Assembly (NCBI RefSeq): GCF_006345805.1 | Contig: NC_043001.1 | Location: 38,626,001 to 38,690,000, forward strand | Source of the DNA: Octopus sinensis | Lineage: Eukaryota | Length of the DNA: 64,000 nt | Direction of reading: 5' to 3' | Shown here: positions 1 through 64,000 of the stretch, one piece after another | Position numbering within the stretch: position 1 is the first letter of the stretch | Layout of the letters: each line of letters opens with the position of its first letter | The notes under the pieces: model-generated | Seen by the model: only the letters and a program-made list of their open reading frames with translations | What the model was told of the DNA's origin: nothing | Database searches by the model: none | Made by a program: the position numbers and the translations under genes

Positions 1-95
1 ACCACAGTCAGTGACAATCAAAACAATAACAACCACAATACTAAAAATAGCAATAACTAAGCGAATGAGAAAGAACATGAAATCAACAAGAACCT

Positions 96-708
96 TTACA
101 GAAGCAAAAATGTGAAAATGATATGAGCATTTAATACTGTCTGACCAACATGCCAACATTTTCCACCTTTGCTGCCACCACAATTAGAAGACACAACAGA
201 CAACTCACCCATCACTGCCTTTGCTAATATTGTCCACTGAATACAAGAGAAAAAAATCACTATCCTGGTAGATAAATTAAAACAAGCAAAATACATGTTA
301 ATGAAACAAGAAAGACACAAAGTTAACAATCCTGCTCTGTGTCCAACAAAAGGCAAAACCAAATACTGTTACTTATAGAAAAATTACTATTAAAATAAAA
401 GAATTAGAACAGATGACAGAAAAAGGCATAGAAAAATGTTCACAGAAAAAGACAAAGAAAAATGTCTAAGACCAGTCTGGATTATTAAAAGTTATGTCAC
501 CAGGGGAAGAAAGTATGGTACAGTAAAGTTAAGATTCTGTATGGAAGAAAAGACAATAAAACACTCAATGACAATGCTGAAAGCTATTGTCAGTTACACA
601 GACCAGAAACTTGCAATCTGCACAGTTGACCTAAATAGGCCTCATAGGAAGCTGAATGCATCACTTTTGGTGTGCCAAACCTACAGACTGGATCTGTGTA
701 TTAGTTAA
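96..708. pseudogene. Possible ORF1 (gag-like) remnants of a Tx1-type LINE, in two opposite-strand pieces
   Basis: The + piece reads KCLRPVWIIKSYVTRGRKYGTVKLRF..KHSMTMLK; the - piece reads VLPFVGHRA...KCWHVGQT, a possible degenerate zinc knuckle. Both sit directly upstream of a clear Tx1 ORF2 remnant. The resemblance is weak and from memory only. Confidence 0.3.
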
Positions 709-2760
709 GCAGGCGTTGATGGAGTCAGTCCTCAACAACAATTGGTAGTTTGCTCTGAAAAGGGCAATTAGAGCAGAATCCATTAGGTTTAGTAAGGCAT
801 AAGTAACAGAAAGAAATAAAATGGAGGATAACTTAGAAGTGCTTATGAAGGGCACTGAAACTGATGTGCTCATGGTGAGATTGTCCCTGGACCAGTTCTT
901 CAACACTAAGCATGAAGGATGCCTTATCAAAGCTAAGATGCATGCTCTAAGAAATGAGGGAACAAAAACCACCTGATAGGCCTCAGTGGAAGAGGCACAA
1001 TGTGGCAACAAAGCCACAATTTGGTTTTTGGTGAACCAAAATGGATGCTTGGTACTTGAACATGAGCAGATGATTGCAGCATTTCAACAGCACTTTACTC
1101 AGCCGATTGGGATGAACAGCAGTCTGGAATGTAGGATGGATCTTCAGTGCCTACTTTGATGGTATACTACAACTCTTGCTAAGGTAGGTGGAGCATCACA
1201 TCACAAAAGGCTGATAACAGTCCCAGAAACACAAGATGCAATGATGGATGCTGCATGGGAGGGGGGGGGGGCAAATTGCCTGGTTTGGATGGCCTACTCT
1301 ATGAGATTTACTTTCATATGCCCGACTTGTTTGGTGGCCTCTTAGCATATATCTACCACAACTAGCAGCAGAATGGGAGAATTCCTAGTTCTGTAGGTCA
1401 AGGACTCAAACAAAGGGCATCAAATAGAACATTTTAGGTCTATTATGCTGCTGAATGCAGATTAAAAAATTTTGGCCAAAGTGTTAGCAAAATGTTGGTG
1501 CTTGTTGTCAAGGAGCTGATTGGAGATGTGCAAACATGTACCATCTTAAGCAGATCTGTCCATGACAACCTCCACTTATGTGATATATCATAGACATAGT
1601 AGATAAAGAAGCTGGCATGGGTGACAACTGATCAATTTGGATCTCTCAATAGCCTTCAATAATAGGATCGACCACCAATATTTGGTGGCTATTCTCATGG
1701 TGGCCAGTTTCAGTGCCATTTACCATGGTTGGATTGCTGCAATGTACAATGACATCTGCTCAATAGATTAGGTGAATGGTTACTTATTGGAACTATTCAG
1801 CACCATGTACTTGGCTTGCCAAGAGTGTCTCCTCTCATCTCTTCTGAATGTATTGACTCTAAGGCAACTACAGTGGAAACTGGAGGCATTGAGAAACATC
1901 CAATGTGAACTAGGATGTGGAAGAACTGAGTCAGCATATGCATATGATGTCACTGTCATAGTGTTGAACATGAACCTGATTGGCACTGTTCTAAAAGAAT
2001 ATGAAGCAATAACAGGAGTGAAAATTAACTGAGGGCAGTCAGTGGGCTTAAAGTTTGGCGTCTGGAGAGGCAAGTCCATGCCATCCAATAATGTCATGGG
2101 ATGTTGGATGGAGGGACTAGTTAAATTACTTGGGTTTTGGTCTGGACCTCCAGATAGAGAAGAATCACTGGTGCATTGGACAAATCCTGTTGCAGTATTT
2201 TTTCCAAGGTCTTTTACATTTTGAATGCAGGGTGGCCAATCTCACCCAGAAATGGGCTGAGAAAAAGTTGTTTCTGAAAGGTCAGGCAGAGGTGGTGAAT
2301 GCATATATTGCCTACATCATATATTACTGCCTGACCATCATGCCTCACCCCAGTTTATGTCTGATCAAACTGGAGAATATATTCTTCTGCTTTCTGTGGA
2401 GGGGATATTCTCCACTGGTCAGGCACTCCATTTGCTGTCAATACTTGCTGAATGGACGACTGGGCATGTTGTGGCTGCTGATACACAGACTTGCACTGAG
2501 GCTATGACAACCCCAATGCTTCCTTGTTAGTGAGAAGGTGGGGTTGCTGTTAGTCAGATTTGCTCTTCCAAAGCTCATTTCTTTAACTGAGTTGTGGTTG
2601 TGGATCAAGAGTAGACTAAAGCAGAGCACCTAGTACTTAGAGTGTCTTCAGGCACTCACAGTCTCCTGTCAGTTGGGCAATGCAGTTGGTGGAAGTTTTA
2701 CTTTGGTGTTCTATAGAGAATTAGTGGTGGGTAAGTGTGACAACATTCAATGAAACTCTG
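700..2760 (+). mobile_element. Degenerate Tx1/L1-clade non-LTR retrotransposon (linker plus reverse transcriptase remnant)
   Basis: Frameshifted fragments in Tx1 ORF2 order: KHEGCLIKAK linker, LLNAD*KI-AKVLA, SAYAYDVTVIV (decayed YADD), YEAITGVKIN, KLLGFW.GPDLQIEKN, W....LFLKGQAEVVNAYI. Multiple stops and frameshifts. Confidence 0.85.
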
Positions 2761-2799
2761 GTAATTGATGAGAATCAACTGGTCTATTCCAGAGGATTT

Positions 2800-3030
2800 T
2801 TCAGGCTGGGACCTATGGATAATTAGAGAAGGGAGAAGTATAATATGGATGGATGTTAGATATAGAAAAGGGTACTAAATATTGAATATACACAGATCCA
2901 ATGCTTTCAAATCCTTTAATAGGTAGCATGGAACAGTGAGTAGAAGAGATGAAATGGAGGGTGGTAGCATGAAATTGGCAAAAGGAGCAGAAGATGATGA
3001 CTTAGCAGGTGTAATTTTGCATAGGCCCAG
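2800..3030 (+). repeat. Old LINE 3'-end-like fragment, homologous to 21740-21935
   Basis: Colinear by eye with 21740-21935; shared blocks include gaatatacacagat, catggaacagtga, aagagatga.atggaggg and aggcccag. Confidence 0.5.
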
Positions 3031-3220
3031 ATATACACACATACTTGCAAACATAAATTTATACCTATATTTATATACATATGTGCCATATTTTCAGTAT
3101 ATTTCATAAATACTGCTCCTCTTATTTTGACATAGATTTCTCCAAGTTTACATAGGAACTGGGCCTTTAAGTCTTTTCTAGTACAGCATAATACTTCACT
3201 TTCACCTAGTTTTTATAATT

Positions 3221-3231
3221 TTATTTCTTAG
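3221..3231 (-). CDS. Candidate terminal coding exon (AKK-stop) overlapping an AATAAA
   Basis: Minus strand: accataacag|CT AAG AAA TAA. Phase 1 is compatible with the upstream exon. AATAAA at 3225-3220 overlaps the stop. No transcript evidence. Confidence 0.3.
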
Positions 3232-3461
3232 CTGTTATGGTGCTGTATATAGTAGTACTTCATCTCATGTCACCTTAAATTATTTGGGACTTATCACAGG
3301 CCACTGAACCAGTCTCTAAAACTCAGCAGGATGTCTGATAAACATTTAAGTTTTCTGTCATGTTCTAAGTATGTACATTCTCTTTCTTATTCTCATGTAT
3401 CAGATAATACCTCCCTAGATATATTTAGTTACATTAATAGATTGAGTATAATCATGCTTAC

Positions 3462-3506
3462 CTTCAGGTTTCTTGCTTGGTTTATTGACATTAAGATCAT
3501 TCACAC
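3462..3506 (-). CDS. Array micro-exon copy 1 (45 nt, phase 1-1): GVNDLNVNKPSKKPE; tyrosine removed by in-frame 6-nt deletion
   Basis: ttcttaaag| acceptor and G|GTAAGC donor; length divisible by 3; no stop. Confidence 0.65.
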
Positions 3507-4327
3507 CTTTAAGAAATTAAAAAATAAATCCCATACAATTATAGATATTATTTAAAATATATTAATATTGTGCTGAAACTAACAGAACTAACAGTAGGAA
3601 TTAACAATATCATATTATTTTCTCCATTTACATCTTAATACTATTATGAAATTAATAGAAAAAAAAAACACTGAATGGTGTAAAGTACAATTAAAGAAGA
3701 ATAAAGGTAGAAAATATTAAAGATAAATTTGAAAATCTACAAGAGCAAAGCTTATGATAGAAATAATGCAAAATGCACAATTATGAATTTTTGTTCATGT
3801 ATAAGGTTACATAACTTGTTTCTATTCAAAGGAAAAAGGGGCTAAATATTTGCTAATTCTTTGCTTAATTCATCTTATCACCACCATCGTTATCATCGCC
3901 ACCATAACCTTCATCATTGTTTATCCACTGTCCATGCTAGCATGAGTTTGTGAAGCAATCATAATTAAAACCAGTTCCTTTTTGCTATCACAAAACACCT
4001 TGGTCTGATCCACTGATCATAATTCTCTCATATTTTTTCATTTTGGTGTTGTTTTTAAGGCTGACCTTTCACATCATTAATACTTCATAAAGCCCCTCTT
4101 ACTTTAATTCTTTCCAAATTTTCTCAGCTGTTATTGTAATTTCTGAGTAGCACTTCACCACATGTCACATATGCTTAGTTGGGACTTAGCATCAGCCACT
4201 GATGTTGGTTTTAGACTTCAATAGATTCTTCCATAAAAGTACAAGTTTTCTGTGTTATATGTATATATGTATTACTTAATAACTCTTGAAGTTTATGTAG
4301 TTTTCTTAATAGACTGAATATAATTAC

Positions 4328-4378
4328 CATAGGTTTTCTTGCTTGGTTTATTGACTTTAGCATAAAGGTCATTCACAT
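4328..4378 (-). CDS. Array micro-exon copy 2 (51 nt): DVNDLYAKVNKPSKKTY
   Basis: ttccctaaag| acceptor and G|GTAATT donor; symmetric phase 1; open frame. Confidence 0.75.
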
Positions 4379-4559
4379 CTTTAGGGAATTAAAGAAAGAT
4401 TTTATTTAAAATATATTAATGCTGTGATGAAAGTATCAGAACTAATATTAATGAAAAACATTCACTCCCTCTCATACATAAAGGTACAAAGAAGTATAAG
4501 CAGGAACTTATGTATTCATTGTTTACACTAAGAACACCTTATGAAATTTCTACCAGCTC

Positions 4560-5540
4560 ATTTCCTACATAAAGAGCACATTCATTTTCCTGATAGTATC
4601 TGAGTTCAGTCTTTCTTCCTATATGGTAAAAAATGTGTTTTTACTAGATTCAATTTAAAATCTTTAAAATGCAGATTTTGCTATCATGTTTGGAATTTCT
4701 GCCTAACCCAACTGTTCTACAGATTCTGTTATAAAAACTAGGTCATAAGCATAAAGGTGTTTCAAGGTTGTCTAAAATACATCTTTCATAGTTTGGAGCC
4801 TAAATAAACAGGAAAGGCTGAACACTGAGTCCTGATAAAACCTATATGCATACTAAATTCATTGCGATTGCTCACCTTACTCACAGTGAATCTGCACACG
4901 GTTTTTATGGCTCACACAACTAATTCGTGTAAGTTTGGTTTCCTTAGCATCTACCAGACCAGATAGTGAATTACTCAGTCCAAATTACTCTCCAAATTCA
5001 CAAATGCTTAGTATAGGAACTTCCACCTAGCTAAATACTTATTTGTAGTTATTTCATTTGGAATATGAGCTCAATGATACAGCTTCTTGGCATATCCAGG
5101 TTAATCTTATTCTTAATCAATTTTTCAATAGCGAATGAATATTGTAAATCTCTAAATATCTATTCTCAAGAGACCAGCTACATTTCCTACTTTTTCATTC
5201 TTCAATTGCACTGGAATGCTGGTAGCTCTTCTGCTTCTACTTGGAATAAATTCACTCTTTGCTTTTGACATCAGTAAGAATGAGAAAGCCATTGTTATTC
5301 TATACATCTAAAGTGTGTCTTCTCTCTCGCAGACTGCCTGGCAATTTGGATGGCCTTGCATGACTGATCCTCATCTTGCACAATATATGCAAACTTTTGT
5401 TATTTTACCTTTCCTTGTGCTACGTATAGCCAAAATTTAGCTTCTCTTTAGTTGTTTGATATTTTCCACATTGCCCCCTTTCTATAAATCTTTCGCTTGT
5501 TATGATGCTACCTATAATATTGTCTCAGTGTGTGCCACCT
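4560..5540 (-). mobile_element. Ancient RTE-clade LINE fragment duplicated with the array unit
   Basis: Minus-strand translation gives decayed RTE linker/RT text (KLIKNKINLDM..., LQE.YLA, AFVNLEK), matching the younger RTEs at 25.5-26.0 kb and 28.4-28.8 kb. Confidence 0.75.
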
Positions 5541-5716
5541 TACACCATCACTTATCTAATCTATAGAGTTCAGTATGAGGTACCATAAAAGCTGCAGATT
5601 TTTTTCTGTTATAATCTGTCTTAGATATATAATTTTTGTCATATGTATTGTCATATATGTTAGTTAATACCTCTTGAACTCTTGTTAGTTATATTAATGA
5701 ACTGAATCATGCTTAC

Positions 5717-5743
5717 CATCAGGCTTCTTCCTAGTTATATTGT
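5717..5743 (-). CDS. Array copy 3: original acceptor lost; internal AG would give a 27-nt Tyr-less exon DNITRKKPD
   Basis: No AG at the canonical position (5768-5769). Internal tatcctaaag| lies 24 nt into the ancestral exon. G|GTAAGC donor retained; frame preserved. Confidence 0.4.
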
Positions 5744-6597
5744 CTTTAGGATAAAAATTGAACACAAATTTAAGGTGTTAAAAAATAATGACATATAATT
5801 CTAGATAACATTTAAAATGATGTATTGAAAGTATCGGAACAAATATTAATGAAAAACATTCACTCTCTTATGCACATATATATTCAAAGTTGTATAAGCA
5901 GGAATTAGTAATATATTATTATTTTCTCCATTTAGCTCAGATTATCATAACCAAATCAACAGAAAAAACAAAAGAATGAAAATACACTGAGTGATAAAAT
6001 AAAGTACAATTAATGATTAATAAAGGTAGAAATTGTTAATACGCATGAAAATCTATGTTTACATGTAATGCAAAATGCACATTTATAAATTTTTGTGTTA
6101 TGTAGGTTATATTACAGTGGCATCTCTATTGAAAGGAAAGATGGCCTAAATATTTGCTAACTATTTGCTTAATTTATCTTGTCATTATCATTGCCCCCAT
6201 TGTCATCACATTGATCAAACACTGTCATGGGTTTGTCAAGCCATCATAATTAAAACCATTTCCTCTTGGTTGTCACAACACACCTTGGCTTGATCCACTG
6301 ATCATAATTCTCTCTTATCATCTCATATTGGTGTAGTTTCTGAGGCTGGACTTTCATTAGTCTTTGGTACTATATAATGTTCCCTTACGTTCACTCTCTC
6401 CAAACCTGTCTATTATCTGTTATGGTAATTTCCAAAGTAGGATTTTATGTGTCACTTTGCGTTTTTTTAGTTGGGACCTTGCACCAGTCACTAATTTTGG
6501 TTTTAAACCCCAGCAGATTGTCTGTGTTATATATATCGGTTAATATCTCTTGAAGTTTATATAGTTTAATGAATGGACTGAATATAATTATGCTTAC

Positions 6598-6648
6598 CAT
6601 CAGTTTGCATACGTGGTTTGTTAACTTTAGCATAAAGTTCTTCCACAT
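6598..6648 (-). CDS. Array micro-exon copy 4 (51 nt): DVEELYAKVNKPRMQTD
   Basis: ttccttaaag| acceptor and G|GTAAGC donor; open frame. Confidence 0.78.
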
Positions 6649-6829
6649 CTTTAAGGAATTAAAGAAAGATATGATGATTTAAATATAGTAATACTGTGCT
6701 GAAAGTATCAGAACTAATATTAATGAAAAACATTCACTCCCTCACATACATAAATATTCAAAGAAGTATAAGCAGGAACGTATGTATGTATTGTTTACAC
6801 TGGGAACACCTTATGATATTTCTACCAGC

Positions 6830-7495
6830 TCATTTCCAGCATAAAGAGCACATTCATTTTCCTGATGGTATCTGAGTCCAGTCTTTCTTCCTATATTTTG
6901 CTAGATTAAATTTAATGCCCTTCAAATACAGATTTTACTATCATGTTTGGAATTTCTATCTGACCCAGTTTTTCTACAGATTCTGATATAAAAGCAGAAT
7001 CATCAGCATACATGTGTTTTGAAAGTTATCTATCTAAAATACATCTTATATAGCTTGGAGGCCTAAAGAAACAGGAAAGGCTGAGCACTGAGTTTTGAAA
7101 ACCCCCATATGCACACTTAATTCATTGCTATCACTCACCTTGCTCACAGTGATTCTGCACAAGGCTTGTATGGCTCACACAACCAATTCATCAAAATCCA
7201 GTTTCCTTAGCAACTACCAGATCAGATTGTGAATGGCTCAGCCAAAGGATTTGTCCCTTTCTCCAAATTCACAAATGCTTGGTATAGGAGCTTACTCCTA
7301 GCTAAGTACTTCTTTGTAGTTATTTCATTTGGAATATGATCTCAATGATACAGCTTCTTGGCATATCCAAGTTAACCCTATTCTTAATCAACTTTCTAAT
7401 AACCCATGGATATTCCAAATTTTTATATATTTAGTCTCAAGAGACCAGCTACTTTCCCTATCTTTACATTGTTCAATTGTGCTGTTATAACGCTG
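6830..7495 (-). mobile_element. Ancient RTE fragment (array-borne), interrupted at 7495 by the CR1 insertion
   Basis: Paralogous to 4560-5200; continues at 11956 on the far side of the CR1. Confidence 0.75.
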
Positions 7496-7578
7496 TTAGT
7501 TAGTTAGTTAGTTAATTTGGCTCAAAAGCAAATAGCAAGGCCATGTAGGGGGACATAGAGTTAAGTACAGGGTGGTGT

Positions 7579-10500
7579 TCATGTAAAGAGTTCAGGCCAC
7601 TTGAGGTCAAGGGAGGCTTTGAACAAAGCGGTCGTCGGCATCTTCACCATCTCGTCTGGCAGCTTGTTCCATGGATCCGCAACCCGGACGGAGAAAGCTC
7701 CTCTCCTTCGATTGAGATGAAATCGTTGCAGGTAGAGCTTATCGGAATGACCCCGCAGCCGACGCTCTGGGGCAGGAGTGAAGAACAGCTCTTTCGAGAG
7801 GTTACACTTTCCACTTATGATGTTGTGGGCGAGAATGAGATCACCACGGCGGCGGCGTTTTTCTAGAGAATAAAGGTCGAGCGTCCTCAGCCTTTCTTCA
7901 TAGGACAAATTTTTGAGACCATGAACCATGCGGGTAGCCAGCTTCTGGACTCTTTTGAGATGCTGTATGTCTTTGAGGAGATAAGGAGAAGATGCTTGAA
8001 TCCCGTACTCCAATATGGGTCTCACCAGCGTGACATAGAGTGGTAGGAATATGGCTGCTGTGAGCATTCCGAATGACCGTCGAATCAAGAACAGAATTCC
8101 GCGTGCTTTGTTGGCAGCATGGACGCACTGGGCCGAAGGCGAAAATGAGGAATCCACCAAGATACCCAGGTCCTTTACCTGATCAGTCCTCTCCAGCAGC
8201 AGACGACCCGGCTCGAAATCAAGTTGCGTTGCAGGAGGAGAGCCAATAGGCAGATGACAGCACTTTGACACGTTCAGACACAGGTCCCATTCGTTAGACC
8301 ACCTCCAAATTTGGTGGAGGCATCGACGAAGATCCTCTATATCACCGCGAGGAGCGACCAGTTTGATATCATCGGCAAATAGAAGGGTGTGTTGCATGAG
8401 GTCGTCGGGCAAGTCATTTATGAAGACTAAGAACAATAAGGGCCCAAGCACTGAACCTTGAGGCACGCCACTGCTCGCACTGAAGACGTCGGACCGCGAA
8501 CCATTAACTTGGACTTGGAAGGAGCGATCTGAGAGGAAGGCACCAACCCATCGTACAATATCCGGATGGAAACTATATGCTTGAAGCTTGACAAGTAATA
8601 GGCGGTGGTTTACCGAGTCAAAAGCTTTGGCAAAGTCCAATAAAACGATGTCAACAGCATCACTATCATCGAGGATGCGCATCACCAATTCTTCCATTAC
8701 CAGTAAGTTGGTCAAGCATGATCTCTTCGGCACGAAGCCGTGTTGGGAATCAGAGATAGAGGCTGTGTTTTGGAGGTGGAGCATCATACTTTTCTTAAGG
8801 ATGGTTTCGAACATCTTGCTGATTATTGATGTAAGGGAAACCAGTCGGTAGTTAAGCGGGTCTTCGCGGCTCCCTTTCTTGAAAATTGGGCAGATTATCG
8901 CTGTTCTCCAGTCTGCAGGTATAACACCCGTCGCCAATGACATATTGAATAGATGTGTTAAGGGCTCGCAGATGACCGGAGCCAATGCTTTGATAACCCG
9001 TGGGTGTATGCCGTCAGGGCCATGACCCTTGTTGACATCGAGGCCTTGAATAACACGTTTGACTTCGTCCCGCGTGATGACCAATTGAAGCATTGGAGGT
9101 ACCGATCTATCAAATGGAGGGGGTTCACGACCATCATCTTGTTTGAAAATAGTTGAAAAAGCCTCGGCAAATAATTGACTCTGTTGATAAGGGTCCTCAA
9201 TCGATACGCCTGTTGAGTCTACCAACGTTGCAATCTGGTTGTTCAAGCGGGAATTCCATTGGACATGGGCAAAGAAGGTTTTTGGATTGCTACTGGCATT
9301 TGCCGCGATTTTGTAGTCATAACTGAAGCGTTCTTCCTTTTCAATTTTCACGGCTCGGTCTCGTTGAGTTTTGTACACCTCAAAAGCTGCAGTCGAATCC
9401 AGATTTTTGAATTCAGCCCAAGCAATATCTCTGAGTCGAAGTTCTCGTTTAACCTTCTTTGTCACCCAGGGCTTGTGTTTCTTCTTCATGGGAAGCCCAA
9501 CGGGAACTGCCTGGTCAGTCAACCAGATTACATATGCTTTGAGGGATGACCATAGTTCGTCAACTGAGGACAACGTCATCAGGGATCGCCAGTCCAGAAG
9601 CGCGGAAGCCTCGGTTAGAATTTCAAGATTAATTGCAGAGAAGACTCCACGTGGCAGCGAAGTAGTCGTGGGCGTAGAAAAAGTTGTGTGCATGATGAAC
9701 TTCAGGACCGCATGATCACTCTTGGCAAGAGGGGCGCACACAGATACGTCTGACACTGATCTTGGATAGCGGGAGAATACCAGATCCAGCATAGATGGCT
9801 GCTGCCCAGACCGATGCCTTGTCGGATATTCAACATGTTGCGATAGAAAACAATCTTCAGCCATGCCAAGAAGGGCCTGGTCGAACCGGGAAGATGTTGT
9901 ACAAACTGATGCGGGCCAATCAATCGTGGGAGCGTTGAAGTCTCCTAGTATCAAACAGTCATGCGAAGCTGAAACGAATCTTATCGCTTCGAGTAAATGA
10001 GCATCATCCTGGGGGTCGGCAAGAGGTGGCCTGTAAACAGCTAACACGGGCAGGCAAAACTCGGATAGGTTCAGCTTGCAATAGACGGCATCGAATTTTG
10101 TTGTAGGTTGAGCATTAGTGGGTAGAATACCGCTGGACGGTTTGTGATCAGATTTAACATACACAGCAACACCTCCAACTCGCCTTTTTTCTCTGTCACA
10201 TCTGAAGAGGACGTAGCCCTGTAGGTGGATTTCTGAGTCCTTTACTGCTGGAGTCAGCCAAGTCTCGGTGATAGCTATCACATCAGGGGAGTCACGTATG
10301 GCCAGTGTAAATAGTTCGCTGAAGTTTGGAAATAAGGAGCACGAGTTGGTATAGACGATGCTGAGCTGTGAAGTTTGAGGGGCGGGAGTTGGGGAACAAG
10401 CAGAATAAGGGGTATCAGAGATAGCATCGTTGACGGGGGTATCTACTTCACTTCGATTTGCCCTCAATTCACTTTCCCTGTCAGCACTACAGCATGCGAC

Positions 10501-10725
10501 CAGAGGTAGGACTTGATTATTTGTCCGTCTTGGATGCGTAAACCCTTCTCTCCCATCTGTTTTGTCATCTTTAGTTCGGATATTAGGTTTCTCCAGCGAA
10601 TTCTCTCTCTCAGTGAGTATTCCTCGCGAAAACCCATATTGGGGTCCTCCCAGACATGCGTCTGAGCTCTGTTCAGAAAGGTTGAAGCCTCCTGATCGGA
10701 AGAAAAGATTACCCTTATTGGGCAT
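7579..10725 (-). CDS. CR1 ORF2: apurinic endonuclease plus reverse transcriptase (1048 aa)
   Basis: APE motifs YTNSCSL, AITETWL, GGVAVYV, YRPP, LGDFN, LDLVF, SDH. RT motifs GPDGI, QHGF, DFAKAFD, GVPQGSVLGPLLF, FADD, DLG. CR1-type C-terminus RRRGDLI...RGH...FSVRV..WN.LP. Confidence 0.95.
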   Translation of the reverse strand: MPNKGNLFFRSGGFNLSEQSSDACLGGPQYGFSRGILTERENSLEKPNIRTKDDKTDGREGFTHPRRTNNQVLPLVACCSADRESELRANRSEVDTPVNDAISDTPYSACSPTPAPQTSQLSIVYTNSCSLFPNFSELFTLAIRDSPDVIAITETWLTPAVKDSEIHLQGYVLFRCDREKRRVGGVAVYVKSDHKPSSGILPTNAQPTTKFDAVYCKLNLSEFCLPVLAVYRPPLADPQDDAHLLEAIRFVSASHDCLILGDFNAPTIDWPASVCTTSSRFDQALLGMAEDCFLSQHVEYPTRHRSGQQPSMLDLVFSRYPRSVSDVSVCAPLAKSDHAVLKFIMHTTFSTPTTTSLPRGVFSAINLEILTEASALLDWRSLMTLSSVDELWSSLKAYVIWLTDQAVPVGLPMKKKHKPWVTKKVKRELRLRDIAWAEFKNLDSTAAFEVYKTQRDRAVKIEKEERFSYDYKIAANASSNPKTFFAHVQWNSRLNNQIATLVDSTGVSIEDPYQQSQLFAEAFSTIFKQDDGREPPPFDRSVPPMLQLVITRDEVKRVIQGLDVNKGHGPDGIHPRVIKALAPVICEPLTHLFNMSLATGVIPADWRTAIICPIFKKGSREDPLNYRLVSLTSIISKMFETILKKSMMLHLQNTASISDSQHGFVPKRSCLTNLLVMEELVMRILDDSDAVDIVLLDFAKAFDSVNHRLLLVKLQAYSFHPDIVRWVGAFLSDRSFQVQVNGSRSDVFSASSGVPQGSVLGPLLFLVFINDLPDDLMQHTLLFADDIKLVAPRGDIEDLRRCLHQIWRWSNEWDLCLNVSKCCHLPIGSPPATQLDFEPGRLLLERTDQVKDLGILVDSSFSPSAQCVHAANKARGILFLIRRSFGMLTAAIFLPLYVTLVRPILEYGIQASSPYLLKDIQHLKRVQKLATRMVHGLKNLSYEERLRTLDLYSLEKRRRRGDLILAHNIISGKCNLSKELFFTPAPERRLRGHSDKLYLQRFHLNRRRGAFSVRVADPWNKLPDEMVKMPTTALFKASLDLKWPELFT

Positions 10726-11633
10726 GGTCTAGTATCTGAGGTTGAGTTCGCTTGGAATCTTCCTAGCCGAGCGACCTTATGGATACTGACATTTTCGTTG
10801 ACAGAGAACAATTCTCCAACTAAAATGGAAACAAAATTAATGTCTTCTTTTAGGCGGTTTATGCCTGTATCACAGGTGGATTCAGCTTTACCATAAATTA
10901 TTGCTGATCTTGAGTGGGCAAAATGTTCTCTACTATGAGCTGCGGTATTCGATTCTTCGTTGGATGATTTCGAAAGGGTGGTTTCATAGCCATCAGACTT
11001 ATGTCGGCCTGTGGGGTCGATCGGAATGGGTTTAGTGGTCATAACTTTCCTGCCTGGTTTGGAACTGCACTGCCTCTTCTTCGGTTTGGGGGAGCACCAC
11101 TCCCCAGATGAACTCACATCGAGATCGTTCAGAATTGGTTGAGCAATGGCATTAATGGGAAGGACAAGTGAGGGAGAATCCAAACAGATTTTATCGTGAT
11201 CAGGTTTCATAGCTAAATCTGCCCCACTGGAGTTTTGACTACGTTTCTTCTTTTGGGGAGAACAACGGTCTTCAGGTGGGTTTGAGTCTACACTCCTCAA
11301 ATTAGGTTGGGGAACCTCCGGGACCGAAAAGGCAGATGAGGAAGAATCCGCACAGGAACGATCATGTGCAGAAACGACCGCCGGTTCCTTCGCCTTCTTT
11401 GGCCGCTTCGATTTTGTTCCCTTCGGTTTGGATGTCTCCAGGGAAGAAATCAAGGGTGGCTCTGCATCAATAGGAGACTGTTTATTCAGTAAAAGAGCAA
11501 CAACAGACTTTAGGTGCTCGACCTCTTGTTTGAGCAACAGCAACTGCTCGTTGAGCTGACTATTGGTAGGACCATCATCTTGATGAGAAGCCCTTCTTGC
11601 AGATCTCAGTTTCGATCTGTAGGTAGCTGACAT
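10464..11633 (-). CDS. CR1 ORF1 (389 aa; coiled-coil N-terminus, RRM-like C-terminal half)
   Basis: Open 389 aa upstream of ORF2; heptad-like LNEQLLLLKQEVEHLKSVV; IIYG.AES...IHKVARLG...RP.PIRVIF segment typical of CR1/L2 ORF1. Confidence 0.85.
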   Translation of the reverse strand: MSATYRSKLRSARRASHQDDGPTNSQLNEQLLLLKQEVEHLKSVVALLLNKQSPIDAEPPLISSLETSKPKGTKSKRPKKAKEPAVVSAHDRSCADSSSSAFSVPEVPQPNLRSVDSNPPEDRCSPQKKKRSQNSSGADLAMKPDHDKICLDSPSLVLPINAIAQPILNDLDVSSSGEWCSPKPKKRQCSSKPGRKVMTTKPIPIDPTGRHKSDGYETTLSKSSNEESNTAAHSREHFAHSRSAIIYGKAESTCDTGINRLKEDINFVSILVGELFSVNENVSIHKVARLGRFQANSTSDTRPCPIRVIFSSDQEASTFLNRAQTHVWEDPNMGFREEYSLRERIRWRNLISELKMTKQMGEKGLRIQDGQIIKSYLWSHAVVLTGKVN

Positions 11634-11955
11634 GATAGATGGTTGACCAAAAACAATCTTCTATGGGCTCTAGGACAAATCTGAGTTAAATCAGGAACAA
11701 AAAACAGCTGCAATCCTTGTAGGAGTAGGCAACAGCAGACAAAATCTGAGAGAGTTTGGGCTGAGCCGAATCACAATCCAAGATTGAAAGCAGACGGTGA
11801 AACGAGTCGGGAACCCTTCCTAATTGTCTGAAGCAGCTTTAGGATAAGGGATAGTAGGTCCAACTTTAGAATATTGATATGCATGTAAAATGTTCCACAC
11901 GATTAAATATCATTTGACGTGCCATTTAGTACTTCAATAATTGCGTCTGCGCATG

Positions 11956-12320
11956 TAAAACTGGAATGCTGGTAGCTCTTCTGCTTCTATTTGGAATAAA
12001 CTTACTCTCTTTACTTTTGGCATTAGTAAGACTGAGGAAGACATTGTTATTCTATACATCTATCCAGTGTCTCTTCTCTCTTGCAAACAGTCAGTCAATT
12101 TGGATGGACTTGCATGACTGATCCTCATCTTGCACAATATATGCCAACTTTTGTTATTTTGTCTTTCCTTGTGCTATGTATAGCCAACGTTTAGCTTCTC
12201 TTTAGTTGTTTGTTATTTTCCCCATTGCCTTCTTTCTACAAGTCTTTCACTTGTTATGATGCTACCTATAATATTGTCTCAGTGTGTGCCACCTTGCACC
12301 ATTACTTATCTAATCTACAG
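11956..12320 (-). mobile_element. Ancient RTE fragment (continuation of 6830-7495)
   Basis: Paralogous to 5210-5540. Confidence 0.7.
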
Positions 12321-12475
12321 AGTTCAGTACATAGTGCCATAAATACTGCAGATAATCTTCTGGTATAATCTGTCTTAGATATATAATTTTTGTCATATAT
12401 ATTGTCATATATGTTAGTTAATACCTCTTGAACTCTTGTTAGTTATATTAATGAACTGAACATAATCATGTTTAT

Positions 12476-12502
12476 CAGCAGGCTTCTTCCTACTTGTATT
12501 GT
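12476..12502 (-). pseudogene. Array copy 5: pseudo-exon (donor mutated to ATAAAC)
   Basis: Homologous to copies 3/6/8 (DNTSRKKPA frame), but the GT donor is lost. Confidence 0.6.
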
Positions 12503-13249
12503 CTTTAAGATAAAAATTATACACTAAATTAAAGAGTTAAAAAAATAAATGACATATGACTATAGATAATATTCAAAATATATTTATGAAGCATTGAAAG
12601 TATCAGAACAAATATCAATGTGAAACATTCACTCCTTCATACACAAATATACTCAGTGCTGTATATGTAGGAAATAGGAAAGTTACATTATTTCCCCCAT
12701 TTAGCTCAGATTATCATTACCAAATTAAAACAAAACAAACAATGAAAAATATTGAGTGGGATAATGAAGTACAATTAAGGATTAATAAACGTAAAAATTG
12801 TTGATATACATTCCAAAATCTATACGAGTAAATTTTATATATAATGCAAAATGCACATTTATAAACTTTTGTTTTATGTAGGTTATATTACACTGTTGTC
12901 CCTAGTCAAAGAAAAATTGATCAATATTTGCTAACTCTTTGCTTAATTCATTTTGTCATCATTAGTCAGCATTTTGTCATCATCAGCATCATCATTGATC
13001 AACTACTGTTGATGCCCTGCAAAGGTTTGTCAAGTGATCATGATTAAAATCAGTTCCTCTTTGCAATCACAGCACACCTTGGCTTCATCCACATCATAAT
13101 TCTCCCATATCATCTCATTTTGGTGTAGTTTCTGAGGTTGGACCTTCAAGTCTTTGGTACTATATAAAGCTCCCTTACCTCCACTCTTTGACTAAAAGGC
13201 AGTGTACCAGCATGGCTGCAGTCAAACGAATGCAACAAGTAAAAGGATA

Positions 13250-14090
13250 ATTATTCAACAGAGTCATTAGTATTAATTTCCAAGGTTTGTTGTTGAGAAT
13301 ACCTCTTTCATAGTTTGGAGGCCTAAATAAGCAGGAAGGTTGAGCACTGAGATCTGATAAACCCCATATGCACACTAAATCCATTGTTATTACTCACCTT
13401 GCCCATAATGATTCTGCACAAGGCTTGTATGGCTCACACAACCTATTCATATATGTCCTGTTTCCTTAGCATCTACCAGGTTAGATACTAAATGACTAAG
13501 TCAAAGGGTTTGTTCCTTTCTCCAAATTCACAAATGCTTGGTATTGGAGCTTACTCAAAGCTAAGTACCTCTTGTATATATTTCATTTGGAATATGAGCT
13601 CAATGATACAGCTTCTTGTCATATCCAGATTGATACTATACTTAATCAACTTTCCAATAACCCATGGATATTCTAAACCTCTAAATATCTAGTCTCAAGA
13701 GAGCAGCTACATTTCCTACCTTTTCATTCTTTAATTGCACTGTCATGAAACTGTAAAACTGGAATGCTGTTAGACCTTCTACTTCTACTAGGAATAAATT
13801 CAGTCTTTACTTTGGTATCAGTAAGACTGAGGAAGCCATTGTTAATCTATATATTTATAGAGTGCCTCTTCTCTCTTGCAGACTGTCAGCCAATTTGGAT
13901 GGACTTGCATGTTTGATCCTCATCTTGCATAATACATGCAAACTTCTGCTTTTTTTGCCCTTCCCTTTGCTATGTATAGCCACAATTTAGCTTCTCTAGT
14001 AGTTTGATATTTTCCTTATTGCCTCCTTTCTACAAGTCTTTCACTTGTTATGGTGCTACCTATAATATTATCTCAGTGTGGGCCACCTTG
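13250..14090 (-). mobile_element. Ancient RTE fragment (array-borne), preceded by the 3' stub of a SINE at ~13185-13250
   Basis: Paralogous to 4700-5540. The stub ctttgactaaaaggcagtgtaccagcatggctgcagtcaa matches the end of the SINE at 15515-15903. Confidence 0.72.
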
Positions 14091-14254
14091 CACCAGCCAC
14101 TTATCTAATCTATAGAGTTCAGCATGTGGTTCAGTAAAGGTTGCAGATTTTCTTCTGTTATAATCATAGAAACATAATTTTTGTCATATATGTTAGTTAA
14201 AACCTCCCAAACTCTTGTTAGTTATATTAATGAACTGAACATAATCATGCTTAC

Positions 14255-14281
14255 CAGCAGGTTTCTTCTTACTTGTATTGT
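14255..14281 (-). CDS. Array copy 6: acceptor shifted, candidate 27-nt Tyr-less exon DNTSKKKPA
   Basis: Long AG-free zone upstream; first AG is tatcctaaag|; G|GTAAGC donor intact; in frame. Confidence 0.42.
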
Positions 14282-15146
14282 CTTTAGGATAAAGATTGAC
14301 CACAAATTAAAAAAAATGATGACATGATTATAGATAACATTTAAAATATATTTGGGATGTATTCAAAGTATCAGAACAAATATTAATGAAAAATATTCAC
14401 TCTCTCATACACATATACATTCAAAGTTGTATAAGCAGGGATTAGTAATATCATATCATTTTCCTCATTTAGCTCAGATTATCATTACCAAATGAACAGA
14501 AAAAAACCAACGAATAAAAAAAACATTAAATGATATAATGAAGTAAAATTAAAGATTAATAAAGGTAAAAATTGTTAACACACATGAAAAATCTATAAAT
14601 TTACATGTAATGCAAAATACACATTTGTAAATTTTGTTTTATGTAGGTTATATAACACTGTGCTTTGTATTCAAAGGAAAATTGGCCTAAATATTTGCTA
14701 ACTCTTTGCTTAATTTATCTTATCATCATTATCATTGATCAACCACTGTTGATGCTAACATGGATTTGTCCAGCGATCATAATTAGAATCAGTTCCTCTT
14801 TGCTATCACAACACACTTTGGCTTGATCCACAGATCATAATTCTCTCTTATCAACTCAATTTGGTGTAGTTTCTGAGGCTGGGCCTTCAAGTCTTTGGTA
14901 CTATATAAAGCTCCCTTACTTTCACTCTGTCCAAACCTGTCTCTTATATTTTCTGGTAATTTCCAAAGTAGTATTTTATATGTTACTTTGTGCTTTTTAT
15001 TTGGGACCTTGCACCAGCCACTGATTTGTACTTTCCACCTCAGCAGGTTGTCCCATAAGAACACAAATTTTCTCTGTTATATGTATCAACTAAACTGCTT
15101 GAAGTTTATATAGTTTCCTTAATGTACTGAATATAATTATGCTTAC

Positions 15147-15197
15147 CATAGGTTTCCTTGTTTGGTTTATTGACTTTAGCATAAAGGTCATTCATAT
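15147..15197 (-). CDS. Array micro-exon copy 7 (51 nt): DMNDLYAKVNKPNKETY
   Basis: ttccctaaag| acceptor and G|GTAAGC donor; open frame. Confidence 0.78.
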
Positions 15198-15514
15198 CTT
15201 TAGGGAATTAAAGAAAGATTTTATTTAAAATATATTAATGCTGTGATGAAAGTATCAGAACCATTCACTCCCTCACATACATAAAGGTATAAAGAAGAAC
15301 AAGAAGGAATTTTTGTATGCATTATTTAGACTGAGAACACTTGTTGAGATTTCTACCAGCTCATTTCCTGCATACAAAACACATTCTTTTTCCTGATGAT
15401 ATCTGAGTTCAGTCTTTCTTCATATATAGTAAAACATTTGTTTTTACTAGATTCAATTGAAAATCTTTTAAATGCAGATTTTGCTATCATGTTTGGAATA
15501 TCTATCTGACCTTA

Positions 15515-15903
15515 GGCGCAGGCATGGCTGTGTAGTAAGAAGGTTGCTTCTCAATCACATGTTTCTGGGCTCAGTTTCACTGTGTGGCATCAGGCAAGTG
15601 TCCTCTATTATATCTTCGAGCTGACCAAAGCCTTGTGTGTGGATTTGGTAGACAGAAACTGAGAGATGTCTGTCGTATATATATATATATATATATAGTG
15701 TGATTGTGCCTGTGTTTGACCCCCATCGTCGCTTGACAACTGATGTTGGTGTGTTTATGTTCCTACAACTTAATGGTTTGGCAAAAGTGACTGACAATAA
15801 GTAATAGGATTACAAACAATACGTCCTGGGGCCAATTTCTTTGACTAAAATGCTGTGTACCAGCATGGTCACAGTTAAAGGACTGAAACAAGTAAAAGAA
15901 TAA
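15515..15903 (+). mobile_element. tRNA-derived SINE with internal (TA)n
   Basis: tRNA-like head ggcgcaggcatggctgtgtagtaagaag, followed by ggcatcaggcaagtg (CORE-like block) and tail gactgaaacaagtaaaagaataa. Absent from the paralogous sites at ~6960 and ~18490. Confidence 0.8.
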
Positions 15904-15904
15904 G

Positions 15905-16790
15905 TGTTCGACAGATTTTGTTATCAGAGCTACATCATCAGCATACAGGTGTTTCCAAGGTTAGTTGTTGAGAATACCTCTTCCATAATTTGGAGGCCTA
16001 AATAAGCAAGAAGGCTGAGCACTGGCATATGATAAACCCCATATGCGCATTAAATTCGTTGCTATTACTCACCTTGCCCATAATCATTCTGCATATGGCA
16101 TGTATGGCTCACACAACCTATTCATGTAAGTCCAGTTTCCTTAGAATCTACCAGGTTAGATACTGAATGACTAAGTCAAAGGGTTTGTCCCATTCTCCAA
16201 ATTCAAAAAGGCTTGGTATAGGGGCTTACTCAAAGCTAAGTACCTCTTGTAGTTATTTTATTTGGGATATAAGCTCAGTGATACAGTTTCTTGGCATATC
16301 CAGGTTGATCCTATTCATAATCAACATTCCAATAACCCATGGATATTCTAAACCTCTAAATATCTAGTCTCAAGAGAGCAGCTACATTTCCTACCTTTTC
16401 ATTCTTTAATTGCACTGTCATGAAACTGTAAAACTGGAATGCTGTTAGACCTTCTACTTCTACTAGGAATAAATTCAGTCTTTACTTTGGTATCAGTAAG
16501 ACTGAGGAAGCCATTGTTAATCTATATATTTATAGAGTGTCTCTTCTCTCTTGCAGACTGTCAGTCAATTTGGATGGACTTGCATGTTTGATCCTTATCT
16601 TGCATAATACATGCAAACTTCTGCTTTTTTTGCCCTTCCCTTTGCTATGTATAGCCACAATTTGGCTTCTCTAGTTGTTTGATATTTTCCTTAATGCCTC
16701 CTTTCTACAAGTCTTTCACTTGTTATGGTGCTACCTATAATATTGTCTCAGTGTGTGTCACCTTGCACCAGCCACTTATCTAATCTATAG
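15905..16790 (-). mobile_element. Ancient RTE fragment (array-borne)
   Basis: Near-identical to 13250-14090. Confidence 0.72.
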
Positions 16791-16928
16791 AGTTCAGCAT
16801 ATGGTTCAGTAAAGGTTGTTATAATCTACTGTTATAATCATAGAAACATAATTTTTGTCATATATGTTAGTTAAAACCTCTCAAACTCTTGTTAGTTATA
16901 TTAATGAACTGAACATAATCATGCTTAC

Positions 16929-16955
16929 CAGCAGGTTTCTTCTTACTTGTATTGT
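16929..16955 (-). CDS. Array copy 8: acceptor shifted, candidate 27-nt Tyr-less exon DNTSKKKPA
   Basis: Same structure as copy 6. Confidence 0.42.
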
Positions 16956-17599
16956 CTTTAGGATAAAGATTGACCACAAATTTAAAAAATGATGACATGA
17001 TTATAGATAACATTTAAAATATATTGAGGATATATTCAAAGTATCAGAACAAATATTAATGAAAAACATTCACTCTCTCATACACATATACATTCAAAGT
17101 TGTATAAGCAGGGATTAGTAATATAATATTATTTTCTTCATTTAGCTCAGATTATCATTACCAAATTAACAGAAAAAAAACAATAGAATAAAAGACATTG
17201 AGTGGTATAGTGAAGTACAACTGAAGATTAATAAAGGTAAAAATTGTTCATACACATGAAAATCTATGTTTACATGTAATGCAAAATACACATTTGTAAA
17301 CTTTTGTTTTATGTAGGTTATATAACACTGTGCTTTGTATTCAAAGGAAAATTGGCCTAAATATTTGCTAACTCTTTGCTTAATTTATCTTATCATCATT
17401 CTCATTGATCAACCACTGTCAATGCTAGCATAGGTTTGTCCAGCGATCATAATTAAAACCAGTTTATCTTTGCTATCACAACACACCTTGGCTTGATCCA
17501 CATATCATAATACTCTCATATCATCTCATTTCGGTGAGGCTGGACCATCAAGTCTTTGGTACTATATAAAGCTCCCTTACCTCCACTCTCTGACTAAAG

Positions 17600-17905
17600 T
17601 CAAATGAATGCAACAAGTAAAAGAATAATTGTTCAACAGAGTCATTAGTATTAGTTTCCAAGGTGAGTTGTTGAGAATACCTCTTTCATACTTTAGTGGC
17701 CTAAATAAGCAGGAAGGCTGAGCACTGAGTCCTGAAAAATTCCATATGCATACTAAATTCATTGCTATTTGCTGACCTTACCCACAATGATTCTGCACAA
17801 GGCTTGTATGGCTCACACAACCTATTCGTGTAAGTCCAGTTTCCTTAGCATCTACCTGGTCAGATACTGAATGACTAAGTCAAAGAGTTTGTTCTTTTCT
17901 CTAAA
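17600..17905 (-). mobile_element. Truncated ancient RTE fragment (array-borne)
   Basis: Paralogous to 13250-13530; cut by a deletion junction at ~17910. Confidence 0.65.
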
Positions 17906-18126
17906 TTCACCATTTCCAAACCTTATCTGTCTCTTATCTGTTATGGTAATTTCCAAAGTAGTATTTTATGTGTTACTGTGTTTTTTTATTTGGGACCTTG
18001 CATCAACCATTGATTTGTACTTTCAACCTCAGCAGATTGTCTCATATTTTCTCTGTTATATGTATCAGTTAATATCTCTTGAAGTTTATATAGTTTTATG
18101 AATGGACTGAATATAATTATGCTTAC

Positions 18127-18177
18127 CATCAGTTTGCATACGTGGTTTGTTGACTTTAGCGTAAAGGTCTTCCACAT
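18127..18177 (-). CDS. Array micro-exon copy 9 (51 nt): DVEDLYAKVNKPRMQTD
   Basis: ttccttaaag| acceptor and G|GTAAGC donor; Tyr codon TAC versus TAT in the other copies (synonymous). Confidence 0.78.
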
Positions 18178-18339
18178 CTTTAAGGAATTAAAGAAAGATA
18201 TGATTTAAATATAGTAATGTTGTGCTGAAAGTATCAGAGCTAATATTAATGAGAAACATTCACTCCCTCACATACATAAATATTCAAAGAAGTATAAGCA
18301 GAAATTTCTGTATGCATTGTTTAGATTGGTAACACTCAG

Positions 18340-19175
18340 CCCATTTCCTGCATACAGAGCACATTCATTTTCTTGATGGGGTCTGCTCAGTCTTTCTTCC
18401 TACATGGTAAAACATTTGTTTTTACTAGATTCAAGATAAAATCTTTTAAGTGCAGATTTTCCTATCATTTTTGGAATTTCTATCTGACCCAATTGTTCTA
18501 CAAATTCTGATATAAAAGCTAAGCCATCAGCATACAAGTGTTTCCAAGTTTATTTGTCTTAAATACATCTTTTATAGCTTGGAAGCCTATATAAACAGGA
18601 AAGGCTGAACACGGAGTCCTGATAAACCCCCATATGCACACTAAATTCATTGCTATTGCTTAACTTGCTCACACTGATTCTGCACATGGCTTCTATGGAT
18701 CACACAACTTATCCATTTAAGTCCATTTTCCTTGGCATCTACCAGATCAGATAGTGAATGACTCAGTCAAAAGGTTAGTCCCATTCTCTAAATTCACAAA
18801 TGCTTAGTATAGGAACTTACTACTAGCTAAGTACTTCATTGGAATATGATCTCAATGATAGAGCTTGGCACAAAACCAAACAGTATCTCATCCAGGTTAA
18901 TCCTTTTCTTAAATAATTTTTAAATGACCCATGGATTTTCTAAATCTCTCAGAAGCTACTCTCAAGAGATGAACTAACTTCCCTAAATTTGATTGTTTAA
19001 TTGCTCCACGTGTTGTAATACTGTGAAATTAGATAGCTGGAACCTCTGCTGCTTCTACTTGGAGTCAATTCACTCTCTTCTATTGTCATCAGAAAGACTG
19101 TGTAAATTATTAAATTTCTATACATCTACCCAGTGTCTCTTCTCTCTTGCAGACTGTCTGTCAATTTGGATGGCC
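18340..19175 (-). mobile_element. Ancient RTE fragment (array-borne); best-preserved copy
   Basis: Minus strand reads RINLDEILFGFVP, matching RVSLDEMQFGFVP of the younger RTEs in this window. Confidence 0.8.
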
Positions 19176-19666
19176 TAACATGTTATTAAGGATTAATATA
19201 GAAAACATGGAAGATATATTTGAAATCTCCAAGAGATAGATGTAATGCAATATGTAGATTAAATTTTTTTGTTTATGTATTAGGTTATATTACGCTGTTA
19301 TTTCTACTCAAACTGTGTAGTAGTAACTGTGTTCAGTCTTTCTTTGTATATAGTAAAACATTTTTGGTTGATTAAATTTTTGGCGTAGTTTCTAAGGTTG
19401 GTTCACCAAGTCTTTCGTACAACATAAAGCTCCCTTTCTTTCATTCTTTCCAAACCTGTCTCTTAGTGGTTATGTTAATTTCCAAAATAGTATTTCACAT
19501 GTTACTTTTTGTTTTGTATTTGGGACCTTGAACCAGCCATTGATCTTGGCTTTAGAGCTCAGTAGATTGTCCCATAAAAGCACAAGTATTCTTTATGATA
19601 TGTGTCAGTTAATACCTCTTGAAGATTATGAAGTTTTATGAATGGACTGAATATAATTAGGCTTAC

Positions 19667-19717
19667 CATCAGCTTGCTTGCTTGGTTTATTGACTTTGGC
19701 ATAAAGTTCATTCACAT
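19667..19717 (-). CDS. Array micro-exon copy 10 (51 nt): DVNELYAKVNKPSKQAD
   Basis: ttctttaaag| acceptor and G|GTAAGC donor; open frame. Confidence 0.78.
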
Positions 19718-20558
19718 CTTTAAAGAATTAAAGAAAGATATTATTTAAAATATATTAATGCTGTGCCAGAACTAATATTAATGAGAAACATTAACTCTCT
19801 CACATAAATAAAGGTACAAAGTAGTATAAGTAAGAATTATCAAATTCACTTAATTTTTATCTGTTTACTTCAGGGTATCATTGAGTGGTGTAAAGTACAA
19901 TTAAAGGATTAACAAAGATAGAAAATAGTGAAAATATATTTGAAAATCTGCAAGAGGCAAAGTTTATATTTGTAACACAAAATGCATATTTATAAAGTTT
20001 TGTTTAAGAATATTCATATGTAGGTTATTACACTGTTTTCTCTACTGAAAGGAAACTAGGCCCAAATATTCGCTGACATGTTGCTTAATTTATGTTGTCA
20101 TTATTGTCATCATAACCATCATTCATCCACTTTCCATGCTAGTATGGGTTGGTCAAGCCATCATAGTTAAAATCAATTCCTTTTTGCTATCACAACACAC
20201 CTTGGCTTAGACTATTGATCATTATTCTCTCATATCATTTCATTTTGGTGTAGTTTCTGAGACTGGCCCTTCAAGTCTTCTCTAGTACTACATAAAACAC
20301 CCTTACTTTCATTTTATCCAATCGTGTCTCTTAGCTATTATGGGAATTTCTGAGTAGTACTTTGCCACTTGTCACTTATGCTTAGTTGGGTCCCTGCACT
20401 AACCACTAACCTGAGCTTTAGACCTTAGCAGGCTATCTCATAAAGGCACAGTTTCTATCTTAAAAGTGTGTATATTCTCTTCCCAACTGTCTAGTGTCAG
20501 TTAAAACTTCCCTAAATGTATGTACTTATATTAATGAATTGAATATAATTATGCTTAC

Positions 20559-20600
20559 CATTAGTTTTCTTTCCTGGTTTATTGACTTTAGCATTCATAT
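20559..20600 (-). CDS. Array micro-exon copy 11 (42 nt): (N/D)MNAKVNKPGKKTN; DLY removed by in-frame 9-nt deletion
   Basis: ttccttaaag| acceptor and G|GTAAGC donor; in frame. Confidence 0.65.
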
Positions 20601-21599
20601 CTTTAAGGAATTAAAAAAAAAAGAACATACAATTATAGATAATATTTAAATATATTGTGCTGCAAGTATCAGGACTAATGTTAATGAGAAATATTCACTT
20701 CCTCAAACACATAATTGAACAAACTAGTATGAGTTAGCAATATTACACCATTTTTGCTTTTTCATTTGGAAACTACATTAATACAGTTGAGTGTCTGCAA
20801 GAGCTAAAGTTTATTATGTACATGAATGTAAAATTCACATTGTCAAAGCTACAATATAGGTTACTAAATTGTATACTCTAATCAATGCAAGAATGAACCA
20901 AAATGTTTGCAAAATCTTTGTACATTGTATACTCTACTAGAAGGAAAGTAACCAAAATGCTTGCAGATTTCTAGCTTAATGACTGCCTCCTCCTCCTCCC
21001 CTTCTTCTTCTTCTTTGCCACTGCCATCACCAGCATCACCAATATTGTTACTTTTCATTTGATTTCTATGCCGACAAGGGTTGGTTGAGAAGTCTTGTTT
21101 AAAAAAAAAAGTGACTGTTCAGGATCAGATCCACCTAGGCTTGGTCCCTTGACCATAACTCTTGCATATGTTATCATGTTTATGTGGTTTCTCAGACTGG
21201 ATTACATTCATAACATCAACCATTGCAAAATGTGTGTACAAAGTGCATTTTTTCCCATGGCACCAGCACTAAAAAGGTTGTCATGTCCTTGACAAAACAG
21301 GACTAAAGTGTTCTCTCAATACTTCAATGCAAATCTACTAAACAGTTTACAGAGTTTTGGATATATTCTTTTATGCTAACAGAATTAGTAATTTAGTCAC
21401 AGACATTTTACCCTATGATAAATTTGCGCATGCATCAAACACTTCACAAAATGCATTAAATGCACCAGCACTTGTGATGTTACCATATATCCAGATTTTC
21501 ATTGCAATAGAAATAGGTGGCAAGGTTAGCTTGTAAAAGAGAGCACAACTGATCAACAGTCAAGATATTGATGAAAACAGAGGTTGAATGTCAATGAAA

Positions 21600-21935
21600 G
21601 ATTGATCCAATGGAGAGGAAGTAATGGGAGACAGCTGACTTGATGGAGAGGTAGCAATGGTGGGCAGCTTCAGAGAACAAATGAAAAGTGCATTGGATAC
21701 CAAAAGATACGATGCTATCTTTTCCAACTCAAGCATCTTCATTTAGATAAGGGAGGAGTATGAAATGGATGTCAGAAGTAGAGAAGAGTACTGAATATAC
21801 ACAGATACAAAGCTTTACTTTCACTACATAAGTGACATGGAACAGTGACTACAAGAGATGAGATGGAGGGCAAGCATAACAATCTAGCAAGAGGGTCAGA
21901 TGATTACTAAGCAGGCATGAATCTCCAGAGGCCCA
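21600..21935 (+). repeat. CR1-like LINE 3'-end remnant, homologous to 2800-3030
   Basis: + strand reads EVAMVGSFREQMKSALD, like the CR1 C-terminal LP.EVV.A.S...FK..LD motif, then sequence colinear with 2820-3030. Confidence 0.5.
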
Positions 21936-22149
21936 GTAAAGGGGTCGGCATGTATCAACATTCTGTAAAGTGGTTGGTATTTGGAAGGATATCCAGCCAT
22001 AGAAACCTAGCCAAAACAGACAATTGCAGCTTAGTGCAGCTCCTGCTTAACAGCTTTTGTCAAACTGTCCAACCTATTCCATCATGGAAAACAGACATTA
22101 GATGATAATGATGACATGCATATATACATATAGATGGAAGATGGCTTGA

Positions 22150-23640
22150 GTAATAATACCAAACTTAAGCTATCTTCCCACAATTCTACCCACACAACAA
22201 CATATACTAACTGCAATACCATTTCCCAATCCAATACTGATATAGATTGTACTTCAGGTCTCCCTCACTAATAATGGACCAACAGAGCTCAGCCACCCCA
22301 GCAGTAAACTCCAACTACAGAGCAGAAAGGAAATCTTACAATTGTCAAGTTTCTCAACTATGCCTTCTTGGAGGCTTCTGTCTTTGTAAAAATGTAGTCT
22401 ACAAATGCCATGTTATAACACCACACTCCCACCAAACAAGGGTATATATTGCTGACACAGTTGATTGCAAGTGCCGCTATCTTGCATACTTATATACACA
22501 ACCTTAAATCTCAAAATATTCCATGTACCCTATCCTGGTCCATGATAAGTGAGGCTTCCCCAAATAATGCAAAATACAGTATGCGCAAATTATGTTTAAG
22601 AAAATTGCTAACCATCCTTTCTCTTCACAACACATTATTTAATAAATTCTCTGATGTAATTTTGTCTTGTAAATACAGGTACATCTTTTATTAAATCTAT
22701 GTAATCTCAACTATTAGTATCCATACTCAAAATTAACCGTGAACTAAGGCATAGTCATCCTAGCAACCTACTACATAATAAGGACTACCCCCACAATTTC
22801 TCAAACCTTTCCAAATTCTTCTAAACCACTACCTACTTCCCTCATAACTTCTCCACCCTCCTAAATAGCTTCTTATTTCTTCCCCTTACCAAAAGTAATT
22901 AACTCCTTTGGATACTAACCAACCAACTTCTACCCTCTCCCTATTCACATCCCTCTATTCAATTTCATACACCTCTGCATATCATGGCAATCCCCCTCCA
23001 ATACTGACCCAATTACTTTGTCCTACTAACAACTGCTATATTGACCATCGATTCACCTCCCACCCTATCTTCTCTCACATCTCTCCATACCTTAGCCATC
23101 TCCCTCTGCTATTGAACCAGTCAACTTTATTTCTCTCAAATAATGGCCATTTCCTTTCTCACTATCTCAACCATTAATTGTATAGCCTTCTTACAAAGTA
23201 ACATAAAGGACTACCATTTACATACTACCTAAATCACCCTCCCCTCTTCCTCTTACTTTCCATCTCTACTACTATAACTCCCTACAAGCCTCCTTATTAA
23301 TGCCTAATCATTGAAATTTATTTTCTCCTCTCACTATTCTCTATCTGAATACCTCTCCAATTCCCTCCTCTAATACACTTAATCTCCACAAAATCATTCC
23401 ATCTTTGAGCTTATTTCTGTCAACACCTCAAATGTAAGATCTGTTCCCTGAAGATGGAGGCTCATCTCATTCGACAATCAATCTACAAACATTATTTTGG
23501 ATCCCCGATCCCCCAGAAACAGCTGTTGGATTTGTAATACTTGATATCATTTCTATTCTGTGAAAATCAAACCGTTTTGTATATGTATTTTAATATACTT
23601 TGTACATTGACCCACCTAACTTACTTATCCTTACATTTAG
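22150..23640 (+). mobile_element. Penelope-like element remnant (GIY-YIG endonuclease C-terminus plus terminal repeat)
   Basis: CLLGGFCLCKNVVYKC..VYIADT and LK..NIP.TLSWSMI.EA.P....KLCL.KLL.IL...LFNK.S are GIY-YIG-like. A CT-rich tail follows and ends in a hammerhead motif. Confidence 0.75.
23445..23530 (+). ncRNA. Minimal type I hammerhead ribozyme motif
   Basis: Stem I TCC/GGA; core CTGAAGA (23448-23454); stem II TGGAG...CCCCA (one mismatch) with a long loop; GAAAC-AGCT-GTT with palindromic stem III. Confidence 0.65.
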
Positions 23641-23683
<43 letters not shown>

Positions 23684-23691
<8 letters not shown>

Positions 23692-24043
23692 TAACAATAA
23701 GGGTTTTGCAACAAGTTACTTGACCACATACTGAAAATTTTAGAAACAACGCTTGGTCGGAAATATAGGGGGCAAGTTTTCCTCTCATTTCTAGATTTAT
23801 CGGAATATTATGTTGATGAAAGAAATGAGTCTAATCCAGAAACGTACGTCCATAATTAACCGAAGACTGTTTGATCTCATTATTTTTCTTCTTTTTTTTG
23901 CCATATGTGAGTTACAAATATTGTTGTCTGTGGAGACATATTTTTGTAGAAAAAGGAAATAGTAGTCCTTTGGCTGCTATTTCTAAAATTTTTGGTATGT
24001 GGTCAAGCAACTTGTTGCAAAACCCTTATTGTTATAATTATAT
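23684..24043. mobile_element. MITE with ~60-bp terminal inverted repeats, TA-flanked
   Basis: The left end TATAATTATAACAATAAGGGTTTTGCAACAAGTTACTTGACCACATAC..AAATTTTAGAAA is the reverse complement of 23980-24043 with few mismatches. No coding capacity. Confidence 0.85.
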
Positions 24044-24144
24044 AAGTTTTTACCGAATACGGTCCTTTTCCATACCGAAATACTACTAGATGAAATTTGT
24101 TGATTTTATTAAATTAATTATCTTTCACCCTATATCTGTAATAA

Positions 24145-24220
<76 letters not shown>

Positions 24221-24299
24221 ATATTTAAAGGGCTAAAGAACCACTATGTGGTCAGCCATATATGTATATATATATATATATATACATACATCTATATAT

Positions 24300-26020
24300 C
24301 ATTATCATCATCATCATTGTTGTTGTTGTTTAACATCTGCTTTCCATGCTGGCATGGGTTGGATGGTTTGATTGAGGGCGGGCAAGACAGAAGGCTGCAC
24401 CAGGCACCAATCTGATCTGGCAATGTTTCTACAGCTGGATGCCCTTCCTAACGCTAACCACTCTGAGAGTGTAGTGAGTGCCTTTTACATGCCTCTGGCA
24501 TGAGGGCTATTCAGGCAGTACAGGCATTAGCCACACTCAAATGGTACTTTTTACATGCCACCAACATGGGGACTAGTCAGGTGGCACTGGCAACGACCAT
24601 GCTTGAATGGTGCTTTTTACAAGCCACCTGGATGGGACCAGTGAACCAGCACTGGCATTAATCACGTTTGAATGGTGCTTTTTACGTGCCACTGGCACAG
24701 GTGCCAATTAGTTGCTAATGTCATTGGCCTTGAGAACGACTTTACTTGCCTCAACAGGTTTTTGCAAGCACAGTTTAATGCCCAATGATTGAAGGGTGCT
24801 CTTAAATGGGCTGGTTATGCTGCACTGGCATAGGCCACGGTTATGGTCTCACTTGGCTTGTTAGGTCTTCTCAAGGTCTCGGTCACTTGTCATCACCTTG
24901 GTGAAGCTCAACGCTTGAAGGTCATGCTTCACCACCTCATCCCAGGTCTTCTTGGGTCTACCTCTTCCACAGGTTCCCTCTACTGCAAGGGTGTGGCACT
25001 TTTTCACACCTGCATGGATCCCAGTCATGTGGTGCTGTCATCGAATTTGATTTCAATTTCACTTGCCTCAACAGATCTTCGCAAGCAGAGTTTAGTGTCC
25101 AATGAAGGATAGGTATGCATAAGTGGGCTGGTTACACCACTGGCATAGGCCATGGGTTATGGTCTCACAGCACATTTCCAAAAGCCTTGATCGCTAGTCA
25201 TTGCCTCGGTGAGGCCTAATGTTCGAAGGTCATGCTTCCTGGGTCTACCACATCCACAGGTTCCCTCAACTGCTAGGGTGTGACACTTTTTCACACTGCT
25301 ATCCTCATCCATTCTCACCACATGACCATACTAGTGCAGTCATCTCTCTAGCACACCACATCTGATGCTTCTTAGGTCCAACTTTTCTCTCAAGGTACTT
25401 ATACTCTGTCGAGTACGAACACTGACATTATACGTCCAGCAGAGCATAGTGGCTTCATTCCTCTAGTTCTGATAGTGACTCAGCAATTAGAGCAAGGTCA
25501 TTAGCATAGAGGAGCTCCTAGGGGCATCCTGTCTTGAATTCCTCTGTAATTACCTGGAGGACTATGATAAATAGGAGGGAGTTGAGGACTGAATCTTGGT
25601 GGACCTCTACCTCTACCCAGAATTCTTCACTATACTCATTACCAAACCCCACCTTACTGACAGCATCTCAGAACATGGCTTGCACAGCTCTCACTAACCA
25701 TTCATATATCCCTAGTTTCCTCATTGACCACCAGATAAGGGATCGGGGGACCCTGTCAAAAGCTTTCTCCATGTCAACGAAAGCCAGGTACAGAGGTTTA
25801 TCTTTGGCTAGGTATTTCTCCTGCAGCTGTCTTACCAGAAATATAGCTTCAGTGGTGCTTTTCCCTGGCATGAACCCAAACTGCATCTCATCTAAACTGA
25901 CTCTCTCCCTAATTAGTTGGGCTATGACCCTCTCTGTGACCTTCATCACCTGATCCAGCAGTTTGATACCCCTGTAGTTATTTCTATCTAAATCATCACC
26001 TTTACCTTTGTAGCAGTTGA
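24300..26020 (-). mobile_element. 5'-truncated, internally deleted RTE-clade LINE
   Basis: (TCA)n tail and repetitive 3'UTR at 24300-24830; EGTCGRGRP.KTWDEVVKHD C-terminus present twice; RT segment NYRGIKLLDQVMK..QFGFMPGKST..DMEKAFDRVP at 25.7-26.0 kb. Confidence 0.9.
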
Positions 26021-26029
26021 CCATGGTGA

Positions 26030-26608
26030 GGAAGCAAGGTCTAGAATCAAAGGGCCTTAGGGTTAACCTAGCAAAGACCAAAGTCTTAGTAAGTAGGAAG
26101 GCTGTCAAATCACAACCTCCTTCAGGTAGATGGCCTTGCTCGATCTGTAGAAAAGGCGTGGGTAGAAACTCCACATGATGTACCCAGTGTAAGCTATGGA
26201 CACACAAAAGGTGCAGCAATATCAAAGGAAGTTTAACTGGGACAATAGTTTTTGTGTGTGGCTGATGCACTGGGGCAATAAACACTGGAGATGTACAGAA
26301 AACAGATTCCATCACATTCCAGGGGAAGAAACTAGAAGTAGTTAATAGCTTCTGGTACCTAGGCAACAAAGTCTGTAGTGGGGCTGATTGCTCTGAAAGT
26401 GTAGCGACTAGAGTAAGAATAGCCTGGGCAAAGTTCAGAGAACTCCTACCTCTGCTGGCAACTAAGGGCCTCTCGCTGAGGGTAAAAGGTAGACTGTATG
26501 ATGCATGTGTGCGAACTGCCATGCTACACAGTAGTGAAACATGGGCCATGAATGCTGAGGACATGTGTAGGCCTGAAAGAAATGAAGATAGTATGATCTG
26601 CTGGATGT

Positions 26609-26643
<35 letters not shown>

Positions 26644-28290
26644 TGTGTACAGTGCACAGGTGCACTACAACTCATCTAAAGTGTATATATAATCAGGTGT
26701 AGTTTCGGCGGATTTTGGAAAGCATGAGGGCCTTAAAAGATGCAGTGTCATGGCAGTCAACAACTGACGCAGGCAGTTTATTCCATGCTTCAGCAACTCT
26801 GAGCGTGAAAAAATGTTTCCGAAAGTCATGGGAGCTGTATTGTTTTCTGACTTTGTAGGCATGTCCACGTGTGTTAGACACATGGAGATCAAAAAGGTGT
26901 TCAGTGTTGTTGTTGGTGAGGTGGTTGATAACTTTGTGGGTGTTTACCAAGTCCGTCGCCAAACGCCGGAGCTTCAGTGAATCCATGCCCAGGGAAACAA
27001 GGCGCTCAGAATATGGTAGGTGTCTGATGGAGGGTATGCGTTTGGTTGCACGTCTCTGGACAGATTCCAGGAGGTCAATGTTCTGTGCAAGATAGGGGTT
27101 CCAAACTGATGATGCGAATTCCAAGTGTGGTCGTACCATAGCTGTATACAGTTTTAAATAGATGGCTGGAGAGCGGCTAACAAAAGACCTGCTGAGTGAT
27201 GCCAAGACACCCTCGGCCTTCCTGACAATCTTAGAGATATGCTTTGACCAACGCAAATCACTGCTGACAGTGATGCCTAGGTCACGCTCGCAAGAGGATT
27301 TCTTGATATCAGTGTTGTGGAGGGAGTAAGTGAACGCAGGGTTTTTTCTCCCAAAATGCATGGTGGTACACTTGTCCACAGCCAGTTTCAGTTGCCAGTC
27401 TGTGATCCATTGCTGCATTGTGTCAGTATGCATACACAACAGTGTGTAAGCGCCCTGAGAGAAAAGTTGGGCATAAGAAGCATCAAATGTGGTGTGCAAG
27501 AGAAGTAACTGCGCTGGTATGGCCATGTATTATGTATGAATGAAGACAGCTGTGTGAGGAAGTACCACTCCATAACTGTAGAAGGAACTGGTGGAAGAGG
27601 TTGATCCAGGAAGACAAGAGGTGGTGAAGTGTGACCTTTGAACATTGGGCCTCACAAAGGAAATGACAGAAGACAGGGACATCTGGAGCTGTGCAGTGAT
27701 TGAGAAGACCCGGTAACTAAAGTGAGATCACAGCCATGCACATCTAGCCTTGTTAAGAATACTCCTGATACGTCAGGCGACATGATATGCTTGAGAAAAC
27801 CTGTTGAGTCAAGTAAAATCAATATCGTAGCTGGGGCTGGTGCTCCTTGACTGGCTCCCATGGCGGTGATACGTAAAAATCACCAACTGAACATGGCTGA
27901 TACCAGTACCCTCAGACTGGCTCCCATGCTGGTGGCATGTAAAAAGCACCATCTGAACATGATCGATACCAGGTCTGCCTCACTGGCTCCTGTGCCAGTG
28001 TCACATAAAAAGCATCAACTGATCATGACCGATGTCAGTACCCACTGACTGGCTACTGTGCCAGTGGTATGTAAAAAGCACCAGCTGAATGTGATTGTTG
28101 CCAGGCCCACCTTATTGGCTCTTGTACTGGTGGCACATAAAAAGCATTCACTAGATTCTTGGAGTCGTTGGTATTAGGAAGGGTATCCACCTGTAGAAAT
28201 TCTGCCGGACCAGATTGGAACAGCTGGTTCTCTAGACCTCTGTCATACTCTCCAACCCATGCTAGCAAGGAAAATGGACGTTAATCGATG
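26030..28290 (+). mobile_element. 5'-truncated RTE-clade LINE, interrupted by a CR1 fragment
   Basis: GLESKGLRVNLAKTKV...WPCSICRKG...AWAKFRELLPLL...SETW; resumes at ~27420 with REKLGIRSIKCGVQE, then the 3'UTR and a (GAT)n tail. Confidence 0.88.
26611..27420 (-). mobile_element. 5'-truncated CR1-clade LINE nested in an RTE
   Basis: Open C-terminal frame (ERDLGI, VRPHLEFAS.VWNPY, LESVQRRATK, NTRGH..K, HFFTLRV..WNKLP). The 3'UTR carries the hairpin agtgcacctgtgcact and an (ATT)n tail. The host RTE sequence tgtaa|tgtcag is split around it. Confidence 0.9.
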
Positions 28291-28318
28291 ATGATGATAT
28301 AGATATACCTATATATAT

Positions 28319-28349
<31 letters not shown>

Positions 28350-28354
28350 CTATA

Positions 28355-30610
28355 ACCTAGTCACCCGTATAGTCAACCAGGTGATACACGAAGGAGTCAT
28401 ACCCAATGACTGGTGCAGCAGCATACTAGTCAACTGCTACAAAGGTAAAGGTGATGCCCTAGATACAAATAATTACAGAGGTATCAAGCTGTTGGATCAA
28501 GTAATGAAGGTTACGGAGAGGGTCATAGCCCAACTAATTAGAGAGAGAGTTAGTTTAGATGAGATGCAGTTTGGGTTCGTGCCAGGGAAAAGTACCACTG
28601 ATGCTATATTCCTGGTAAGGCAGCTGCAGGAGAAATACCTAGCCAAAGATAAGCTCCTGTACCTGGCTTTCGTTGACATGGAGAAAGCTTTTGATAGGGT
28701 CCCCCGATCCCTTATCTGGTGGTCAATGAGGAAACTAGGGATAGATGAATGGCTGGTGAGGACTGTGCAAGCCATGTACAGAGATGCCGTAAGTAAGGTT
28801 AGGGTTGGCAACATGTACACAGAAGAATTCAAATAGAGGTTGGGGTCCACCAGGGTTCAGTACTCAGCCCCCTCCTATTTATCATAGTACTCCAGGCAAT
28901 TACGGAGGAATTCAAGACAGGCTGTCCCTGGGAGCTCCTCTACGCTGACGACCTTGCTCTTATTGCTGAGTCACTATCAGAACTGGAGGAGAAGTTCCAG
29001 GTGTGGAAGGAGGGTTTAGAATCAAGGGGCCTTAGAGTCAACCTAGCTAAAACCAAAGTACTAATAAGTAGAAAGGTAGACAATCCACAAATATCTTCAG
29101 GAAGATGGCCCTGCTCGATCTGTAGAAAAGGTGTAGGTAGAAACTCTATAAGATGTACCCAGTGTAAGCTATGGACACATAAGAGGTGCAGCAATGTCAA
29201 AGGTAGGCTAACTGGGAAGATAGTTTTTGTATGTGGCAGATGCTCGGGAGCATTAACCTCCGAAAATCTGCAGAAAACAACTTCCGTCACTTTCCAGGGG
29301 GAAAAACTAGAAGTAGTTGATAGCTTCCGTTATCTAGGTGACCAAGTCAGTAGTGGGGGTGGGTGCGCTGAAAGTGTAACTGCTAGAATAAGAATAGCCT
29401 GGGCAAAGTTTAGGGAGCTCTTACCTCTGCTGGTGACTAAAGGCCTCTCGCTCAGAGTAAAAGGCAGACTGTATGATGCGTGTGTACGAACAGCCATGCT
29501 ACATGGCAGCGAAACATGGACCGTGACTGCTGAGGACATGCGTAAGCTCGTGAGGAATGAAGCCAGTATGCTCCGATGGATGTGTAATGTCAGTGTACAT
29601 ACTCGACAGAGCGTTAGCACCTTGAGAGAAATGTTGTACCTAAGAAACATCAGTTGTGGTGTGCAAGAGAGACGATTGCGCTGGTATGGTCATGTGGCGA
29701 GAATGGATGAAGATAGGTGTGTGAGAAAGTGCCAATCCCTAGCAGTTGAGGGAACCCGTGGAAGAGGTAGACCCAGGAAAACCTGGGACGAGGTGGTGAA
29801 GCACGACCATCGAACTTTAGGCCTCACTGAGGACAATGACCGGTTGAGGCAAGCGAAGTCGATATAGAACCTCATCCGACGACAGACACCCATGCCAACC
29901 CCCCATGCTTGCGAAGGACATGTTGGGGAGCGAAATCGAAATCGAAATCGAAACCGAATTGAACCAGCCAGGATCCCTGGCCTGGTGGTACGTAAAAAGC
30001 ACTATCCGACTCGTGGCCATGGCACGTAAAATACTCCAATGCGACCGTACGACAGGCACCCATGCCAACCCCCCTTTGCTTGTGAAGACATGTTGGGGCA
30101 AGCGAAATCGAAATCGAATTGAACCAGCCAGGATCCCTGGTCTGGTGGTACGTAAAAAGCACTATCCGACTCGTGGCCGTGGCACGTAAAATACTCCAAT
30201 GCGACCGTACGACAGGCACCCTTGCCAACCCCCTTTGCTTGTGAAGACATGTTGGGGAAATCGAAATCGAATTGAACCAGCCAGGATCCCTGGTCTGGTG
30301 GTACGTAAAAAGCACTATCCGACTCGTGGCCGATGCCAGCACCGCCTCGACTGGCTTCTGTGCCGGTGGCACATAAAATACACCAATCTGACCGTGGCCG
30401 TTGCCAGCCCCGCCTGGCACCTGTGCAGGTGGCACGTAAAAAGCACCCACTACACTCACGGAGTGGTTGGCGTTAGGAAGGGCATCCAGCTGTAGAAACA
30501 TTGCCAAATTAGACTGGAGCCTGGTGCAGCCTTCTGGCTTCCCAGAACCCCGGTCGAACCGTCCAACCCATGCTAGCATGGAGAACGGACGTTAAACGAC
30601 GATGATGATG
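28355..30610 (+). mobile_element. Relatively young 5'-truncated RTE-clade LINE with expanded 3'UTR
   Basis: ORFs 28381-28836 and 29001-29867 are consecutive RT segments (QFGFVPGKSTTD, HQGSVLSP, YADD in the intervening frame, YLG, GSETW, RLRWYGHV); ends in a (GAT)n tail. Confidence 0.93.
29875..30335 (+). repeat. ~165-170 bp tandem repeat (about 2.7 copies) with internal (GAAATC)n in the RTE 3' region
   Basis: accc(a/t)tgccaacccc recurs at ~29887, ~30057 and ~30218. Confidence 0.85.
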
Positions 30611-30626
30611 ATATACATATATGTAT

Positions 30627-30657
<31 letters not shown>

Positions 30658-30860
30658 GGGAGATGTACTTGCATAGCAAGTGATTTGATCTGAGATTGTG
30701 TGCTGGAATGAAAACAATTGCAGTGTGGAAGGTGTTTGTAAGCCATTTAAGAAACACACAAAAGCCATTCGATTCACTTCAACATTTAAGTTTAATTTGT
30801 CAAAATATTTTCGTCGCTATAAGACCGCAACCTGTTCACTGACAAAAATCCGTGCTGCAT
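30658..30860 (-). repeat. Short dispersed element (Penelope-terminal-like), second copy at 52123-52440
   Basis: Shares gagatgtacttgcatagcaagtga...ggaaggtgtttgtaagccatttaagaaacacac...gacc.c.acctgttcactgacaaaa with the 52.1-52.4 kb element. Confidence 0.75.
30796..30846 (-). ncRNA. Minimal type I hammerhead ribozyme-like motif with G3:C8-swapped core (GUGAACA)
   Basis: Minus strand: TTTGTCA-GTGAACA-G-GTTGC(ggtcttata)GCGAC-GAAA-ATATTT-TGACAAA. This gives a 7-bp stem I, a 5-bp stem II and a palindromic stem III AAAATATTTT. Confidence 0.6.
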
Positions 30861-30863
30861 CAC

Positions 30864-30900
<37 letters not shown>

Positions 30901-31378
30901 TATAGGTATATACATACACAAAACCATGTTGATATTTTGGTTCATTGACTGACAAGGAAAACTCAGCTGCAAATATTCCTTGTGTTGTGCCTTTGTCTAT
31001 ATTTCCTGTCCTTTAAGTTTTTATCTAGCTTTCCATTTGCTCTACTTTTGTCTAACTTTTTCTCCTAGTTGTGTTCTGTCTGTACAATCCTTGATATATA
31101 TATATATATATATATATAATTTAATAAAGGCAGTATATGATCTTATGTGCTATTATCAGTTACATGTGCTGAGAGCATGCCAAACAGTATTTTATAGCAT
31201 GTCTGGTGTCCCAACACAATCATCAGACACTGACGATTGTGCCGGGACACCTCACTGTGCATGCCACATGTACTGCCACCTGTTGGTGTGCCGCAGAACA
31301 AGTGAGGAAACATTTTGCTACCACCTTGGTATGTAAAGCAATAAAAAGTATAAAGATATTTGTTTGAATTATACTTAC

Positions 31379-31420
31379 TGTTAGGTTTCTGTGTAACATT
31401 AACATAAATATCTTCCGTAT
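31379..31420 (-). CDS. Unique micro-exon (42 nt, phase 1-1): (N/D)TEDIYVNVTQKPN, YxN motif
   Basis: Strong acceptor tttttatttcatctcttag| and strong donor A|GTAAGT; length divisible by 3; open; same phase as the array exons. Confidence 0.75.
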
Positions 31421-31739
31421 CTAAGAGATGAAATAAAAATGAATTTATTTATTAGCTGCAACTGTTTCTCAGGTAAAATGAGTAGGAAAATATTAATGAT
31501 TTAATATTAAAAAAAAATTCAAACAAAGAAAGCATAACAAAAAGAATGAATTATCTAAATTATCAATGCAAGCAAGATAAATGAAGCCAAGGAACAAATA
31601 TCTATTTTTCATAACCAGCAATATCTATGAATATGTGAGAAGTATTGTTGTTGCTGATGTAGGCATTCAGTCCCAAGTTAGAGCAATGATCATATGTCTT
31701 CTATTCCATATTTCATTCAGACAGGATACAATGCATCCT

Positions 31740-31910
31740 TTTCTTTTTAAGGATGCAGAGGGGATAAGTTGATTACTTATTACTCCAATCCTCAAGTGGT
31801 ACTTATTTTATCAACCCTAAATGGATGAATCTGAACTCAGAACGTAAAGACAGATGAAACACTACTAAGCATTCTGCCTGGTGTGCTAATGATTTTGCCT
31901 TGCCTTGTGA
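31740..31910 (-). mobile_element. tRNA-derived SINE fragment
   Basis: Reverse complement of the SINE head seen in tandem at 61.3-61.9 kb (atcattagcac.cc.ggc.gaatgcttag...gttctgagttca). Confidence 0.7.
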
Positions 31911-32959
31911 AGATATTGATAATACATAAAGTGAAACAGTTTTAACTGAGTGCTGAAACTGCATCATGGGAATGATTTTGAAAAACCAACTCACATTATA
32001 TAAAGCATACAGTATAGAATAAACAGAATAGAAACTCTGGATTATGGTAAATATTAATGAGTAAAATCTTAAGATGTAAGACCCTGAAGTTACAATTCGA
32101 TTCCAACTAGAGGTAAGTTGAGGTAATTTGCTGTATATGTTGTGAGTACACACCTATGGCATACAAGTAATCAGATGAACAACTAAATATGATACACAAA
32201 TGTAATATAAACTATAAAGTTGAGAAATAAATTCAATTTAAATTTAACTATACAGCAATTCTTCAAACATCTTTAATTCTTCAGCATTCACATTACTCTT
32301 TCAACTGTAATGCTTATTTATTCACATTGATTTGAGTTCTTGTATCTTTGAGATTCAATGATATGATTGCCTAGTTTTGGAATGACAGTAAGGTAGGCGT
32401 GAGAAATCTAATCTGATCAGTTTGAACATAAAATGGGAAGAATATTTGGGTCAGATCTGGCCGGATTAAATGCTAAAGGGTAATTCTAGTAAACTATGTA
32501 CAACTTCAGCAAAAATCTATTAAATGCATCTACTGTACCTCTTCCCATCATTGCTACTGTATTGTTAAATTACTTAATTTCGTTCTTTTTTTATTCCTAT
32601 AATATTAACACATTGTTTATAGTGCTTTGTTTGATAATATTAGGAGTAGCTTCAGAGTATGGAACATATCACAACAGTTTTATTATCTTTAATTAATGAA
32701 ATATTTAAGAAAAATATATTTTGTTTACTTCCAAATCTTAGTGCATAAAACTAATTGTTACTGTTATTTCATTCTACAATCAAGCACACAATCTAGAAAT
32801 TGAATAAAAAAAACAACTTAACCACTAAAATTTAAGTAGCCTACTATATAGTCTCTTATTATTATGCTTCTGCCTGGGCAGAAATCATCATCTATAACAA
32901 TTTTTTTGGTTGCCAACAGAGGTAAAAACTCTGAATTTTTTTTCAGCCTATTCTAATTC

Positions 32960-33300
32960 AAGCAATTACACTTTTGCAACATCCTCCTCCATTGCAAATT
33001 ATGTCACTTAGGAACAGAAATTATCTACAACCTCTAGAGAGCCTCCAGGGCACTCAAGAAAATCAATTTCTCATGTATCTGTAGACTTTATAGCTCTTGT
33101 GCATCTTTCACACACAAGCACTACTTTCTCCATTAACCTTCCTGTGATTCCACTGTGAGTCCATCACTTACACTAGGTCCATTGAACAGAACTCCTGCCT
33201 ACACCTTTCCTACATATCAGGCAGGATTATTTACCTGAAGCTGTTAGGGTCCAGTCTGTTTCCTTGCTTACTAGGACCTCGGTCTTTGCTCAGTTAATTT
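32960..33300 (-). mobile_element. Degenerate RTE fragment
   Basis: Minus strand reads GVGR.SVQ.T*CK*W..SGITGRL.EKVV.VCERC, the zinc-finger region of the RTE family. Confidence 0.7.
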
Positions 33301-34479
33301 CATACATATATATGGTTGAAATTTATAGAAAAACAAAAAATGAAGACAGATGTATGAACAATAAGAAGTTGTATAAGTTTGATGTTTAGGAAAGTGGAAA
33401 AGTATTTTACATTTCAAGCCTACACTCTTCAATAGAAAGGAATAAGAGAAAATAAAAGAGAGAAAATAAAAAAACCTTGTGGATTTAGTAGTCAAGCATG
33501 GTGACTGGTTAGAAAAAAAGGTTTGACAGGAGAGGTTGAAAGAAGGGGAGATAATAAAGTATTAGCAATTTCAAAACAATGGTGTGCATGCATGTGTGAG
33601 TACATGAGAATGTGTGTGTGTGGATAGGGGCCAGTGACTTTGATGTGTGTGTGTAAGTGTGTGTCTGTGATGTGTGGATGATGGTGTGTAGGTGATGGTG
33701 TGTGGTGTGGGTGCTGGGAAGGGGTTAGTGCTAGTGTGTGTGATGCGGTGTGTATGTATAGCTAGCTAGATAGATAGACAGACAGATATAATCATTTAAC
33801 ATCTGTATTCTATGCTGGCATGGGCTGGGCAGTGAGACAGCTTCAGATGTATCAGAGTACTGGGTTGAGTATCAGTACTTCTTCAACATAATTTCTATGG
33901 CTGGATGTCCTCCCTCATGCAAACTACTTTACAGAACATAGGGAGTGCATTTTTCATGGCACTGCCACAAGTGATGTCACCAAGTAACTCAAAACAAAAA
34001 AAAAAATGAAGTGTAGGAGAGAGGGAAGTGGCTTTATATAAGAGGCTAAAGTATGATAGTGGGACAAGAACAAGTGTCTTGCTGCAAAAAAGATATACAG
34101 TTACCCTGCATTATATAAGGGTGATTTGGAGTAGCTGGAAAAAGAGATAAAAATAATGGTGAACCTTCAAAGTACAAAAAGATAAGTATAAGAAAGAAAA
34201 TAAACAGAGGATTGGAAAAGGGAAATGGGTAAGTTTGCAAGAGTGTGAGAGGCGACAGACAAAGAGGAGTAGAGGCAAACCACACACATTTATTGTGTTG
34301 AATCAAAAATTTTGCAATATTTTGGTAACTTTTTTGTTTTATTCATCAAATTACAACAAAAGCAGCCTAGCATTCAGAGTAGATTTCATCAACATGCTAC
34401 CTTCCTGTTAGCTCTTTGATCCCATGATGAAACCAGTTCTTTTTTTTTTTTGAGGCAAAGAACTCCTTCACTGAATCAT

Positions 34480-35010
34480 CTAATACCTAATGTGCATAAA
34501 CAGCAGTTAAGCAAGGGCCAGATTCTGGAACCTGTTGCCAAAACTTGGGTGTTTCAAATACAAGATGATTCTCTGCATCATGAAGGGATAATTCACTGTG
34601 AGTTCACTTTGGACAGCTGAACCACTGACACCAACCTGTACTCTGAATAGTAGGAGTGGATGTATGCCATTGTGGCAAAAATAACTTGCACTGATTAACA
34701 GAAAGCAAGCTCATCTGTAGCCTAACAATGCAAGTACTTACAAGCTCAAACAACTCAGAATATACCCAGGAACTTGAGGGACTGAACTGATGTCACACCT
34801 AGTATATAGACTGGACCTCAGATTATTACTTGTTCTGATCCATGGGTCACCTCTAAAACTTGTGAAATTTATCAATCAAGAGGAGGTGGAAGCTTCAGTG
34901 AAGGAGTTCTTTGTCTTAAAGGATAAGAACTGGTATCAGCATGGAATCAAAGAACTGACAGAAGGGCTGGCTTCAGATGTTGTAACATGGTGGCATCTAC
35001 TTTGAATGCT
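34480..35010 (+). mobile_element. Mariner transposase remnant
   Basis: Decayed catalytic region: KMIL...GIIH.E, LINRKQ..L..NNA, H..Y..DL...DY.LF, F.NQEEVEASVKEFF..KDKNWYQHGIKEL. Confidence 0.8.
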
Positions 35011-35339
35011 AAACTGCTTTTGTTCTAACTTGATAGATAAAGCAAATAACTTATCAAAATATTGCAAAACTTTTGACTCAACACAATACACACATACATA
35101 CAAACAAACAAACAAATAATCAATCAATCAATAAATGACATTTGAAGCGACAAGTTGCATATTTAGTGTGGTAGACTATTTTATAAAAAATTCGATGAAT
35201 ACTATCTCCAACTTTGAAGCCACAGCTATCAGCCTTGTTAAATAACTGGTTAATCTTCAAATGAATTAACTGAGGGAGACTTTTATTCATGTAGTGGTTT
35301 TTAAATGAAACCTAATTTTATCATGCAGATTTACAACAA

Positions 35340-38070
35340 CATGGCTCAGAATAAAAACAAAAGCTCAACAGGTAAACAGATTCTTTTTAGCTGTAGTTAT
35401 AGAAGAAACTGTAAATACAAAACACATTTTTCTTGGAGTTATGAACTGAATACTGATTTACTTAACTGATATAAAAGAGTGAAAGAAAATCCTGTTGTTG
35501 GATATATGAATAGACTGAAATCATACTGGGACAATCTCCACCCAGAACTAAATAATTTCACTACAAAACAATTAGGTCCACAAGCAACATTAGTGGAACA
35601 TAGGAAAATTAGTGAATGTAAACTGTATTAAAAGCAAGATCTGAAATTAACCATCTCCCAAACAATATAAACAAAAATGTGAACAATGTTATAACATATG
35701 GTTTCACAGTTAGTGACATTTCAACAGATACTATACTGCCTGCCAGCCAAACTACATTACAGGCTAAAGCAATTAACCACTGTCCTTCTACTACAACTAT
35801 AGTAAATAGCAGGCACAACTGCAACGATCATTGTAGTAGTAACAGACAGGGTTATATCAGTGAAATATGCCCTTAATACAATTTTTCAAGAAAAGCTTTG
35901 AAGTACTCTCTCAAAGAGAGCGTATTCTCTACAAAAATAAGCCAAATACAATGAAATTAGAAAGGTGTATTTACAACAGTGTAATGAGCCTTCATTCTGG
36001 TATATTAATGCCTGTGTATATGCCTGGTTTACTACTGCAAAGCTGTACATGAATGACACTCAGAAAGTAAACAAAACCAAAACAATGAAGAAAGTGCCAT
36101 CATAGGTTTTGAAGACAAAGAAAAAGACAGTTGATTTACAGAAGACAATCAGCTATGTGATGATGTTTATTGCTTGCAAACAAGCAAATCACTATATGTC
36201 TCACTAACAAAAAGTAAAGGAGATAAAAGTGATGTCTGGAGATAGCAAAAGGAGAACATTCAATTGCAAACTGATGATCCGTAAGTAGGAGCTAAAAGCT
36301 GCCAGTAAGAGACTCCAACATGAGACGAGAATAACTCAAAGAAAAGCAATAAAAAAAGTAATAACTGGAATCAGGCAGCTGTGTGCAGAGACATGAGAAG
36401 AGAAGCAGTAAACATCATAGAAACTCCTTCACAAGAAGACATAGACTCCTTCTGGATAAAAATCTTGAGTGAAGACATGGAGTTTAACCAAGATGCTCTT
36501 TGGCTGGAAGAAATTCGAAGAAGTTATTGTCTCTGCATTACACCCAAGACTTACAGCATTGATGATGATACCCTTAAAACTGTAATCCAGAAATTTCAAG
36601 ATAGAAAGGCACCTGGAAGAGGATTGTTGGCTACTGGTACAAGAAGCTAATCTTCTGCAAACATTATCGTATCAACCTGTACCAGCAAGCTCTCAATGGG
36701 AATAGTAGCATACCACACTGGTTAGTTCTGGTAGAGACAAAACTGATCTCCAAAAGCAGAACCACCCACACAGCCACAAACTATCAACCAACTGCATCCC
36801 AGAACTTAATGTATAAAATATATACAGCCTGTTTAAACCCCTTCCTCCAAAACCATTGTGAAAGTAATAACATTATCACAGCAAAACAAGCAGTTGGGAA
36901 GAAAGGTGTCTGGGGATGTGCCAAGCAATTGTTATAAACAAATTTAATGACAGATGTGTGGAAGCATAGAAGGAACCTAGTTTCAATGTGGCTGGACTAC
37001 AAGAAAGCCTTTGACTCTGTTCTCCATTCATGGATGCTAGAAGCACTTGACTTGATAAAATTCCAGTGAGCATAGTCAGAGCCATAGCTGACCTGACTTC
37101 ATCATGGGCCACTATCTTGAAGTTATATACAAAGAATAATTGAATTATTACTGACAGAATACAGAGGTGTGTCCCAAGGGGATAGCCTCTCTGTGATGTT
37201 CAGATTTTTGGTAAACCCCTTGTCAATCATGTTAAGGAAGTCTCAAGGGTATCTCACTGATTAACAAGAAAATGGAAACACCAAAATAACACACTGTTTC
37301 TTTGTGGATGAATATGAATGAGATGAAAAAGAGCCTTGACTTGGTTACAAAATTTTCAAGAGATATAGGATTGGAGTTTGGTCAGGATAATTGCTATATG
37401 GTTGTGAAAAGAGGGAAAACTGTAAACCAGACTAGCAACATCTCCATCAATGACTTAACTGTTTCCCCTGTATCTGGTGAGGAATATTACAGGTACCTAG
37501 GAGTGGAAGAAAACACAACTTATGATGGCATCTGTAACAAAACACATGTCACTAAAGAATATTACAGCTGAATAAAAAAATATGGACCTCAGAACTCTCT
37601 GCATTCAATAAAACAGTGGCCCACATTTGGGCTAATTGACTGGATATTTGATGAGATCCAACCCGTTGATGTGAAAACCTGGAAAATACTAACGAACTCA
37701 TATGATTTCCACATCAACTTTGATGTAGACTGCCTCTACCTAAAATGAAAACAAGATGACAGAGGCTTAACATTGATCCAAACTGCATTTGAATGTCCTG
37801 TCCTAACTCTTCAGCAACATCTTTAACCACCAAGTGTTGAAGTTCATCCCTTGACCAAGTTTGCGCACATGAGGCTGATAATATCATGAGTCTTGAAAAG
37901 CAGTTTCTTGAGCAGCATTCCTTGTCTGATAACCTTAAACACGTGCCCAAGGAAGTCGCATAACTGTACTGCAATGTATCATCAGATGAAAGGATGAGCA
38001 TTTATCAGCAGAAGACCATACATGGGTATGCTAACAGAAAACTCCTGGGTAATAGTAGCTGTAATATGAG
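35340..38070 (+). mobile_element. Degenerate R4/Dong-like non-LTR retrotransposon
   Basis: Fragments in order: GYMNRLKSYWDNLHPEL, PSQEDIDSFWIKI, KAPG, WLDYKKAFDSV, GVSQGDSLS, F-FVD, FSRDIGLEFG, YRYLGVEE, DVDCLYL. Many stops. Confidence 0.85.
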
Positions 38071-38199
38071 GAACAAATTGCAATTCACCTACGTTTCAGT
38101 GTCGACTGTCCAGCTGAGTTAAATCTGAGTCACACCATACCAGTCTGACCTAACACTAGAACCTACAGCTAATTCCCTTTCTAGCTTGCATGTCAATGC

Positions 38200-39090
38200 A
38201 CATCTGTCCACTCCCACTGCCTGAGGTCAAAGCAGCCCACGCTAGTCCTACTTCCACCTACTTCCTAATCTCTCTTCTGGTAGGACCCCTCAGGTATTGA
38301 TGTCATTGACCATTTCCTCCCAGTTCACCTCATCTCAAAAATCACCTCACTTCACTCCATGTTGAAATCTGCCATCCACCTGTGTAGATGGCTCACTCAC
38401 TGTGATTTCTGCAGGGATGGAGTGCTGTCCACTTCCTCTCCTCCACTTTCGTTGTCCAACAAAATAACAATTCTGTGAACACTGAAGACATGATGCAGCA
38501 TTCCATCTACCGAGATATTATTTTTGGAATTAATAGCCATCACTGTCCCTCTGTTCCACTGAGATGTACAGAGTGACTTTGGATGCTTGATGCAAACTTC
38601 ATCTTCCTACCTGCACAAAGGTAGGCTCTCTCTTTTCCACAAGGTGTTGTGATGCTGTACATGGATGTTGCCATTCATACTTGAATATTGTTTTGTGTAG
38701 CAAGGACTCCTCAGCCTGTCCTGATCAGGGTGACATATTGTACCAAAATACTACTTCCATGGCCTTGATCATGCGATGGTGTCTTTCCATGATTCCATTT
38801 CTACTCAGCCATTCTGCTGAAGTGGTGTACATTTTACTTATTGAGTATCTCCTTTAGCACCTTTGAACAAAATGGAGTGTTGTTGTCTGACTGTCAGCAA
38901 TTCATTCACAGGGACCTGCCCCCAAAAGATCTCATTCAAGATAAGTGCAACCTCATCTGCAGTGCCCATCTTAATTTCCCTTCATATTGCTTTCTGACCT
39001 GGTCCACAGATAACCATCAAGAGATATATCCCCTGCCAGTAATGTGTCACATCCACTGCCAATCATCTCTAGTTGTGCTCTACTGAGATG
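38200..39090 (+). mobile_element. Penelope-like element remnant
   Basis: Decayed RT-like text ending in GPQITIKRYIPC..NV..IHC...LY, similar to the GIY-YIG segment at 53.0-53.4 kb. Confidence 0.55.
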
Positions 39091-39094
39091 TTTC

Positions 39095-40700
39095 TTGGCT
39101 CATGCACACCCAAAAGGAGGGTCGAATGATTGACACCTATCACAACTCCCGACTACTTTTTGAATGCTCTGCTTAGTAATGTTGGAGACAACCTTCCTGG
39201 TAAGATACAGGCTTCTATCTATGCCCATATAATTCATGACATGCAGTCTCCTTAGTTCTGAGGCACCTAGCCAACACACTGCAGTTATACTCTGCTCCAA
39301 ATCTTCTAGCACTGCCAACCAAGCCTTTTTCACCCCAGTTGGAATGTATGCCTTATTCTTGTCTGAGGGCACAAAGACCACACTCAGCTTCAAACCAAGT
39401 TTGACAGCTAGCTCTCCCAGAACCCCTAGGTGGCACTTTATTAACAACTCTGCAGCCTGTTTGTTTTGAACCCTCCTTTCATTGGTGATCACTGATCCCA
39501 CTCATCCAAGTACAGTAGTCGAATCAGTTCAGATTTTGATAAAGTGCAGCTCCATTTCAGGGCCAGATTCCCCCACTTAAGCATGTCATCTAACTCAGCG
39601 ACATTTTTGGAGCCAGGCTGTGATTGGATAGTGACCCATTAGTCTCCCACACATTGAGAATAGTTCTTGTCTGTTGATGCTAGTACCCAGTTCCAGAATC
39701 TCATTTGCTCTCGAAAAGAGCAACACACTGTTTTGTCTCTTTGAAGCTTGAGCCCCAGTGCAGCTCCTCCAACCTTTGGCTCCGGTGTTTTCACAGTTAG
39801 CTTGAACACTTTTATGTGACTTATGACCTTTGCAGAAGACACTAAAGTCCAGTACCGGCCTATCCTTACCCTTCGTTGCCTGCACCACAACCATTAGTGG
39901 CAGCACTCTGCTCTTCACTTCCTTCTTCCACAGGATTAAGATACCCTCCTTGATCCATTTTTCTACCTCTCTTTCAAACTTGCTCTTGGCATCTCCTTTC
40001 AAGGTATGCTGATAACAGCTTAGCCTGTTCCTCAGTGTTGGGGGCTCTCCTTTCTGGTACCACTCAGCCATTCACTGCTGACAGTTGAACACTGCCTGAA
40101 AATCCTTAACCTCAATGGTGTAAGCGGTACAACCCTCTGCCCCCTCTCTTGTTGCAGACTCATAGTGCATGACACCTCTGCACCATCAAATGAAACCATG
40201 TCTCTACAAACACTGACATCACCTAGGCAATAAATTGCACACTACCTTCTCCACTTTGCTGCTACCTTTACATCCAATTTCACTGCTGTTAAGTGCCCTA
40301 ACACTACTCATCCCCTTACACTTGTTTTTGTCACCCTTGGTGTCATGAGAGACATTGTGCAGCCCATATCCATGAGGGCTTTGAACACCTTTCCTCCAAC
40401 TAAGACTTCAACTATAGGTGCAGCACCTGCACGAGAGCCTCTACTTGCTCACATGGGAAGTTTGAAAGGCAGCAACTTCCCCATGGCTTTTTCCCTGGCT
40501 TCAGATTCAAGTGATATACCCTGTCCACTTGTACCGGTAGCAGATGGGTTTGGCTTTGTCTCCACACAGTCCCTTGCCATGTGCGGTCCCTGGCACAATG
40601 CACCCCTAAGACCTCTCAAATCATCCAATGGAATATGGACAAGAAAAATGAGAGATAGTATGCAAAAGAGAAAACCACGTTGGTACATGTGACGTATATG
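39095..40700 (-). mobile_element. Internally deleted Gypsy-type LTR retrotransposon remnant
   Basis: Minus-strand order: gag knuckle (LCQGPHMARDC), protease (VLVGGKVFKALMDMGCT), RT N-terminus (FEREVEKWIKEGIL..LPLM.VVQ.TKGK.RPVLDF), RNase H end (VFVPSDKNKA), integrase zinc finger (GIDRSLYL..CDRCQSFDP). Confidence 0.85.
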
Positions 40701-42297
40701 GATGATGACAGCATCATAAAAATTGTTGTGTACTCAGAACGGACAGTGATATATAGAAGGGGAAAATCTAGATAGACATGAGATGGCATTCACTCACTAT
40801 CCTCTCTCTGCAGTCTCTTTACCTGAAATACTTTCAGTATATTCATCCTCTGCTCTTCTCCCCACCTGTAGCAGACCCTTCAGCCTTTCTTTTTTTTTCA
40901 CTACTTCTGTTATATTCACCCACTTATTCTCCACAGCTATATTTCTTCTTTTAATGTTCTTTCCCCATAATAGCTCACCTCAATACCATCTTATTTCTCC
41001 CTCTTTCATTGACACCCTTGATTCCATCACATCTCATTAGGTCAATGACCCTTTTGTTGCAACCTCTCTGGATTCTTACTACCTTTAGCTCTTTAACGTA
41101 TGTTCCCTCTACTACCATATTTTATTTAAAACATGGAGAAGCATTGGATACCCTCCATTTAATTCATTCCATTACTCTTACTACTCTGTCTGATTCTCAC
41201 TAAAACCAAGTTGCTTGTTTATGTGGATAAACACAAACTACATTAGTTCTCTGGTTGGACAAGGTCTAGAGTCTGTAGGTCAGAGCAGCATTAATACACA
41301 GAGATTTGTACTCTCTTCTCAACCAGGTCCATCACTCTTTTTAGGTGTGACTAACAGACAAGTATGGAGCAATTCACCTATCAATTGTTATTGAAGTCAT
41401 GTCAGTACATCTCCCTGCTGTGTGCAACACAACTACCTTTCCTTCTCTTTTCTAAGGGAGTTAGGAATCACGCAAAGTGTAATGTAAATATCACTGTATC
41501 ACAGTATTGATCAGACTACCAGATGTTGTTATACACTGCTGGTCACAATGCACTTCCAATTCTGTCCTGATTGTACAATTCTTTTCCATCTTGATCCGAA
41601 CGACTTGACCAGATCATCCTCCTTTGTTGTGAAGTTCTTCTAAGTGGCCTTTCCAATCTTTTGGATACTATTTAGCAACTGCATGGATCCATCAGTTGTC
41701 TGTGAACTTTGCGACATGTTTGGCCCTGCAGAACTTGTGCCTTTGATATTTTGTGATCACATCATTCATTCTGATCCATTCTCAAATTATCTCAACCAGA
41801 ATAATGTAAATACATAAATTAAAAGATTTTAAGTGCATTTTCTTTGATGTCAGTTTTCAGTAACTCAGGACCAGCAATCATTTACTTATGCTTTACCCTT
41901 TTTGTTGCTCTTTAATGTGTCAATCAATTTGTTCTTATTCCCAAGTTCCATCTTACTGATTTTTCATTTGTTTTTGTAATGTCATTTTCTCATTTATTTA
42001 GTTCATAAGTTCCAGTATTAAATATTTTAAGAAAAGAATGTGGGGAACATTTTAAGAAGAGGGGAAAAAATGATGATGTAACAATATTGGGTTAAGTTCT
42101 AAAGAAAGGCTGGAAGTGATGAAGATAAAGTAGTCACAGATTAGGATGTTTTAGTTTGCCAAGTAATGTGATATACATTTGGGTGATTGAGGGACTATTA
42201 GGAAAGTTAGATTATTAATTTAATTAGGCAAATAAATAAATGAATAAATAGAGAGCAACAAAAATAAAACATAAATGAAAATCACTAGGTAATATAC

Positions 42298-42354
42298 TTA
42301 GGTCAGTTAAGTGTCCAGATGAATCATAGATGGCATTGGCAACCTCGTGTACAT
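42298..42354 (-). CDS. Unique micro-exon (57 nt, phase 1-1): (N/D)VHEVANAIYDSSGHLTDL, NxxY motif
   Basis: Acceptor tttctattcatacattttcag| and donor AA|GTATAT; length divisible by 3; open. Confidence 0.68.
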
Positions 42355-43442
42355 CTGAAAATGTATGAATAGAAATGCATAAATACTTTCTGTATTTATT
42401 TCCATATATCAAAAAGTAATTAAATTTATGACACAGACAAGCTATATTAACCTGAATTTATTTTAAATTTTAATGGACTTTTAAAAAATAGAATTGTTTG
42501 TAATGTAAATACATTCTAAAAACTAGGATGCTTTTAAGGATCAGTGCTTTAACTTCGATTTCTCGCTGTGTGTGAGAGTGTGTGTACATGTGAACACACA
42601 TGTAACTTTCACTCATCGATATCAATGAAATGATGTAAGCACTGATGAGGAAAATTGATTTCTAAACTAAAATACTATGTTCTGCTTTGAAATGTTTATA
42701 AGTTAGTGCTAAAACTGCTGGTGGTTGCTACTCTTTTCTTTATGTCAACAGTAAACTTTTATCTCCTACATTGCTCAGTAAAAAGCTTCATCTTTCAACT
42801 AACAGCTAGTCCTACATCTGTAATAGGAAGTGGGCCCAAACAAAGAAGAAATTAGACATGTGTCTTAGTGTTTTATAATGTTGATTAATAAATATTTCCC
42901 CTTGTTTTTAAAGTAATATTTTTTCCAATAAACCAGGTATGAAAGAATGTTTGATTGTGATGCTGATAAGATTAAGCAATACTTTATAAAATAAAGATTG
43001 TATATAGAGAAGTAGTTTGGGAAAACAGTCATCAGTGTTATTTTTGTATTGTGGACAAAATCTATCATTTGAACTGAAATGCATAAAACTCCTCAAATCA
43101 ACAAAATTTCATCCCAGAATCTATCCAAGATACTCTATCTTATGATTTAGAAAATTAATTCAAAAGTAATGAAGGAATGGATACAATATTTGATAACAGA
43201 AATTAATTTTGTTCAAATAAGAATAGTCTTAAGAATTTCTTAGTGGCTTCTGGATGGCTTCTTGCCCTTTTTGAGACATTGTAAACTGGTGAGTATCGAG
43301 AGGGGGAAGGTATTAATGTCACAACTTGCATTTTCAATTCTTTACTGTCAGTAGAATTAGCTCATTGACAAATACTATCTGATCATAAATGGTTAAATTT
43401 TTGATCTTTTTATTGCACTAGCACAGGGAAACTTTAAGTTAC

Positions 43443-43454
43443 TTTCTATATAAT
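43443..43454 (-). CDS. Candidate 12-nt micro-exon (phase 1-1): DYIE
   Basis: Acceptor tttctttttgaaaccctag| and donor AA|GTAACT; separated from the 33-nt exon by a 69-nt GT-AG intron (43455-43523). Confidence 0.5.
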
Positions 43455-43523
43455 CTAGGGTTTCAAAAAGAAAATCCTTTATTTATAAGTTTGTATCAAT
43501 AAGAATAGAGGGTGCCAAAATAC

Positions 43524-43556
43524 CTTCTGTATTACGATGTTGAAGATCTCTTCCAT
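43524..43556 (-). CDS. Unique micro-exon (33 nt, phase 1-1): DGRDLQHRNTE
   Basis: Acceptor attaatactatag| and donor AAG|GTATTT; length divisible by 3; open. Confidence 0.58.
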
Positions 43557-43890
43557 CTATAGTATTAATAGCTGGAAACAAATGGATAGAATACATTAGC
43601 TCAAATAGTAACAAAAGTTATGAAAAAAACTGAATTATTATTTCTTAAAAGTCAATAAAAAGCTTAAGTCTTAGAATAATAAACAAACTGAGTTGGTGTA
43701 TTTTAAAAAGTGAAACTGACATTTGTTCTAAAATTTTTTATACCCAATATAATAAATTGTTATTTTAAAGTGTGACAAATGTAAGAAAATATACTTCAAT
43801 AATTTTGGGGTTGTAAATTGAATAATGACCTTGGTATCTATCATGGTGCATGTATATATAAAAGTATGCATTGCATATATAACATACACA

Positions 43891-43892
<2 letters not shown>

Positions 43893-43954
<62 letters not shown>

Positions 43955-43960
43955 GAGAGA
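43893..43960. repeat. (GA)n microsatellite
   Basis: Direct reading. Confidence 0.95.
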
Positions 43961-44109
43961 GAAGCAAAGAAATTTTCAGTTTCTAAAAAAGAATGCTCTT
44001 TGTGATGTGGGCTTGCTAATTTTGCATAAATGAGATCACTATGAGGGATTAGCAGGGTCAATAAGGAGGTTGTACTGCAAGTTCTTGGCATAAATAATGA
44101 TTTTGTCTT

Positions 44110-45010
44110 GATAGGGTGTTCTGACAAAATTTGATAATTTTTGGTTTTCTTTTTCAGGAAAGGTTGATGTATTGGTGAACTAACAATGGCATTGAAAGTA
44201 TAAAAGATTTTAAGTTGTAGTTGAGAAAAATGTTAGCTGATATGGAGGACTGGAAGCCGTCTGAATATCAGGAAAAGTGTTACCTACATCTGATGATTGC
44301 CACCAGATATAAAAATGCCAACACCATGACTACTGCTGAATTCTCTGTGAATGCCATAAAGGCTGTAAGACTAGGCATGGACAGCTGCAATGGAGACTAT
44401 GAAGCCATGATCAACAGGAAGAGACAGTGATGTGATGTCATCTTGCTCCCATCTTTGAACAAAGCCTCAGGCTCAATTTAGATGGCTATATAAAGCTGGT
44501 GGAGACTGTGATCAAACACTGGCTGAAAAGGATTACTGCTGGAAGGTCACATATGTGGCAGCATGATTCAGGACATTGCCATACCTCCAGAAAGTGTCAA
44601 AAGTGGTTGTCCAAGAATTTCTACAACTTCACCAACTCCAATTTCTGGCCTCCTATTTATCCCAATTGTAATCCCATGAGTTACTTTGAGTAAGGTGTTG
44701 TTGAGAAAGGCACCGACTGCTTTGCCCGCAACACATAGCCAAGCTGGTGGTCAAAGTCAAGGAGGTGTTCAAAGACCTTCTCAGAGACATAGTGAGGAAC
44801 ATATGTGCCAGGTTCCAGAGCCATCTTGAGGCTGTGGTGGAAGCTGAGGATGACTACTCTGAGTAAACTTGAGGCTGTGGTGGAAGCTGAGGATGACTAC
44901 TCTGAGTAAACTGTTATCGCCCAGCCATAATCTAGTTAATCCTTTTTGATTTTTAAAAAATACTTTCAATCTTTGAGAAAGAAGAGTTCTGTCAACTTGA
45001 TTTGTTCTAC
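44110..45010 (+). mobile_element. Internally deleted Tc1/mariner-superfamily transposon (duplicated at ~46090-46990)
   Basis: WQHDSGHCHTSRKCQKWL..NF..F....WPP..PNCNPMSY...GVVEK ... CARFQSHLEAVVEA is a mariner-like second half; the central region is missing. Confidence 0.8.
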
Positions 45011-45479
45011 ACATACTATATCAAGTTTACATGGTACCTTCTTCAACTGAATAAGTGATAGGTCTAGCCACCAATGTCATCACAAGTCACTCTTGTATTA
45101 GAGCACTGGAAATGGTATTCTGTTTCATATTAAAGCAACCAAAAGTTATTCTAATATTTTGTGGTGAATTTCTGTCAAAGACAGGAATATGCTTGGTTAT
45201 ATTCTAATTAACTAACTTTGAGGGTAGTAATCTTATGATAAACAATTTGTATTAATTCAAAATTAGAAAAAGTCAACTCTGCAGGGTAATTGGCACTAGG
45301 AAGGGCATCTAGGCATAAAAGCCATGCCAAAACAGACACTGAAGCCTCGTGCAGTCTTCTGCTTAGTCAGCTCCTGTCAAGCCATCCAACGCATGCCAGT
45401 AATACAAGGTAGACATTAAATATATGATGGTGATGTTTACATACATACATATAAACGTATACAGACATATACATATATA

Positions 45480-45940
45480 CACATCATCATCATTGTCATT
45501 TAGTGTCTGCTTTCCATGCTGGCATGGGTTGGACGGTTTGACTGAGGACTGGCAAACTGGAAGGCTGTACCAGGCTCCAATCCAATCCAGCAAAGTTTCT
45601 ACAGCTGGATGCCCTTCCTAACATCGACCACTCTGAGAGAGAAGTGGATGCTTTTTATGTGCTGCCAGTATGAGGGCCAGTCAGGTACTGGCTTTTTACG
45701 TACCACCAGCCAGCACTGGCATTGACTACACTTGAATGGTGCTTTTTACATGCCACCGGCATGGGAACTAGTCAGTTGGCACTGGCAATGATCATGCTCA
45801 AATGGTGCTTTTAACGTCCCATTGGCACGGGTGACAATCAGGCAGTACAGTCATTGGCCATGACAAGGATTTCACTTGCTTCAACAGGTCTTCGTAAGCG
45901 CAGTTTATTGCCCAATGATTGAAGGGTACTCTGAAATGGG
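45480..45940 (-). mobile_element. RTE 3'UTR fragment
   Basis: (TCA)n tail and repetitive 3'UTR like 24300-24830. Confidence 0.8.
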
Positions 45941-47419
45941 TGAAGCAAAGAAATTTTCAGTTTCTAAAAAAAATGCTCTTTGTGATGTGGCTTGCTAATT
46001 TTGCATAAATGAGATCACTATGAGGGATTAGCAGGGTCAATAAGGAGGTTGTACTGCAAGTTCTTGGCATAAATAATGATTTTGTCTTGATAGGGTGTTC
46101 TGACAAAATTTGATAATTTTTTAGGTTTTCTTTTTTCAGGAACAGTTTGATGTATTGGTGAACTAACAATGGCATTGGAAAGTATAAAGATTTTAAGTTG
46201 TAGTTGAGAAAATGTTAGCTGATATGGAGGACTGGAAGCCGTCTGAATATCAGAAAAGTGTTACCTACATCCTGATGATTTGCACCAGATATTAAAATGC
46301 CAACACCATGACTACTGCTGAATTCTCTGTGAACGCCATAAAGGCTGTAAGACTAGGCATGGACAGCTGCAATGGAGACTATGAAGCCATGATCAACAGG
46401 AAGAGACAGTGATGGTGATGTCATCTTGCTCCATATCTTTGAACAAAGCCTCAGGCTCAATTTAGATGGCTATATAAAGCTGGTGGAGACTGTGATCAAA
46501 TACTGGCTGAAAAGGATTACTGCTGGAAGGTCACATATGTGGCAGCATGATTCAGAGACATTGCCATAACCTCCAGAAAGTGTCAAAAGTGGTTGTCCAA
46601 GAATTTCTACAACTTCACCAACTCCAATTTCTGTTTCTGGCCTCCTATTTATCCCATGTAATCCCATGAGTTACTTGAGTAAGGTGTTGTTGATAAAGGC
46701 ACCGACTGCTTTGCCCGCAACACATAGCCAAGCTGGTGGTCAAAGTCAAGGAGGTGTTCAAGACCTTCTCAGAGACTAGTGAGAACATAGGGCCAGGTTC
46801 CAGAGCCATCTTGAGCTGTGTGGAAGCTGAGGATGACTACTCTGAGTAAACTGTTATCGCCTATCCATAATCTAAGTTAATCCTTTTTTATTTTTAAAAA
46901 ATACTTTCAATCTTTGAGAAAGAAGAGTTCTGTCAACTTGATTTGTTCTACACCTACTATAATCAGTTTACATGGTACCTTCTTCAACTGAATAATGATA
47001 GGTCTAGCCACCCAATGTCATCACAAGTCATTCTTGTATTAGAGCACTGGAAATGGTATTCTGTTTCATATTAAGCAACCAAAAGTTATTCTAATATTTT
47101 GTGGTGAATTTCTGTCAAAGACAGGAATATGCTTGTTATATTCTAATTAACTAACTTTGAGGGTAGTAAATCTTATGATAAACAATTTGTATTAATTCAA
47201 AATTAGAAAAAGTCAACTCTGCAGGGTAATTGGCACTAGGAAGGGCATCTAGGCATAAAAGCCATGCCAAAACAGACACTGAAGCCTCGTGCAGTCTTCT
47301 GCTTAGTCAGCTCCTGTCAAACCATCCAACACATGCCAGTATACAAGGTAGACATTAAATATATGATGGTGATGTTTACATACATACATATAAACGTATA
47401 CAGACATATACATATATAC

Positions 47420-48780
47420 ACATCATCATCATTGTCATTTAGTGTCTGCTTTCCATGCTGGCATGGGTTGGACGGTTTGACTGAGGACTGGCAAACTGGA
47501 AGGCTGTACCAGGCTCCAATCCAATCCAGCAAAGTTTCTACAGCTGGATGCCCTTCCTAACATTGACCACTCTGAGAGAGAATGGTGCTTTTTTATGTGC
47601 TGCCAGTATGAGGGCCAGTCAGGTACTGGCTTTTTACGTACCACCAGCCAGCACTGGCATTGACTACACTTGAATGGTGCTTTTTACATGCCACCGCATG
47701 GGACTAGTCAGTTGGCACTGGCAATGATCATGCTCAAATGGTGCTTTTAACGTCCCATTGGCACGGGTGACAATCAGGCAGTACAGTCATTGGCCATGAC
47801 AAGGATTTCACTTGCTTCAACAGGTCTTCGTAAGCGCAGTTTATTGCCCAATGATTGAAGGGTACTCTGAAATGGGTTGGTTATGCTGCACTGGCATAGG
47901 CCACAGTTACAGTCTCACTTGGCTTGCCGGGTCTTCTCAAGCACAGCATATCTCCAAAGGTCTCGGTCACTTGTCATCGCTTCGGTGAGGCCAAACATTT
48001 GAAGCTTGTGTTCACCCATGTCATCCCAGGTCCTTTGATATTGCTGCACCTCTTGTGTGTCCATAGCTTACACTGGGTATATCTTATGGAATTTCTATCT
48101 ACACCTTTTCTACAGATTGAGCAGGACCATCTACCTGAAGGGATTTGTGGTTTGTCTGCCTTCCTACATTTTAATACTCGGTTTTTGCTAGATTGACTCT
48201 AAGGCCCTTCGATTCTAGACCTTGCTTCCACACCTGAAACTTCTCTAGTTCTGACAGTGACTCAGCTATTAGAGCAAGGCCATCACCATAGAGAAGCTCC
48301 CAGAGGTATCCTGTCTTGGATTCTTCCATTATTGCCTGGAGGACTATGATGAATAAGATGGGGCTGACGACTTGATTCTTGATGGACCCCTACTCCTACC
48401 TGGAATTCTTCAGAATACTTGTTGCCAACCCTCACCTTACTGACAGCATCCCTGTACATGGCTTGTACAGTTCTCACTAACCAATCATCTATCCCTAGTT
48501 TCCACATTGACCACCAGATAAGGGATTGGGGGACCCTGTCAAAGGCTTTTTCCATGTCAATGAAAGCTAGGTACAGAGGTTTATCTTTGGCTAGGTATTT
48601 CTCCTGCAGCTGTCTTACCAGAACTATAGTATCAGTGGTGCTTTTCCCTGGCACAAACCCAAACTGCATCTCATCGAGACTGACTCTCTCCCTAATTAGT
48701 TGGGCTATGACCCTCTCCATGACTTTCATTACCTGATCCAATAACTTGGTACCTCTGTAATGCTGTTTGTATCAACCAGG
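47420..48780 (-). mobile_element. Internally deleted RTE-clade LINE
   Basis: 3'UTR, zinc-finger segment, and RT segment MDQVMKVMERVIAQLIRERVSLDEMQFGFVPGKST...DMEKAFDRVP. Confidence 0.88.
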
Positions 48781-48789
48781 TCAAAGCAG

Positions 48790-50990
48790 GTCAAAAAACA
48801 AAGGCTATATGTATCATGGTGTGTGTGTTGTGTTTAGTGTGTGTGGTTGTGTGCATGTGTGTGTTCGTGTGTTGTATGCATAGAGTGTGGGTGTGTGCCG
48901 AAGTAGCTGCTAACCTAGTGCGTGTGTGCTTGTACGTGCGTGTGTGTAGGGATGTATGTGTGGGTTCATTTGTGTGAGAGTGTATGTATGACGTGTAGGG
49001 TGGCATGTATGTGTGCATTTGTATGTGTGTATGTGTGCGTGGGCGGATAGGTGTGTATTGTGTATGTATATCTGTCGGTGTGTATGTGAGTTTGTGTGTG
49101 TTTGTACGTGTGTATGTGTGTGTGAGTGTATAGTATATTATATATGTAAATGTGTGTGTGGGTGCGTGTGTGTGTACATGCGTGCGTGTGCTGATTTTTG
49201 TAATATGTGTGCGTGTGACAATGTAGAGGCTTTATATGTGTGTTTATATGTTTATATGTGTGTGTGTGTATGTATGTGTGTATGTGATGTATGTATAGTA
49301 TGCGTGTGTGTATGTATGTATGTGTGTATGTATGTATGCATGTGTGTATGTATGTAGTGTTGTGTATGTGTTGTATATGTATGCGTGTGTGTATGTATGT
49401 ATGTGTGTATGTGTGTGTATGTGTGTGTGTATGTATGTGTGTGTGTGTATGTATGTATGTACGTACGTATGTATGTATGTGTGTGTGTATGTGTGTAAGT
49501 GTGTGTGTGTATGTATGTATGTACGTATGTGTGTATGTATTTTTGCATGCGTGTATGTGTGTATGTGCGTGTGTGTACATATGTATGTATATGTATGTGT
49601 GTGTATGTATCTATGTATGTAGTGTATGTGTGTGTGTGTATGTATGTATGTGTGCATGCGTGTGTGTGTGTATGTATGTATGTATATATATGTGTGTGTA
49701 TGTGTGTGTGTATGTGTGTATGTATGTGCGTATGTATGTATGTATGTGTGTGTATGTGTGTGTGTATGTGTGTGTGTATGTGTGTGTATGTATGTGTGTG
49801 TATGTATGTGTGTGTATGTGTGTAAGTTTGTGTGTGTGTATGTATGTACGTGTGTGTGTATGTATTTGTGTATATGTATGTATGTATGTGTGCGTGCGTG
49901 TGTGTGTGTGTGTGTATGTGTGTATGTATGTATGTATGTATATGTACGCGTGTGTGTATGTATGTGTGTATGTGTGTATAGTATGTATGTGTGTGTATAT
50001 ATGTATGTGTGCATGCGTGTATGTGTGCATGTGTGTGTCCGTATTTATGTATATGTATGTGTGTGTGTATGTATATATGTGTCTATGTATGTATGTGTGT
50101 ATGTGCGTGTGTGTATGTATGAGTGTGTGTATGTATGTATGTATGTAAGTGTGTGTGTGTGTACGTATGTGCGTATGTATGTGTGTGTGTATGTATGTGT
50201 ATATATGTATGTATGTGTGCATGCGTGTATGTGTGTATGTGCGTGTGTGTACGTGTGTATATGTATGTGTGTGTATGTATGTATATGTATGTGTGTGTGT
50301 ATGTGTGTATGTATGTATGTGTGTATGTATGTGTGTGTGTATGTATGTATATGTATGTGTGTGTATGTGTGTGTATGTGTGTGTATGTATGCATGTATGT
50401 ATGTGTGTGTATGTATGTGTGCGTGCGTGTGTGTGGGTATGTGTGTGTGCATGTATGTTTGTATATATATGTATGTGTGTGTATGTATGTATGTGTGTAT
50501 GTATGTGTGTGTGTGAATGTATGTATGTGTGCATATGTGTATGTGTGTGTATGTATGTGTGTATGTATGTATGTGTGTGTATGTATGTGTGTGTGTATGT
50601 ATGTATGAATGTATGTATGTATGCGTGTGTGTGTATGTATGAATGTATCTATGTATGTATTATGTGTGTGTACGTATGTGTGTGTGTGAATGTATACGTG
50701 TGGGGGGTTTGGAGTTGTGTGGGCGTAAGGTACATGTGCGTGTGTGCGCTTACGTGCGTGTATCTGTGCGTCTCAGCTAGGTGTTTATAGGAGTGTGCGT
50801 ATCTGTATGAGTATTGTCCTCGGTGTGTGTGCACGGGCATGTGTGTGTGTGCGCATGATGGGGTGTGGGTGTGTGTATAGGTGTGGAAGTATGTGTGGCG
50901 TACATGTGCATGTACGTTGTGTGTGTGTGGTGGTGGGAGTAGGTGTGTTCGTGGGTACGTAGTATGTGTGGTGTGTGACTGCATAAGGAC
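48790..50990. repeat. ~2.2 kb compound TG/TATG microsatellite
   Basis: Continuous imperfect tgtg/tatg repeats; the source of the HTYI- and VCMY-rich pseudo-ORFs. Confidence 0.97.
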
Positions 50991-51009
50991 AATTATAAAA
51001 ATTAAAAAA

Positions 51010-51370
51010 ATCTCTTATTATAAAAGGCAGATTTTATCTGCCTCCCTTTGGGAGTTATACAAATCTACAATATAGGATTTCTTCAATTACAATTTACCTA
51101 GCATTTTTAAGAGTACAATGCATCGCGTCATGCCAGGTCCAGTTTTAAAATTTAACTCCAATTAAGCGAAATTTACAGAAAACTCACATTCTGGTGTGTG
51201 TGTCAAATGCTTTTCTTAGTCTGGTTTACACCACACGCAAACGCACACACACACTGGGCAACGAATAATAAAATGAAAGTAATTCAATACTGTAGTGAGT
51301 GATTCTTCACTCGCCTCCCACTTCCTGTTTCCACACAGACACGCAAATATATAAATAAAATTGTAAGCTA
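51010..51370 (+). mobile_element. Possible 5' part of a non-autonomous Helitron
   Basis: Begins a|TCTCTTATTATAAAAGG, similar to the Helitron start at 52524; no 3' hairpin or CTAG found. Confidence 0.4.
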
Positions 51371-51494
51371 ACGTGCGTGTGTAGTGGTTGTGGTGTGTGT
51401 GCGTGTGTGTGTGTGTGTGAGGGTGCGTGTGTGTGTGTGTGTGTGCGTGGCGTGAGTGTGTGACAGGAAAGGAATATAAGACCTTATCCAGTAG

Positions 51495-51760
51495 CAGAAA
51501 GATAAGACAGTAAGGTGTGATTTGATGGAGATTTGGCTGCTATTTCTACAATGTCTAGCTGCCATGTAGGAGTCTCCACATAGGCTCATACATACATTAG
51601 ATAATAGATAAGACAGTAAGGGTGTGATTTGGGGGAAATTTGGCTGCTATTTCTACCAGGTCTAGCTACCATGTAGAGTCCCCCTCATTGGCTCATAAAT
51701 ATATACATACATAAGACAGTAAGGTGTGATTTGAGGGAGATTTGGCTGCTGTTTCTACCG
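51495..51760 (+). repeat. ~100-bp tandem repeat, about 2.6 copies
   Basis: ataagacagtaagg(g)tgtgatttg...atttggctgct.tttctac recurs at ~51500, ~51607 and ~51711. Confidence 0.85.
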
Positions 51761-51829
51761 GTCTGTTAGGCCTTCTCATGTAAACTCAAGCTTTCTCATG
51801 CCTTGAACATAAGACCAAAGCAGAGAATG

Positions 51830-52060
51830 TATTCTTTTATTATTCTTGCTTTTTCCAGCCATTGGTCTGTGGCCATGCTGGGGCAATGCCTTGAAGAATT
51901 GTAGTTTAATGAATCAGCTCCAGTTTTATTTTTGTAAGCATTGTACTTATTCTATCTGTTTCCTTTGTCAAACCACTAGGTGACAGGGATGTAAACAAAC
52001 CAACATTCGTTGTCAAGCAGTGGTGGAGGACAATCACAAGCACAGACACGCACACACACA
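51830..52060 (-). mobile_element. SINE 3' half
   Basis: Reverse complement of the 3' half of the SINE at 15515-15903. Confidence 0.7.
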
Positions 52061-52122
52061 CACATACATGCATACACATATACACACATACATATATATA
52101 TATATATGTGTGTATATATATA

Positions 52123-52380
52123 TTGCAGCGTGGAAGGTGTTTGTAAGCCATTTAAGAAACACACAAAAACCGTTACATTCACTTCAACATTTAAATTTAA
52201 TTTGCCAAAATATTTCATCGCTTTGAGACCGCGACCTGTTCACTGACAAAAATATCGTGCTAACAGGTCGCGGTCTCAAAGCGACGAAAATATTTTGACA
52301 AATTAAATTTAAATGTTGAAGTGAATCTAACGGTTTTTGTGTGTTTCTTAAATGGCTTATAAACACCTTCAACGCTGCAA
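52123..52380. repeat. Long inverted repeat: ~118-bp arms (52123-52240 and 52262-52380), 21-nt spacer
   Basis: The arms are near-perfect reverse complements of each other. Confidence 0.92.
52201..52250 (-). ncRNA. Second, slightly decayed G3:C8 hammerhead-like motif
   Basis: Minus strand TTTGTCA-GTGAACA-G-GTCGC..GCGAT-GAAA-TATTTT-GGCAAA; one A is missing in stem III relative to 30796-30846. Confidence 0.45.
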
Positions 52381-52523
52381 CTGTTTTTGTTCCAGCACAC
52401 GATCTCAGATCAAGTCACTTGCTATGCAAGTACATCTCTGTAACTATATATATATGATATTGGTAAAAACAGTAAGATAACAAAAGAAAGAAAGAGACCT
52501 CAATATTATGTAAATAGAGGAAA

Positions 52524-52917
52524 TCTTTATATATAAAAGTGAGGTTGTGTGTCTGTCTCCTACGATTTAGATTCCTAACTACTCCCACATTTTGCGGTGC
52601 AGTTTAACCAAAACGGGTATCTTATAGTCGTGATTCATATCGAGACCGTCTGGGTATTAGCGCGCGTTTACGATGAGTCTACGATTTAAAAAAAAATTTA
52701 CCATCAATTTTTCCCATTTTTAATCCATTTTTGACATATATAAGGGAAGTAACTCTCTAAAATTTATTATTAAATCTCAGAACGTAAAAAGCTACAGTAA
52801 CACCCCTCCCCCTTTGTGGTTAGCCATATTGAGATGGCTATTATACTTAACATCTCTAAAAATGCTTATATAATTATTTCCCTTACAAACCCGAGCAACG
52901 CCGGGCGATACTGCTAG
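52524..52917 (+). mobile_element. Complete non-autonomous Helitron (394 bp)
   Basis: 5' a|TCTTTATATATAAAAG; subterminal hairpin CCCG-agcaacgc-CGGG (52890-52905); 3' CTAG|t; inserted at an AT dinucleotide with no TSD. Confidence 0.88.
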
Positions 52918-52989
52918 TATAAAATAAAAAATAAATAATAATTAATAAACAAAAAATAAAAGATGCTAGTGGGGAGAAGTGGAGCGCAG

Positions 52990-53440
52990 TCACTAAGAGG
53001 AGGGGGCTGTGTTGAGTCCGTGTGGGGTTAGAGTCTGTAGAAGGAATATGAACCGTTGCTCCAAGTGAAGCCTAGATTGTGGAGAGCCGTTGTGTGGGGC
53101 AAGACCAAACACCGAGATGTCATCGGGGGAATGGCTGGCCGAGCGGAAGTGACGTGAGAATTGGAAAGTAGACGAACATCCCTCAGATGCTCGGCGAATC
53201 GGTCTGACAACCGGCATCCCGTCTGTCCTATATACAGCATTCTGCAGCGGTTGCATTTAATGCAGTATATGAGTCCAGACAAGGTGCACGTAAAGGAATG
53301 CCTGATACGTACAGTTCGCCGGTTGGAACCGGTGACAGCAGTGGTGTTGGTGATGAAGGGGCAGGTGTTGCAGCGGGATCTGGAGCATGGGAAGGATCTG
53401 AGTGGGGCCGAGGGGGAAGAAGGGAGGGTGCTACATATAT
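52990..53440 (-). mobile_element. Penelope-like GIY-YIG endonuclease fragment
   Basis: FPCSRSRCNTCPFI...FTCTLSGLIYCIKCNRCRMLYIGQTGCRLSDRFAEHLRDVR in ORF 53028-53558. Confidence 0.9.
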
Positions 53441-53593
53441 GGGTATATATTATATACACCCACACACATGTGTATGTGTGTGTGTATGTATGTATGTATG
53501 TATGTGTGTATATATATATATGTATAAGAATTGTTTGTGTAATAACCAAAAAAACCAAGGGTGTGTAGATATTAGAGCATTTATAGATAGAAG

Positions 53594-53645
53594 GTCTTAC
53601 AGCTGTTTCTAGGATATTTATTAATTATATCCCTTCATCGGAGAC
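53594..53645 (-). ncRNA. Minimal hammerhead motif (CCGAUGA core)
   Basis: Minus strand GTCT-CCGATGA-AGGGATAT..ATATCCTA-GAAAC-AGCT-GTA-AGAC; stem I GTCT/AGAC; palindromic stem III; GUA site. Confidence 0.65.
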
Positions 53646-54210
53646 TGTGAGAGGATAGTTAAGTCATAGTTAGTTTAGATGTAATACAAAATGGAGAGTG
53701 AGGTGGAGGAAAGAAAACAGATGCAAAATATGTATGGGTATTGAAGTTGTAAATCCATTTTTTAAGCATAATGGTATATATGCAATATTATTATTGTCAG
53801 TTCTATATTTTTGATTATCGTGGAAAAAAGCCTTCCATCACATTCTTTGGATTAGGTCCTTAGTTTTGGAAAGGAGGAGTAAGAGGAAAGTCTTTTGTGA
53901 AGGAACAGGTGTGTCCTTAAGAGAGATGCCAAGGAATTGTTTATCCATTACAGAAGTGTTACCTGGGATAAGTGCTTATAATAGTGCGAAGTTGAGGTTA
54001 TAAGGGATAATGGTATCATTGAGACCCAAAGGTGCCAGATAATGCTGAATAAGTGCTATAGACAGACCATAGTTAAGTTCCAGATTCGGTTATATTGTGA
54101 ATAAAGGGTTCAACGTAGGTTCTATGTCAGCATGTGTATATAAGAATTTTTTGCATAATAAGATAAAAGAACCAATGCCATGTAGATATTAGAGCATTTA
54201 TAGATAGAAG

Positions 54211-54262
54211 GTCTTACCGCAGTTTCTAGGATATTCATTAATTATATCCCTTCATCGGAGAC
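54211..54262 (-). ncRNA. Minimal hammerhead motif (CCGAUGA core), stem III loop TGCG
   Basis: Same as 53594-53645 except GAAAC-TGCG-GTA. Confidence 0.55.
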
Positions 54263-56771
54263 TGTGAGAGGATAGTTAAGTCATAGTTAGTTTAGATGTG
54301 ATACAAAATAGAGAGTAGGGTGCAGGCAAGAAAATAGATGCAAGATATGTATGGGTATTGAAGTTATAAATCCACTTTTTAGGCATAATGGTATATATGC
54401 AATATTATTATAGTCAGTTCTATATTTTTGATTATCGTGGAAAAAAGCCTTCCATCGCATTCTTTGGATTAGGTCCTTAGTTTTGGAAAGGAGGAGTGAG
54501 AGGAAAGTCTTTTGTGAAGGAATAGGTGTGTCCTTTCCACGATAGGAGTTGGTTCTTATGATGAGGTGGTAACAAGGCTACTGGAGTTCTGTAAAGCAAA
54601 TAATCTAATGATCTGCAATAACAACTTCAGGAAACCAGCCAGACACCTGATAATCTATCAATCTGGTGGCCACACTAAAAAGCAAGATACATGGTTGCTT
54701 ATAAATGTAAAGACCTTCCCTAGTGAAAAATGTAACCTCAGCATAGGTTAGTCATTAGCAACTTCAGACTTCAGGCTAGAAGGATTTCAAAAAACAGACC
54801 AGTCTGGAAAAGAAGGATTTGGAAGCTTAAGGATTCTTTGAATAGTCAGAGATTTAGAGACATCCTAATTGACAAGGAGGCAGAATTACAGACATGTAAC
54901 ATAGAGGACAACTGGATGATCTAAGGGACAACTTACTGAGAGCCACAGACCAAATTTGTTGCTGCACAAAGTCCCAAAGAGACCTAGGGTGACATGGTGG
55001 GGAAACAGTGTAGGAGACAGAGCCATTGTGCAAAGATAGCCTGGAAGAGTGGTCGTACCAGAGAACTATATTAGATAGCTAGAAGGGAAATTAGAAGATA
55101 GGTATACTTAGCCAGGGGAGAAGCAGAAAAGAAGTTTGCCAATGTTTTGCGATGTGCGAACCAAAGGCTTGAAGTGTTTTGGATTGCAAGACAGTGTGTC
55201 AGAGAAAATTGTGATATTGTAGGAGAGAAGTGCTTTCGCATGGATGATGGCTCACTGTAAAGAAAGAAGCCTTAAAGTGCCACTATGATAGGCTGTAAAA
55301 TGTAGAGAATGACTGGGAAAAGCTAACCAGCTATCTGAATTGACAGTAGCTTAGAAGATAAAGCAATTAAAGATATAAAAACAAAGAAAGCCCCTGGCCC
55401 ATTAGGGATCACTGCTGAAATACTTAGAATATCTGGTGGGGTGTAACCTAGTCACCCATATAGTTAATCAGGTTGTCCACAGGGAATCATACCCAAAGAC
55501 TGGTGTACCAGCATTATAGTCAACAACTGCAAAAGTAAAGGTGATACCTTAGACAGAAATAATTACAGAGATATCAAATTTCTGGACCAGGTGATGAAAG
55601 TTACAGAAAGGGACATAGCTCAATTAATTAGGAATAGAGTTAGGTTTGATGAGATGCAGTTTGGTTTTGTGTCACGAAGAGACACTACTGATGCTATATT
55701 CCTTGTGAGGCAACTACAAAAGTATTAGTCAAAAACAAACCTCTGTATTTGGTTTTTGATGGCATGGAGAAAGCCTTTGACAGGGTCCTCCACTCCCTCA
55801 TCTGGTGGGCAATGCAGAAGTTAGGGATAAATGAGTGGTTGCTGAGAGCTGTACAAACCATGTACAAAGAGGCTGTTTGTAAGGTGAAAGTTGGCTATGA
55901 GTATACTCATGAATGAATTCATCCCTTTAGTATTAAATTTAGTGTACAGGTAGAAGCTCACCAAGGATTGTGTCTTCTTGTTTATCATAATCCTGCTGAG
56001 GAATTTAAGACAGGCTGTCCTTGTGAGATCCACTAAGCTGATGCCCTAGTTCTTATTGGTGAATCACTATCAGAACTAGAGAAGAAAATTCAAGTGTAGA
56101 AGTAAGGCCTGGAATCAAAGGGCCTTAGAGTCAATTTGCAAAGACTTAAATCCTAGGAAGTAGGAAAACAGACAAATCACTGATCCCTTCAGGGATATAA
56201 CTCTGCTCAATATGTAGAAAAGATAGTAGAAACTCCATATAGTGTAGCCAGTGCAAGCTATGGACACATAAGGGGTGCAGTAGCATCACAGGAAGGTTAA
56301 CAGAGAAAGTAGTCTGTATGTGTGTGACAAATGTGCAGGTACAATAAACACTAGTAATGTACAGAAAATGGACTCCCTCAAATGTCCAGAGGAGTCTTAG
56401 AAGTAAGAGATGGTCTCTCTTATCTAGGCAATGAAAGTAGCAGCAGGGCAGGAAGTTCTGTAAGTGTAGTTGCTAGAATAAGAACAAGCTGGGCAAATTT
56501 CAGACAGCTGCTATCTTTGTTAGGAACAAAGTTCTCTCCCTCAGAGTGAGGACAGATTGTATGATGTCTGTGTATGAACAGCTATACTACATGGCAGTAA
56601 GACATGGGCTGTGACTGCAAAAGACATGCAAAGGCTTGAAAGAAATGAAGCCAGCATGCTCTACTGGACAGGTGATGCCAGTGTTCATGTACAATGGAGT
56701 GTAAATGATTTACGAGAAAAATTGGGTATAAGAGACATCATTTGTAGTGTGCAAAAGAGATGACTGCACTA

Positions 56772-58162
56772 CAGTATTTCCCAATTGAATTCATCCCTTT
56801 CTCAAATGAATGCGTCCTTTTCTCAAATGAATCCGTCCCTTTCTCAAATGAATTTTTCCCTTTCTCAAATGTTAGTGTTAAAGTTAGATTTAAAACATAA
56901 TAATTTAAACCGTTTTAACATGCCAAAGAAGACATACAAGAAAGTAAATGAATAGGATAAAGAAAAGAATATTTTCTACTTCAAGAAACTGAAAAATTAA
57001 AATTGCTCCTTTGATTTTAACTACAGCACAATGAAGACAATTGTGCCGAAAGATTATTCTCTAAAGAAAAAGCATGGGCACTAACAGTGAAAATACATGG
57101 AAAATCATCAACAATTTTTACAAGAATCGATTAACGAGGACCCAGCTTTAAATTTGAAAAGAATGAGAGAACTTTTACAAGAGAAAAATCAATTTGACTG
57201 TTTCATTATCAACTTTTGATTGCTATCTTGATGACTTTGGATACACTCTGAAAAAACTAATAATTCACCCTCAAGAATCAAATAACGAAAACACAAAAAA
57301 GAAGCGATGTTATTATGCAAAATGGCTTCAAGATAATGGGTTGGCCGTTTGTAATGTATATATTGATGAAACAAATTACAACATTTGGATTTCAAAGTAA
57401 ATGATTATTATATTTGCTAAATACTTATATAAAATTTTTGTTTATGAAATATTTTTTACAATCTATTTTGTTTTTGAAGGTCAATGGGCAAATTTAAATG
57501 TTATTGGCCACTATGGATATGTTGGGTCTTGTCCAATTTGAAACATTTAAGGTCACAACTTTCTGCATCAATGTTCGCTAAAGATCGCTGCAACTATATC
57601 AGATCCTGTCATATTTATTATGGACAATGCACACATCCATAAATGTGTCAATGAAATTGATTTCATACCACAATATATGGTTAATTATGTACCTCCTTAT
57701 TCCCCAATGTTTAATTCCATTGAGGAAATGTTCAACGAATCAAAATCTTTTGTGAAGCATTATCTGCAGACTCATAAAAATGATCTCTACAAAAGACCAG
57801 AAAATTTGCCCATGACAATTCATAGAATGAATATTTTAAAAACAGCCTTGTATCTTGCAATGGATTCAATATCTGCTGTAAATTGTGCAAGATATGATCG
57901 ACATCAAACATTTTTCATCCCACAAGCATTGAATATGAAGGATTTGTGAAATATTTGTGATTACAAGAGTTTTAAAATAAATTTAAATCATTTTAAGTTT
58001 AGTTTTTTGTTTATCTCCACTATTCTCATGTTAAGATACTATTTTGTGAACTTGTGTGAACTTACGGGCATCTAATTTCTAAATATTTAAAATCTAAATT
58101 GGCTTTGATATCGAAGGGACAAATTCATTTGAGAAAGGGATGAATTCAATCAGGAAATACTG
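56772..58162 (+). mobile_element. Tc1/IS630-type DNA transposon, 1391 bp, ~40-bp TIRs, TA target duplication
   Basis: TA|CAGTATTTCCCAATTGAATTCATCCCTTTCTCAAATGAAT ... ATTCATTTGAGAAAGGGATGAATTCAATCAGGAAATACTG|TA; four direct CC(C/T)TTTCTCAAATG subrepeats at the left end. Confidence 0.93.
56920..57949 (+). pseudogene. DDE transposase pseudogene with an apparent 83-nt spliceosomal intron (57397-57479)
   Basis: Motifs VYIDETNYNIW, IMDNAHIH and VPPYSPMFNSIEE. The intron is GTAAAT...ttttgtttttgaAG and AT-rich. Stops and frameshifts elsewhere. Confidence 0.8.
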
Positions 58163-58649
58163 TAGTACGGTCATGTGATGTGTATGGATTTGCATAAAGA
58201 ATTGCATAAAGAATTGCCTCTCTAATTATGAGATTTCAGCATCGAGAACAGATGATGATGATGATATGTGTGTGTGTATGTATCATGTTTTAGGTATAAT
58301 GTGTTTGTGAAAACCTCACAACAGAAAATCAGTTTCTGCACTATATATTAAGAGGCACCCAAATAGATTCTTTTTTCAATTCCCCTCAAAAGAAAGCAAT
58401 ATGATCAACAAAATCAAACAAAATAACCACTTTTATATATGAAAACAGCAATGTCTAAACATACACAGTACAATAAGTATACATAAAAACATTTGAAAAA
58501 TACATTAGAGAATAAATAAGAATCTCAATATTGTAATAAAGTATGTTTTTATCACAAAAGATGTTGACTATAATGTGAAGAAGCAGAATGATAATTATTG
58601 AAAGATGAGGGACACTATCTTAATCAGCTTGAGGGGTTAAGAACTTATA

Positions 58650-59560
58650 CAAAGTTATTTGATGTTTATGACACATTATCTCTTTATATAGCACAATGTA
58701 TGAACTGAGCTCAGTAAACTCCTCTTGTAATTTTTATTACATTCACAATTCAGGTTGTTATCAGGAAAATCTTGCAGTAGACATTCTTCTATAAGTGCCA
58801 GCCCTTCAGCAATATACTTTGTAGTCAATTTAAATGGAGTTGGTGGAATTTCTGCATTCTCATCTGTATTCTCAACTTTCTCTTGATAAAACAGCATGAG
58901 CTCCTGATTAGATAAACTTGCTTTATGGTACACTAGTAACATAATGCTTTGTAACTTCTTCAAACCCTACATCATTTGTAAATGTCACAATATCTTTCAA
59001 ACTTTTCTGCTTGTGGAAAACTTAAGTCACAGATATAATCTGGTCATATATTTTCACAAGCACATATTCAAAGTGGAGGGTTTTACTTCACCAATGACTC
59101 AGTAATTTTATCTACAGTATCCATTGTGTTGAATTTTTTCCAGACATCTTTAACCATAAATTTATCTTTCCTGTCAATTGCTTTCAAAAGTTGTTTGAAA
59201 GTTCTTTACAGAATATATACCTTGAAGTTAAGACTACACATTGATACATAGGCTGGATCAAAGAAGTTTTATTCTTGAAAATATACTCTCACATTATCAG
59301 AAAGCTCATTTAAGTTTACTGGGTGGCTTGGTCTATTGTCTAAAAGGGACAATACTTTACAGGAAATATTATTTGGCACTGTACCACACTGCAGTAGGAC
59401 ATAAAAATGTTTGTAAATTGCTCTTTGAAGAGGCTCTAAGTCATCTGTGCTTTCTTATTTGAAAGCCAACTAACTTTGCATAATCTTTAAAAATCTTTGG
59501 ATTTTTGCAGTGATATATCAGTAGGAGCTTTAATTTCATATTATCAATAGCATCAGAAGA
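58650..59560 (-). mobile_element. Tigger/pogo-like transposase remnant
   Basis: VKDVWKKFNTMD.VDKITES..KPSTLN and LL.YH..SLSNQELM...FKLTTKYIAEGLALIEE...DNNLN resemble the Tigger C-terminus. Confidence 0.65.
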
Positions 59561-59699
59561 TTTTTGGAGAATAGAATTTCTCCAATAAAAGGTTCTACAA
59601 TAAATACATCACTTATTAAAAAAAAAAAAAGAAGCAGTGCTAAATGCACTCTGACTTCACTGTGTCATTTATAAATATATTAATATAAAAGCCTGAGTG

Positions 59700-60670
59700 A
59701 TCATCTTGATAAATCAGTAAGCACTATCATTAATCAAGGGAATAAAATTATATCATGTTTAGTTTTACAGAGAACTTTCTCTTAAGAATTATGAACATTT
59801 TAAAAGTTGCTACAAGTGTTAATTGTAGAAAGACATTCTGATTACCATTCTACATTTTGAATATATTTAATGGAGTGGGGTCTTTTGTATGGTAATAAAA
59901 CTTCTATGGAAATAATGAAACTGATAACAGGATATTAATTTTCAGACTGTAAGTGATTTTGAAATGAAAAGTAAACAATTGGCGTCATTTCATCAAACCC
60001 AATCTACTCATTTACAATTTAAAAAAAAAAAGTAAAATCAGGTAGCATTAAGCAATCAATATTTGGTAAAAAACAGTAACAGAAGATGAGAGATCAAAGA
60101 ATGAGGTAAAGAGTAGGAATGCAGCAGCTACATCAGCTTTGGCAAATTTAGACCTTGTTTGGAGAAATAAATATTACTATAACAATTAAAATTCATTTTT
60201 TTAAGAGAAATTGCAACTTCAGCTTCATTTTATTAGTGTGAATCATAGCTTTTAGATGCTGTAAATGAGGAAGAGATGCCTTTTGAAATGAAATGTTGCA
60301 GAAAGATCCTTTGCATTCAGTTTATAGAACAATAAACATATGAGACTTAAAAAATAAATTGTTGGGAAAACAACCATAAAACACATCTGTTAATTAGCAA
60401 ATGGTAGCAAATCAAGTGGTTTGGTCATGTAAAGCATCACCAATAAAAGAAGAATAGACAAAAGAACATGAAAGAGGTTAGCTGAGTTACATTAAGTAGT
60501 GGACAGGAAGGAAGACAGTGAAAACTATAAGGTAGGCAGAATGTTAAAAAAACTGGAAGGTGGATAATGCATTTCTTGCTGTACTTATATGGTTTCCCTT
60601 TACAATGGATTTTAATTGATTGAAATATTATATAGAAAATAATTTGTTGGACAACCATCAGACCTGGAGG
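59700..60670 (+). mobile_element. Ancient RTE (BovB-like) LINE remnant
   Basis: ATSALANLDLVWRNKY...CES..L....E..FEMKCCRKILCI resembles the RTE C-terminal region. Confidence 0.6.
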
Positions 60671-61039
60671 AAATGAAATGCACTACATGATATTTATTTT
60701 ACCAAAAGGTTGTTCAGAATTTTTTCCAGGTATGTTCTAGTTAATGATTTAGAAAAAGCATTAAGAAAATAGAAAATTTTGTTACTGAATTAAAAATAGA
60801 TGGTGAAACAAGCAAAAGACCGTATAGTTAGAGAGAAATAGACAAAATATACATTTTGCAAACTGAAACTTACCTTTTGTTGATGAAAATCTATTAAATT
60901 GAAGAAAAATGTGACAAAAATCAAATATTTACAATATTTACAAAATAAAACAATTTTCAAAAACAAAGAAACCCTTATTTTATTATTGTTATTATTATCA
61001 TTACTCTTATTCTTCTAAGGTTAATAAGCTCTACCAATC

Positions 61040-61960
61040 AAGTACTGGAATCAATATAATCAATTGTTCCCCTCCCAGCAAATCTCTGGCCTTGTGCATA
61101 TGTTAGAAACAAATGAAGGTAGTGGACTGACAGCATCATGTGAGTACAAAATACTATATCGTATTTGTTCTTGCTCTTTACATTCTGGTTTCAAATCCTG
61201 ACAAGGTCAACTTTCCTTTTCATTCTTTTGGAGTTGGTAAGATAAAATATCTGTCAAGTACTGTGGTTGATGGTACCCTGCTTTCTATCCACATTACAAA
61301 TTATTATTAATATTATTATTATTAATGAGGCAGCAAGCTAGCAGAATCATTAGCACATCAGGAAAAATGCTTAGTGGTATTTCCTCTGCCTTTTCTGAGC
61401 TCAAATTCCACTGAGGTTGACTTTGCCTTTCATCCTTTCGGGGTCGATGAAATAAGTACCAGTTGCATATTGGAGTCAATTTAATTTACTATTCCCCTCC
61501 CACCAAATTTCAGGCCTTGTGCCTTTAGTATAAAGGATTATTACAATTATTATTATTAGTTATTTGGATGTACCCACATTTGCAAGACTGGAGTCCAATT
61601 CTGTGACAACTTGTTATATTTAATTCTGCCAAGGTTGACTTTGTCTTTCATCCTTTCATGGGTGATAAATTAAGTACCAGTGAAACACTGGGGTCAATGT
61701 AATTGACTGTCCCCATCCCCCAAATTTTAGGCCTTGTGCCTACAATAGAAAATATTATTATTGTGAGCTGGTAGAATGATTAGCAAATGCTTAGCAACAT
61801 TTCATCCATCTTTAAAATCTGAGCTCAAATGCTGCCGAGGTTAACTTTGCTTTTTCATCCTTTTGGAATCAATAAAATAAGTATCAGTTGGGCACTGGGG
61901 TCAATACAATCGACTTGCCTCCTCCCCTGAAATTGCTGGTCTTGTACTAAAATTTGAAAC
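61040..61960 (+). mobile_element. Cluster of 3-4 tandem tRNA-derived SINE copies separated by (ATT)n tails
   Basis: Repeats of agct.gcagaat..ttagc...atgcttag...ctgagctcaaat...gaggt.gactttgcc.ttcatcctt...aagtaccag...ggccttgtgcc. Confidence 0.8.
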
Positions 61961-61969
61961 AATTATTAT

Positions 61970-62130
61970 TATTTTGGTTTGTCTCAGGTTGGTCTTATTC
62001 CTGGTAGGTATTCTGTGGATAGCAAGTTACTACCTGTGACCTTAGATATCCACAAGTTTTCAGCAGTCTTTCAGATGCTTAGGATCCTCCTGATAATCCT
62101 TGCTGTCCCTAAGAGATAAACTCTACTGGG
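61970..62130 (-). mobile_element. R4/Dong-like LINE 3' end
   Basis: Minus strand reads SLGTARIIRRILSI*, then the 3'UTR and an (AAT)n tail. Confidence 0.6.
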
Positions 62131-63075
62131 CTTTCTATTTTAAAACATTGTTAAGTAAAAACATTAATTATCAAAACACTTGATGGGTAACTTTGGAAGA
62201 TTTGCAACCATGGATAATGTCAGAAAATATGGTATAGATACAATAATTATAATTTAACTTTTATAAAATTCCTTATTACTTATGCAAAATGATGAAACCG
62301 ATACAAATTTTAAAACAAGAAGTATTCATTACTTTAAAATCAAATTAAATAAAACAAATTTCTCATTTGAATAAACCCTACCACAACTACTTCGTTATTT
62401 CATCCCTTCCACCCAGTTCCACATCCTCTGTCTCCAAAATTCTTTCTCTTTCAACATGTGCATGTAGCATTCCTTTATTCATTGCCTGCAACCAAGCCTA
62501 GAGTGTGCACTCATCCTTTCCCTCTTTTGTTAACTCTCTCTTTATCTTTCTTTTATTCTCTCTACCCTTATCTTCATATGATGTAAATCATGATTGGAGA
62601 AATCAACATTTATAGAGATTAAAGTGGATATATATCTGGCATGCACTGAAAGAAAAATATAACTAGTTGAAAGGTAGTATAATTTTTAGCAAAAAGTACA
62701 GAAGGCTACTCCAAGTATGGTTTGCTTCAGTTGAAGTGCAGCCTTTTTTTAGCAAGCAAATTGCTAGGAAAATATACTGAATCATGAAAGATAAAAAATA
62801 ATTTTTTAAGAGAAATGTATTTTTATTTTTTAAATAAACAAGTAAAAATATAATATACTTACTCATTATTGTTTTTGATAGCTGTCAAAAAAAAAAAAAA
62901 AGTCACTTTCAAGTTAAACACTTGGCTACAATAATAACATAAAACTAACCATTAGCTGTAGTGGTTCAAGCCATAAACAGCAAAAGTATGGAAAGAATAT
63001 GATCACACTTAACAATAAAAAAAGAGATACACTATTTACATTTGACGGATATTTGTCCCCATCTTCTTTGTTGCT

Positions 63076-63121
63076 AACACAATGTTTCGGCTGATAAACT
63101 GTCCAGCCTTCATTAGGTGTC
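63076..63121 (-). ncRNA. Hammerhead motif with inactivating-type core change (CUAAUGA)
   Basis: Minus strand GACAC-CTAATGA-A-GGCTG..CAGCC-GAAAC-ATT-GTGTT. Confidence 0.5.
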
Positions 63122-63394
63122 TTGGGGAAATTTCGAACCTGGGTTCTCATTCCTAAGGCATTTTTCGATGTTGTTATTATTATTATTATTAATATTATTA
63201 TTACTATTATTATTCAGGTCACTGCCTGGAATTGAATTTGGAATCTTGGGGTTAGTAGTGCAGGGCTACTAACCCCAAGATTCTGAGCTCAATACCAGGC
63301 AGTGACCTGAATAATAATAATAATAATATTAACAACAACAACAACATTGAAAAATACCTTAGGAATGAGAACCCAGGTTCGAAATTTCCCCCAA

Positions 63395-63440
63395 GACACC
63401 TGATGAAGGCTGGAGGGTATATCAACCGAAACGTTGTGTT
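63395..63440 (+). ncRNA. Minimal type I hammerhead ribozyme motif (CUGAUGA core)
   Basis: GACAC-CTGATGA-A-GGCTG..CAACC-GAAAC-GTT-GTGTT; stem I GACAC/GTGTT; AACGTT palindrome. Confidence 0.65.
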
Positions 63441-63649
63441 AGCAACAAACAAGATGAGGACAGATATCTGTCAAATGTAAATAATGTACACAATTCCTCA
63501 GCTCTCAAATACAGAACTGTATTAAAAAAGGAGATTCCTTCAGGATTTTCATTTTTCAGTCTTTTGTGCAGTTATGTTAACATAGATTTATGGATCTTTT
63601 CTGAACGGCTGAATTTTTTGAAATTTTAAAATTAAGTGGAAATTATACC

Positions 63650-64000
63650 CAGTGTAAGCTATGGACACATAAGAGGTGCAGCAATATCAAAGAAAAGCTA
63701 ACTAGGGAGATAAGTTTTGTATGTGGCAAATGCTAAGGTGCTATAAACACTGAAAATGTGCAGAGAACAGCTTCTGTCACATTCCAGGGAAAAAACTACA
63801 AGTAGTTGATAGCTTCTGTTACCTAGGGGACCAAGTTAGTAGCGGGGTGGATGCTCTGACATTGTCATGGCTAGAATAAGAATAGCTTGAGCAAAGTTCA
63901 GAGAGCTTGTACCTCTGCTGGTGACAAAGAACCTCTCACTCAGAATAAAAGGTAGACTATATGACACATGTGTACGAACAGCCATGCTACACGGCAGTGA
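63650..64000 (+). mobile_element. RTE LINE fragment running off the window
   Basis: TQCKLWTHKRCSNIK...VVDSFCYLGDQV...RIRIA*AKFREL..LL.TK.LSLRIKGRLYD. Confidence 0.88.

Follow-up and report, generated by a model that had tools for sequence, protein, structure and literature searches.

VE-cadherin Y685 lies within LYAQV, is phosphorylated by Src and, as pY685, docks the SH2 domain of Csk. It shares the L-Y-A-x-V core with the motif described here, and the residues following LYAQV, which we take to be QKP, resemble the NKP of that motif, but it is a single site in the cadherin tail, with neither repetition nor a dedicated exon array. Hydractinia Alr2 and Alr1A-Sv2 are likewise comparable: Alr2 is an invertebrate receptor with xLYAQV in its tail (the conserved ITIM-like NLYAQV), and in Alr1A-Sv2 an alternative cytoplasmic exon 8 supplies the related VYAQV. 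The Alr proteins are, however, cnidarian Ig-superfamily receptors with one motif per protein and with alternative exons that are not tandem duplicates.

The EPIYA family (Pragmin and p140Cap in mammals, H. pylori CagA and the Bartonella Beps) has the pattern E-x-(I/L)-Y-A-x-V in common with the array, together with tandem duplication in disordered regions, phosphorylation by Src or Abl, and binding to Csk and other SH2 proteins. The EPLYA and EGLYA motifs of p140Cap are Csk binders and Abl substrates, and Csk is bound by EPIYA-type segments including EPIYA-A of CagA, the segment to which an earlier, sequence-only reading of this DNA had likened the array motif; both that likeness and the Csk binding are found in the literature. 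EPxYAxV has been reviewed as strongly depleted from mammalian proteomes, Pragmin being its main host counterpart. The array differs from the family in lying in an animal genome with introns and in having D/E rather than P at position -2; the bacterial examples are each encoded in a single open reading frame.

Tandem exon duplication and cassette micro-exons (PECAM-1 tail, Dscam clusters) provide symmetric exons of equal length that arise by local duplication and have conserved flanking introns. In the literature searched, no tandem array of duplicated exons each with one tyrosine docking motif was described, and LYAKVNK, YAKVNKP and exon duplication combined with ITIM returned nothing relevant.

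Organization of the array

The DNA analysed, referred to as the window, is a single stretch of 64 kb. Its minus strand carries, at 3387-20754, a tandem segmental array of 11 copies of one small unit, as many as had been counted before. The units are about 0.9-2.7 kb long, have a mutual identity of 68-92% and are restricted to the array; a dispersed repeat was rejected, the unit being absent from the remainder of the window. Five copies are intact exons, two are in-frame variants that keep AG/GT and four are without the acceptor AG.

The intact 51-nt exons, all on the minus strand, lie at 19667-19717 ((D)VNELYAKVNKPSKQAD), 18127-18177 (flavour A2, (D)VEDLYAKVNKPRMQTD), 15147-15197 (flavour A1, (D)MNDLYAKVNKPNKETY), 6598-6648 (flavour A2, (D)VEELYAKVNKPRMQTD) and 4328-4378 (flavour A1, (D)VNDLYAKVNKPSKKTY). 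These are exactly the places at which the sequence-only reading had put five phase 1-1 AG/GT exons encoding D(V/M)x(D/E)LYAKVNKP. The two variants, also on the minus strand, are the end copies and coincide with the start and end of the feature delimited in that reading. The copy at 20559-20600 (42 nt, (D)MNAKVNKPGKKTN) has a 9-nt in-frame deletion that drops DLY and reads DMNAKVNKP, and the copy at 3462-3506 (45 nt, (G)VNDLNVNKPSKKPE) has a 6-nt in-frame deletion that drops the tyrosine and reads VNDLNVNKP. Among the four minus-strand B-type copies, those at 16929-16979 (VVNLYPKDNTSKKKPA), 14255-14305 and 5717-5767 (VFNFYPKDNITRKKPD) have lost the acceptor AG, and that at 12476-12526 has lost both the homologous acceptor AG and the GT donor. 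The copy at 16929-16979 is probably a pseudo-exon, in which an internal AG could yield a 27-nt exon. The number of motifs in the array was set by repeated segmental duplication, and the loss of splice sites in four copies postdates it.

A LINE sits within the array at 7505-11950 (minus strand, as the exons). Its ORF1 (389 aa) and ORF2 (1048 aa) are both open, the latter encoding an endonuclease and a reverse transcriptase domain; the element has a (TAAC)n 3' tail and is outside the motif system. Mobile elements are abundant throughout the window, and the minus-strand open frames beyond the array have the look of transposon or random sequence.

Exon structure and reading frame

Every exon starts with AT and ends with G, and an intact exon consists of 2 nt, 16 codons and 1 nt, giving phase 1-1. 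The encoded unit has 17 residues, D-(V/M)-(N/E)-(D/E)-L-Y-A-K-V-N-K-P and five variable residues. Phase 1 is the only frame open in all seven spliceable copies, and the indels of both end copies are multiples of three. Intact exons have AAAG immediately upstream and GTAAGC immediately downstream (at 4328 the donor is GTAATT, after a 6-nt intron deletion), and the AAG acceptor of the array exons is a weak site. Because of the AT start and G end, any exon-exon join rebuilds a GAT (Asp) codon, and the reading frame is therefore kept by any subset of exons. As read from these exons, the predicted gene can encode zero to five tyrosine motifs and, in addition, two spacer units that lack the tyrosine. 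In-frame read-through of the donor (GKHNYIQSI...) was rejected as coding on account of non-synonymous changes and an early stop in one copy.

The exons have the sequence features of cassette micro-exons, being short and symmetric (<=51 nt, divisible by three) and bordered by canonical splice sites and conserved intron sequence. They also share with Dscam-type clusters a tandem arrangement with equal length and phase. Two flavours, A1-type (SKKTY) and A2-type (RMQTD), take turns along the array and differ chiefly within the exon. This alternation and the equal length and phase of the copies would suit mutually exclusive splicing, in which each transcript would take one unit (A1 or A2) and the residues around a single motif would be tuned, not the motif number; a lone unit would score under the database threshold, which would fit the empty searches described below. 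However, 51 nt is a multiple of three, and a frameshift would therefore not punish double inclusion; homologues outside the window have several motifs per protein. Docking/selector complementarity of the array units with the sequence on either side amounted only to chance-level pairings of 10-15 nt, and the paired docking site and selector sequences of a Dscam-type cluster were not found here; when a long inverted repeat joining the array with the neighbouring sequence was looked for, the sole matches were (TA)n and chance stretches of 10-15 nt. Such flavour-selecting splicing is considered improbable.

Conservation and selection

In the 24-nt core, the four variable sites (TAT/TAC, GCT/GCC, GTC/GTT and AAT/AAC) are all third-position and synonymous, as previously claimed. 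Across the five intact exons, pS is 0.34 and pN 0 in the LYAKVNKP core, and pN is 0.26-0.29 in the flanking codons; none of about 1,060 8-codon windows in introns (366 + 180 + 518) is amino-acid-invariant. Purifying selection on the core, proposed in the sequence-only reading, is supported by this comparison of copies.

At the nucleotide level, conservation of the core is only modestly above that of the nearest intron. A stretch of low divergence spans acceptor tract, core and donor, and nowhere is the unit better conserved than in the 35 nt or so before the exon and the 30 nt or so after it. Earlier, flanking codons and introns had been said to diverge freely; beside the exon this does not hold for the introns. 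Non-core codons diverge more than introns, and fixed differences between A1 and A2 were found at 7/27 in non-core codons as against 10/246 in introns (Fisher p = 4e-4). The conserved intronic elements C and D were rejected as extra exons or RNAs, having non-triplet indels, no amino-acid-invariant windows and no Rfam match.

These data bear on whether the array is a relic, that is, one ancestral motif exon with its intron copied segmentally, most or all copies now being unspliced pseudo-exons in a large intron and at most one being used. Splice sites are lost in 4 of 11 copies and the tyrosine in two, a LINE sits inside the array, and no database protein carries several units. The identity of the units extends over their introns, so that the similarity of the exons is in part mere recent ancestry. 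Introns of the five intact copies nevertheless differ by 10-39%, and a core with pS 0.34 and pN 0 across such copies requires selection on more than one of them. In addition, the best-conserved intronic sequence in all five intact copies consists of the splice signals, and non-synonymous differences hold the two flavours apart. On balance, a relic is rather unlikely.

Class of the tyrosine motif

In all five intact exons, Y-A-K-V fits the ITIM (S/I/V/L-x-Y-x-x-I/V/L) at position +3, but position -2 is D/E, and the Thr that the ITSM (T-x-Y-x-x-V/I) has there is absent. The motif falls outside both formal definitions because of this residue. A2 exons, with E-(E/D)-L-Y-A-K-V, show the EPIYA-related pattern of Glu at -3, an aliphatic residue at -1, Ala at +1 and Val at +3. 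Position -3 is N in the A1 exons and in the exon at 19667, and the array exons have D/E at -2 in place of the EPIYA Pro. The sequence pY-A-K-V fits the ligand consensus of the Csk SH2 domain, which is reportedly pY-[A/S/T]-x-[V/I/M].

Occurrence of the motif in other proteins

The concatenated peptide of the seven spliceable exons was searched against 5.8 billion proteins. Nothing was found at E <= 0.01, and proteins with at least two window-type units numbered zero among these entries; if the genome has been annotated, no stored gene model contains the array exons. Three weak matches at E <= 10 were the entry point to the evidence outside the window. A degenerate DNA pattern for LYAKVNKP gave more than 120 single matches in JGI metagenomes; they come from a bacterial protein of no relation to the array (RLELYAKVNKPPEVKFKD) and from low-GC elements that are non-coding, and are uninformative.

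The sequence DVEDLYAKVNKP is the end of small IRS-type PTB adaptors in tubeworms. In Ridgeia piscesae NP493_21g02022 and one Logan protein, (D)VEDLYAKVNKP stands at the end, directly after the IRS-type PTB domain; ENA contigs have 2-3 motif copies after such a domain, and Lamellibrachia satsuma KAI0228231.1 has VEDLYATVNKP. The first 12 residues of the exon at 18127-18177 are the C-terminal motif of the Ridgeia protein P0005. In the annelid adaptors the motif is identical ((D)VEDLYAKVNKP or VEDLYATVNKP) and falls in a disordered tail at the C terminus, in 1-3 copies as compared with 5-7 in the array, but it shares an exon there with the second half of the PTB domain, and the window is without a PTB exon. 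A tblastn search of the 64 kb window with three PTB sequences found nothing, and PTB exons could lie beyond it.

In the uncharacterized protein XP_071501037.1 of the sea urchin Diadema antillarum, three Sushi domains are followed by a membrane segment and then by ten ELYA(K/E/N)(V/I) repeats. As a single-pass receptor with a cytoplasmic tail of tandem units it has the architecture of an 'expandable tail', but the whole tail is one exon, its units of about 30-40 residues lack NKP, and the animal is a deuterostome. In a small membrane protein (P0001), three motif copies come after the membrane segment, and a secreted BID-domain effector of Bartonella taylorii holds the core decapeptide of the array. 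In the outside examples the motifs are always in one large exon and never in micro-exons. When PTB, Sushi, membrane-segment and tail proteins were compared with the window by tblastn, the array was the sole match, and in the other 46 kb nothing on either side was recognizable as a PTB, Sushi or membrane-segment exon; upstream, no similarity match to a membrane-segment or ectodomain exon was obtained with this method, which is blind to short membrane-segment exons.

The proposal of a receptor or adaptor with this tyrosine motif on its cytoplasmic side gains outside evidence, by sequence likeness, from the annelid PTB adaptors, the Diadema Sushi receptor and the small membrane protein. An extracellular or secreted protein with a structural or adhesive repeat would agree with the phase 1-1 symmetry typical of shuffled extracellular modules and with a unit rich in K, Y and P, and the window showed no membrane or signal exon from which the topology could be told. 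The outside occurrences are, however, all cytosolic, following either a PTB domain or a membrane segment whose inner side is basic, which makes an extracellular repeat very improbable. Lower still is the probability of a non-coding satellite or transposon-derived repeat with an accidental open frame, for which the crowding of the window with mobile elements and the omission of the units from the list of open reading frames might be cited. The unit is found nowhere else in the window and has no Rfam matches, and a 12-residue identity to annelid proteins combined with synonymous-only variation is inexplicable without coding.

Discussion

The coding status of the exons and the reading of their product as a docking motif are well supported by the analysis of the array, the outside occurrences of the motif and the literature on Csk docking. 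We consider it somewhat probable that the array represents tandemly duplicated coding micro-exons of one minus-strand animal gene, which would build a tyrosine docking tail of variable number. The 17-residue unit would be located in a disordered, cytoplasmic part of a signalling protein, which may be either a single-pass receptor or a soluble adaptor. Its tyrosine may be phosphorylated by a kinase of the Src or Abl type, proposed on the basis of the acidic residues at -2 to -4, Leu at -1 and Ala at +1. By analogy with the known ligands, pY-A-K-V would then recruit an SH2 protein, Csk being the leading candidate, and the docking sites would rise with the number of exons included.

A broader reading is put forward tentatively and is more doubtful. 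(E/D)-x-L-Y-A-K-V-N-K-P may be an ancient, undescribed EPIYA-class docking motif of animals, present in PTB adaptors and receptors from annelids to echinoderms, amplified here exon by exon into a splice-settable tail, and the endogenous template imitated by bacterial EPIYA-type effectors. As the decapeptide is common to the annelid adaptors, the array and the Bartonella effector, the question of which host motif such effectors imitate becomes directly testable.

If the exons are spliced as proposed, the locus would be a case in which exon duplication builds the dosage of short linear motifs and splicing potentially sets it, a simple genomic route for tuning the strength of a signalling scaffold. 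It further hints at a family of EPIYA-like LYAKVNKP motifs endogenous to invertebrates and unmentioned in the searchable literature. Should the motif prove ancient, the view that motifs of this kind are nearly absent from animal proteomes would be revised.

Structure of the exon array

A six-frame search of the window returned YAKV five times, on the minus strand only. Intact 51-nt exons were located on that strand at 4328-4378, 6598-6648, 15147-15197, 18127-18177 and 19667-19717, each with a pyrimidine tract ending in AAAG on the 5' side and a GT donor on the 3' side (GTAAGC, or GTAATT at 4328). Each is read as AT, 16 codons and G in phase 1-1, the sole frame open across all copies; as an exon starts with AT and ends with G, exon-exon joining restores GAT (Asp). 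The five canonical AG/GT exons of the sequence-only reading were thus recovered with their coordinates and frame, and its 11-copy array at 3462-20600 was likewise confirmed by repeat analysis and alignment, which gave five intact copies, two end variants and four copies, termed B, that have lost the homologous acceptor AG. The end copies (minus strand) keep AG and GT and lack the tyrosine, with an in-frame deletion of 9 nt at 20559-20600 and of 6 nt at 3462-3506. The B copies lie at 5717, 12476, 14255 and 16929 (minus strand), and in one of them the donor is also lost. Three of the B copies (5717-5767, 14255-14305 and 16929-16979, minus strand) retain an internal pyrimidine-rich ...CCTAAAG and a GTAAGC donor, which together would delimit a putative 27-nt phase 1-1 exon encoding DN(T/I)(S/T)(K/R)KKP(A/D). 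The tandem segmental array as a whole spans 3387-20754 (minus strand) with a unit identity of 68-92%, and no array units were found in the rest of the window.

Sequence constraint on the exons

Introns flanking the five intact exons diverge by 9-39%, and the five-way alignment has a variability minimum that starts about -35 nt away in the acceptor tract, takes in the codons of the LYAKVNKP core and ends some +30 nt beyond the donor. All four variable sites of the 8-codon core are synonymous, giving a pS of 0.34 and a pN of 0.00 over ten exon pairs, with pN at 0.29 in the three N-terminal codons and 0.26 in the five C-terminal codons. The empirical null comprised all gap-free 8-codon windows, in every frame, of the aligned introns and two conserved intronic elements, and none of these (0 of 366 + 180 + 518) was amino-acid-invariant. 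Synonymous-only variation and the lack of invariant intronic windows therefore place the core under purifying selection, as had been claimed. The residues flanking the core differ beyond neutral sequence, and a constrained core with fast flanks points to a translated exon; that the array exons are coding is well supported.

Two exon flavours can be distinguished, A1 with N-D...S/N-K-K/E-T-Y (4328 and 15147) and A2 with E-E/D...R-M-Q-T-D (6598 and 18127). Of 27 non-core exon positions, 7 carry fixed A1-A2 differences, versus 10 of the 246 intronic positions lying no more than 150 nt away (Fisher p = 4e-4); in the core the count is 1 of 24. The two flavours alternate along the array, and their fixed differences reach, in non-core codons, about six times the density seen in neighbouring intron sequence. 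This density suggests either that selection has been diversifying or that the flavours are old lineages whose introns have been homogenised. As the last two residues of A1 exons are TY, joining to the next exon would create a second tyrosine context (TYDV).

Locus background and parent gene

The window, of AT-rich eukaryotic sequence (GC about 0.38), gave no match in an Rfam search and abounds in mobile elements. This background comprises several reverse-transcriptase fragments, part of a retroelement at 29001-29867 (plus strand) that carries a PHD-type zinc finger, a (TGTA)n/(TG)n tract of 1.7 kb (49006-50688) and a DDE_3 transposase remnant (57620-59500). A LINE at about 7505-11950, on the exon strand (minus), splits the array; its ORF1 (389 aa) and ORF2 (1048 aa) are both open, the latter encoding an endonuclease domain and a reverse transcriptase domain. 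The 3' tail of this LINE is (TAAC)n, and it may be a young, active copy. When the PTB, Sushi and tail proteins described below were compared with the 64-kb window by tblastn, the array alone was matched, and no further exons of the parent gene were recognised within the window.

The motif in other proteins

The concatenated peptide of the seven spliceable exons had no match in the protein database at E <= 0.01 and three protein matches at E <= 10. P0001, encoded on a Logan contig of 29% GC, was interpreted as a small protein with a signal exon, a membrane segment and a tail carrying LYAKVNK twice and LYATVNK once. L001, a Logan contig with 29% GC, holds adjacent genes (199-576 and 753-1444) for small single-pass membrane proteins with tyrosine-rich tails, one with three LYA(K/T)VNK motifs. 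Proteins P0002 and P0003 represent the last exon of a gene, in which the motif is preceded by an IRS-type PTB domain (PF02174, E = 6.8e-9) represented by its C-terminal half; the exon upstream supplies the N-terminal half. In the regions L003 5657-6046 and 10001-10390 and L002 8236-8406, the tail exon of the annelid-type PTB adaptor occurs twice within a single contig, and additional acidic tyrosine motifs (DYDYANI and EPAYDNATL), found also at the N-terminus of P0004, are encoded by an exon upstream. The reconstructed PTB protein, used as query, matched a 181-residue full-length Logan protein and Ridgeia piscesae NP493_21g02022, both small PTB proteins with VEDLYAKVNKP near the C-terminus; the Ridgeia sequence DVEDLYAKVNKP is identical to the product of exon 18127 over 12 residues.

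Further proteins came from a motif profile search covering 1.84 billion representatives. Lamellibrachia satsuma KAI0228231.1 combines a PTB domain with VEDLYATVNKP, and each of two unnamed proteins has four motif copies. Diadema antillarum XP_071501037.1 carries ten ELYA(K/E/N)(V/I) units together with three Sushi domains and a membrane segment. The search also matched P0006, the Bartonella taylorii BID-domain type IV secretion effector WP_208434409.1, in which the core decapeptide occurs twice among other tyrosine motifs. LYAKVNKP matches in the JGI metagenome contigs L006-L125 were rejected as coincidental, being a conserved high-GC soil-bacterial protein (RLELYAKVNKPPEVKFKD) and, in low-GC contigs, a short element that is non-coding; neither is related to the array.

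Unlike the micro-exons of the window, the entire Diadema tail lies in one exon, and the annelid-type tail shares one exon with PTB domain sequence. Micro-exon packaging is therefore special to the window, in a comparison with database proteins that are mostly plain ORF calls, blind to micro-exon genes.

Proposed docking and splicing

Sequence comparison placed the motif in cytosolic tails of other proteins. The core tyrosine would be phosphorylated, and the phosphotyrosine would then recruit SH2-domain proteins, a proposal that published motifs support by analogy. The array motif fits the extended EPIYA pattern apart from the proline, and the literature bore out the CagA EPIYA-A segment as a Csk ligand, EPIYA-type segments in general binding Csk. 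VE-cadherin Y685, within LYAQV, is a Src target that docks the Csk SH2 domain, and EPLYA and EGLYA of p140Cap are Abl substrates that bind Csk. In Hydractinia, the conserved NLYAQV of Alr2 is ITIM-like, and in an Alr1A splice variant VYAQV is brought in by an alternative exon. The proposed ITIM/ITSM-type kinship failed under the strict definitions of both motifs, as D or E occupies position -2. The docking-motif reading is plausible and has gained comparative backing.

No competing RNA pairings able to make the exons mutually exclusive were found in a search of the array and its flanks, and with a length of 51 nt double inclusion carries no frame penalty; for both reasons cassette use of the exons appears the simpler reading.

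Tyrosine docking motifs and tandem exon duplication are already known phenomena, and the array is a variant of both. The EPIYA-like motif (EPxYAxV) is reported to be depleted in mammalian proteomes, and the more interesting side of the find is that in signalling proteins of invertebrates such a motif is conserved and has been amplified repeatedly.

Follow-up and report, generated by a model that had tools for sequence, protein, structure and literature searches.

A tandem array of symmetric mini-exons encoding a candidate Csk-type tyrosine docking motif in Octopus sinensis

Work by Songyang and colleagues in 1994 is said to have found that the SH2 domain of Csk prefers pY-(T/A/S)-(K/R/Q/N)-(M/I/V/R). 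The Csk-SH2 site of Cbp/PAG is YSSV (PMC3492796), contained in the human PAG1 sequence AMYSSVNKPG (PMC6277618), and in PAG this one site is encoded by a large exon and follows a transmembrane and palmitoylation anchor. The vertebrate Dok-1/2/3 adaptors, in which a PH domain is combined with YxxP-type sites that are not repetitive, use their C-terminal phosphotyrosines to recruit Csk and other SH2 proteins; those of Dok-3 bind the Csk SH2 domain (PMC7550416). In bacterial EPIYA effectors, YAxV-type motifs bind Csk and SHP2 (PMC3593179). Immune-type receptors with tails built of tandem short modules that each have a Yxx[V] motif occur in lumpfish, as LOC117731292, in which 8-12 modules of 19 aa are found across the annotated isoforms, and in the scallop 'hemicentin-2-like' protein XP_021366345.1, whose tail consists of three tandem genomic copies of a two-exon unit and includes a Tyr-less module.

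The window analyzed here, a 64-kb stretch of Octopus sinensis DNA, contains 11 copies of an exon-plus-intron unit between positions 3462 and 20600 (Table 1). A profile built from the units found all of them on the minus strand with E-values of 6e-53 to 5e-73 and found no further copies elsewhere in the 64-kb window; a 20-mer seed gave 5 matches against 0.03 expected by chance. The standard exon is 51 nt long, has phase 1-1, encodes (D)VNDLYAKVNKPSKKTY, and is bordered by a T-rich tract with an AAAG acceptor and by a G|GTAAGC donor. Five copies (c2, c4, c7, c9 and c10) are intact, c10 being the sole beta-type exon that retains the motif, and the core motif is gone from the other 6 of 11, with the Tyr deleted or the core degenerate. 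Ancestral acceptors are intact in 7 of the 11 copies and G|GTAAxx donors in 10; the c2 donor reads G|GTAATT because of a 6-nt intron deletion directly after it. All exon lengths (51, 45, 42 and 27 nt) are multiples of three in phase 1-1, and the copies form a tandem cassette array of equal-phase mini-exons with their own acceptors and donors, any subset of which would be read in frame. Transcription runs from c11 to c1, and the copy 1 of an earlier, sequence-only reading of this DNA is the last exon of the array. Since the c1 donor is intact, at least one further exon is expected, either at positions below 3462 or beyond the window. In the 64 kb, no further exon of this gene was recognized, whether for PTB, Ig, TM, SH3 or anything in Pfam, and no transcript or protein of the locus was matched in the sequence collections searched.

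Table 1. Exon copies of the array, in order of transcription, and the retrotransposon that interrupts it
Feature	Position	Strand	Description
c11	20559-20600	minus	42 nt, phase 1-1, DMNAKVNKPGKKTN; 9 nt short, DLY absent; array edge, transcribed first
c10	19667-19717	minus	51 nt, intact, DVNELYAKVNKPSKQAD
c9	18127-18177	minus	51 nt, intact, DVEDLYAKVNKPRMQTD
c8	16929-16979	minus	ancestral 51 nt, acceptor lost; 27-nt version 16929-16955, DNTSKKKPA
c7	15147-15197	minus	51 nt, intact, DMNDLYAKVNKPNKETY; last codon is a second Tyr
c6	14255-14305	minus	acceptor lost; possible 27-nt exon 14255-14281, DNTSKKKPA
c5	12476-12526	minus	acceptor-less lineage, solo copy; donor GT changed to AT
LINE-type retrotransposon	7579-11633	minus	in the c5-c4 intron, same orientation as the gene
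LINE ORF1	10464-11633		389 aa
LINE ORF2	7579-10725		1048 aa; endonuclease and reverse-transcriptase domains predicted from homologues
c4	6598-6648	minus	51 nt, intact, DVEELYAKVNKPRMQTD
c3	5717-5767	minus	acceptor lost; possible 27-nt exon 5717-5743, DNITRKKPD
c2	4328-4378	minus	51 nt, intact, DVNDLYAKVNKPSKKTY
c1	3462-3506	minus	45 nt, GVNDLNVNKPSKKPE; 6 nt short, LYAKV to LNV; array edge, last exon

We consider, with a probability of about 0.6, that this region is the repetitive tail of an animal signaling gene on the minus strand, in which tandem mini-exons make up a scaffold of docking motifs and the Tyr-less copies are by-products of turnover. Each mini-exon would contribute one copy of [D/E][D/E]LYAKVNKP, a short linear motif, and after it a basic linker that varies. 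When phosphorylated, the motif Tyr may be a docking site for a Csk- or SHP2-class SH2 domain, as its resemblance to known motifs suggests, and five intact copies in series would then provide a multivalent SH2-docking scaffold. If expressed in this way, the locus would be a clean natural example of a multivalent phosphotyrosine scaffold being built and remodeled, with a symmetric one-motif mini-exon amplified by unequal crossing-over and individual copies disabled without harm to the frame.

The motif follows the Csk-SH2 docking pattern pY-[S/A/T]-x-[V/I] and continues with N-K-P as in PAG1. Both PAG1 (EEISAMYSSVNKPGQ) and the array have an acidic residue before the Tyr, then a small residue, any residue and V-N-K-P, so that V-N-K-P after Tyr is common to YAKVNKP and YSSVNKP; the Cbp/PAG1 site, like those of the proposed tail, is located within a disordered tail holding several Tyr motifs (PMC3492796, PMC6277618). 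Unlike PAG with its single anchored site, the array has between five and seven copies, with a separate mini-exon for each, and no membrane anchor or other protein part was found beside it in the window. With the EPIYA-like class E-P-x-Y-A-x-V, which was defined for bacterial effectors (PMC3593179), the array shares the Y-A-x-V core, the upstream acidic residue and tandem duplication within a disordered region; the effectors, however, come from bacteria as mimics and have Pro at -2, a position taken by Asp or Glu in the window motif, which belongs to an animal gene. From these likenesses we infer that the motif tyrosine is a predicted docking site of the Csk or SHP2 class. The motif does not conform to the ITIM, (I/V/L/S)-x-Y-x-x-(I/V/L): Val at +3 fits, but position -2 is Asp or Glu in all intact copies (N-D-L-Y-A-K-V, E-E-L-Y-A-K-V).

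In annelids and relatives, the same peptide forms the end of small Dok-like PTB adaptors (P0001-P0004, including NP493_21g02022 of Ridgeia piscesae), which have an IRS-type PTB domain (Pfam PF02174, E = 7e-9) with the PTB domains of Dok2 and Dok1 as nearest solved structures (E about 5e-12). The stretch (D)VEDLYAKVNKP(K/R) is identical in adaptors and array, and up to 13 residues of the array are shared with the relatives' C-terminal motif. In both, the motif belongs to a C-terminal tail and its number varies, with 1, 2 or 3 copies per Dok-like PTB relative among the paralogues. The adaptors hold their motifs within one terminal exon directly after the PTB domain, whereas the array has one exon per motif; its five [DE][DE]LYAKVNKP modules resemble the C-terminal Tyr-motif tail of Dok/IRS-type proteins as a match of sequence only. 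The 43 kb upstream of the array yielded no PTB exon, tblastn of P0001-P0004 against the window returned the motif exons only, and a Pfam scan of its open minus-strand segments gave no IRS-type PTB domain (PF02174). This absence is confined to the window, so the domain could still lie outside, and within the window the array also differs from vertebrate Dok proteins in having no PH part. The lumpfish and scallop tails resemble the array in their tandem organization and differ in motif (PLYSTVS; SDYAVVQKP / NDVYAEVKKP), in unit size (19 aa; 72 + 11 aa) and in belonging to receptors with Ig ectodomains, none of which was found in the window. The motif is also repeated upstream of SH3 and RhoGEF exons (P0008), a scallop IgSF receptor (P0020) has it in its tail, and the search output contained an identical EDLYAKVNKPR in one Bartonella BID-domain effector. 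EDLYAKVNKP, which is very well conserved, links annelid Dok-like adaptors, the tails of receptors and RhoGEFs of other invertebrates, the vertebrate PAG Csk site and a bacterial effector; as a conserved docking site of the Csk type it is a good candidate. By coincidence, the 8-mer of the motif also appears in an unrelated protein family of soil bacteria, which tells against naming an SH2 partner from motif similarity.

The exons appear to be real coding sequence, as judged from their pattern of change. Among the eight core codons (LYAKVNKP) of the five intact exons there are four variable sites, all synonymous, whereas the flanking codons vary non-synonymously. The exon c9 shares eleven identical residues with the motif that ends the annelid-type Dok-like PTB adaptors, and over VEDLYAKVNKP 7 of the 11 codons differ between c9 and a distant species (L001), again all synonymously. 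In an alignment of the 11 copies, 22 indel events fall in the 240 flanking intron columns, and no more than 4 of these have a length divisible by three. At this rate, 3.8 frameshifting events would be expected in the 51 exon columns, where 0 were observed (Poisson p = 0.022); the only two exonic indels are of 6 and 9 nt. Counted over whole introns, the share of indels with a length divisible by three is 27% (n = 85). The indel-length spectrum of exons against neighboring introns, to which the sequence-only reading had pointed, is thus depleted of frameshifts in the exons, which makes constraint on the frame likely. Nucleotide conservation of the exons is not above that of the proximal introns (-100 to +25), and divergence in the exon's 3' half is faster than in intron; conservation alone is therefore no means of telling coding constraint apart from gene conversion or a recent duplication.

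The array has grown by unequal crossing-over of a two-exon unit, consisting of an alpha exon, an intron of about 0.85 kb, a beta exon and an intron of about 1.5 kb. The repeat families of both intron types alternate along the array, and the tree and the intron divergences agree on this mode of growth. The symmetry of the exons allows a copy to be gained, skipped or disabled with the frame unbroken. The tree traces the acceptor loss to one event (AAAG|AT to AAATTT in c8), copied with the two-exon repeat into c3, c5, c6 and c8; c8 and c6 are identical over 51 nt, and the ancestral core in this lineage is degenerate as well (LYPKDNTS). We picture a single beta-exon lineage that would have lost its acceptor and then been amplified, its four members most likely being skipped or giving a 9-residue linker at most. 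In c5, an AG that has arisen 3 nt past the ancestral acceptor makes an in-frame 48-nt exon possible, but the donor is lost and the copy is most likely a dead pseudo-exon; long-type introns flank it on both sides, which shows that its alpha partner is missing.

The sequence-only reading had proposed that tyrosine was lost in three independent ways, always in frame, and that this reflects selection for non-phosphorylatable modules. Its description is accurate: the exon peptides agree with the 6-nt and 9-nt losses in c1 and c11 and with the 27-nt exons of c3, c6 and c8, the 55-116 nt before the 27-nt acceptors contain no AG, all five copies have the G|GTAAGC donor, the phase and a stop-free frame, and the junctions at 3506, 20600, 5743, 14281 and 16955 are exact. 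The copy c5 had been missing from that list, though it belongs to the same acceptor-less lineage; its donor has since been lost as well, as would be expected of decay. The three mutational events are indeed distinct, but the acceptor loss happened once and was inherited by four copies; likewise, frame constraint stands, and selection for Tyr loss or decoys does not follow from three events of which one was copied. It is very unlikely, in our view, that positive selection keeps c1, c11 and the three 27-nt micro-exons as Tyr-less modules whose role, as non-phosphorylatable spacers or decoys, would be to set spacing or valency, even though both exonic deletions remove or disable the Tyr and leave the nucleotides of VNKP in c1 and c11 unchanged. 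Two deletions of 6 and 9 nt would both hit the Tyr codon by chance with a probability of about 0.04, but this figure is post hoc, from events picked afterwards. The deletion in c1 can moreover be read in two ways, as a loss of YA together with a K-to-N change or of AK together with a Y-to-N change; the Tyr went through a 6-nt deletion plus one substitution. A 6-nt deletion is also found in the intron after the c2 donor, where there is no frame to keep, and the 9-nt deletion of c11, between ATG microhomologies, looks like a product of slippage. For the micro-exons, the AG is the first past the old pyrimidine tract and is in phase; skipping a crippled copy, however, is just as frame-safe as using a cryptic AG when all exons are multiples of three in phase 1-1, and being always in frame needs no special selection. 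The 27-nt segment also evolves like intron, with a divergence within the acceptor-less lineage of 0.105 against 0.06-0.146 in its flanks, and c3 and c6 differ there at 5 of 27 sites, 4 amino-acid changing and 1 synonymous. The scallop protein P0020 has a Tyr-less DAVDAVVNKPK between Tyr modules in 3 of 3 repeat units, but these are near-identical recent duplicates, which do not demonstrate long-term retention, and in all other relatives every module has its Tyr. The two full exons without a Tyr stand at the edges of the array and have diverged furthest (p-distance 0.29-0.41), as is usual in tandem arrays. Selection for Tyr-less decoys would be interesting if true, yet it is not carried by the present data; the Tyr-less copies look like ordinary decay held in frame. 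In the turnover reading that we prefer, c1 and c11 would be the two oldest copies, each with a small in-frame deletion in the motif core, and would have persisted because exons still spliced in tolerate frame-preserving changes only.

Whether all intact modules are used in series bears on a different, and rather unlikely, alternative, in which the exons are alternative cassettes, only one or few of the eleven entering each transcript, so that valency varies among isoforms and some have no docking site. Symmetric exons of similar length, near-identical flanking splice signals and a conserved intronic block 30-100 nt upstream of each exon would suit such splicing, as would the annotated lumpfish isoforms that differ by whole modules (8 to 12); against it, relatives with uninterrupted exons have two or three motifs in series, which suggests that serial use is the habit of the family. 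We also find it improbable that the array is unexpressed, being either what is left of a decaying gene tail or a repeat family with a fossil exon. The searches without a transcript, protein or recognizable further exon in 64 kb of transposon-rich sequence, the equal conservation of exons and proximal introns and the 6 of 11 copies without the core motif would all fit such a remnant, but the synonymous-only variation of the intact cores, the seven synonymous and zero non-synonymous codon differences of c9 from the distant species, the depletion of frameshifting indels and the strong donors kept in 10 of 11 copies argue against it. A far broader proposal, which we regard as highly speculative, is that [D/E][D/E]LYAKVNKP is an ancient, near-optimal Csk/SHP2 SH2 site across animals, copied by pathogens, with valency and spacing tuned by exon duplication and cassette splicing, and that the Tyr-less modules that keep VNKP (c1, c11 and scallop DAVVNKP) would be retained spacers or competitors.

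The block 30-100 nt upstream of each exon is conserved at least as well as the exon itself. The spacing of the array is broken by a 5.8-kb gap, which is due to the LINE insertion between c5 and c4, and the 64-kb sequence around the array is rich in transposons.

A tandem array of short exons lies on the minus strand of this AT-rich, transposon-rich animal DNA, and we consider it a real exon array that is probably expressed and encodes putative SH2-docking motifs. A profile built from the repeating unit and searched against the whole 64 kb found exactly eleven copies and no others (c1 to c11, numbered by rising coordinate), with transcription running from c11 to c1. Each unit has, in order, a T-rich tract, an AAAG acceptor, a 51-nt exon (phase 1-1) and a G/GTAAGC donor (slash, splice junction). 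The motif consists of an acidic run followed by L-Y-A-K-V-N-K-P, and its candidate docking peptide, phosphorylated on tyrosine (pY) or not, is DVEDLYAKVNKPR. The features are listed in the table; on the acceptor side, c1, c2, c4, c7, c9, c10 and c11 have their exon borders at 3506, 4378, 6648, 15197, 18177, 19717 and 20600, respectively.

Positions, strand and character of the features (intact peptides read in phase; L123 and L124 rows in contig coordinates)
Feature	Position	Strand	Character
Array	3462-20600	-	eleven copies
c11, alpha	20600 (first)	-	42 nt, DMNAKVNKPGKKTN
c10, beta		-	intact, DVNELYAKVNKPSKQAD
c9, alpha		-	intact, DVEDLYAKVNKPRMQTD
c8, beta	16955 (exon end)	-	27 nt, DNTSKKKPA
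c7, alpha		-	intact, DMNDLYAKVNKPNKETY
c7 last codon	15147-15149	-	second Tyr, KETY
c6, beta	14281 (exon end)	-	27 nt, DNTSKKKPA
c5, solo beta	12476-12526	-	48 nt if spliced, VYNFYLKDNTSRKKPA
c4, alpha		-	intact, DVEELYAKVNKPRMQTD
c3, beta	5743 (exon end)	-	27 nt, DNITRKKPD
c2, alpha		-	intact, DVNDLYAKVNKPSKKTY
c2 last codon	4328-4330	-	second Tyr, KKTY
c1, beta	3462 (last)	-	45 nt, GVNDLNVNKPSKKPE
Intronic block	4437-4527, 5835-5925, 6709-6799, 12604-12694, 14372-14462, 17045-17135, 18235-18325, 19767-19857, 20670-20760		about 90 nt
LINE, c5-c4 intron	7579-11633	-	ORF1 389 aa, ORF2 1048 aa, intact
Other repeats	23600-24330, 25500-30600, 39100-40100, 48900-51000, 57600-58960		
Scallop XP_021366345.1 tail ('hemicentin-2-like')	L124 29677-32768		three tandem genomic copies
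Motifs by SH3/RhoGEF exons	L123 1495-4843		four LYA[TN]V[NG]KPR

Four lines of evidence, together with a depletion of frameshifts, indicate that the array exons are real coding exons. In the five intact copies the eight core codons (LYAKVNKP) have four variable sites, all synonymous, and the codons on either side of the core change amino acid freely. Compared with c9, the contig (L001) that codes for a Dok-like PTB adaptor relative, P0001, uses other codons at 7 of the 11 positions of VEDLYAKVNKP, every change being synonymous. The remaining lines are the recurrence of the peptide in P0001 and in further animal relatives, described below. The indel-length comparison of exons with neighboring introns, proposed in the sequence-only reading, gave this result: the 11-copy alignment has 22 indel events in 240 flanking intron columns, four of them multiples of three, and the only exonic indels are of 6 and 9 nt, so that no frameshifting indel was observed in exon columns where 3.8 were predicted (p = 0.022), with the reservation that alignment of AT-rich intron sequence may inflate gaps. 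When entire introns are counted, 27% of 85 indels have a length divisible by three. The nucleotide conservation of the c1 and c11 exons was dropped as proof of selection, because in a windowed profile the proximal introns (about -100 to +25) proved as well conserved as the exons; in the 3' half of the exon, divergence is higher than in the intron.

Nine of the eleven units share an intronic block (about 90 nt) located 30-100 nt before the exon in the minus-strand sense, which is at least as conserved as the exon (divergence 0.04-0.11 versus 0.19-0.21 in the exon 3' half). It could contain the branch site or a splicing control element. The second tyrosine of c7 and c2 stands at the exon end, and its +1 to +3 context is therefore set by the next exon. 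Were c7 spliced to the 27-nt version of c6, the junction would read TY-D-N-T, which is a Grb2-type context (pYxN); with any full exon next, it would read Y-D-V or Y-D-M.

The Tyr-less copies have, in every element, the structure described in the sequence-only reading. Both c1 and c11 are shortened, and c3, c6 and c8 have lost the acceptor, with AAATTT in place of the AAAG/AT of the others. The next AG lies 24 nt downstream in the same phase and gives the 27-nt exons; it is truly the first available, since the 55-116 nt upstream of it hold no AG at all. All five copies keep the donor and are stop-free. That reading had passed over a fourth acceptor-less member, c5, whose donor is mutated from GT to AT; c5 has also gained an AG 3 nt past the site of its ancestral acceptor, and this AG would yield an in-frame exon. 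Absent from that reading, too, were the ambiguous identity of the two codons missing from c1 and the higher-order structure of the array.

In the array, short introns (821-1147 nt) alternate with long ones (1338-1731 nt), each kind with separate repeat families, so that one repeat comprises two exons: an alpha exon with its short intron, then a beta exon with its long intron. The solo c5 has long-type introns on both sides, from which we infer that its partner exon was deleted. In a distance tree of exon plus flanks, c3, c5, c6 and c8 form one tight clade (0.04-0.18), c2, c7, c4 and c9 form a second (0.13-0.21) with c10 near it, and c1 and c11 are furthest from all other copies (0.29-0.41). 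By whole-intron divergence the central pairs are 0.09-0.15 apart, and the two edge pairs are 0.23-0.25 from them. Taken together, tree and introns indicate a single loss of the acceptor, in a beta exon whose pair was then amplified, and that both Tyr-less full exons are old copies at the ends of the array. The intron between c5 and c4 houses a LINE in the same orientation as the array gene; its homologues carry endonuclease and reverse-transcriptase domains, and its ORF2 has a closest database identity of only 37% (flatworms and a cuttlefish).

The main question then is whether Tyr loss was itself selected, as had been proposed from its repeated, frame-preserving occurrence, to give spacer or decoy modules. 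The proposal is partly supported: frame constraint is plausible given the frameshift depletion, although it is also the ordinary expectation for spliced-in exons, and the case for selection of Tyr loss is weak. The recurrence comes down to three events, one of which accounts for four copies. Selection in favor of the Tyr-less copies would fit the retention of VNKP in c1 and c11 without a single nucleotide change, and also the fact that both deletions strike the motif core (a coincidence with a post hoc chance of about 0.04). However, these two copies stand at the array edges, where degeneration in a tandem array is expected to be greatest. In c11 the deleted sequence is GACCTTTAT, which was bounded by two ATG triplets, a slippage signature, and a 6-nt deletion also occurs in the intron immediately after the c2 donor. 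The acceptor-less lineage shows decay: besides the lost donor of c5, its ancestral core is degenerate (LYPKDNTS), and a comparison of c3 with c6 reveals 5 differences in the 27 sites of the 27-nt part, four of them amino-acid changing, a divergence that equals or exceeds the 0.13-0.15 seen in the introns of these pairs. Since all exon lengths are multiples of three, skipping a crippled copy would be as frame-neutral as using a cryptic AG. Among relatives, tyrosine is kept in every module except in the scallop, whose three Tyr-less modules are near-identical recent duplicates. The Tyr-less copies are best explained as frame-constrained decay.

A protein search with the spliced array, 27-nt exons included, gave only one weak match (P0001), and the product of the locus was not found. 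In P0001, three motif copies come directly after the end of an IRS-type PTB domain; further relatives carry the motif once or twice at the extreme C-terminus, among them a tubeworm (Ridgeia piscesae) protein of 177 aa and a protein of 181 aa encoded by a short transcript-like contig, and the PTB domains of the relatives are nearest to Dok2 and Dok1. In Cbp/PAG, the site that binds the Csk SH2 domain is YSSV (PMC3492796), and the human PAG1 site appears in a peptide table as AMYSSVNKPG (PMC6277618), sharing V-N-K-P after the tyrosine with the present motif. In bacterial effectors of the EPIYA type, YAxV motifs serve as binding sites for Csk and SHP2 (PMC3593179), and Dok-3 recruits Csk via C-terminal phosphotyrosines (PMC7550416). 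An ITIM reading was ruled out by the acidic position -2, and comparison of the repeat with PDB sequences gave chance troponin matches only.

An exhaustive profile search found the same motif type in other proteins. An SH3/RhoGEF-linked match (P0008) has LYATVNKPR three times and LYANVGKPR once upstream of SH3 and RhoGEF exons, and on the eukaryotic contig L123 the motifs stand directly upstream of such exons, so that the motif type also decorates a putative GEF. The tail of the scallop IgSF receptor (P0020) has the modules SDYAVVQKP, DAVDAVVNKPK and NDVYAEVKKP, and a lumpfish Ig receptor has twelve PLYSTVS modules. The BID-domain T4SS effector of Bartonella taylorii (P0028) contains an identical EDLYAKVNKPR twice among other Tyr motifs, consistent with an SH2 docking site copied by pathogens. 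Occurrence in several unrelated architectures suggests that the motif is a portable, putative SH2-docking element and does not identify any single protein family. A degenerate D/E-LYAKVNKP DNA pattern also retrieved 120 metagenome loci (L003-L122), all of one soil-bacterial protein family (GC 0.54-0.67, mostly about 0.58; RLELYAKVNKPPEVKF; conserved stretch RLELYAKVNKPPEVKFKDLEAVV); this shared 8-mer is a coincidence unrelated to the array, and the 8-mer alone is therefore not diagnostic.

Tails built of duplicated Tyr-motif exon units are already known from annotated genes, and the present locus joins them. In the scallop tail, a pair of exons (216 nt and 33 nt) occurs three times in tandem with a period of 1311 nt, each 216-nt exon holding three Tyr motifs and one Tyr-less DAVDAVVNKPK module, and lumpfish receptor isoforms have 8 to 12 modules. 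The unit here is unusually small and regular and its motif unusually well conserved.

The intact c1 donor and c11 acceptor imply further exons on both sides of the array. In tblastn searches of the window with the PTB adaptors, the receptors of scallop and lumpfish and the remaining relatives, nothing but the motif exons matched. On the minus strand, open segments lying outside the transposon blocks (about 5,200 residues) were scanned against Pfam, and the sole match, to a DDE transposase, was below threshold. The flanking exons of the array gene are probably outside the window, in which the exon array was the only cellular gene to be recognised. Most of the remaining sequence consists of repeats: DDE-transposase remnants, several reverse-transcriptase fragments in both orientations, a retroelement pol fragment, and long microsatellites of the (TA)n and (CA/TG)n types.

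Follow-up and report, generated by a model that had tools for sequence, protein, structure and literature searches.

In peptide libraries the SH2 domain of Csk has the optimum pY-[T/A/S]-[K/R/Q/N]-[M/I/V/R], while Grb2-family SH2 domains require Asn at +2, LAT's own Grb2 sites being YVNV; we know of no report that the tail of PAG is the product of a tandem micro-exon array. Cbp/PAG1, the vertebrate Csk-binding transmembrane adaptor, has a disordered tail with several phosphorylatable tyrosines, one of which, in the sequence YSSV, docks the Csk SH2 domain (PMC3492796). Phosphorylated EPIYA-A or EPIYA-B segments are also reported to bind this domain, and binding is likewise reported for EPLYA motifs in the Bep proteins of Bartonella and for the EPIYA motif in mammalian Pragmin (PMC3593179); the printed EPIYA-A peptide contains YAKVNK (PMC6721621).

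Here we describe a locus in 64,000 nucleotides of Octopus sinensis DNA (the window) in which five intact 51-nt exons of a minus-strand array encode D-x-x-[DE]-L-Y-A-K-V-N-K-P. We propose, with a probability of roughly 0.55, that an unannotated animal gene on the minus strand has its 3' part in the window and that its product ends in a disordered, multi-tyrosine signalling tail; judged by its motifs, the gene most likely encodes an unannotated animal signalling scaffold that would dock the kinase Csk.

The YAKV of these exons fits all three positions of the library optimum, has in common with the YSSV of Cbp/PAG1 a small residue at +1 and Val at +3, and is followed by N-K-P, as is the Csk site of PAG. 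All five copies agree with the Csk SH2 preference pY-[small]-x-V, a match at the level of the motif, and at that level the earlier assignment of YAKV to Csk holds, given YSSV in Cbp/PAG, YAKVNK in EPIYA-A and the binding of EPIYA-A/-B to the Csk SH2 domain. Cbp/PAG1 nevertheless has no detectable sequence homology to the window, and protein searches returned no named homologue; its N-terminal transmembrane segment and CxxC palmitoylation site have no counterpart among the exons found in the window, and where PAG combines one Csk site with Src-type YEEI/V sites, the window has five identical Csk-type sites and no YEEI/V. The lack of homology, of a transmembrane exon and of YEEI/V speaks against an orthologue of Cbp/PAG1. 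Of the EPIYA-type motifs of Pragmin and the bacterial effectors, the EPIYA-A peptide has YAKVNK in common with the window, and in the effectors, as here, duplication has produced several copies of the motif in a disordered part of the protein; the window sequence, however, is host-encoded in an animal genome, has [DE]-L rather than E-P-I before the tyrosine, and carries its copies as separate exons, whereas those of the effectors are in-frame repeats in one ORF. With LAT the window shares a YVNV-type Grb2 site, but only a single one, and there is no LAT homology.

The micro-exon array

The array and the elements that surround or interrupt it are as follows.

31379..31420, minus strand: micro-exon 4, 42 nt, N-TEDIYVNVTQKPN, diverged member of the array family with a Y-x-N (Grb2-type) site, supported
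25534..30579, strand unassigned: reverse-transcriptase/LINE fragments, filling the intron between the 42-nt exon and the array
20559..20600, minus strand: array copy with an in-frame 9-nt deletion, tyrosine lost, DMNAKVNKPGKKTN
19667..19717, minus strand: intact array exon, 51 nt, VNELYAKVNKPSKQAD, 30.7 bits on the cross-species matrix
18127..18177, minus strand: intact array exon, 51 nt, VEDLYAKVNKPRMQTD, 44.4 bits on the cross-species matrix
16929..16980, minus strand: type-B pseudo-exon, AG acceptor lost, VVNLYPKDNTSKKKPA
15147..15197, minus strand: intact array exon, 51 nt, MNDLYAKVNKPNKETY, 26.7 bits on the cross-species matrix
14255-14306, minus strand: type-B sister copy
12476-12527, minus strand: type-B sister copy, donor also lost
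7579..11633, minus strand: LINE insertion with two ORFs (Exo_endo_phos and RVT_1), in the array intron between exons 15147 and 6598
6598..6648, minus strand: intact array exon, 51 nt, VEELYAKVNKPRMQTD, 43.4 bits on the cross-species matrix
5717-5768, minus strand: type-B sister copy
4328..4378, minus strand: intact array exon, 51 nt, VNDLYAKVNKPSKKTY, 31.7 bits on the cross-species matrix
3462..3506, minus strand: last array copy in the window, in-frame 6-nt deletion, tyrosine lost, GVNDLNVNKPSKKPE, splice-score rank 2 of 1,553

By their pattern of substitution the five intact exons look truly coding. Their LYAKVNKP core has four variable sites, all of them third-position and synonymous, the 22 nt upstream of the acceptor are 95% identical as against 75% at non-core exon positions, and the exon deletions of the two degenerate copies both keep the frame. 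On a position-specific scoring matrix derived from 16 motif instances, all in other organisms, the five exons reach 26.7-44.4 bits, as against at most 14.0 in 60 simulated sequences of 43 kb, and the 11-mer VEDLYAKVNKP of exon 18127..18177 is found identically in P0002 and P0003, two adaptors discussed below. Conservation alone is no exon marker, because the intron sequence directly following the array exons, like other blocks in the repeat unit, is conserved as much or more (85%).

That equal conservation of non-exon parts is also what would be seen if the array and the 42-nt exon were a decaying relic, either a duplicated former gene piece or an exonised repeat, no longer expressed as protein. 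Part of the array is decaying, with six of the 11 copies defective (the four type-B copies without an acceptor, two others without the tyrosine), and LINE insertions lie within it. Among 5.8 billion proteins, assemblies of public sequencing runs included, neither a transcript nor a predicted protein was found in which any two of the exons are joined, and databases contain no transcript-derived or annotated protein for the locus; protein searches with the joined peptide gave zero matches at E<=0.01 and three motif-level matches only at E<=10, a PDB sequence search gave only two weak, irrelevant matches to troponin I (E≈1), and below 3462 there is no convincing terminal exon or stop codon. We nonetheless regard a relic as unlikely: five copies keep acceptor, donor, frame and an invariant eight-residue core with synonymous changes only, the exon deletions respect the frame, and the sole deletion at a donor (6 nt of intron at exon 4328..4378) recreates GT. 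Absence from databases is weak evidence here, since even the window's LINE has no close relative (37% identity at best, flatworms among the best matches; no database record of the exact ORF) and the species thus seems poorly represented. Copy 3462..3506 has strong splice sites despite the loss of its tyrosine.

We rejected a second recurrent candidate exon within the units of the array, CVSHT...DYGQ, which has perfect donors at 16073-16117 and 13398-13442, because its other copies contain a stop or lack the donor and its substitutions show no third-position bias. At 21157-21168 there is a YARV site without splice sites. A SINE-like repeat occurs at 24.3-24.9, 45.4-46.0 and 47.3-47.9 kb, which may resemble cephalopod (octopus) SINEs; Rfam and tRNA searches of the window gave no matches.

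Upstream segments and the level of chance

The sequence-only reading had extended the array upstream by four micro-exons, the 42-nt exon listed above and three further segments:

43524..43556, minus strand: claimed micro-exon 1, 33 nt, DGRDLQHRNTE, unsupported
43443..43454, minus strand: claimed micro-exon 2, 12 nt, DYIE, unsupported
42298..42354, minus strand: claimed micro-exon 3, 57 nt, NVHEVANAIYDSSGHLTDL, unsupported

All four are present on the minus strand exactly as described, in position, length (33, 12, 57 and 42 nt), peptide, preceding AG and following GT, and each is divisible by three and open in phase 1. They also join the array without a stop, as had been claimed, but this is not above chance: on the minus strand of 31.3-43.6 kb there are 534 segments of 12-60 nt that lie between AG and GT, are divisible by three and are open in phase 1, as against 477±31 in second-order Markov simulations of the same span (the plus strand has 379 by the same criteria), and stop-free joining is uninformative because open segments of phase 1-1 can, by construction, always be chained stop-free.

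Only the 42-nt exon is, by its sequence, demonstrably related to the array. Its acceptor (tctcttag) and donor (gtaagt) are as good as the array's and place it 14th by splice score of the 1,553 candidates between 3 and 45 kb, near the array exons (ranks 17-23). Out of 5,340 AG sites outside the array it has the highest in-register similarity, counted from the acceptor, to the array exons (23 of 35 nt identical, BLOSUM62 score 24); an identity of at least 23 nt arose in 2% of 400 simulations, and a joint match in nucleotides, amino acids and in-phase donor in 0/400. The register pattern AG-AT-N6-GAN-NTN-TAY-N6-GT is common to the five array exons and the 42-nt exon, where 0.03 occurrences were expected. 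Its flanking DNA has no homology to that of the array, blastn with an array exon and flanks returning the 11 array copies and no match at 31.4, 42.3 or 43.5 kb. With only 0.6 on the YAKV matrix it has a different motif, YVNV, whose Asn at pY+2 would make it a Grb2-type site.

The 33-, 12- and 57-nt segments are most likely chance AG...GT open stretches, not exons, with no above-chance signal in splice strength, homology or transcripts. The 33-nt segment has no tyrosine, no homologue in protein searches and, within the window, no second copy; a 48-nt variant, 43524-43571, has a better acceptor (tttccag) and ranks 10th of 1,553 as against 202nd for the 33-nt form. An in-frame ATG lies just upstream. 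The 12-nt segment is one of 50 candidates of its length within 31.3-43.6 kb, has the donor gtaact, without G at +5, and the cross-species matrix gives its tyrosine context -27.6; the 57-nt segment, one of 25 of its length in that span, has a good acceptor (ttttcag), a weak donor (gtatat, score -1.0) and a tyrosine context at -22.6. The DNA around the claimed exons is single-copy within the window.

It is accordingly very improbable that all four segments are real and spliced serially into the array, which would give four upstream tyrosine contexts and a gene of at least 40 kb. They do have AG/GT ends, equal phase and, like the array exons, a start at AT directly after the AG, the 57-nt segment has its good acceptor, and together with 32778-32792 the four make up all candidates of the form AG-AT...GTA in the span outside retroelement ORFs. 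Against this, candidates of equal or better splice score than the weakest claimed exon are as common in simulation (68±12) as in the window (73 of the 534, 22 of these with a tyrosine), just as the 534 themselves are; the 12-, 33- and 57-nt segments rank only 150, 202 and 239 of 1,553; none of the three donors has G at +5; weak sites make a 12-nt exon improbable in itself; and the three resemble neither the array, nor one another, nor any database protein. The AT start is not independent evidence, because 35 of the 534 candidates have it too, and it was probably the criterion by which the claimed exons were picked. Of the single minus-strand gene of at least 40 kb the gene piece survives, with a documented span of about 28 kb (31420 to 3462), because the three upstream segments are indistinguishable from chance. 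The practical outcome is a negative one: three of the four upstream segments are unfit for a gene model without transcript data.

Putative docking sites and the upstream part of the gene

The proposal of a disordered multi-tyrosine tail that pairs Y-x-N (YVNV, in the 42-nt exon) with repeated YAKV (in the array) is supported. On the reading that we prefer, the tail would be built from duplicated frame-neutral (phase 1-1) micro-exons, beginning with the one diverged 42-nt exon (...EDIYVNV...) and continuing through the tandem array of 51-nt exons, of which five are intact, each with D-[VM]-x-[DE]-L-Y-A-K-V-N-K-P, and two lack the tyrosine. If the tail is expressed, a Src-family kinase would phosphorylate its tyrosines, whereupon each pYAKV could dock the SH2 domain of Csk, at up to five sites per tail, and pYVNV a Grb2/Drk-type SH2 domain, so that the protein would gather Csk, a brake on Src kinases, beside Grb2 output, in the manner of Cbp/PAG-, Dok- and LAT-type scaffolds. 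Exon skipping could alter the number of docking sites with the frame kept, because every exon is symmetric. The SH2 partners proposed are those suggested by vertebrate and bacterial-effector data, from organisms other than the source species.

Several receptor-type readings did not hold. An SHP-type role for YAKV is at odds with the D, E or N found at -2 in all array copies and in the 42-nt exon, the ITIM and ITSM consensus sequences being [S/I/V/L]-x-Y-x-x-[I/V/L] and T-x-Y-x-x-[V/I]; the same residues speak against an inhibitory ITIM/ITSM receptor that recruits SHP-1/2. The supposed likeness of NxxY to NPxY fails as well: there is no Pro, the array Asn alternates with Glu (VNELY, VEDLY, VEELY), the one NxxY upstream, NAIY, belongs to an unsupported exon, and neither NPxY nor YxxL occurs in the claimed or array exons. 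Membership of the CED-1/Draper/MEGF10 group is unsupported because the window has no EGF-like, transmembrane or other receptor exon, the 5' part possibly lying outside.

The domain-bearing 5' part of the gene, with a transmembrane segment or a PTB domain, would lie beyond the window. A hydrophobic-stretch scan of the window for a transmembrane exon gave only inverted-repeat, repeat-derived or low-complexity matches, the minus strand outside the retroelements has no Cys-rich or other domain-like open frames and no ectodomain exon was found there, and tblastn with the L002 PTB sequence gave no match in the 64 kb.

The motif recurs among database ORFs of other eukaryotes, both in small proteins with a transmembrane segment and in PTB adaptors of the IRS type; each match taken singly is marginal (E=0.057 to 3.3), and what is shared, a short motif, could be convergent. 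P0001, P0020, P0022 and P0023, from public read assemblies, are small single-pass membrane proteins with two to three copies of [LM]YA[KT][VI][ND]K. Like the window they pair a YAKV-type (Csk-type) with a Y-x-N (Grb2-type) site, EEIYAN[TN] in P0020, P0022 and P0023 and IYENT and DYNNI in P0001; unlike the window they have tail and transmembrane segment in one exon (L001, L005), the reverse order of sites and no P after NK, and there is no similarity beyond the motifs. P0002, P0003 and the second gene of L004 are PTB adaptors of the Dok/FRS kind, with an IRS-type PTB domain (PF02174, E=6e-13) that is absent from the window, and they end in VEDLYAKVNKP, identical to the window, in one to three copies in the C-terminal tail.

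As these two groups are the nearest motif relatives, the gene might just as well encode a cytosolic adaptor. That the tail belongs to an IRS/Dok-type PTB adaptor, and not to a membrane receptor or transmembrane adaptor, is a possibility to which we give clearly less than even weight: among database proteins the full 11-mer is found only in PTB adaptors, directly after the PTB domain, but the PTB sequence has no tblastn match in the window, the motif in the adaptor genes shares an exon with the C-terminal half of the PTB domain instead of forming separate micro-exons, and the pairing of YAKV-type and Y-x-N sites occurs in the transmembrane family. A PTB adaptor would be compatible with the scaffold that we propose, because the question concerns only the missing upstream part.

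Implications for Csk recruitment outside vertebrates

No invertebrate orthologue of Cbp/PAG is recognised so far as we know, and for this reason the way in which Csk reaches Src-family kinases outside vertebrates is, to our knowledge, not settled. A motif of 8-11 residues that fits the Csk SH2 preference is here conserved in proteins of three architectures, which come from unrelated samples, and is, in the window, multiplied as frame-neutral exons, which makes the locus a concrete, testable candidate for the missing Csk link. As a speculative and on balance improbable extension, the locus may be an invertebrate functional counterpart of Cbp/PAG, with up to five Csk sites set by a symmetric 51-nt cassette and tunable by exon skipping, and together with the motif-sharing adaptors may form an undescribed, widely spread non-vertebrate Csk-recruitment module. 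Bacterial EPIYA-type effectors also use this Y-A-K-V-N-K site, presenting it to Csk, and the coincidence bears on which host sequence they imitate.

Architecture and setting of the YAKVNKP exon array

An exon-like block, which in its five intact copies encodes D-x-x-[DE]-L-Y-A-K-V-N-K-P, recurs in eleven copies at 3.4-20.7 kb, embedded in bigger repeat units of 0.9-2.7 kb, and comprises the following minus-strand elements:

19667, 18127, 15147, 6598, 4328 (-): five intact 51-nt array exons
20559-20600 (-): Tyr-less copy with an in-frame 9-nt deletion
3462-3506 (-): Tyr-less copy with an in-frame 6-nt deletion
16929-16980, 14255-14306, 12476-12527, 5717-5768 (-): type B copies that have lost the AG acceptor

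The LYAKVNKP core of the five intact exons contains 4 variable sites, every one third-position and synonymous, and the 22 nt preceding the acceptor are 95% identical; non-core positions are 75% identical, with mostly non-synonymous changes, and this pattern of variation fits a short linear motif set in disordered protein. Conservation by itself does not mark out the array exons, since the neighbouring intron and further parts of the repeat unit are just as conserved or more so. The type B subfamily (…LYPKDNTSKKKP…), duplicated jointly with the intact exon type, keeps its frame open in all four copies despite the missing acceptor, and one of them is also without a donor. At 21157-21168 on the minus strand, shortly before the first array copy, an open stretch contains an ITIM-like MITYARV, which lacks usable splice sites and probably arose by chance. 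Neither a PTB exon, nor a credible transmembrane exon, nor a terminal exon was found in the window.

The surrounding sequence, with a G+C content of ~38%, is animal genomic DNA rich in retroelements and carries long microsatellites, whereas no tRNA genes or Rfam families were found across the 64 kb:

7579-11633 (-): LINE with two ORFs, endonuclease and reverse-transcriptase domains, inside the array
25.7-30.6 kb and 48.3 kb: reverse-transcriptase fragments
38-41 kb: retrovirus-like fragment
49006-50688: microsatellite (TGTA/TGTATGTG)n, 1.7 kb, which gives numerous long but spurious ORFs on either strand
57.5 kb: DDE transposase fragment

In the LINE, ORF1 (389 aa) overlaps ORF2 (1,048 aa), which bears both enzymatic domains. 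The element shares only 37% identity with its closest relatives in the databases; this LINE family, and probably the host species too, is thus poorly covered by public protein sets. A ~1.94-kb tandem duplication at 43765-48000 includes 100% identical stretches (45402-45643 = 47341-47582) and a SINE-like element with a further copy at 24232-24875, which may resemble cephalopod SINEs. An inverted pair at 62929-63213 (-) and 63369-63626 (+) encodes similar peptides (…PKTPNEGWTVYQPKHCVSNKEDGDKYPSNVN… and …PKTPDEGWRVYQPKRCVSNKQDEDRYLSNVN…), one copy imitating a transmembrane segment followed by CC, and probably represents two copies or ends of a transposable element.

Candidate micro-exons upstream of the array

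The sequence-only reading had extended the array frame through four upstream micro-exons, all of which are present on the minus strand as described, each preceded by AG, followed by GT and starting with AT:

43524-43556 (-): claimed micro-exon 1, 33 nt
43443-43454 (-): claimed micro-exon 2, 12 nt
42298-42354 (-): claimed micro-exon 3, 57 nt
31379-31420 (-): micro-exon 4, 42 nt

Their lengths are multiples of three, they are open in phase 1 and yield the peptides ascribed to them, and the chain, with implied introns of 69, 1,088, 10,877 and 10,778 nt, reads into the array exons without meeting a stop; such stop-free chaining is automatic, since all segments are phase 1-1. As a set, however, the description does not rise above chance, with candidate counts that match simulation. 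Between 31.3 and 43.6 kb, phase-1-open segments of 12-60 nt and 3n length flanked by AG and GT number 534 on the minus strand vs. 379 on the plus strand, against 477±31 in second-order Markov simulations of the same interval, and 73 candidates score at least as high as the weakest claimed exon on a generic donor-plus-acceptor matrix, vs. 68±12 simulated; 22 of these 73 contain a Tyr. An AT start directly after AG is common to 35 candidates of the interval, and outside retroelement ORFs those that also run into GTA are the four claimed exons and one other, which suggests that this combination was the likely selection criterion.

The 12-, 33- and 57-nt segments rank 150th, 202nd and 239th by splice score among 1,553 candidates at 3-45 kb, and their donors (gtaact, gtattt and gtatat) all lack G at +5. 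No second copy in the window, no similarity to the array and no matching database protein were found for any of the three, and the Tyr contexts of the upstream segments score -27.6 and -22.6 on a position-specific matrix built from 16 motif instances of other organisms. An alternative, better acceptor (tttccag) would lengthen the first segment to 48 nt (43524-43571, rank 10), and an in-frame ATG lies just 5' of it; neither counts as evidence for this exon. These three segments, indistinguishable from chance by candidate counts, splice ranks and homology, should be dropped from the gene model until transcripts show them.

The 42-nt exon is the part of the set that stands. Its splice sites (acceptor tctcttag, donor gtaagt) place it 14th of the 1,553, amid array exons at ranks 17-23. 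All AG sites of either strand that lie outside the array were compared with the array exons, ungapped and in acceptor register, and among these 5,340 sites 31420 came first by both measures (23 of 35 nt identical, BLOSUM62 24). Nucleotide identity of at least 23 was reached in 2% of 400 simulations of one strand of a 43-kb sequence, and 0/400 combined that identity with the protein score and with a GT donor that was in phase and open. The pattern AG/AT-N6-GAN-NTN-TAY-N6-GT (slash at the acceptor boundary), composed after the array exons and the 42-nt exon had both been seen, matches only these five intact exons and the 42-nt exon, with 0.03 matches expected. Counted in codons from the acceptor, its Tyr occupies the position that it has in the array, and the neighbouring residues agree as well (acidic at -2 and aliphatic at -1, then Val at +3 with K-P soon after); no homology was found in the DNA flanking the two. 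Given the top in-register rank, the simulations and the shared register pattern, the best reading of the 42-nt exon is that it is an old paralogue of the array exons, diverged so far that its site has turned into Y-V-N-V, and its assignment to the same tail gene piece holds.

Proteins sharing the motif

No protein joining the exons was found with the joined-exon peptide in a collection of 5.8 billion proteins, and three proteins share the motif at E<=10. One of them, P0001, from a read assembly, is small and combines a signal-peptide exon, a short ectodomain, a single membrane span and a tail with the Tyr sites ALYAKVNK, ELYAKVNK, DLYATVNK, IYENT and DYNNI; its relatives by full HMMER search (P0020, P0022 and P0023) each carry 2 copies of [LM]YA[KT][VI][ND]K and then EEIYAN[TN]. 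Two genomic contigs with short introns (L001, 199-576 and 753-1444; L005, 285-1109) contain genes in tandem that encode small type I membrane proteins whose tails bear Tyr motifs, and the two contigs have a conserved 3'-UTR element (…AACATTTTTAATTTATATGGAAATTTTT…) in common.

The other two, P0002 and P0003, come from eukaryotic contigs of two metagenome assemblies, and in their open frames the C-terminal half of a PTB domain of the IRS type comes first, followed by DDMYAKVNKP and VEDLYAKVNKP; joined to the upstream exon, they match PF02174 (E=6e-13). Small, unannotated three-exon genes lie head to head on contigs L002 and L004:

L002 8155-10387 (+): three-exon gene
L004 2691-4164 (-): three-exon gene
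L004 8099-10285 (+): three-exon gene

In each of them the N-terminal exon is acidic and contains Y-x-N or TYARV sites, the IRS-type PTB domain is divided between two exons and the tail carries 1-3 VEDLYAKVNKP sites; the second PTB-adaptor gene of L004, in opposite orientation, ends in …VEDLYAKVNKPKHRQKEQ and a stop. Together they look like an undescribed PTB-adaptor family. On the motif matrix, built solely from the 16 instances in these foreign proteins, the five intact exons of the window score 26.7-44.4 bits vs. a maximum of 14.0 in 60 simulated sequences; the motif is therefore a real coding element that recurs, in three architectures at least.

Predicted signalling role of the tail

The window contains a minus-strand, tail-encoding gene piece, as had been proposed, with a Y-x-N site (YVNV, 42-nt exon) and the repeated Csk-type sites of the array. 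The Csk SH2 domain prefers pY-[T/A/S]-[K/R/Q/N]-[M/I/V/R], which the array's YAKV fits at the motif level. In Cbp/PAG, the site for Csk reads YSSV (PMC3492796), and a full-text literature search with the hexapeptide YAKVNK led to a printed EPIYA-A peptide that contains it (PMC6721621); phosphorylated EPIYA-A or -B segments reportedly bind the Csk SH2 domain, and the same is reported of the EPLYA motifs in Bartonella Bep proteins and of mammalian Pragmin's EPIYA motif (PMC3593179). An ITIM/SHP reading fails on the D, E or N at position -2, an NPxY/PTB-ligand reading on the absent Pro and unconserved Asn, and membership in the CED-1/Draper/MEGF10 group finds no support. Grb2-type SH2 domains require Asn at +2, the residue that YVNV carries there.

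Most likely, the tail would serve as a phosphorylation-dependent scaffold that collects several Csk molecules beside a Grb2/Drk site, and would act in the manner of Cbp/PAG, Dok or LAT, a comparison that concerns mode of action and not family membership. It is the array of YAKVNKP exons, together with the family of motifs that it belongs to across species, that is of interest, rather than the upstream micro-exons.
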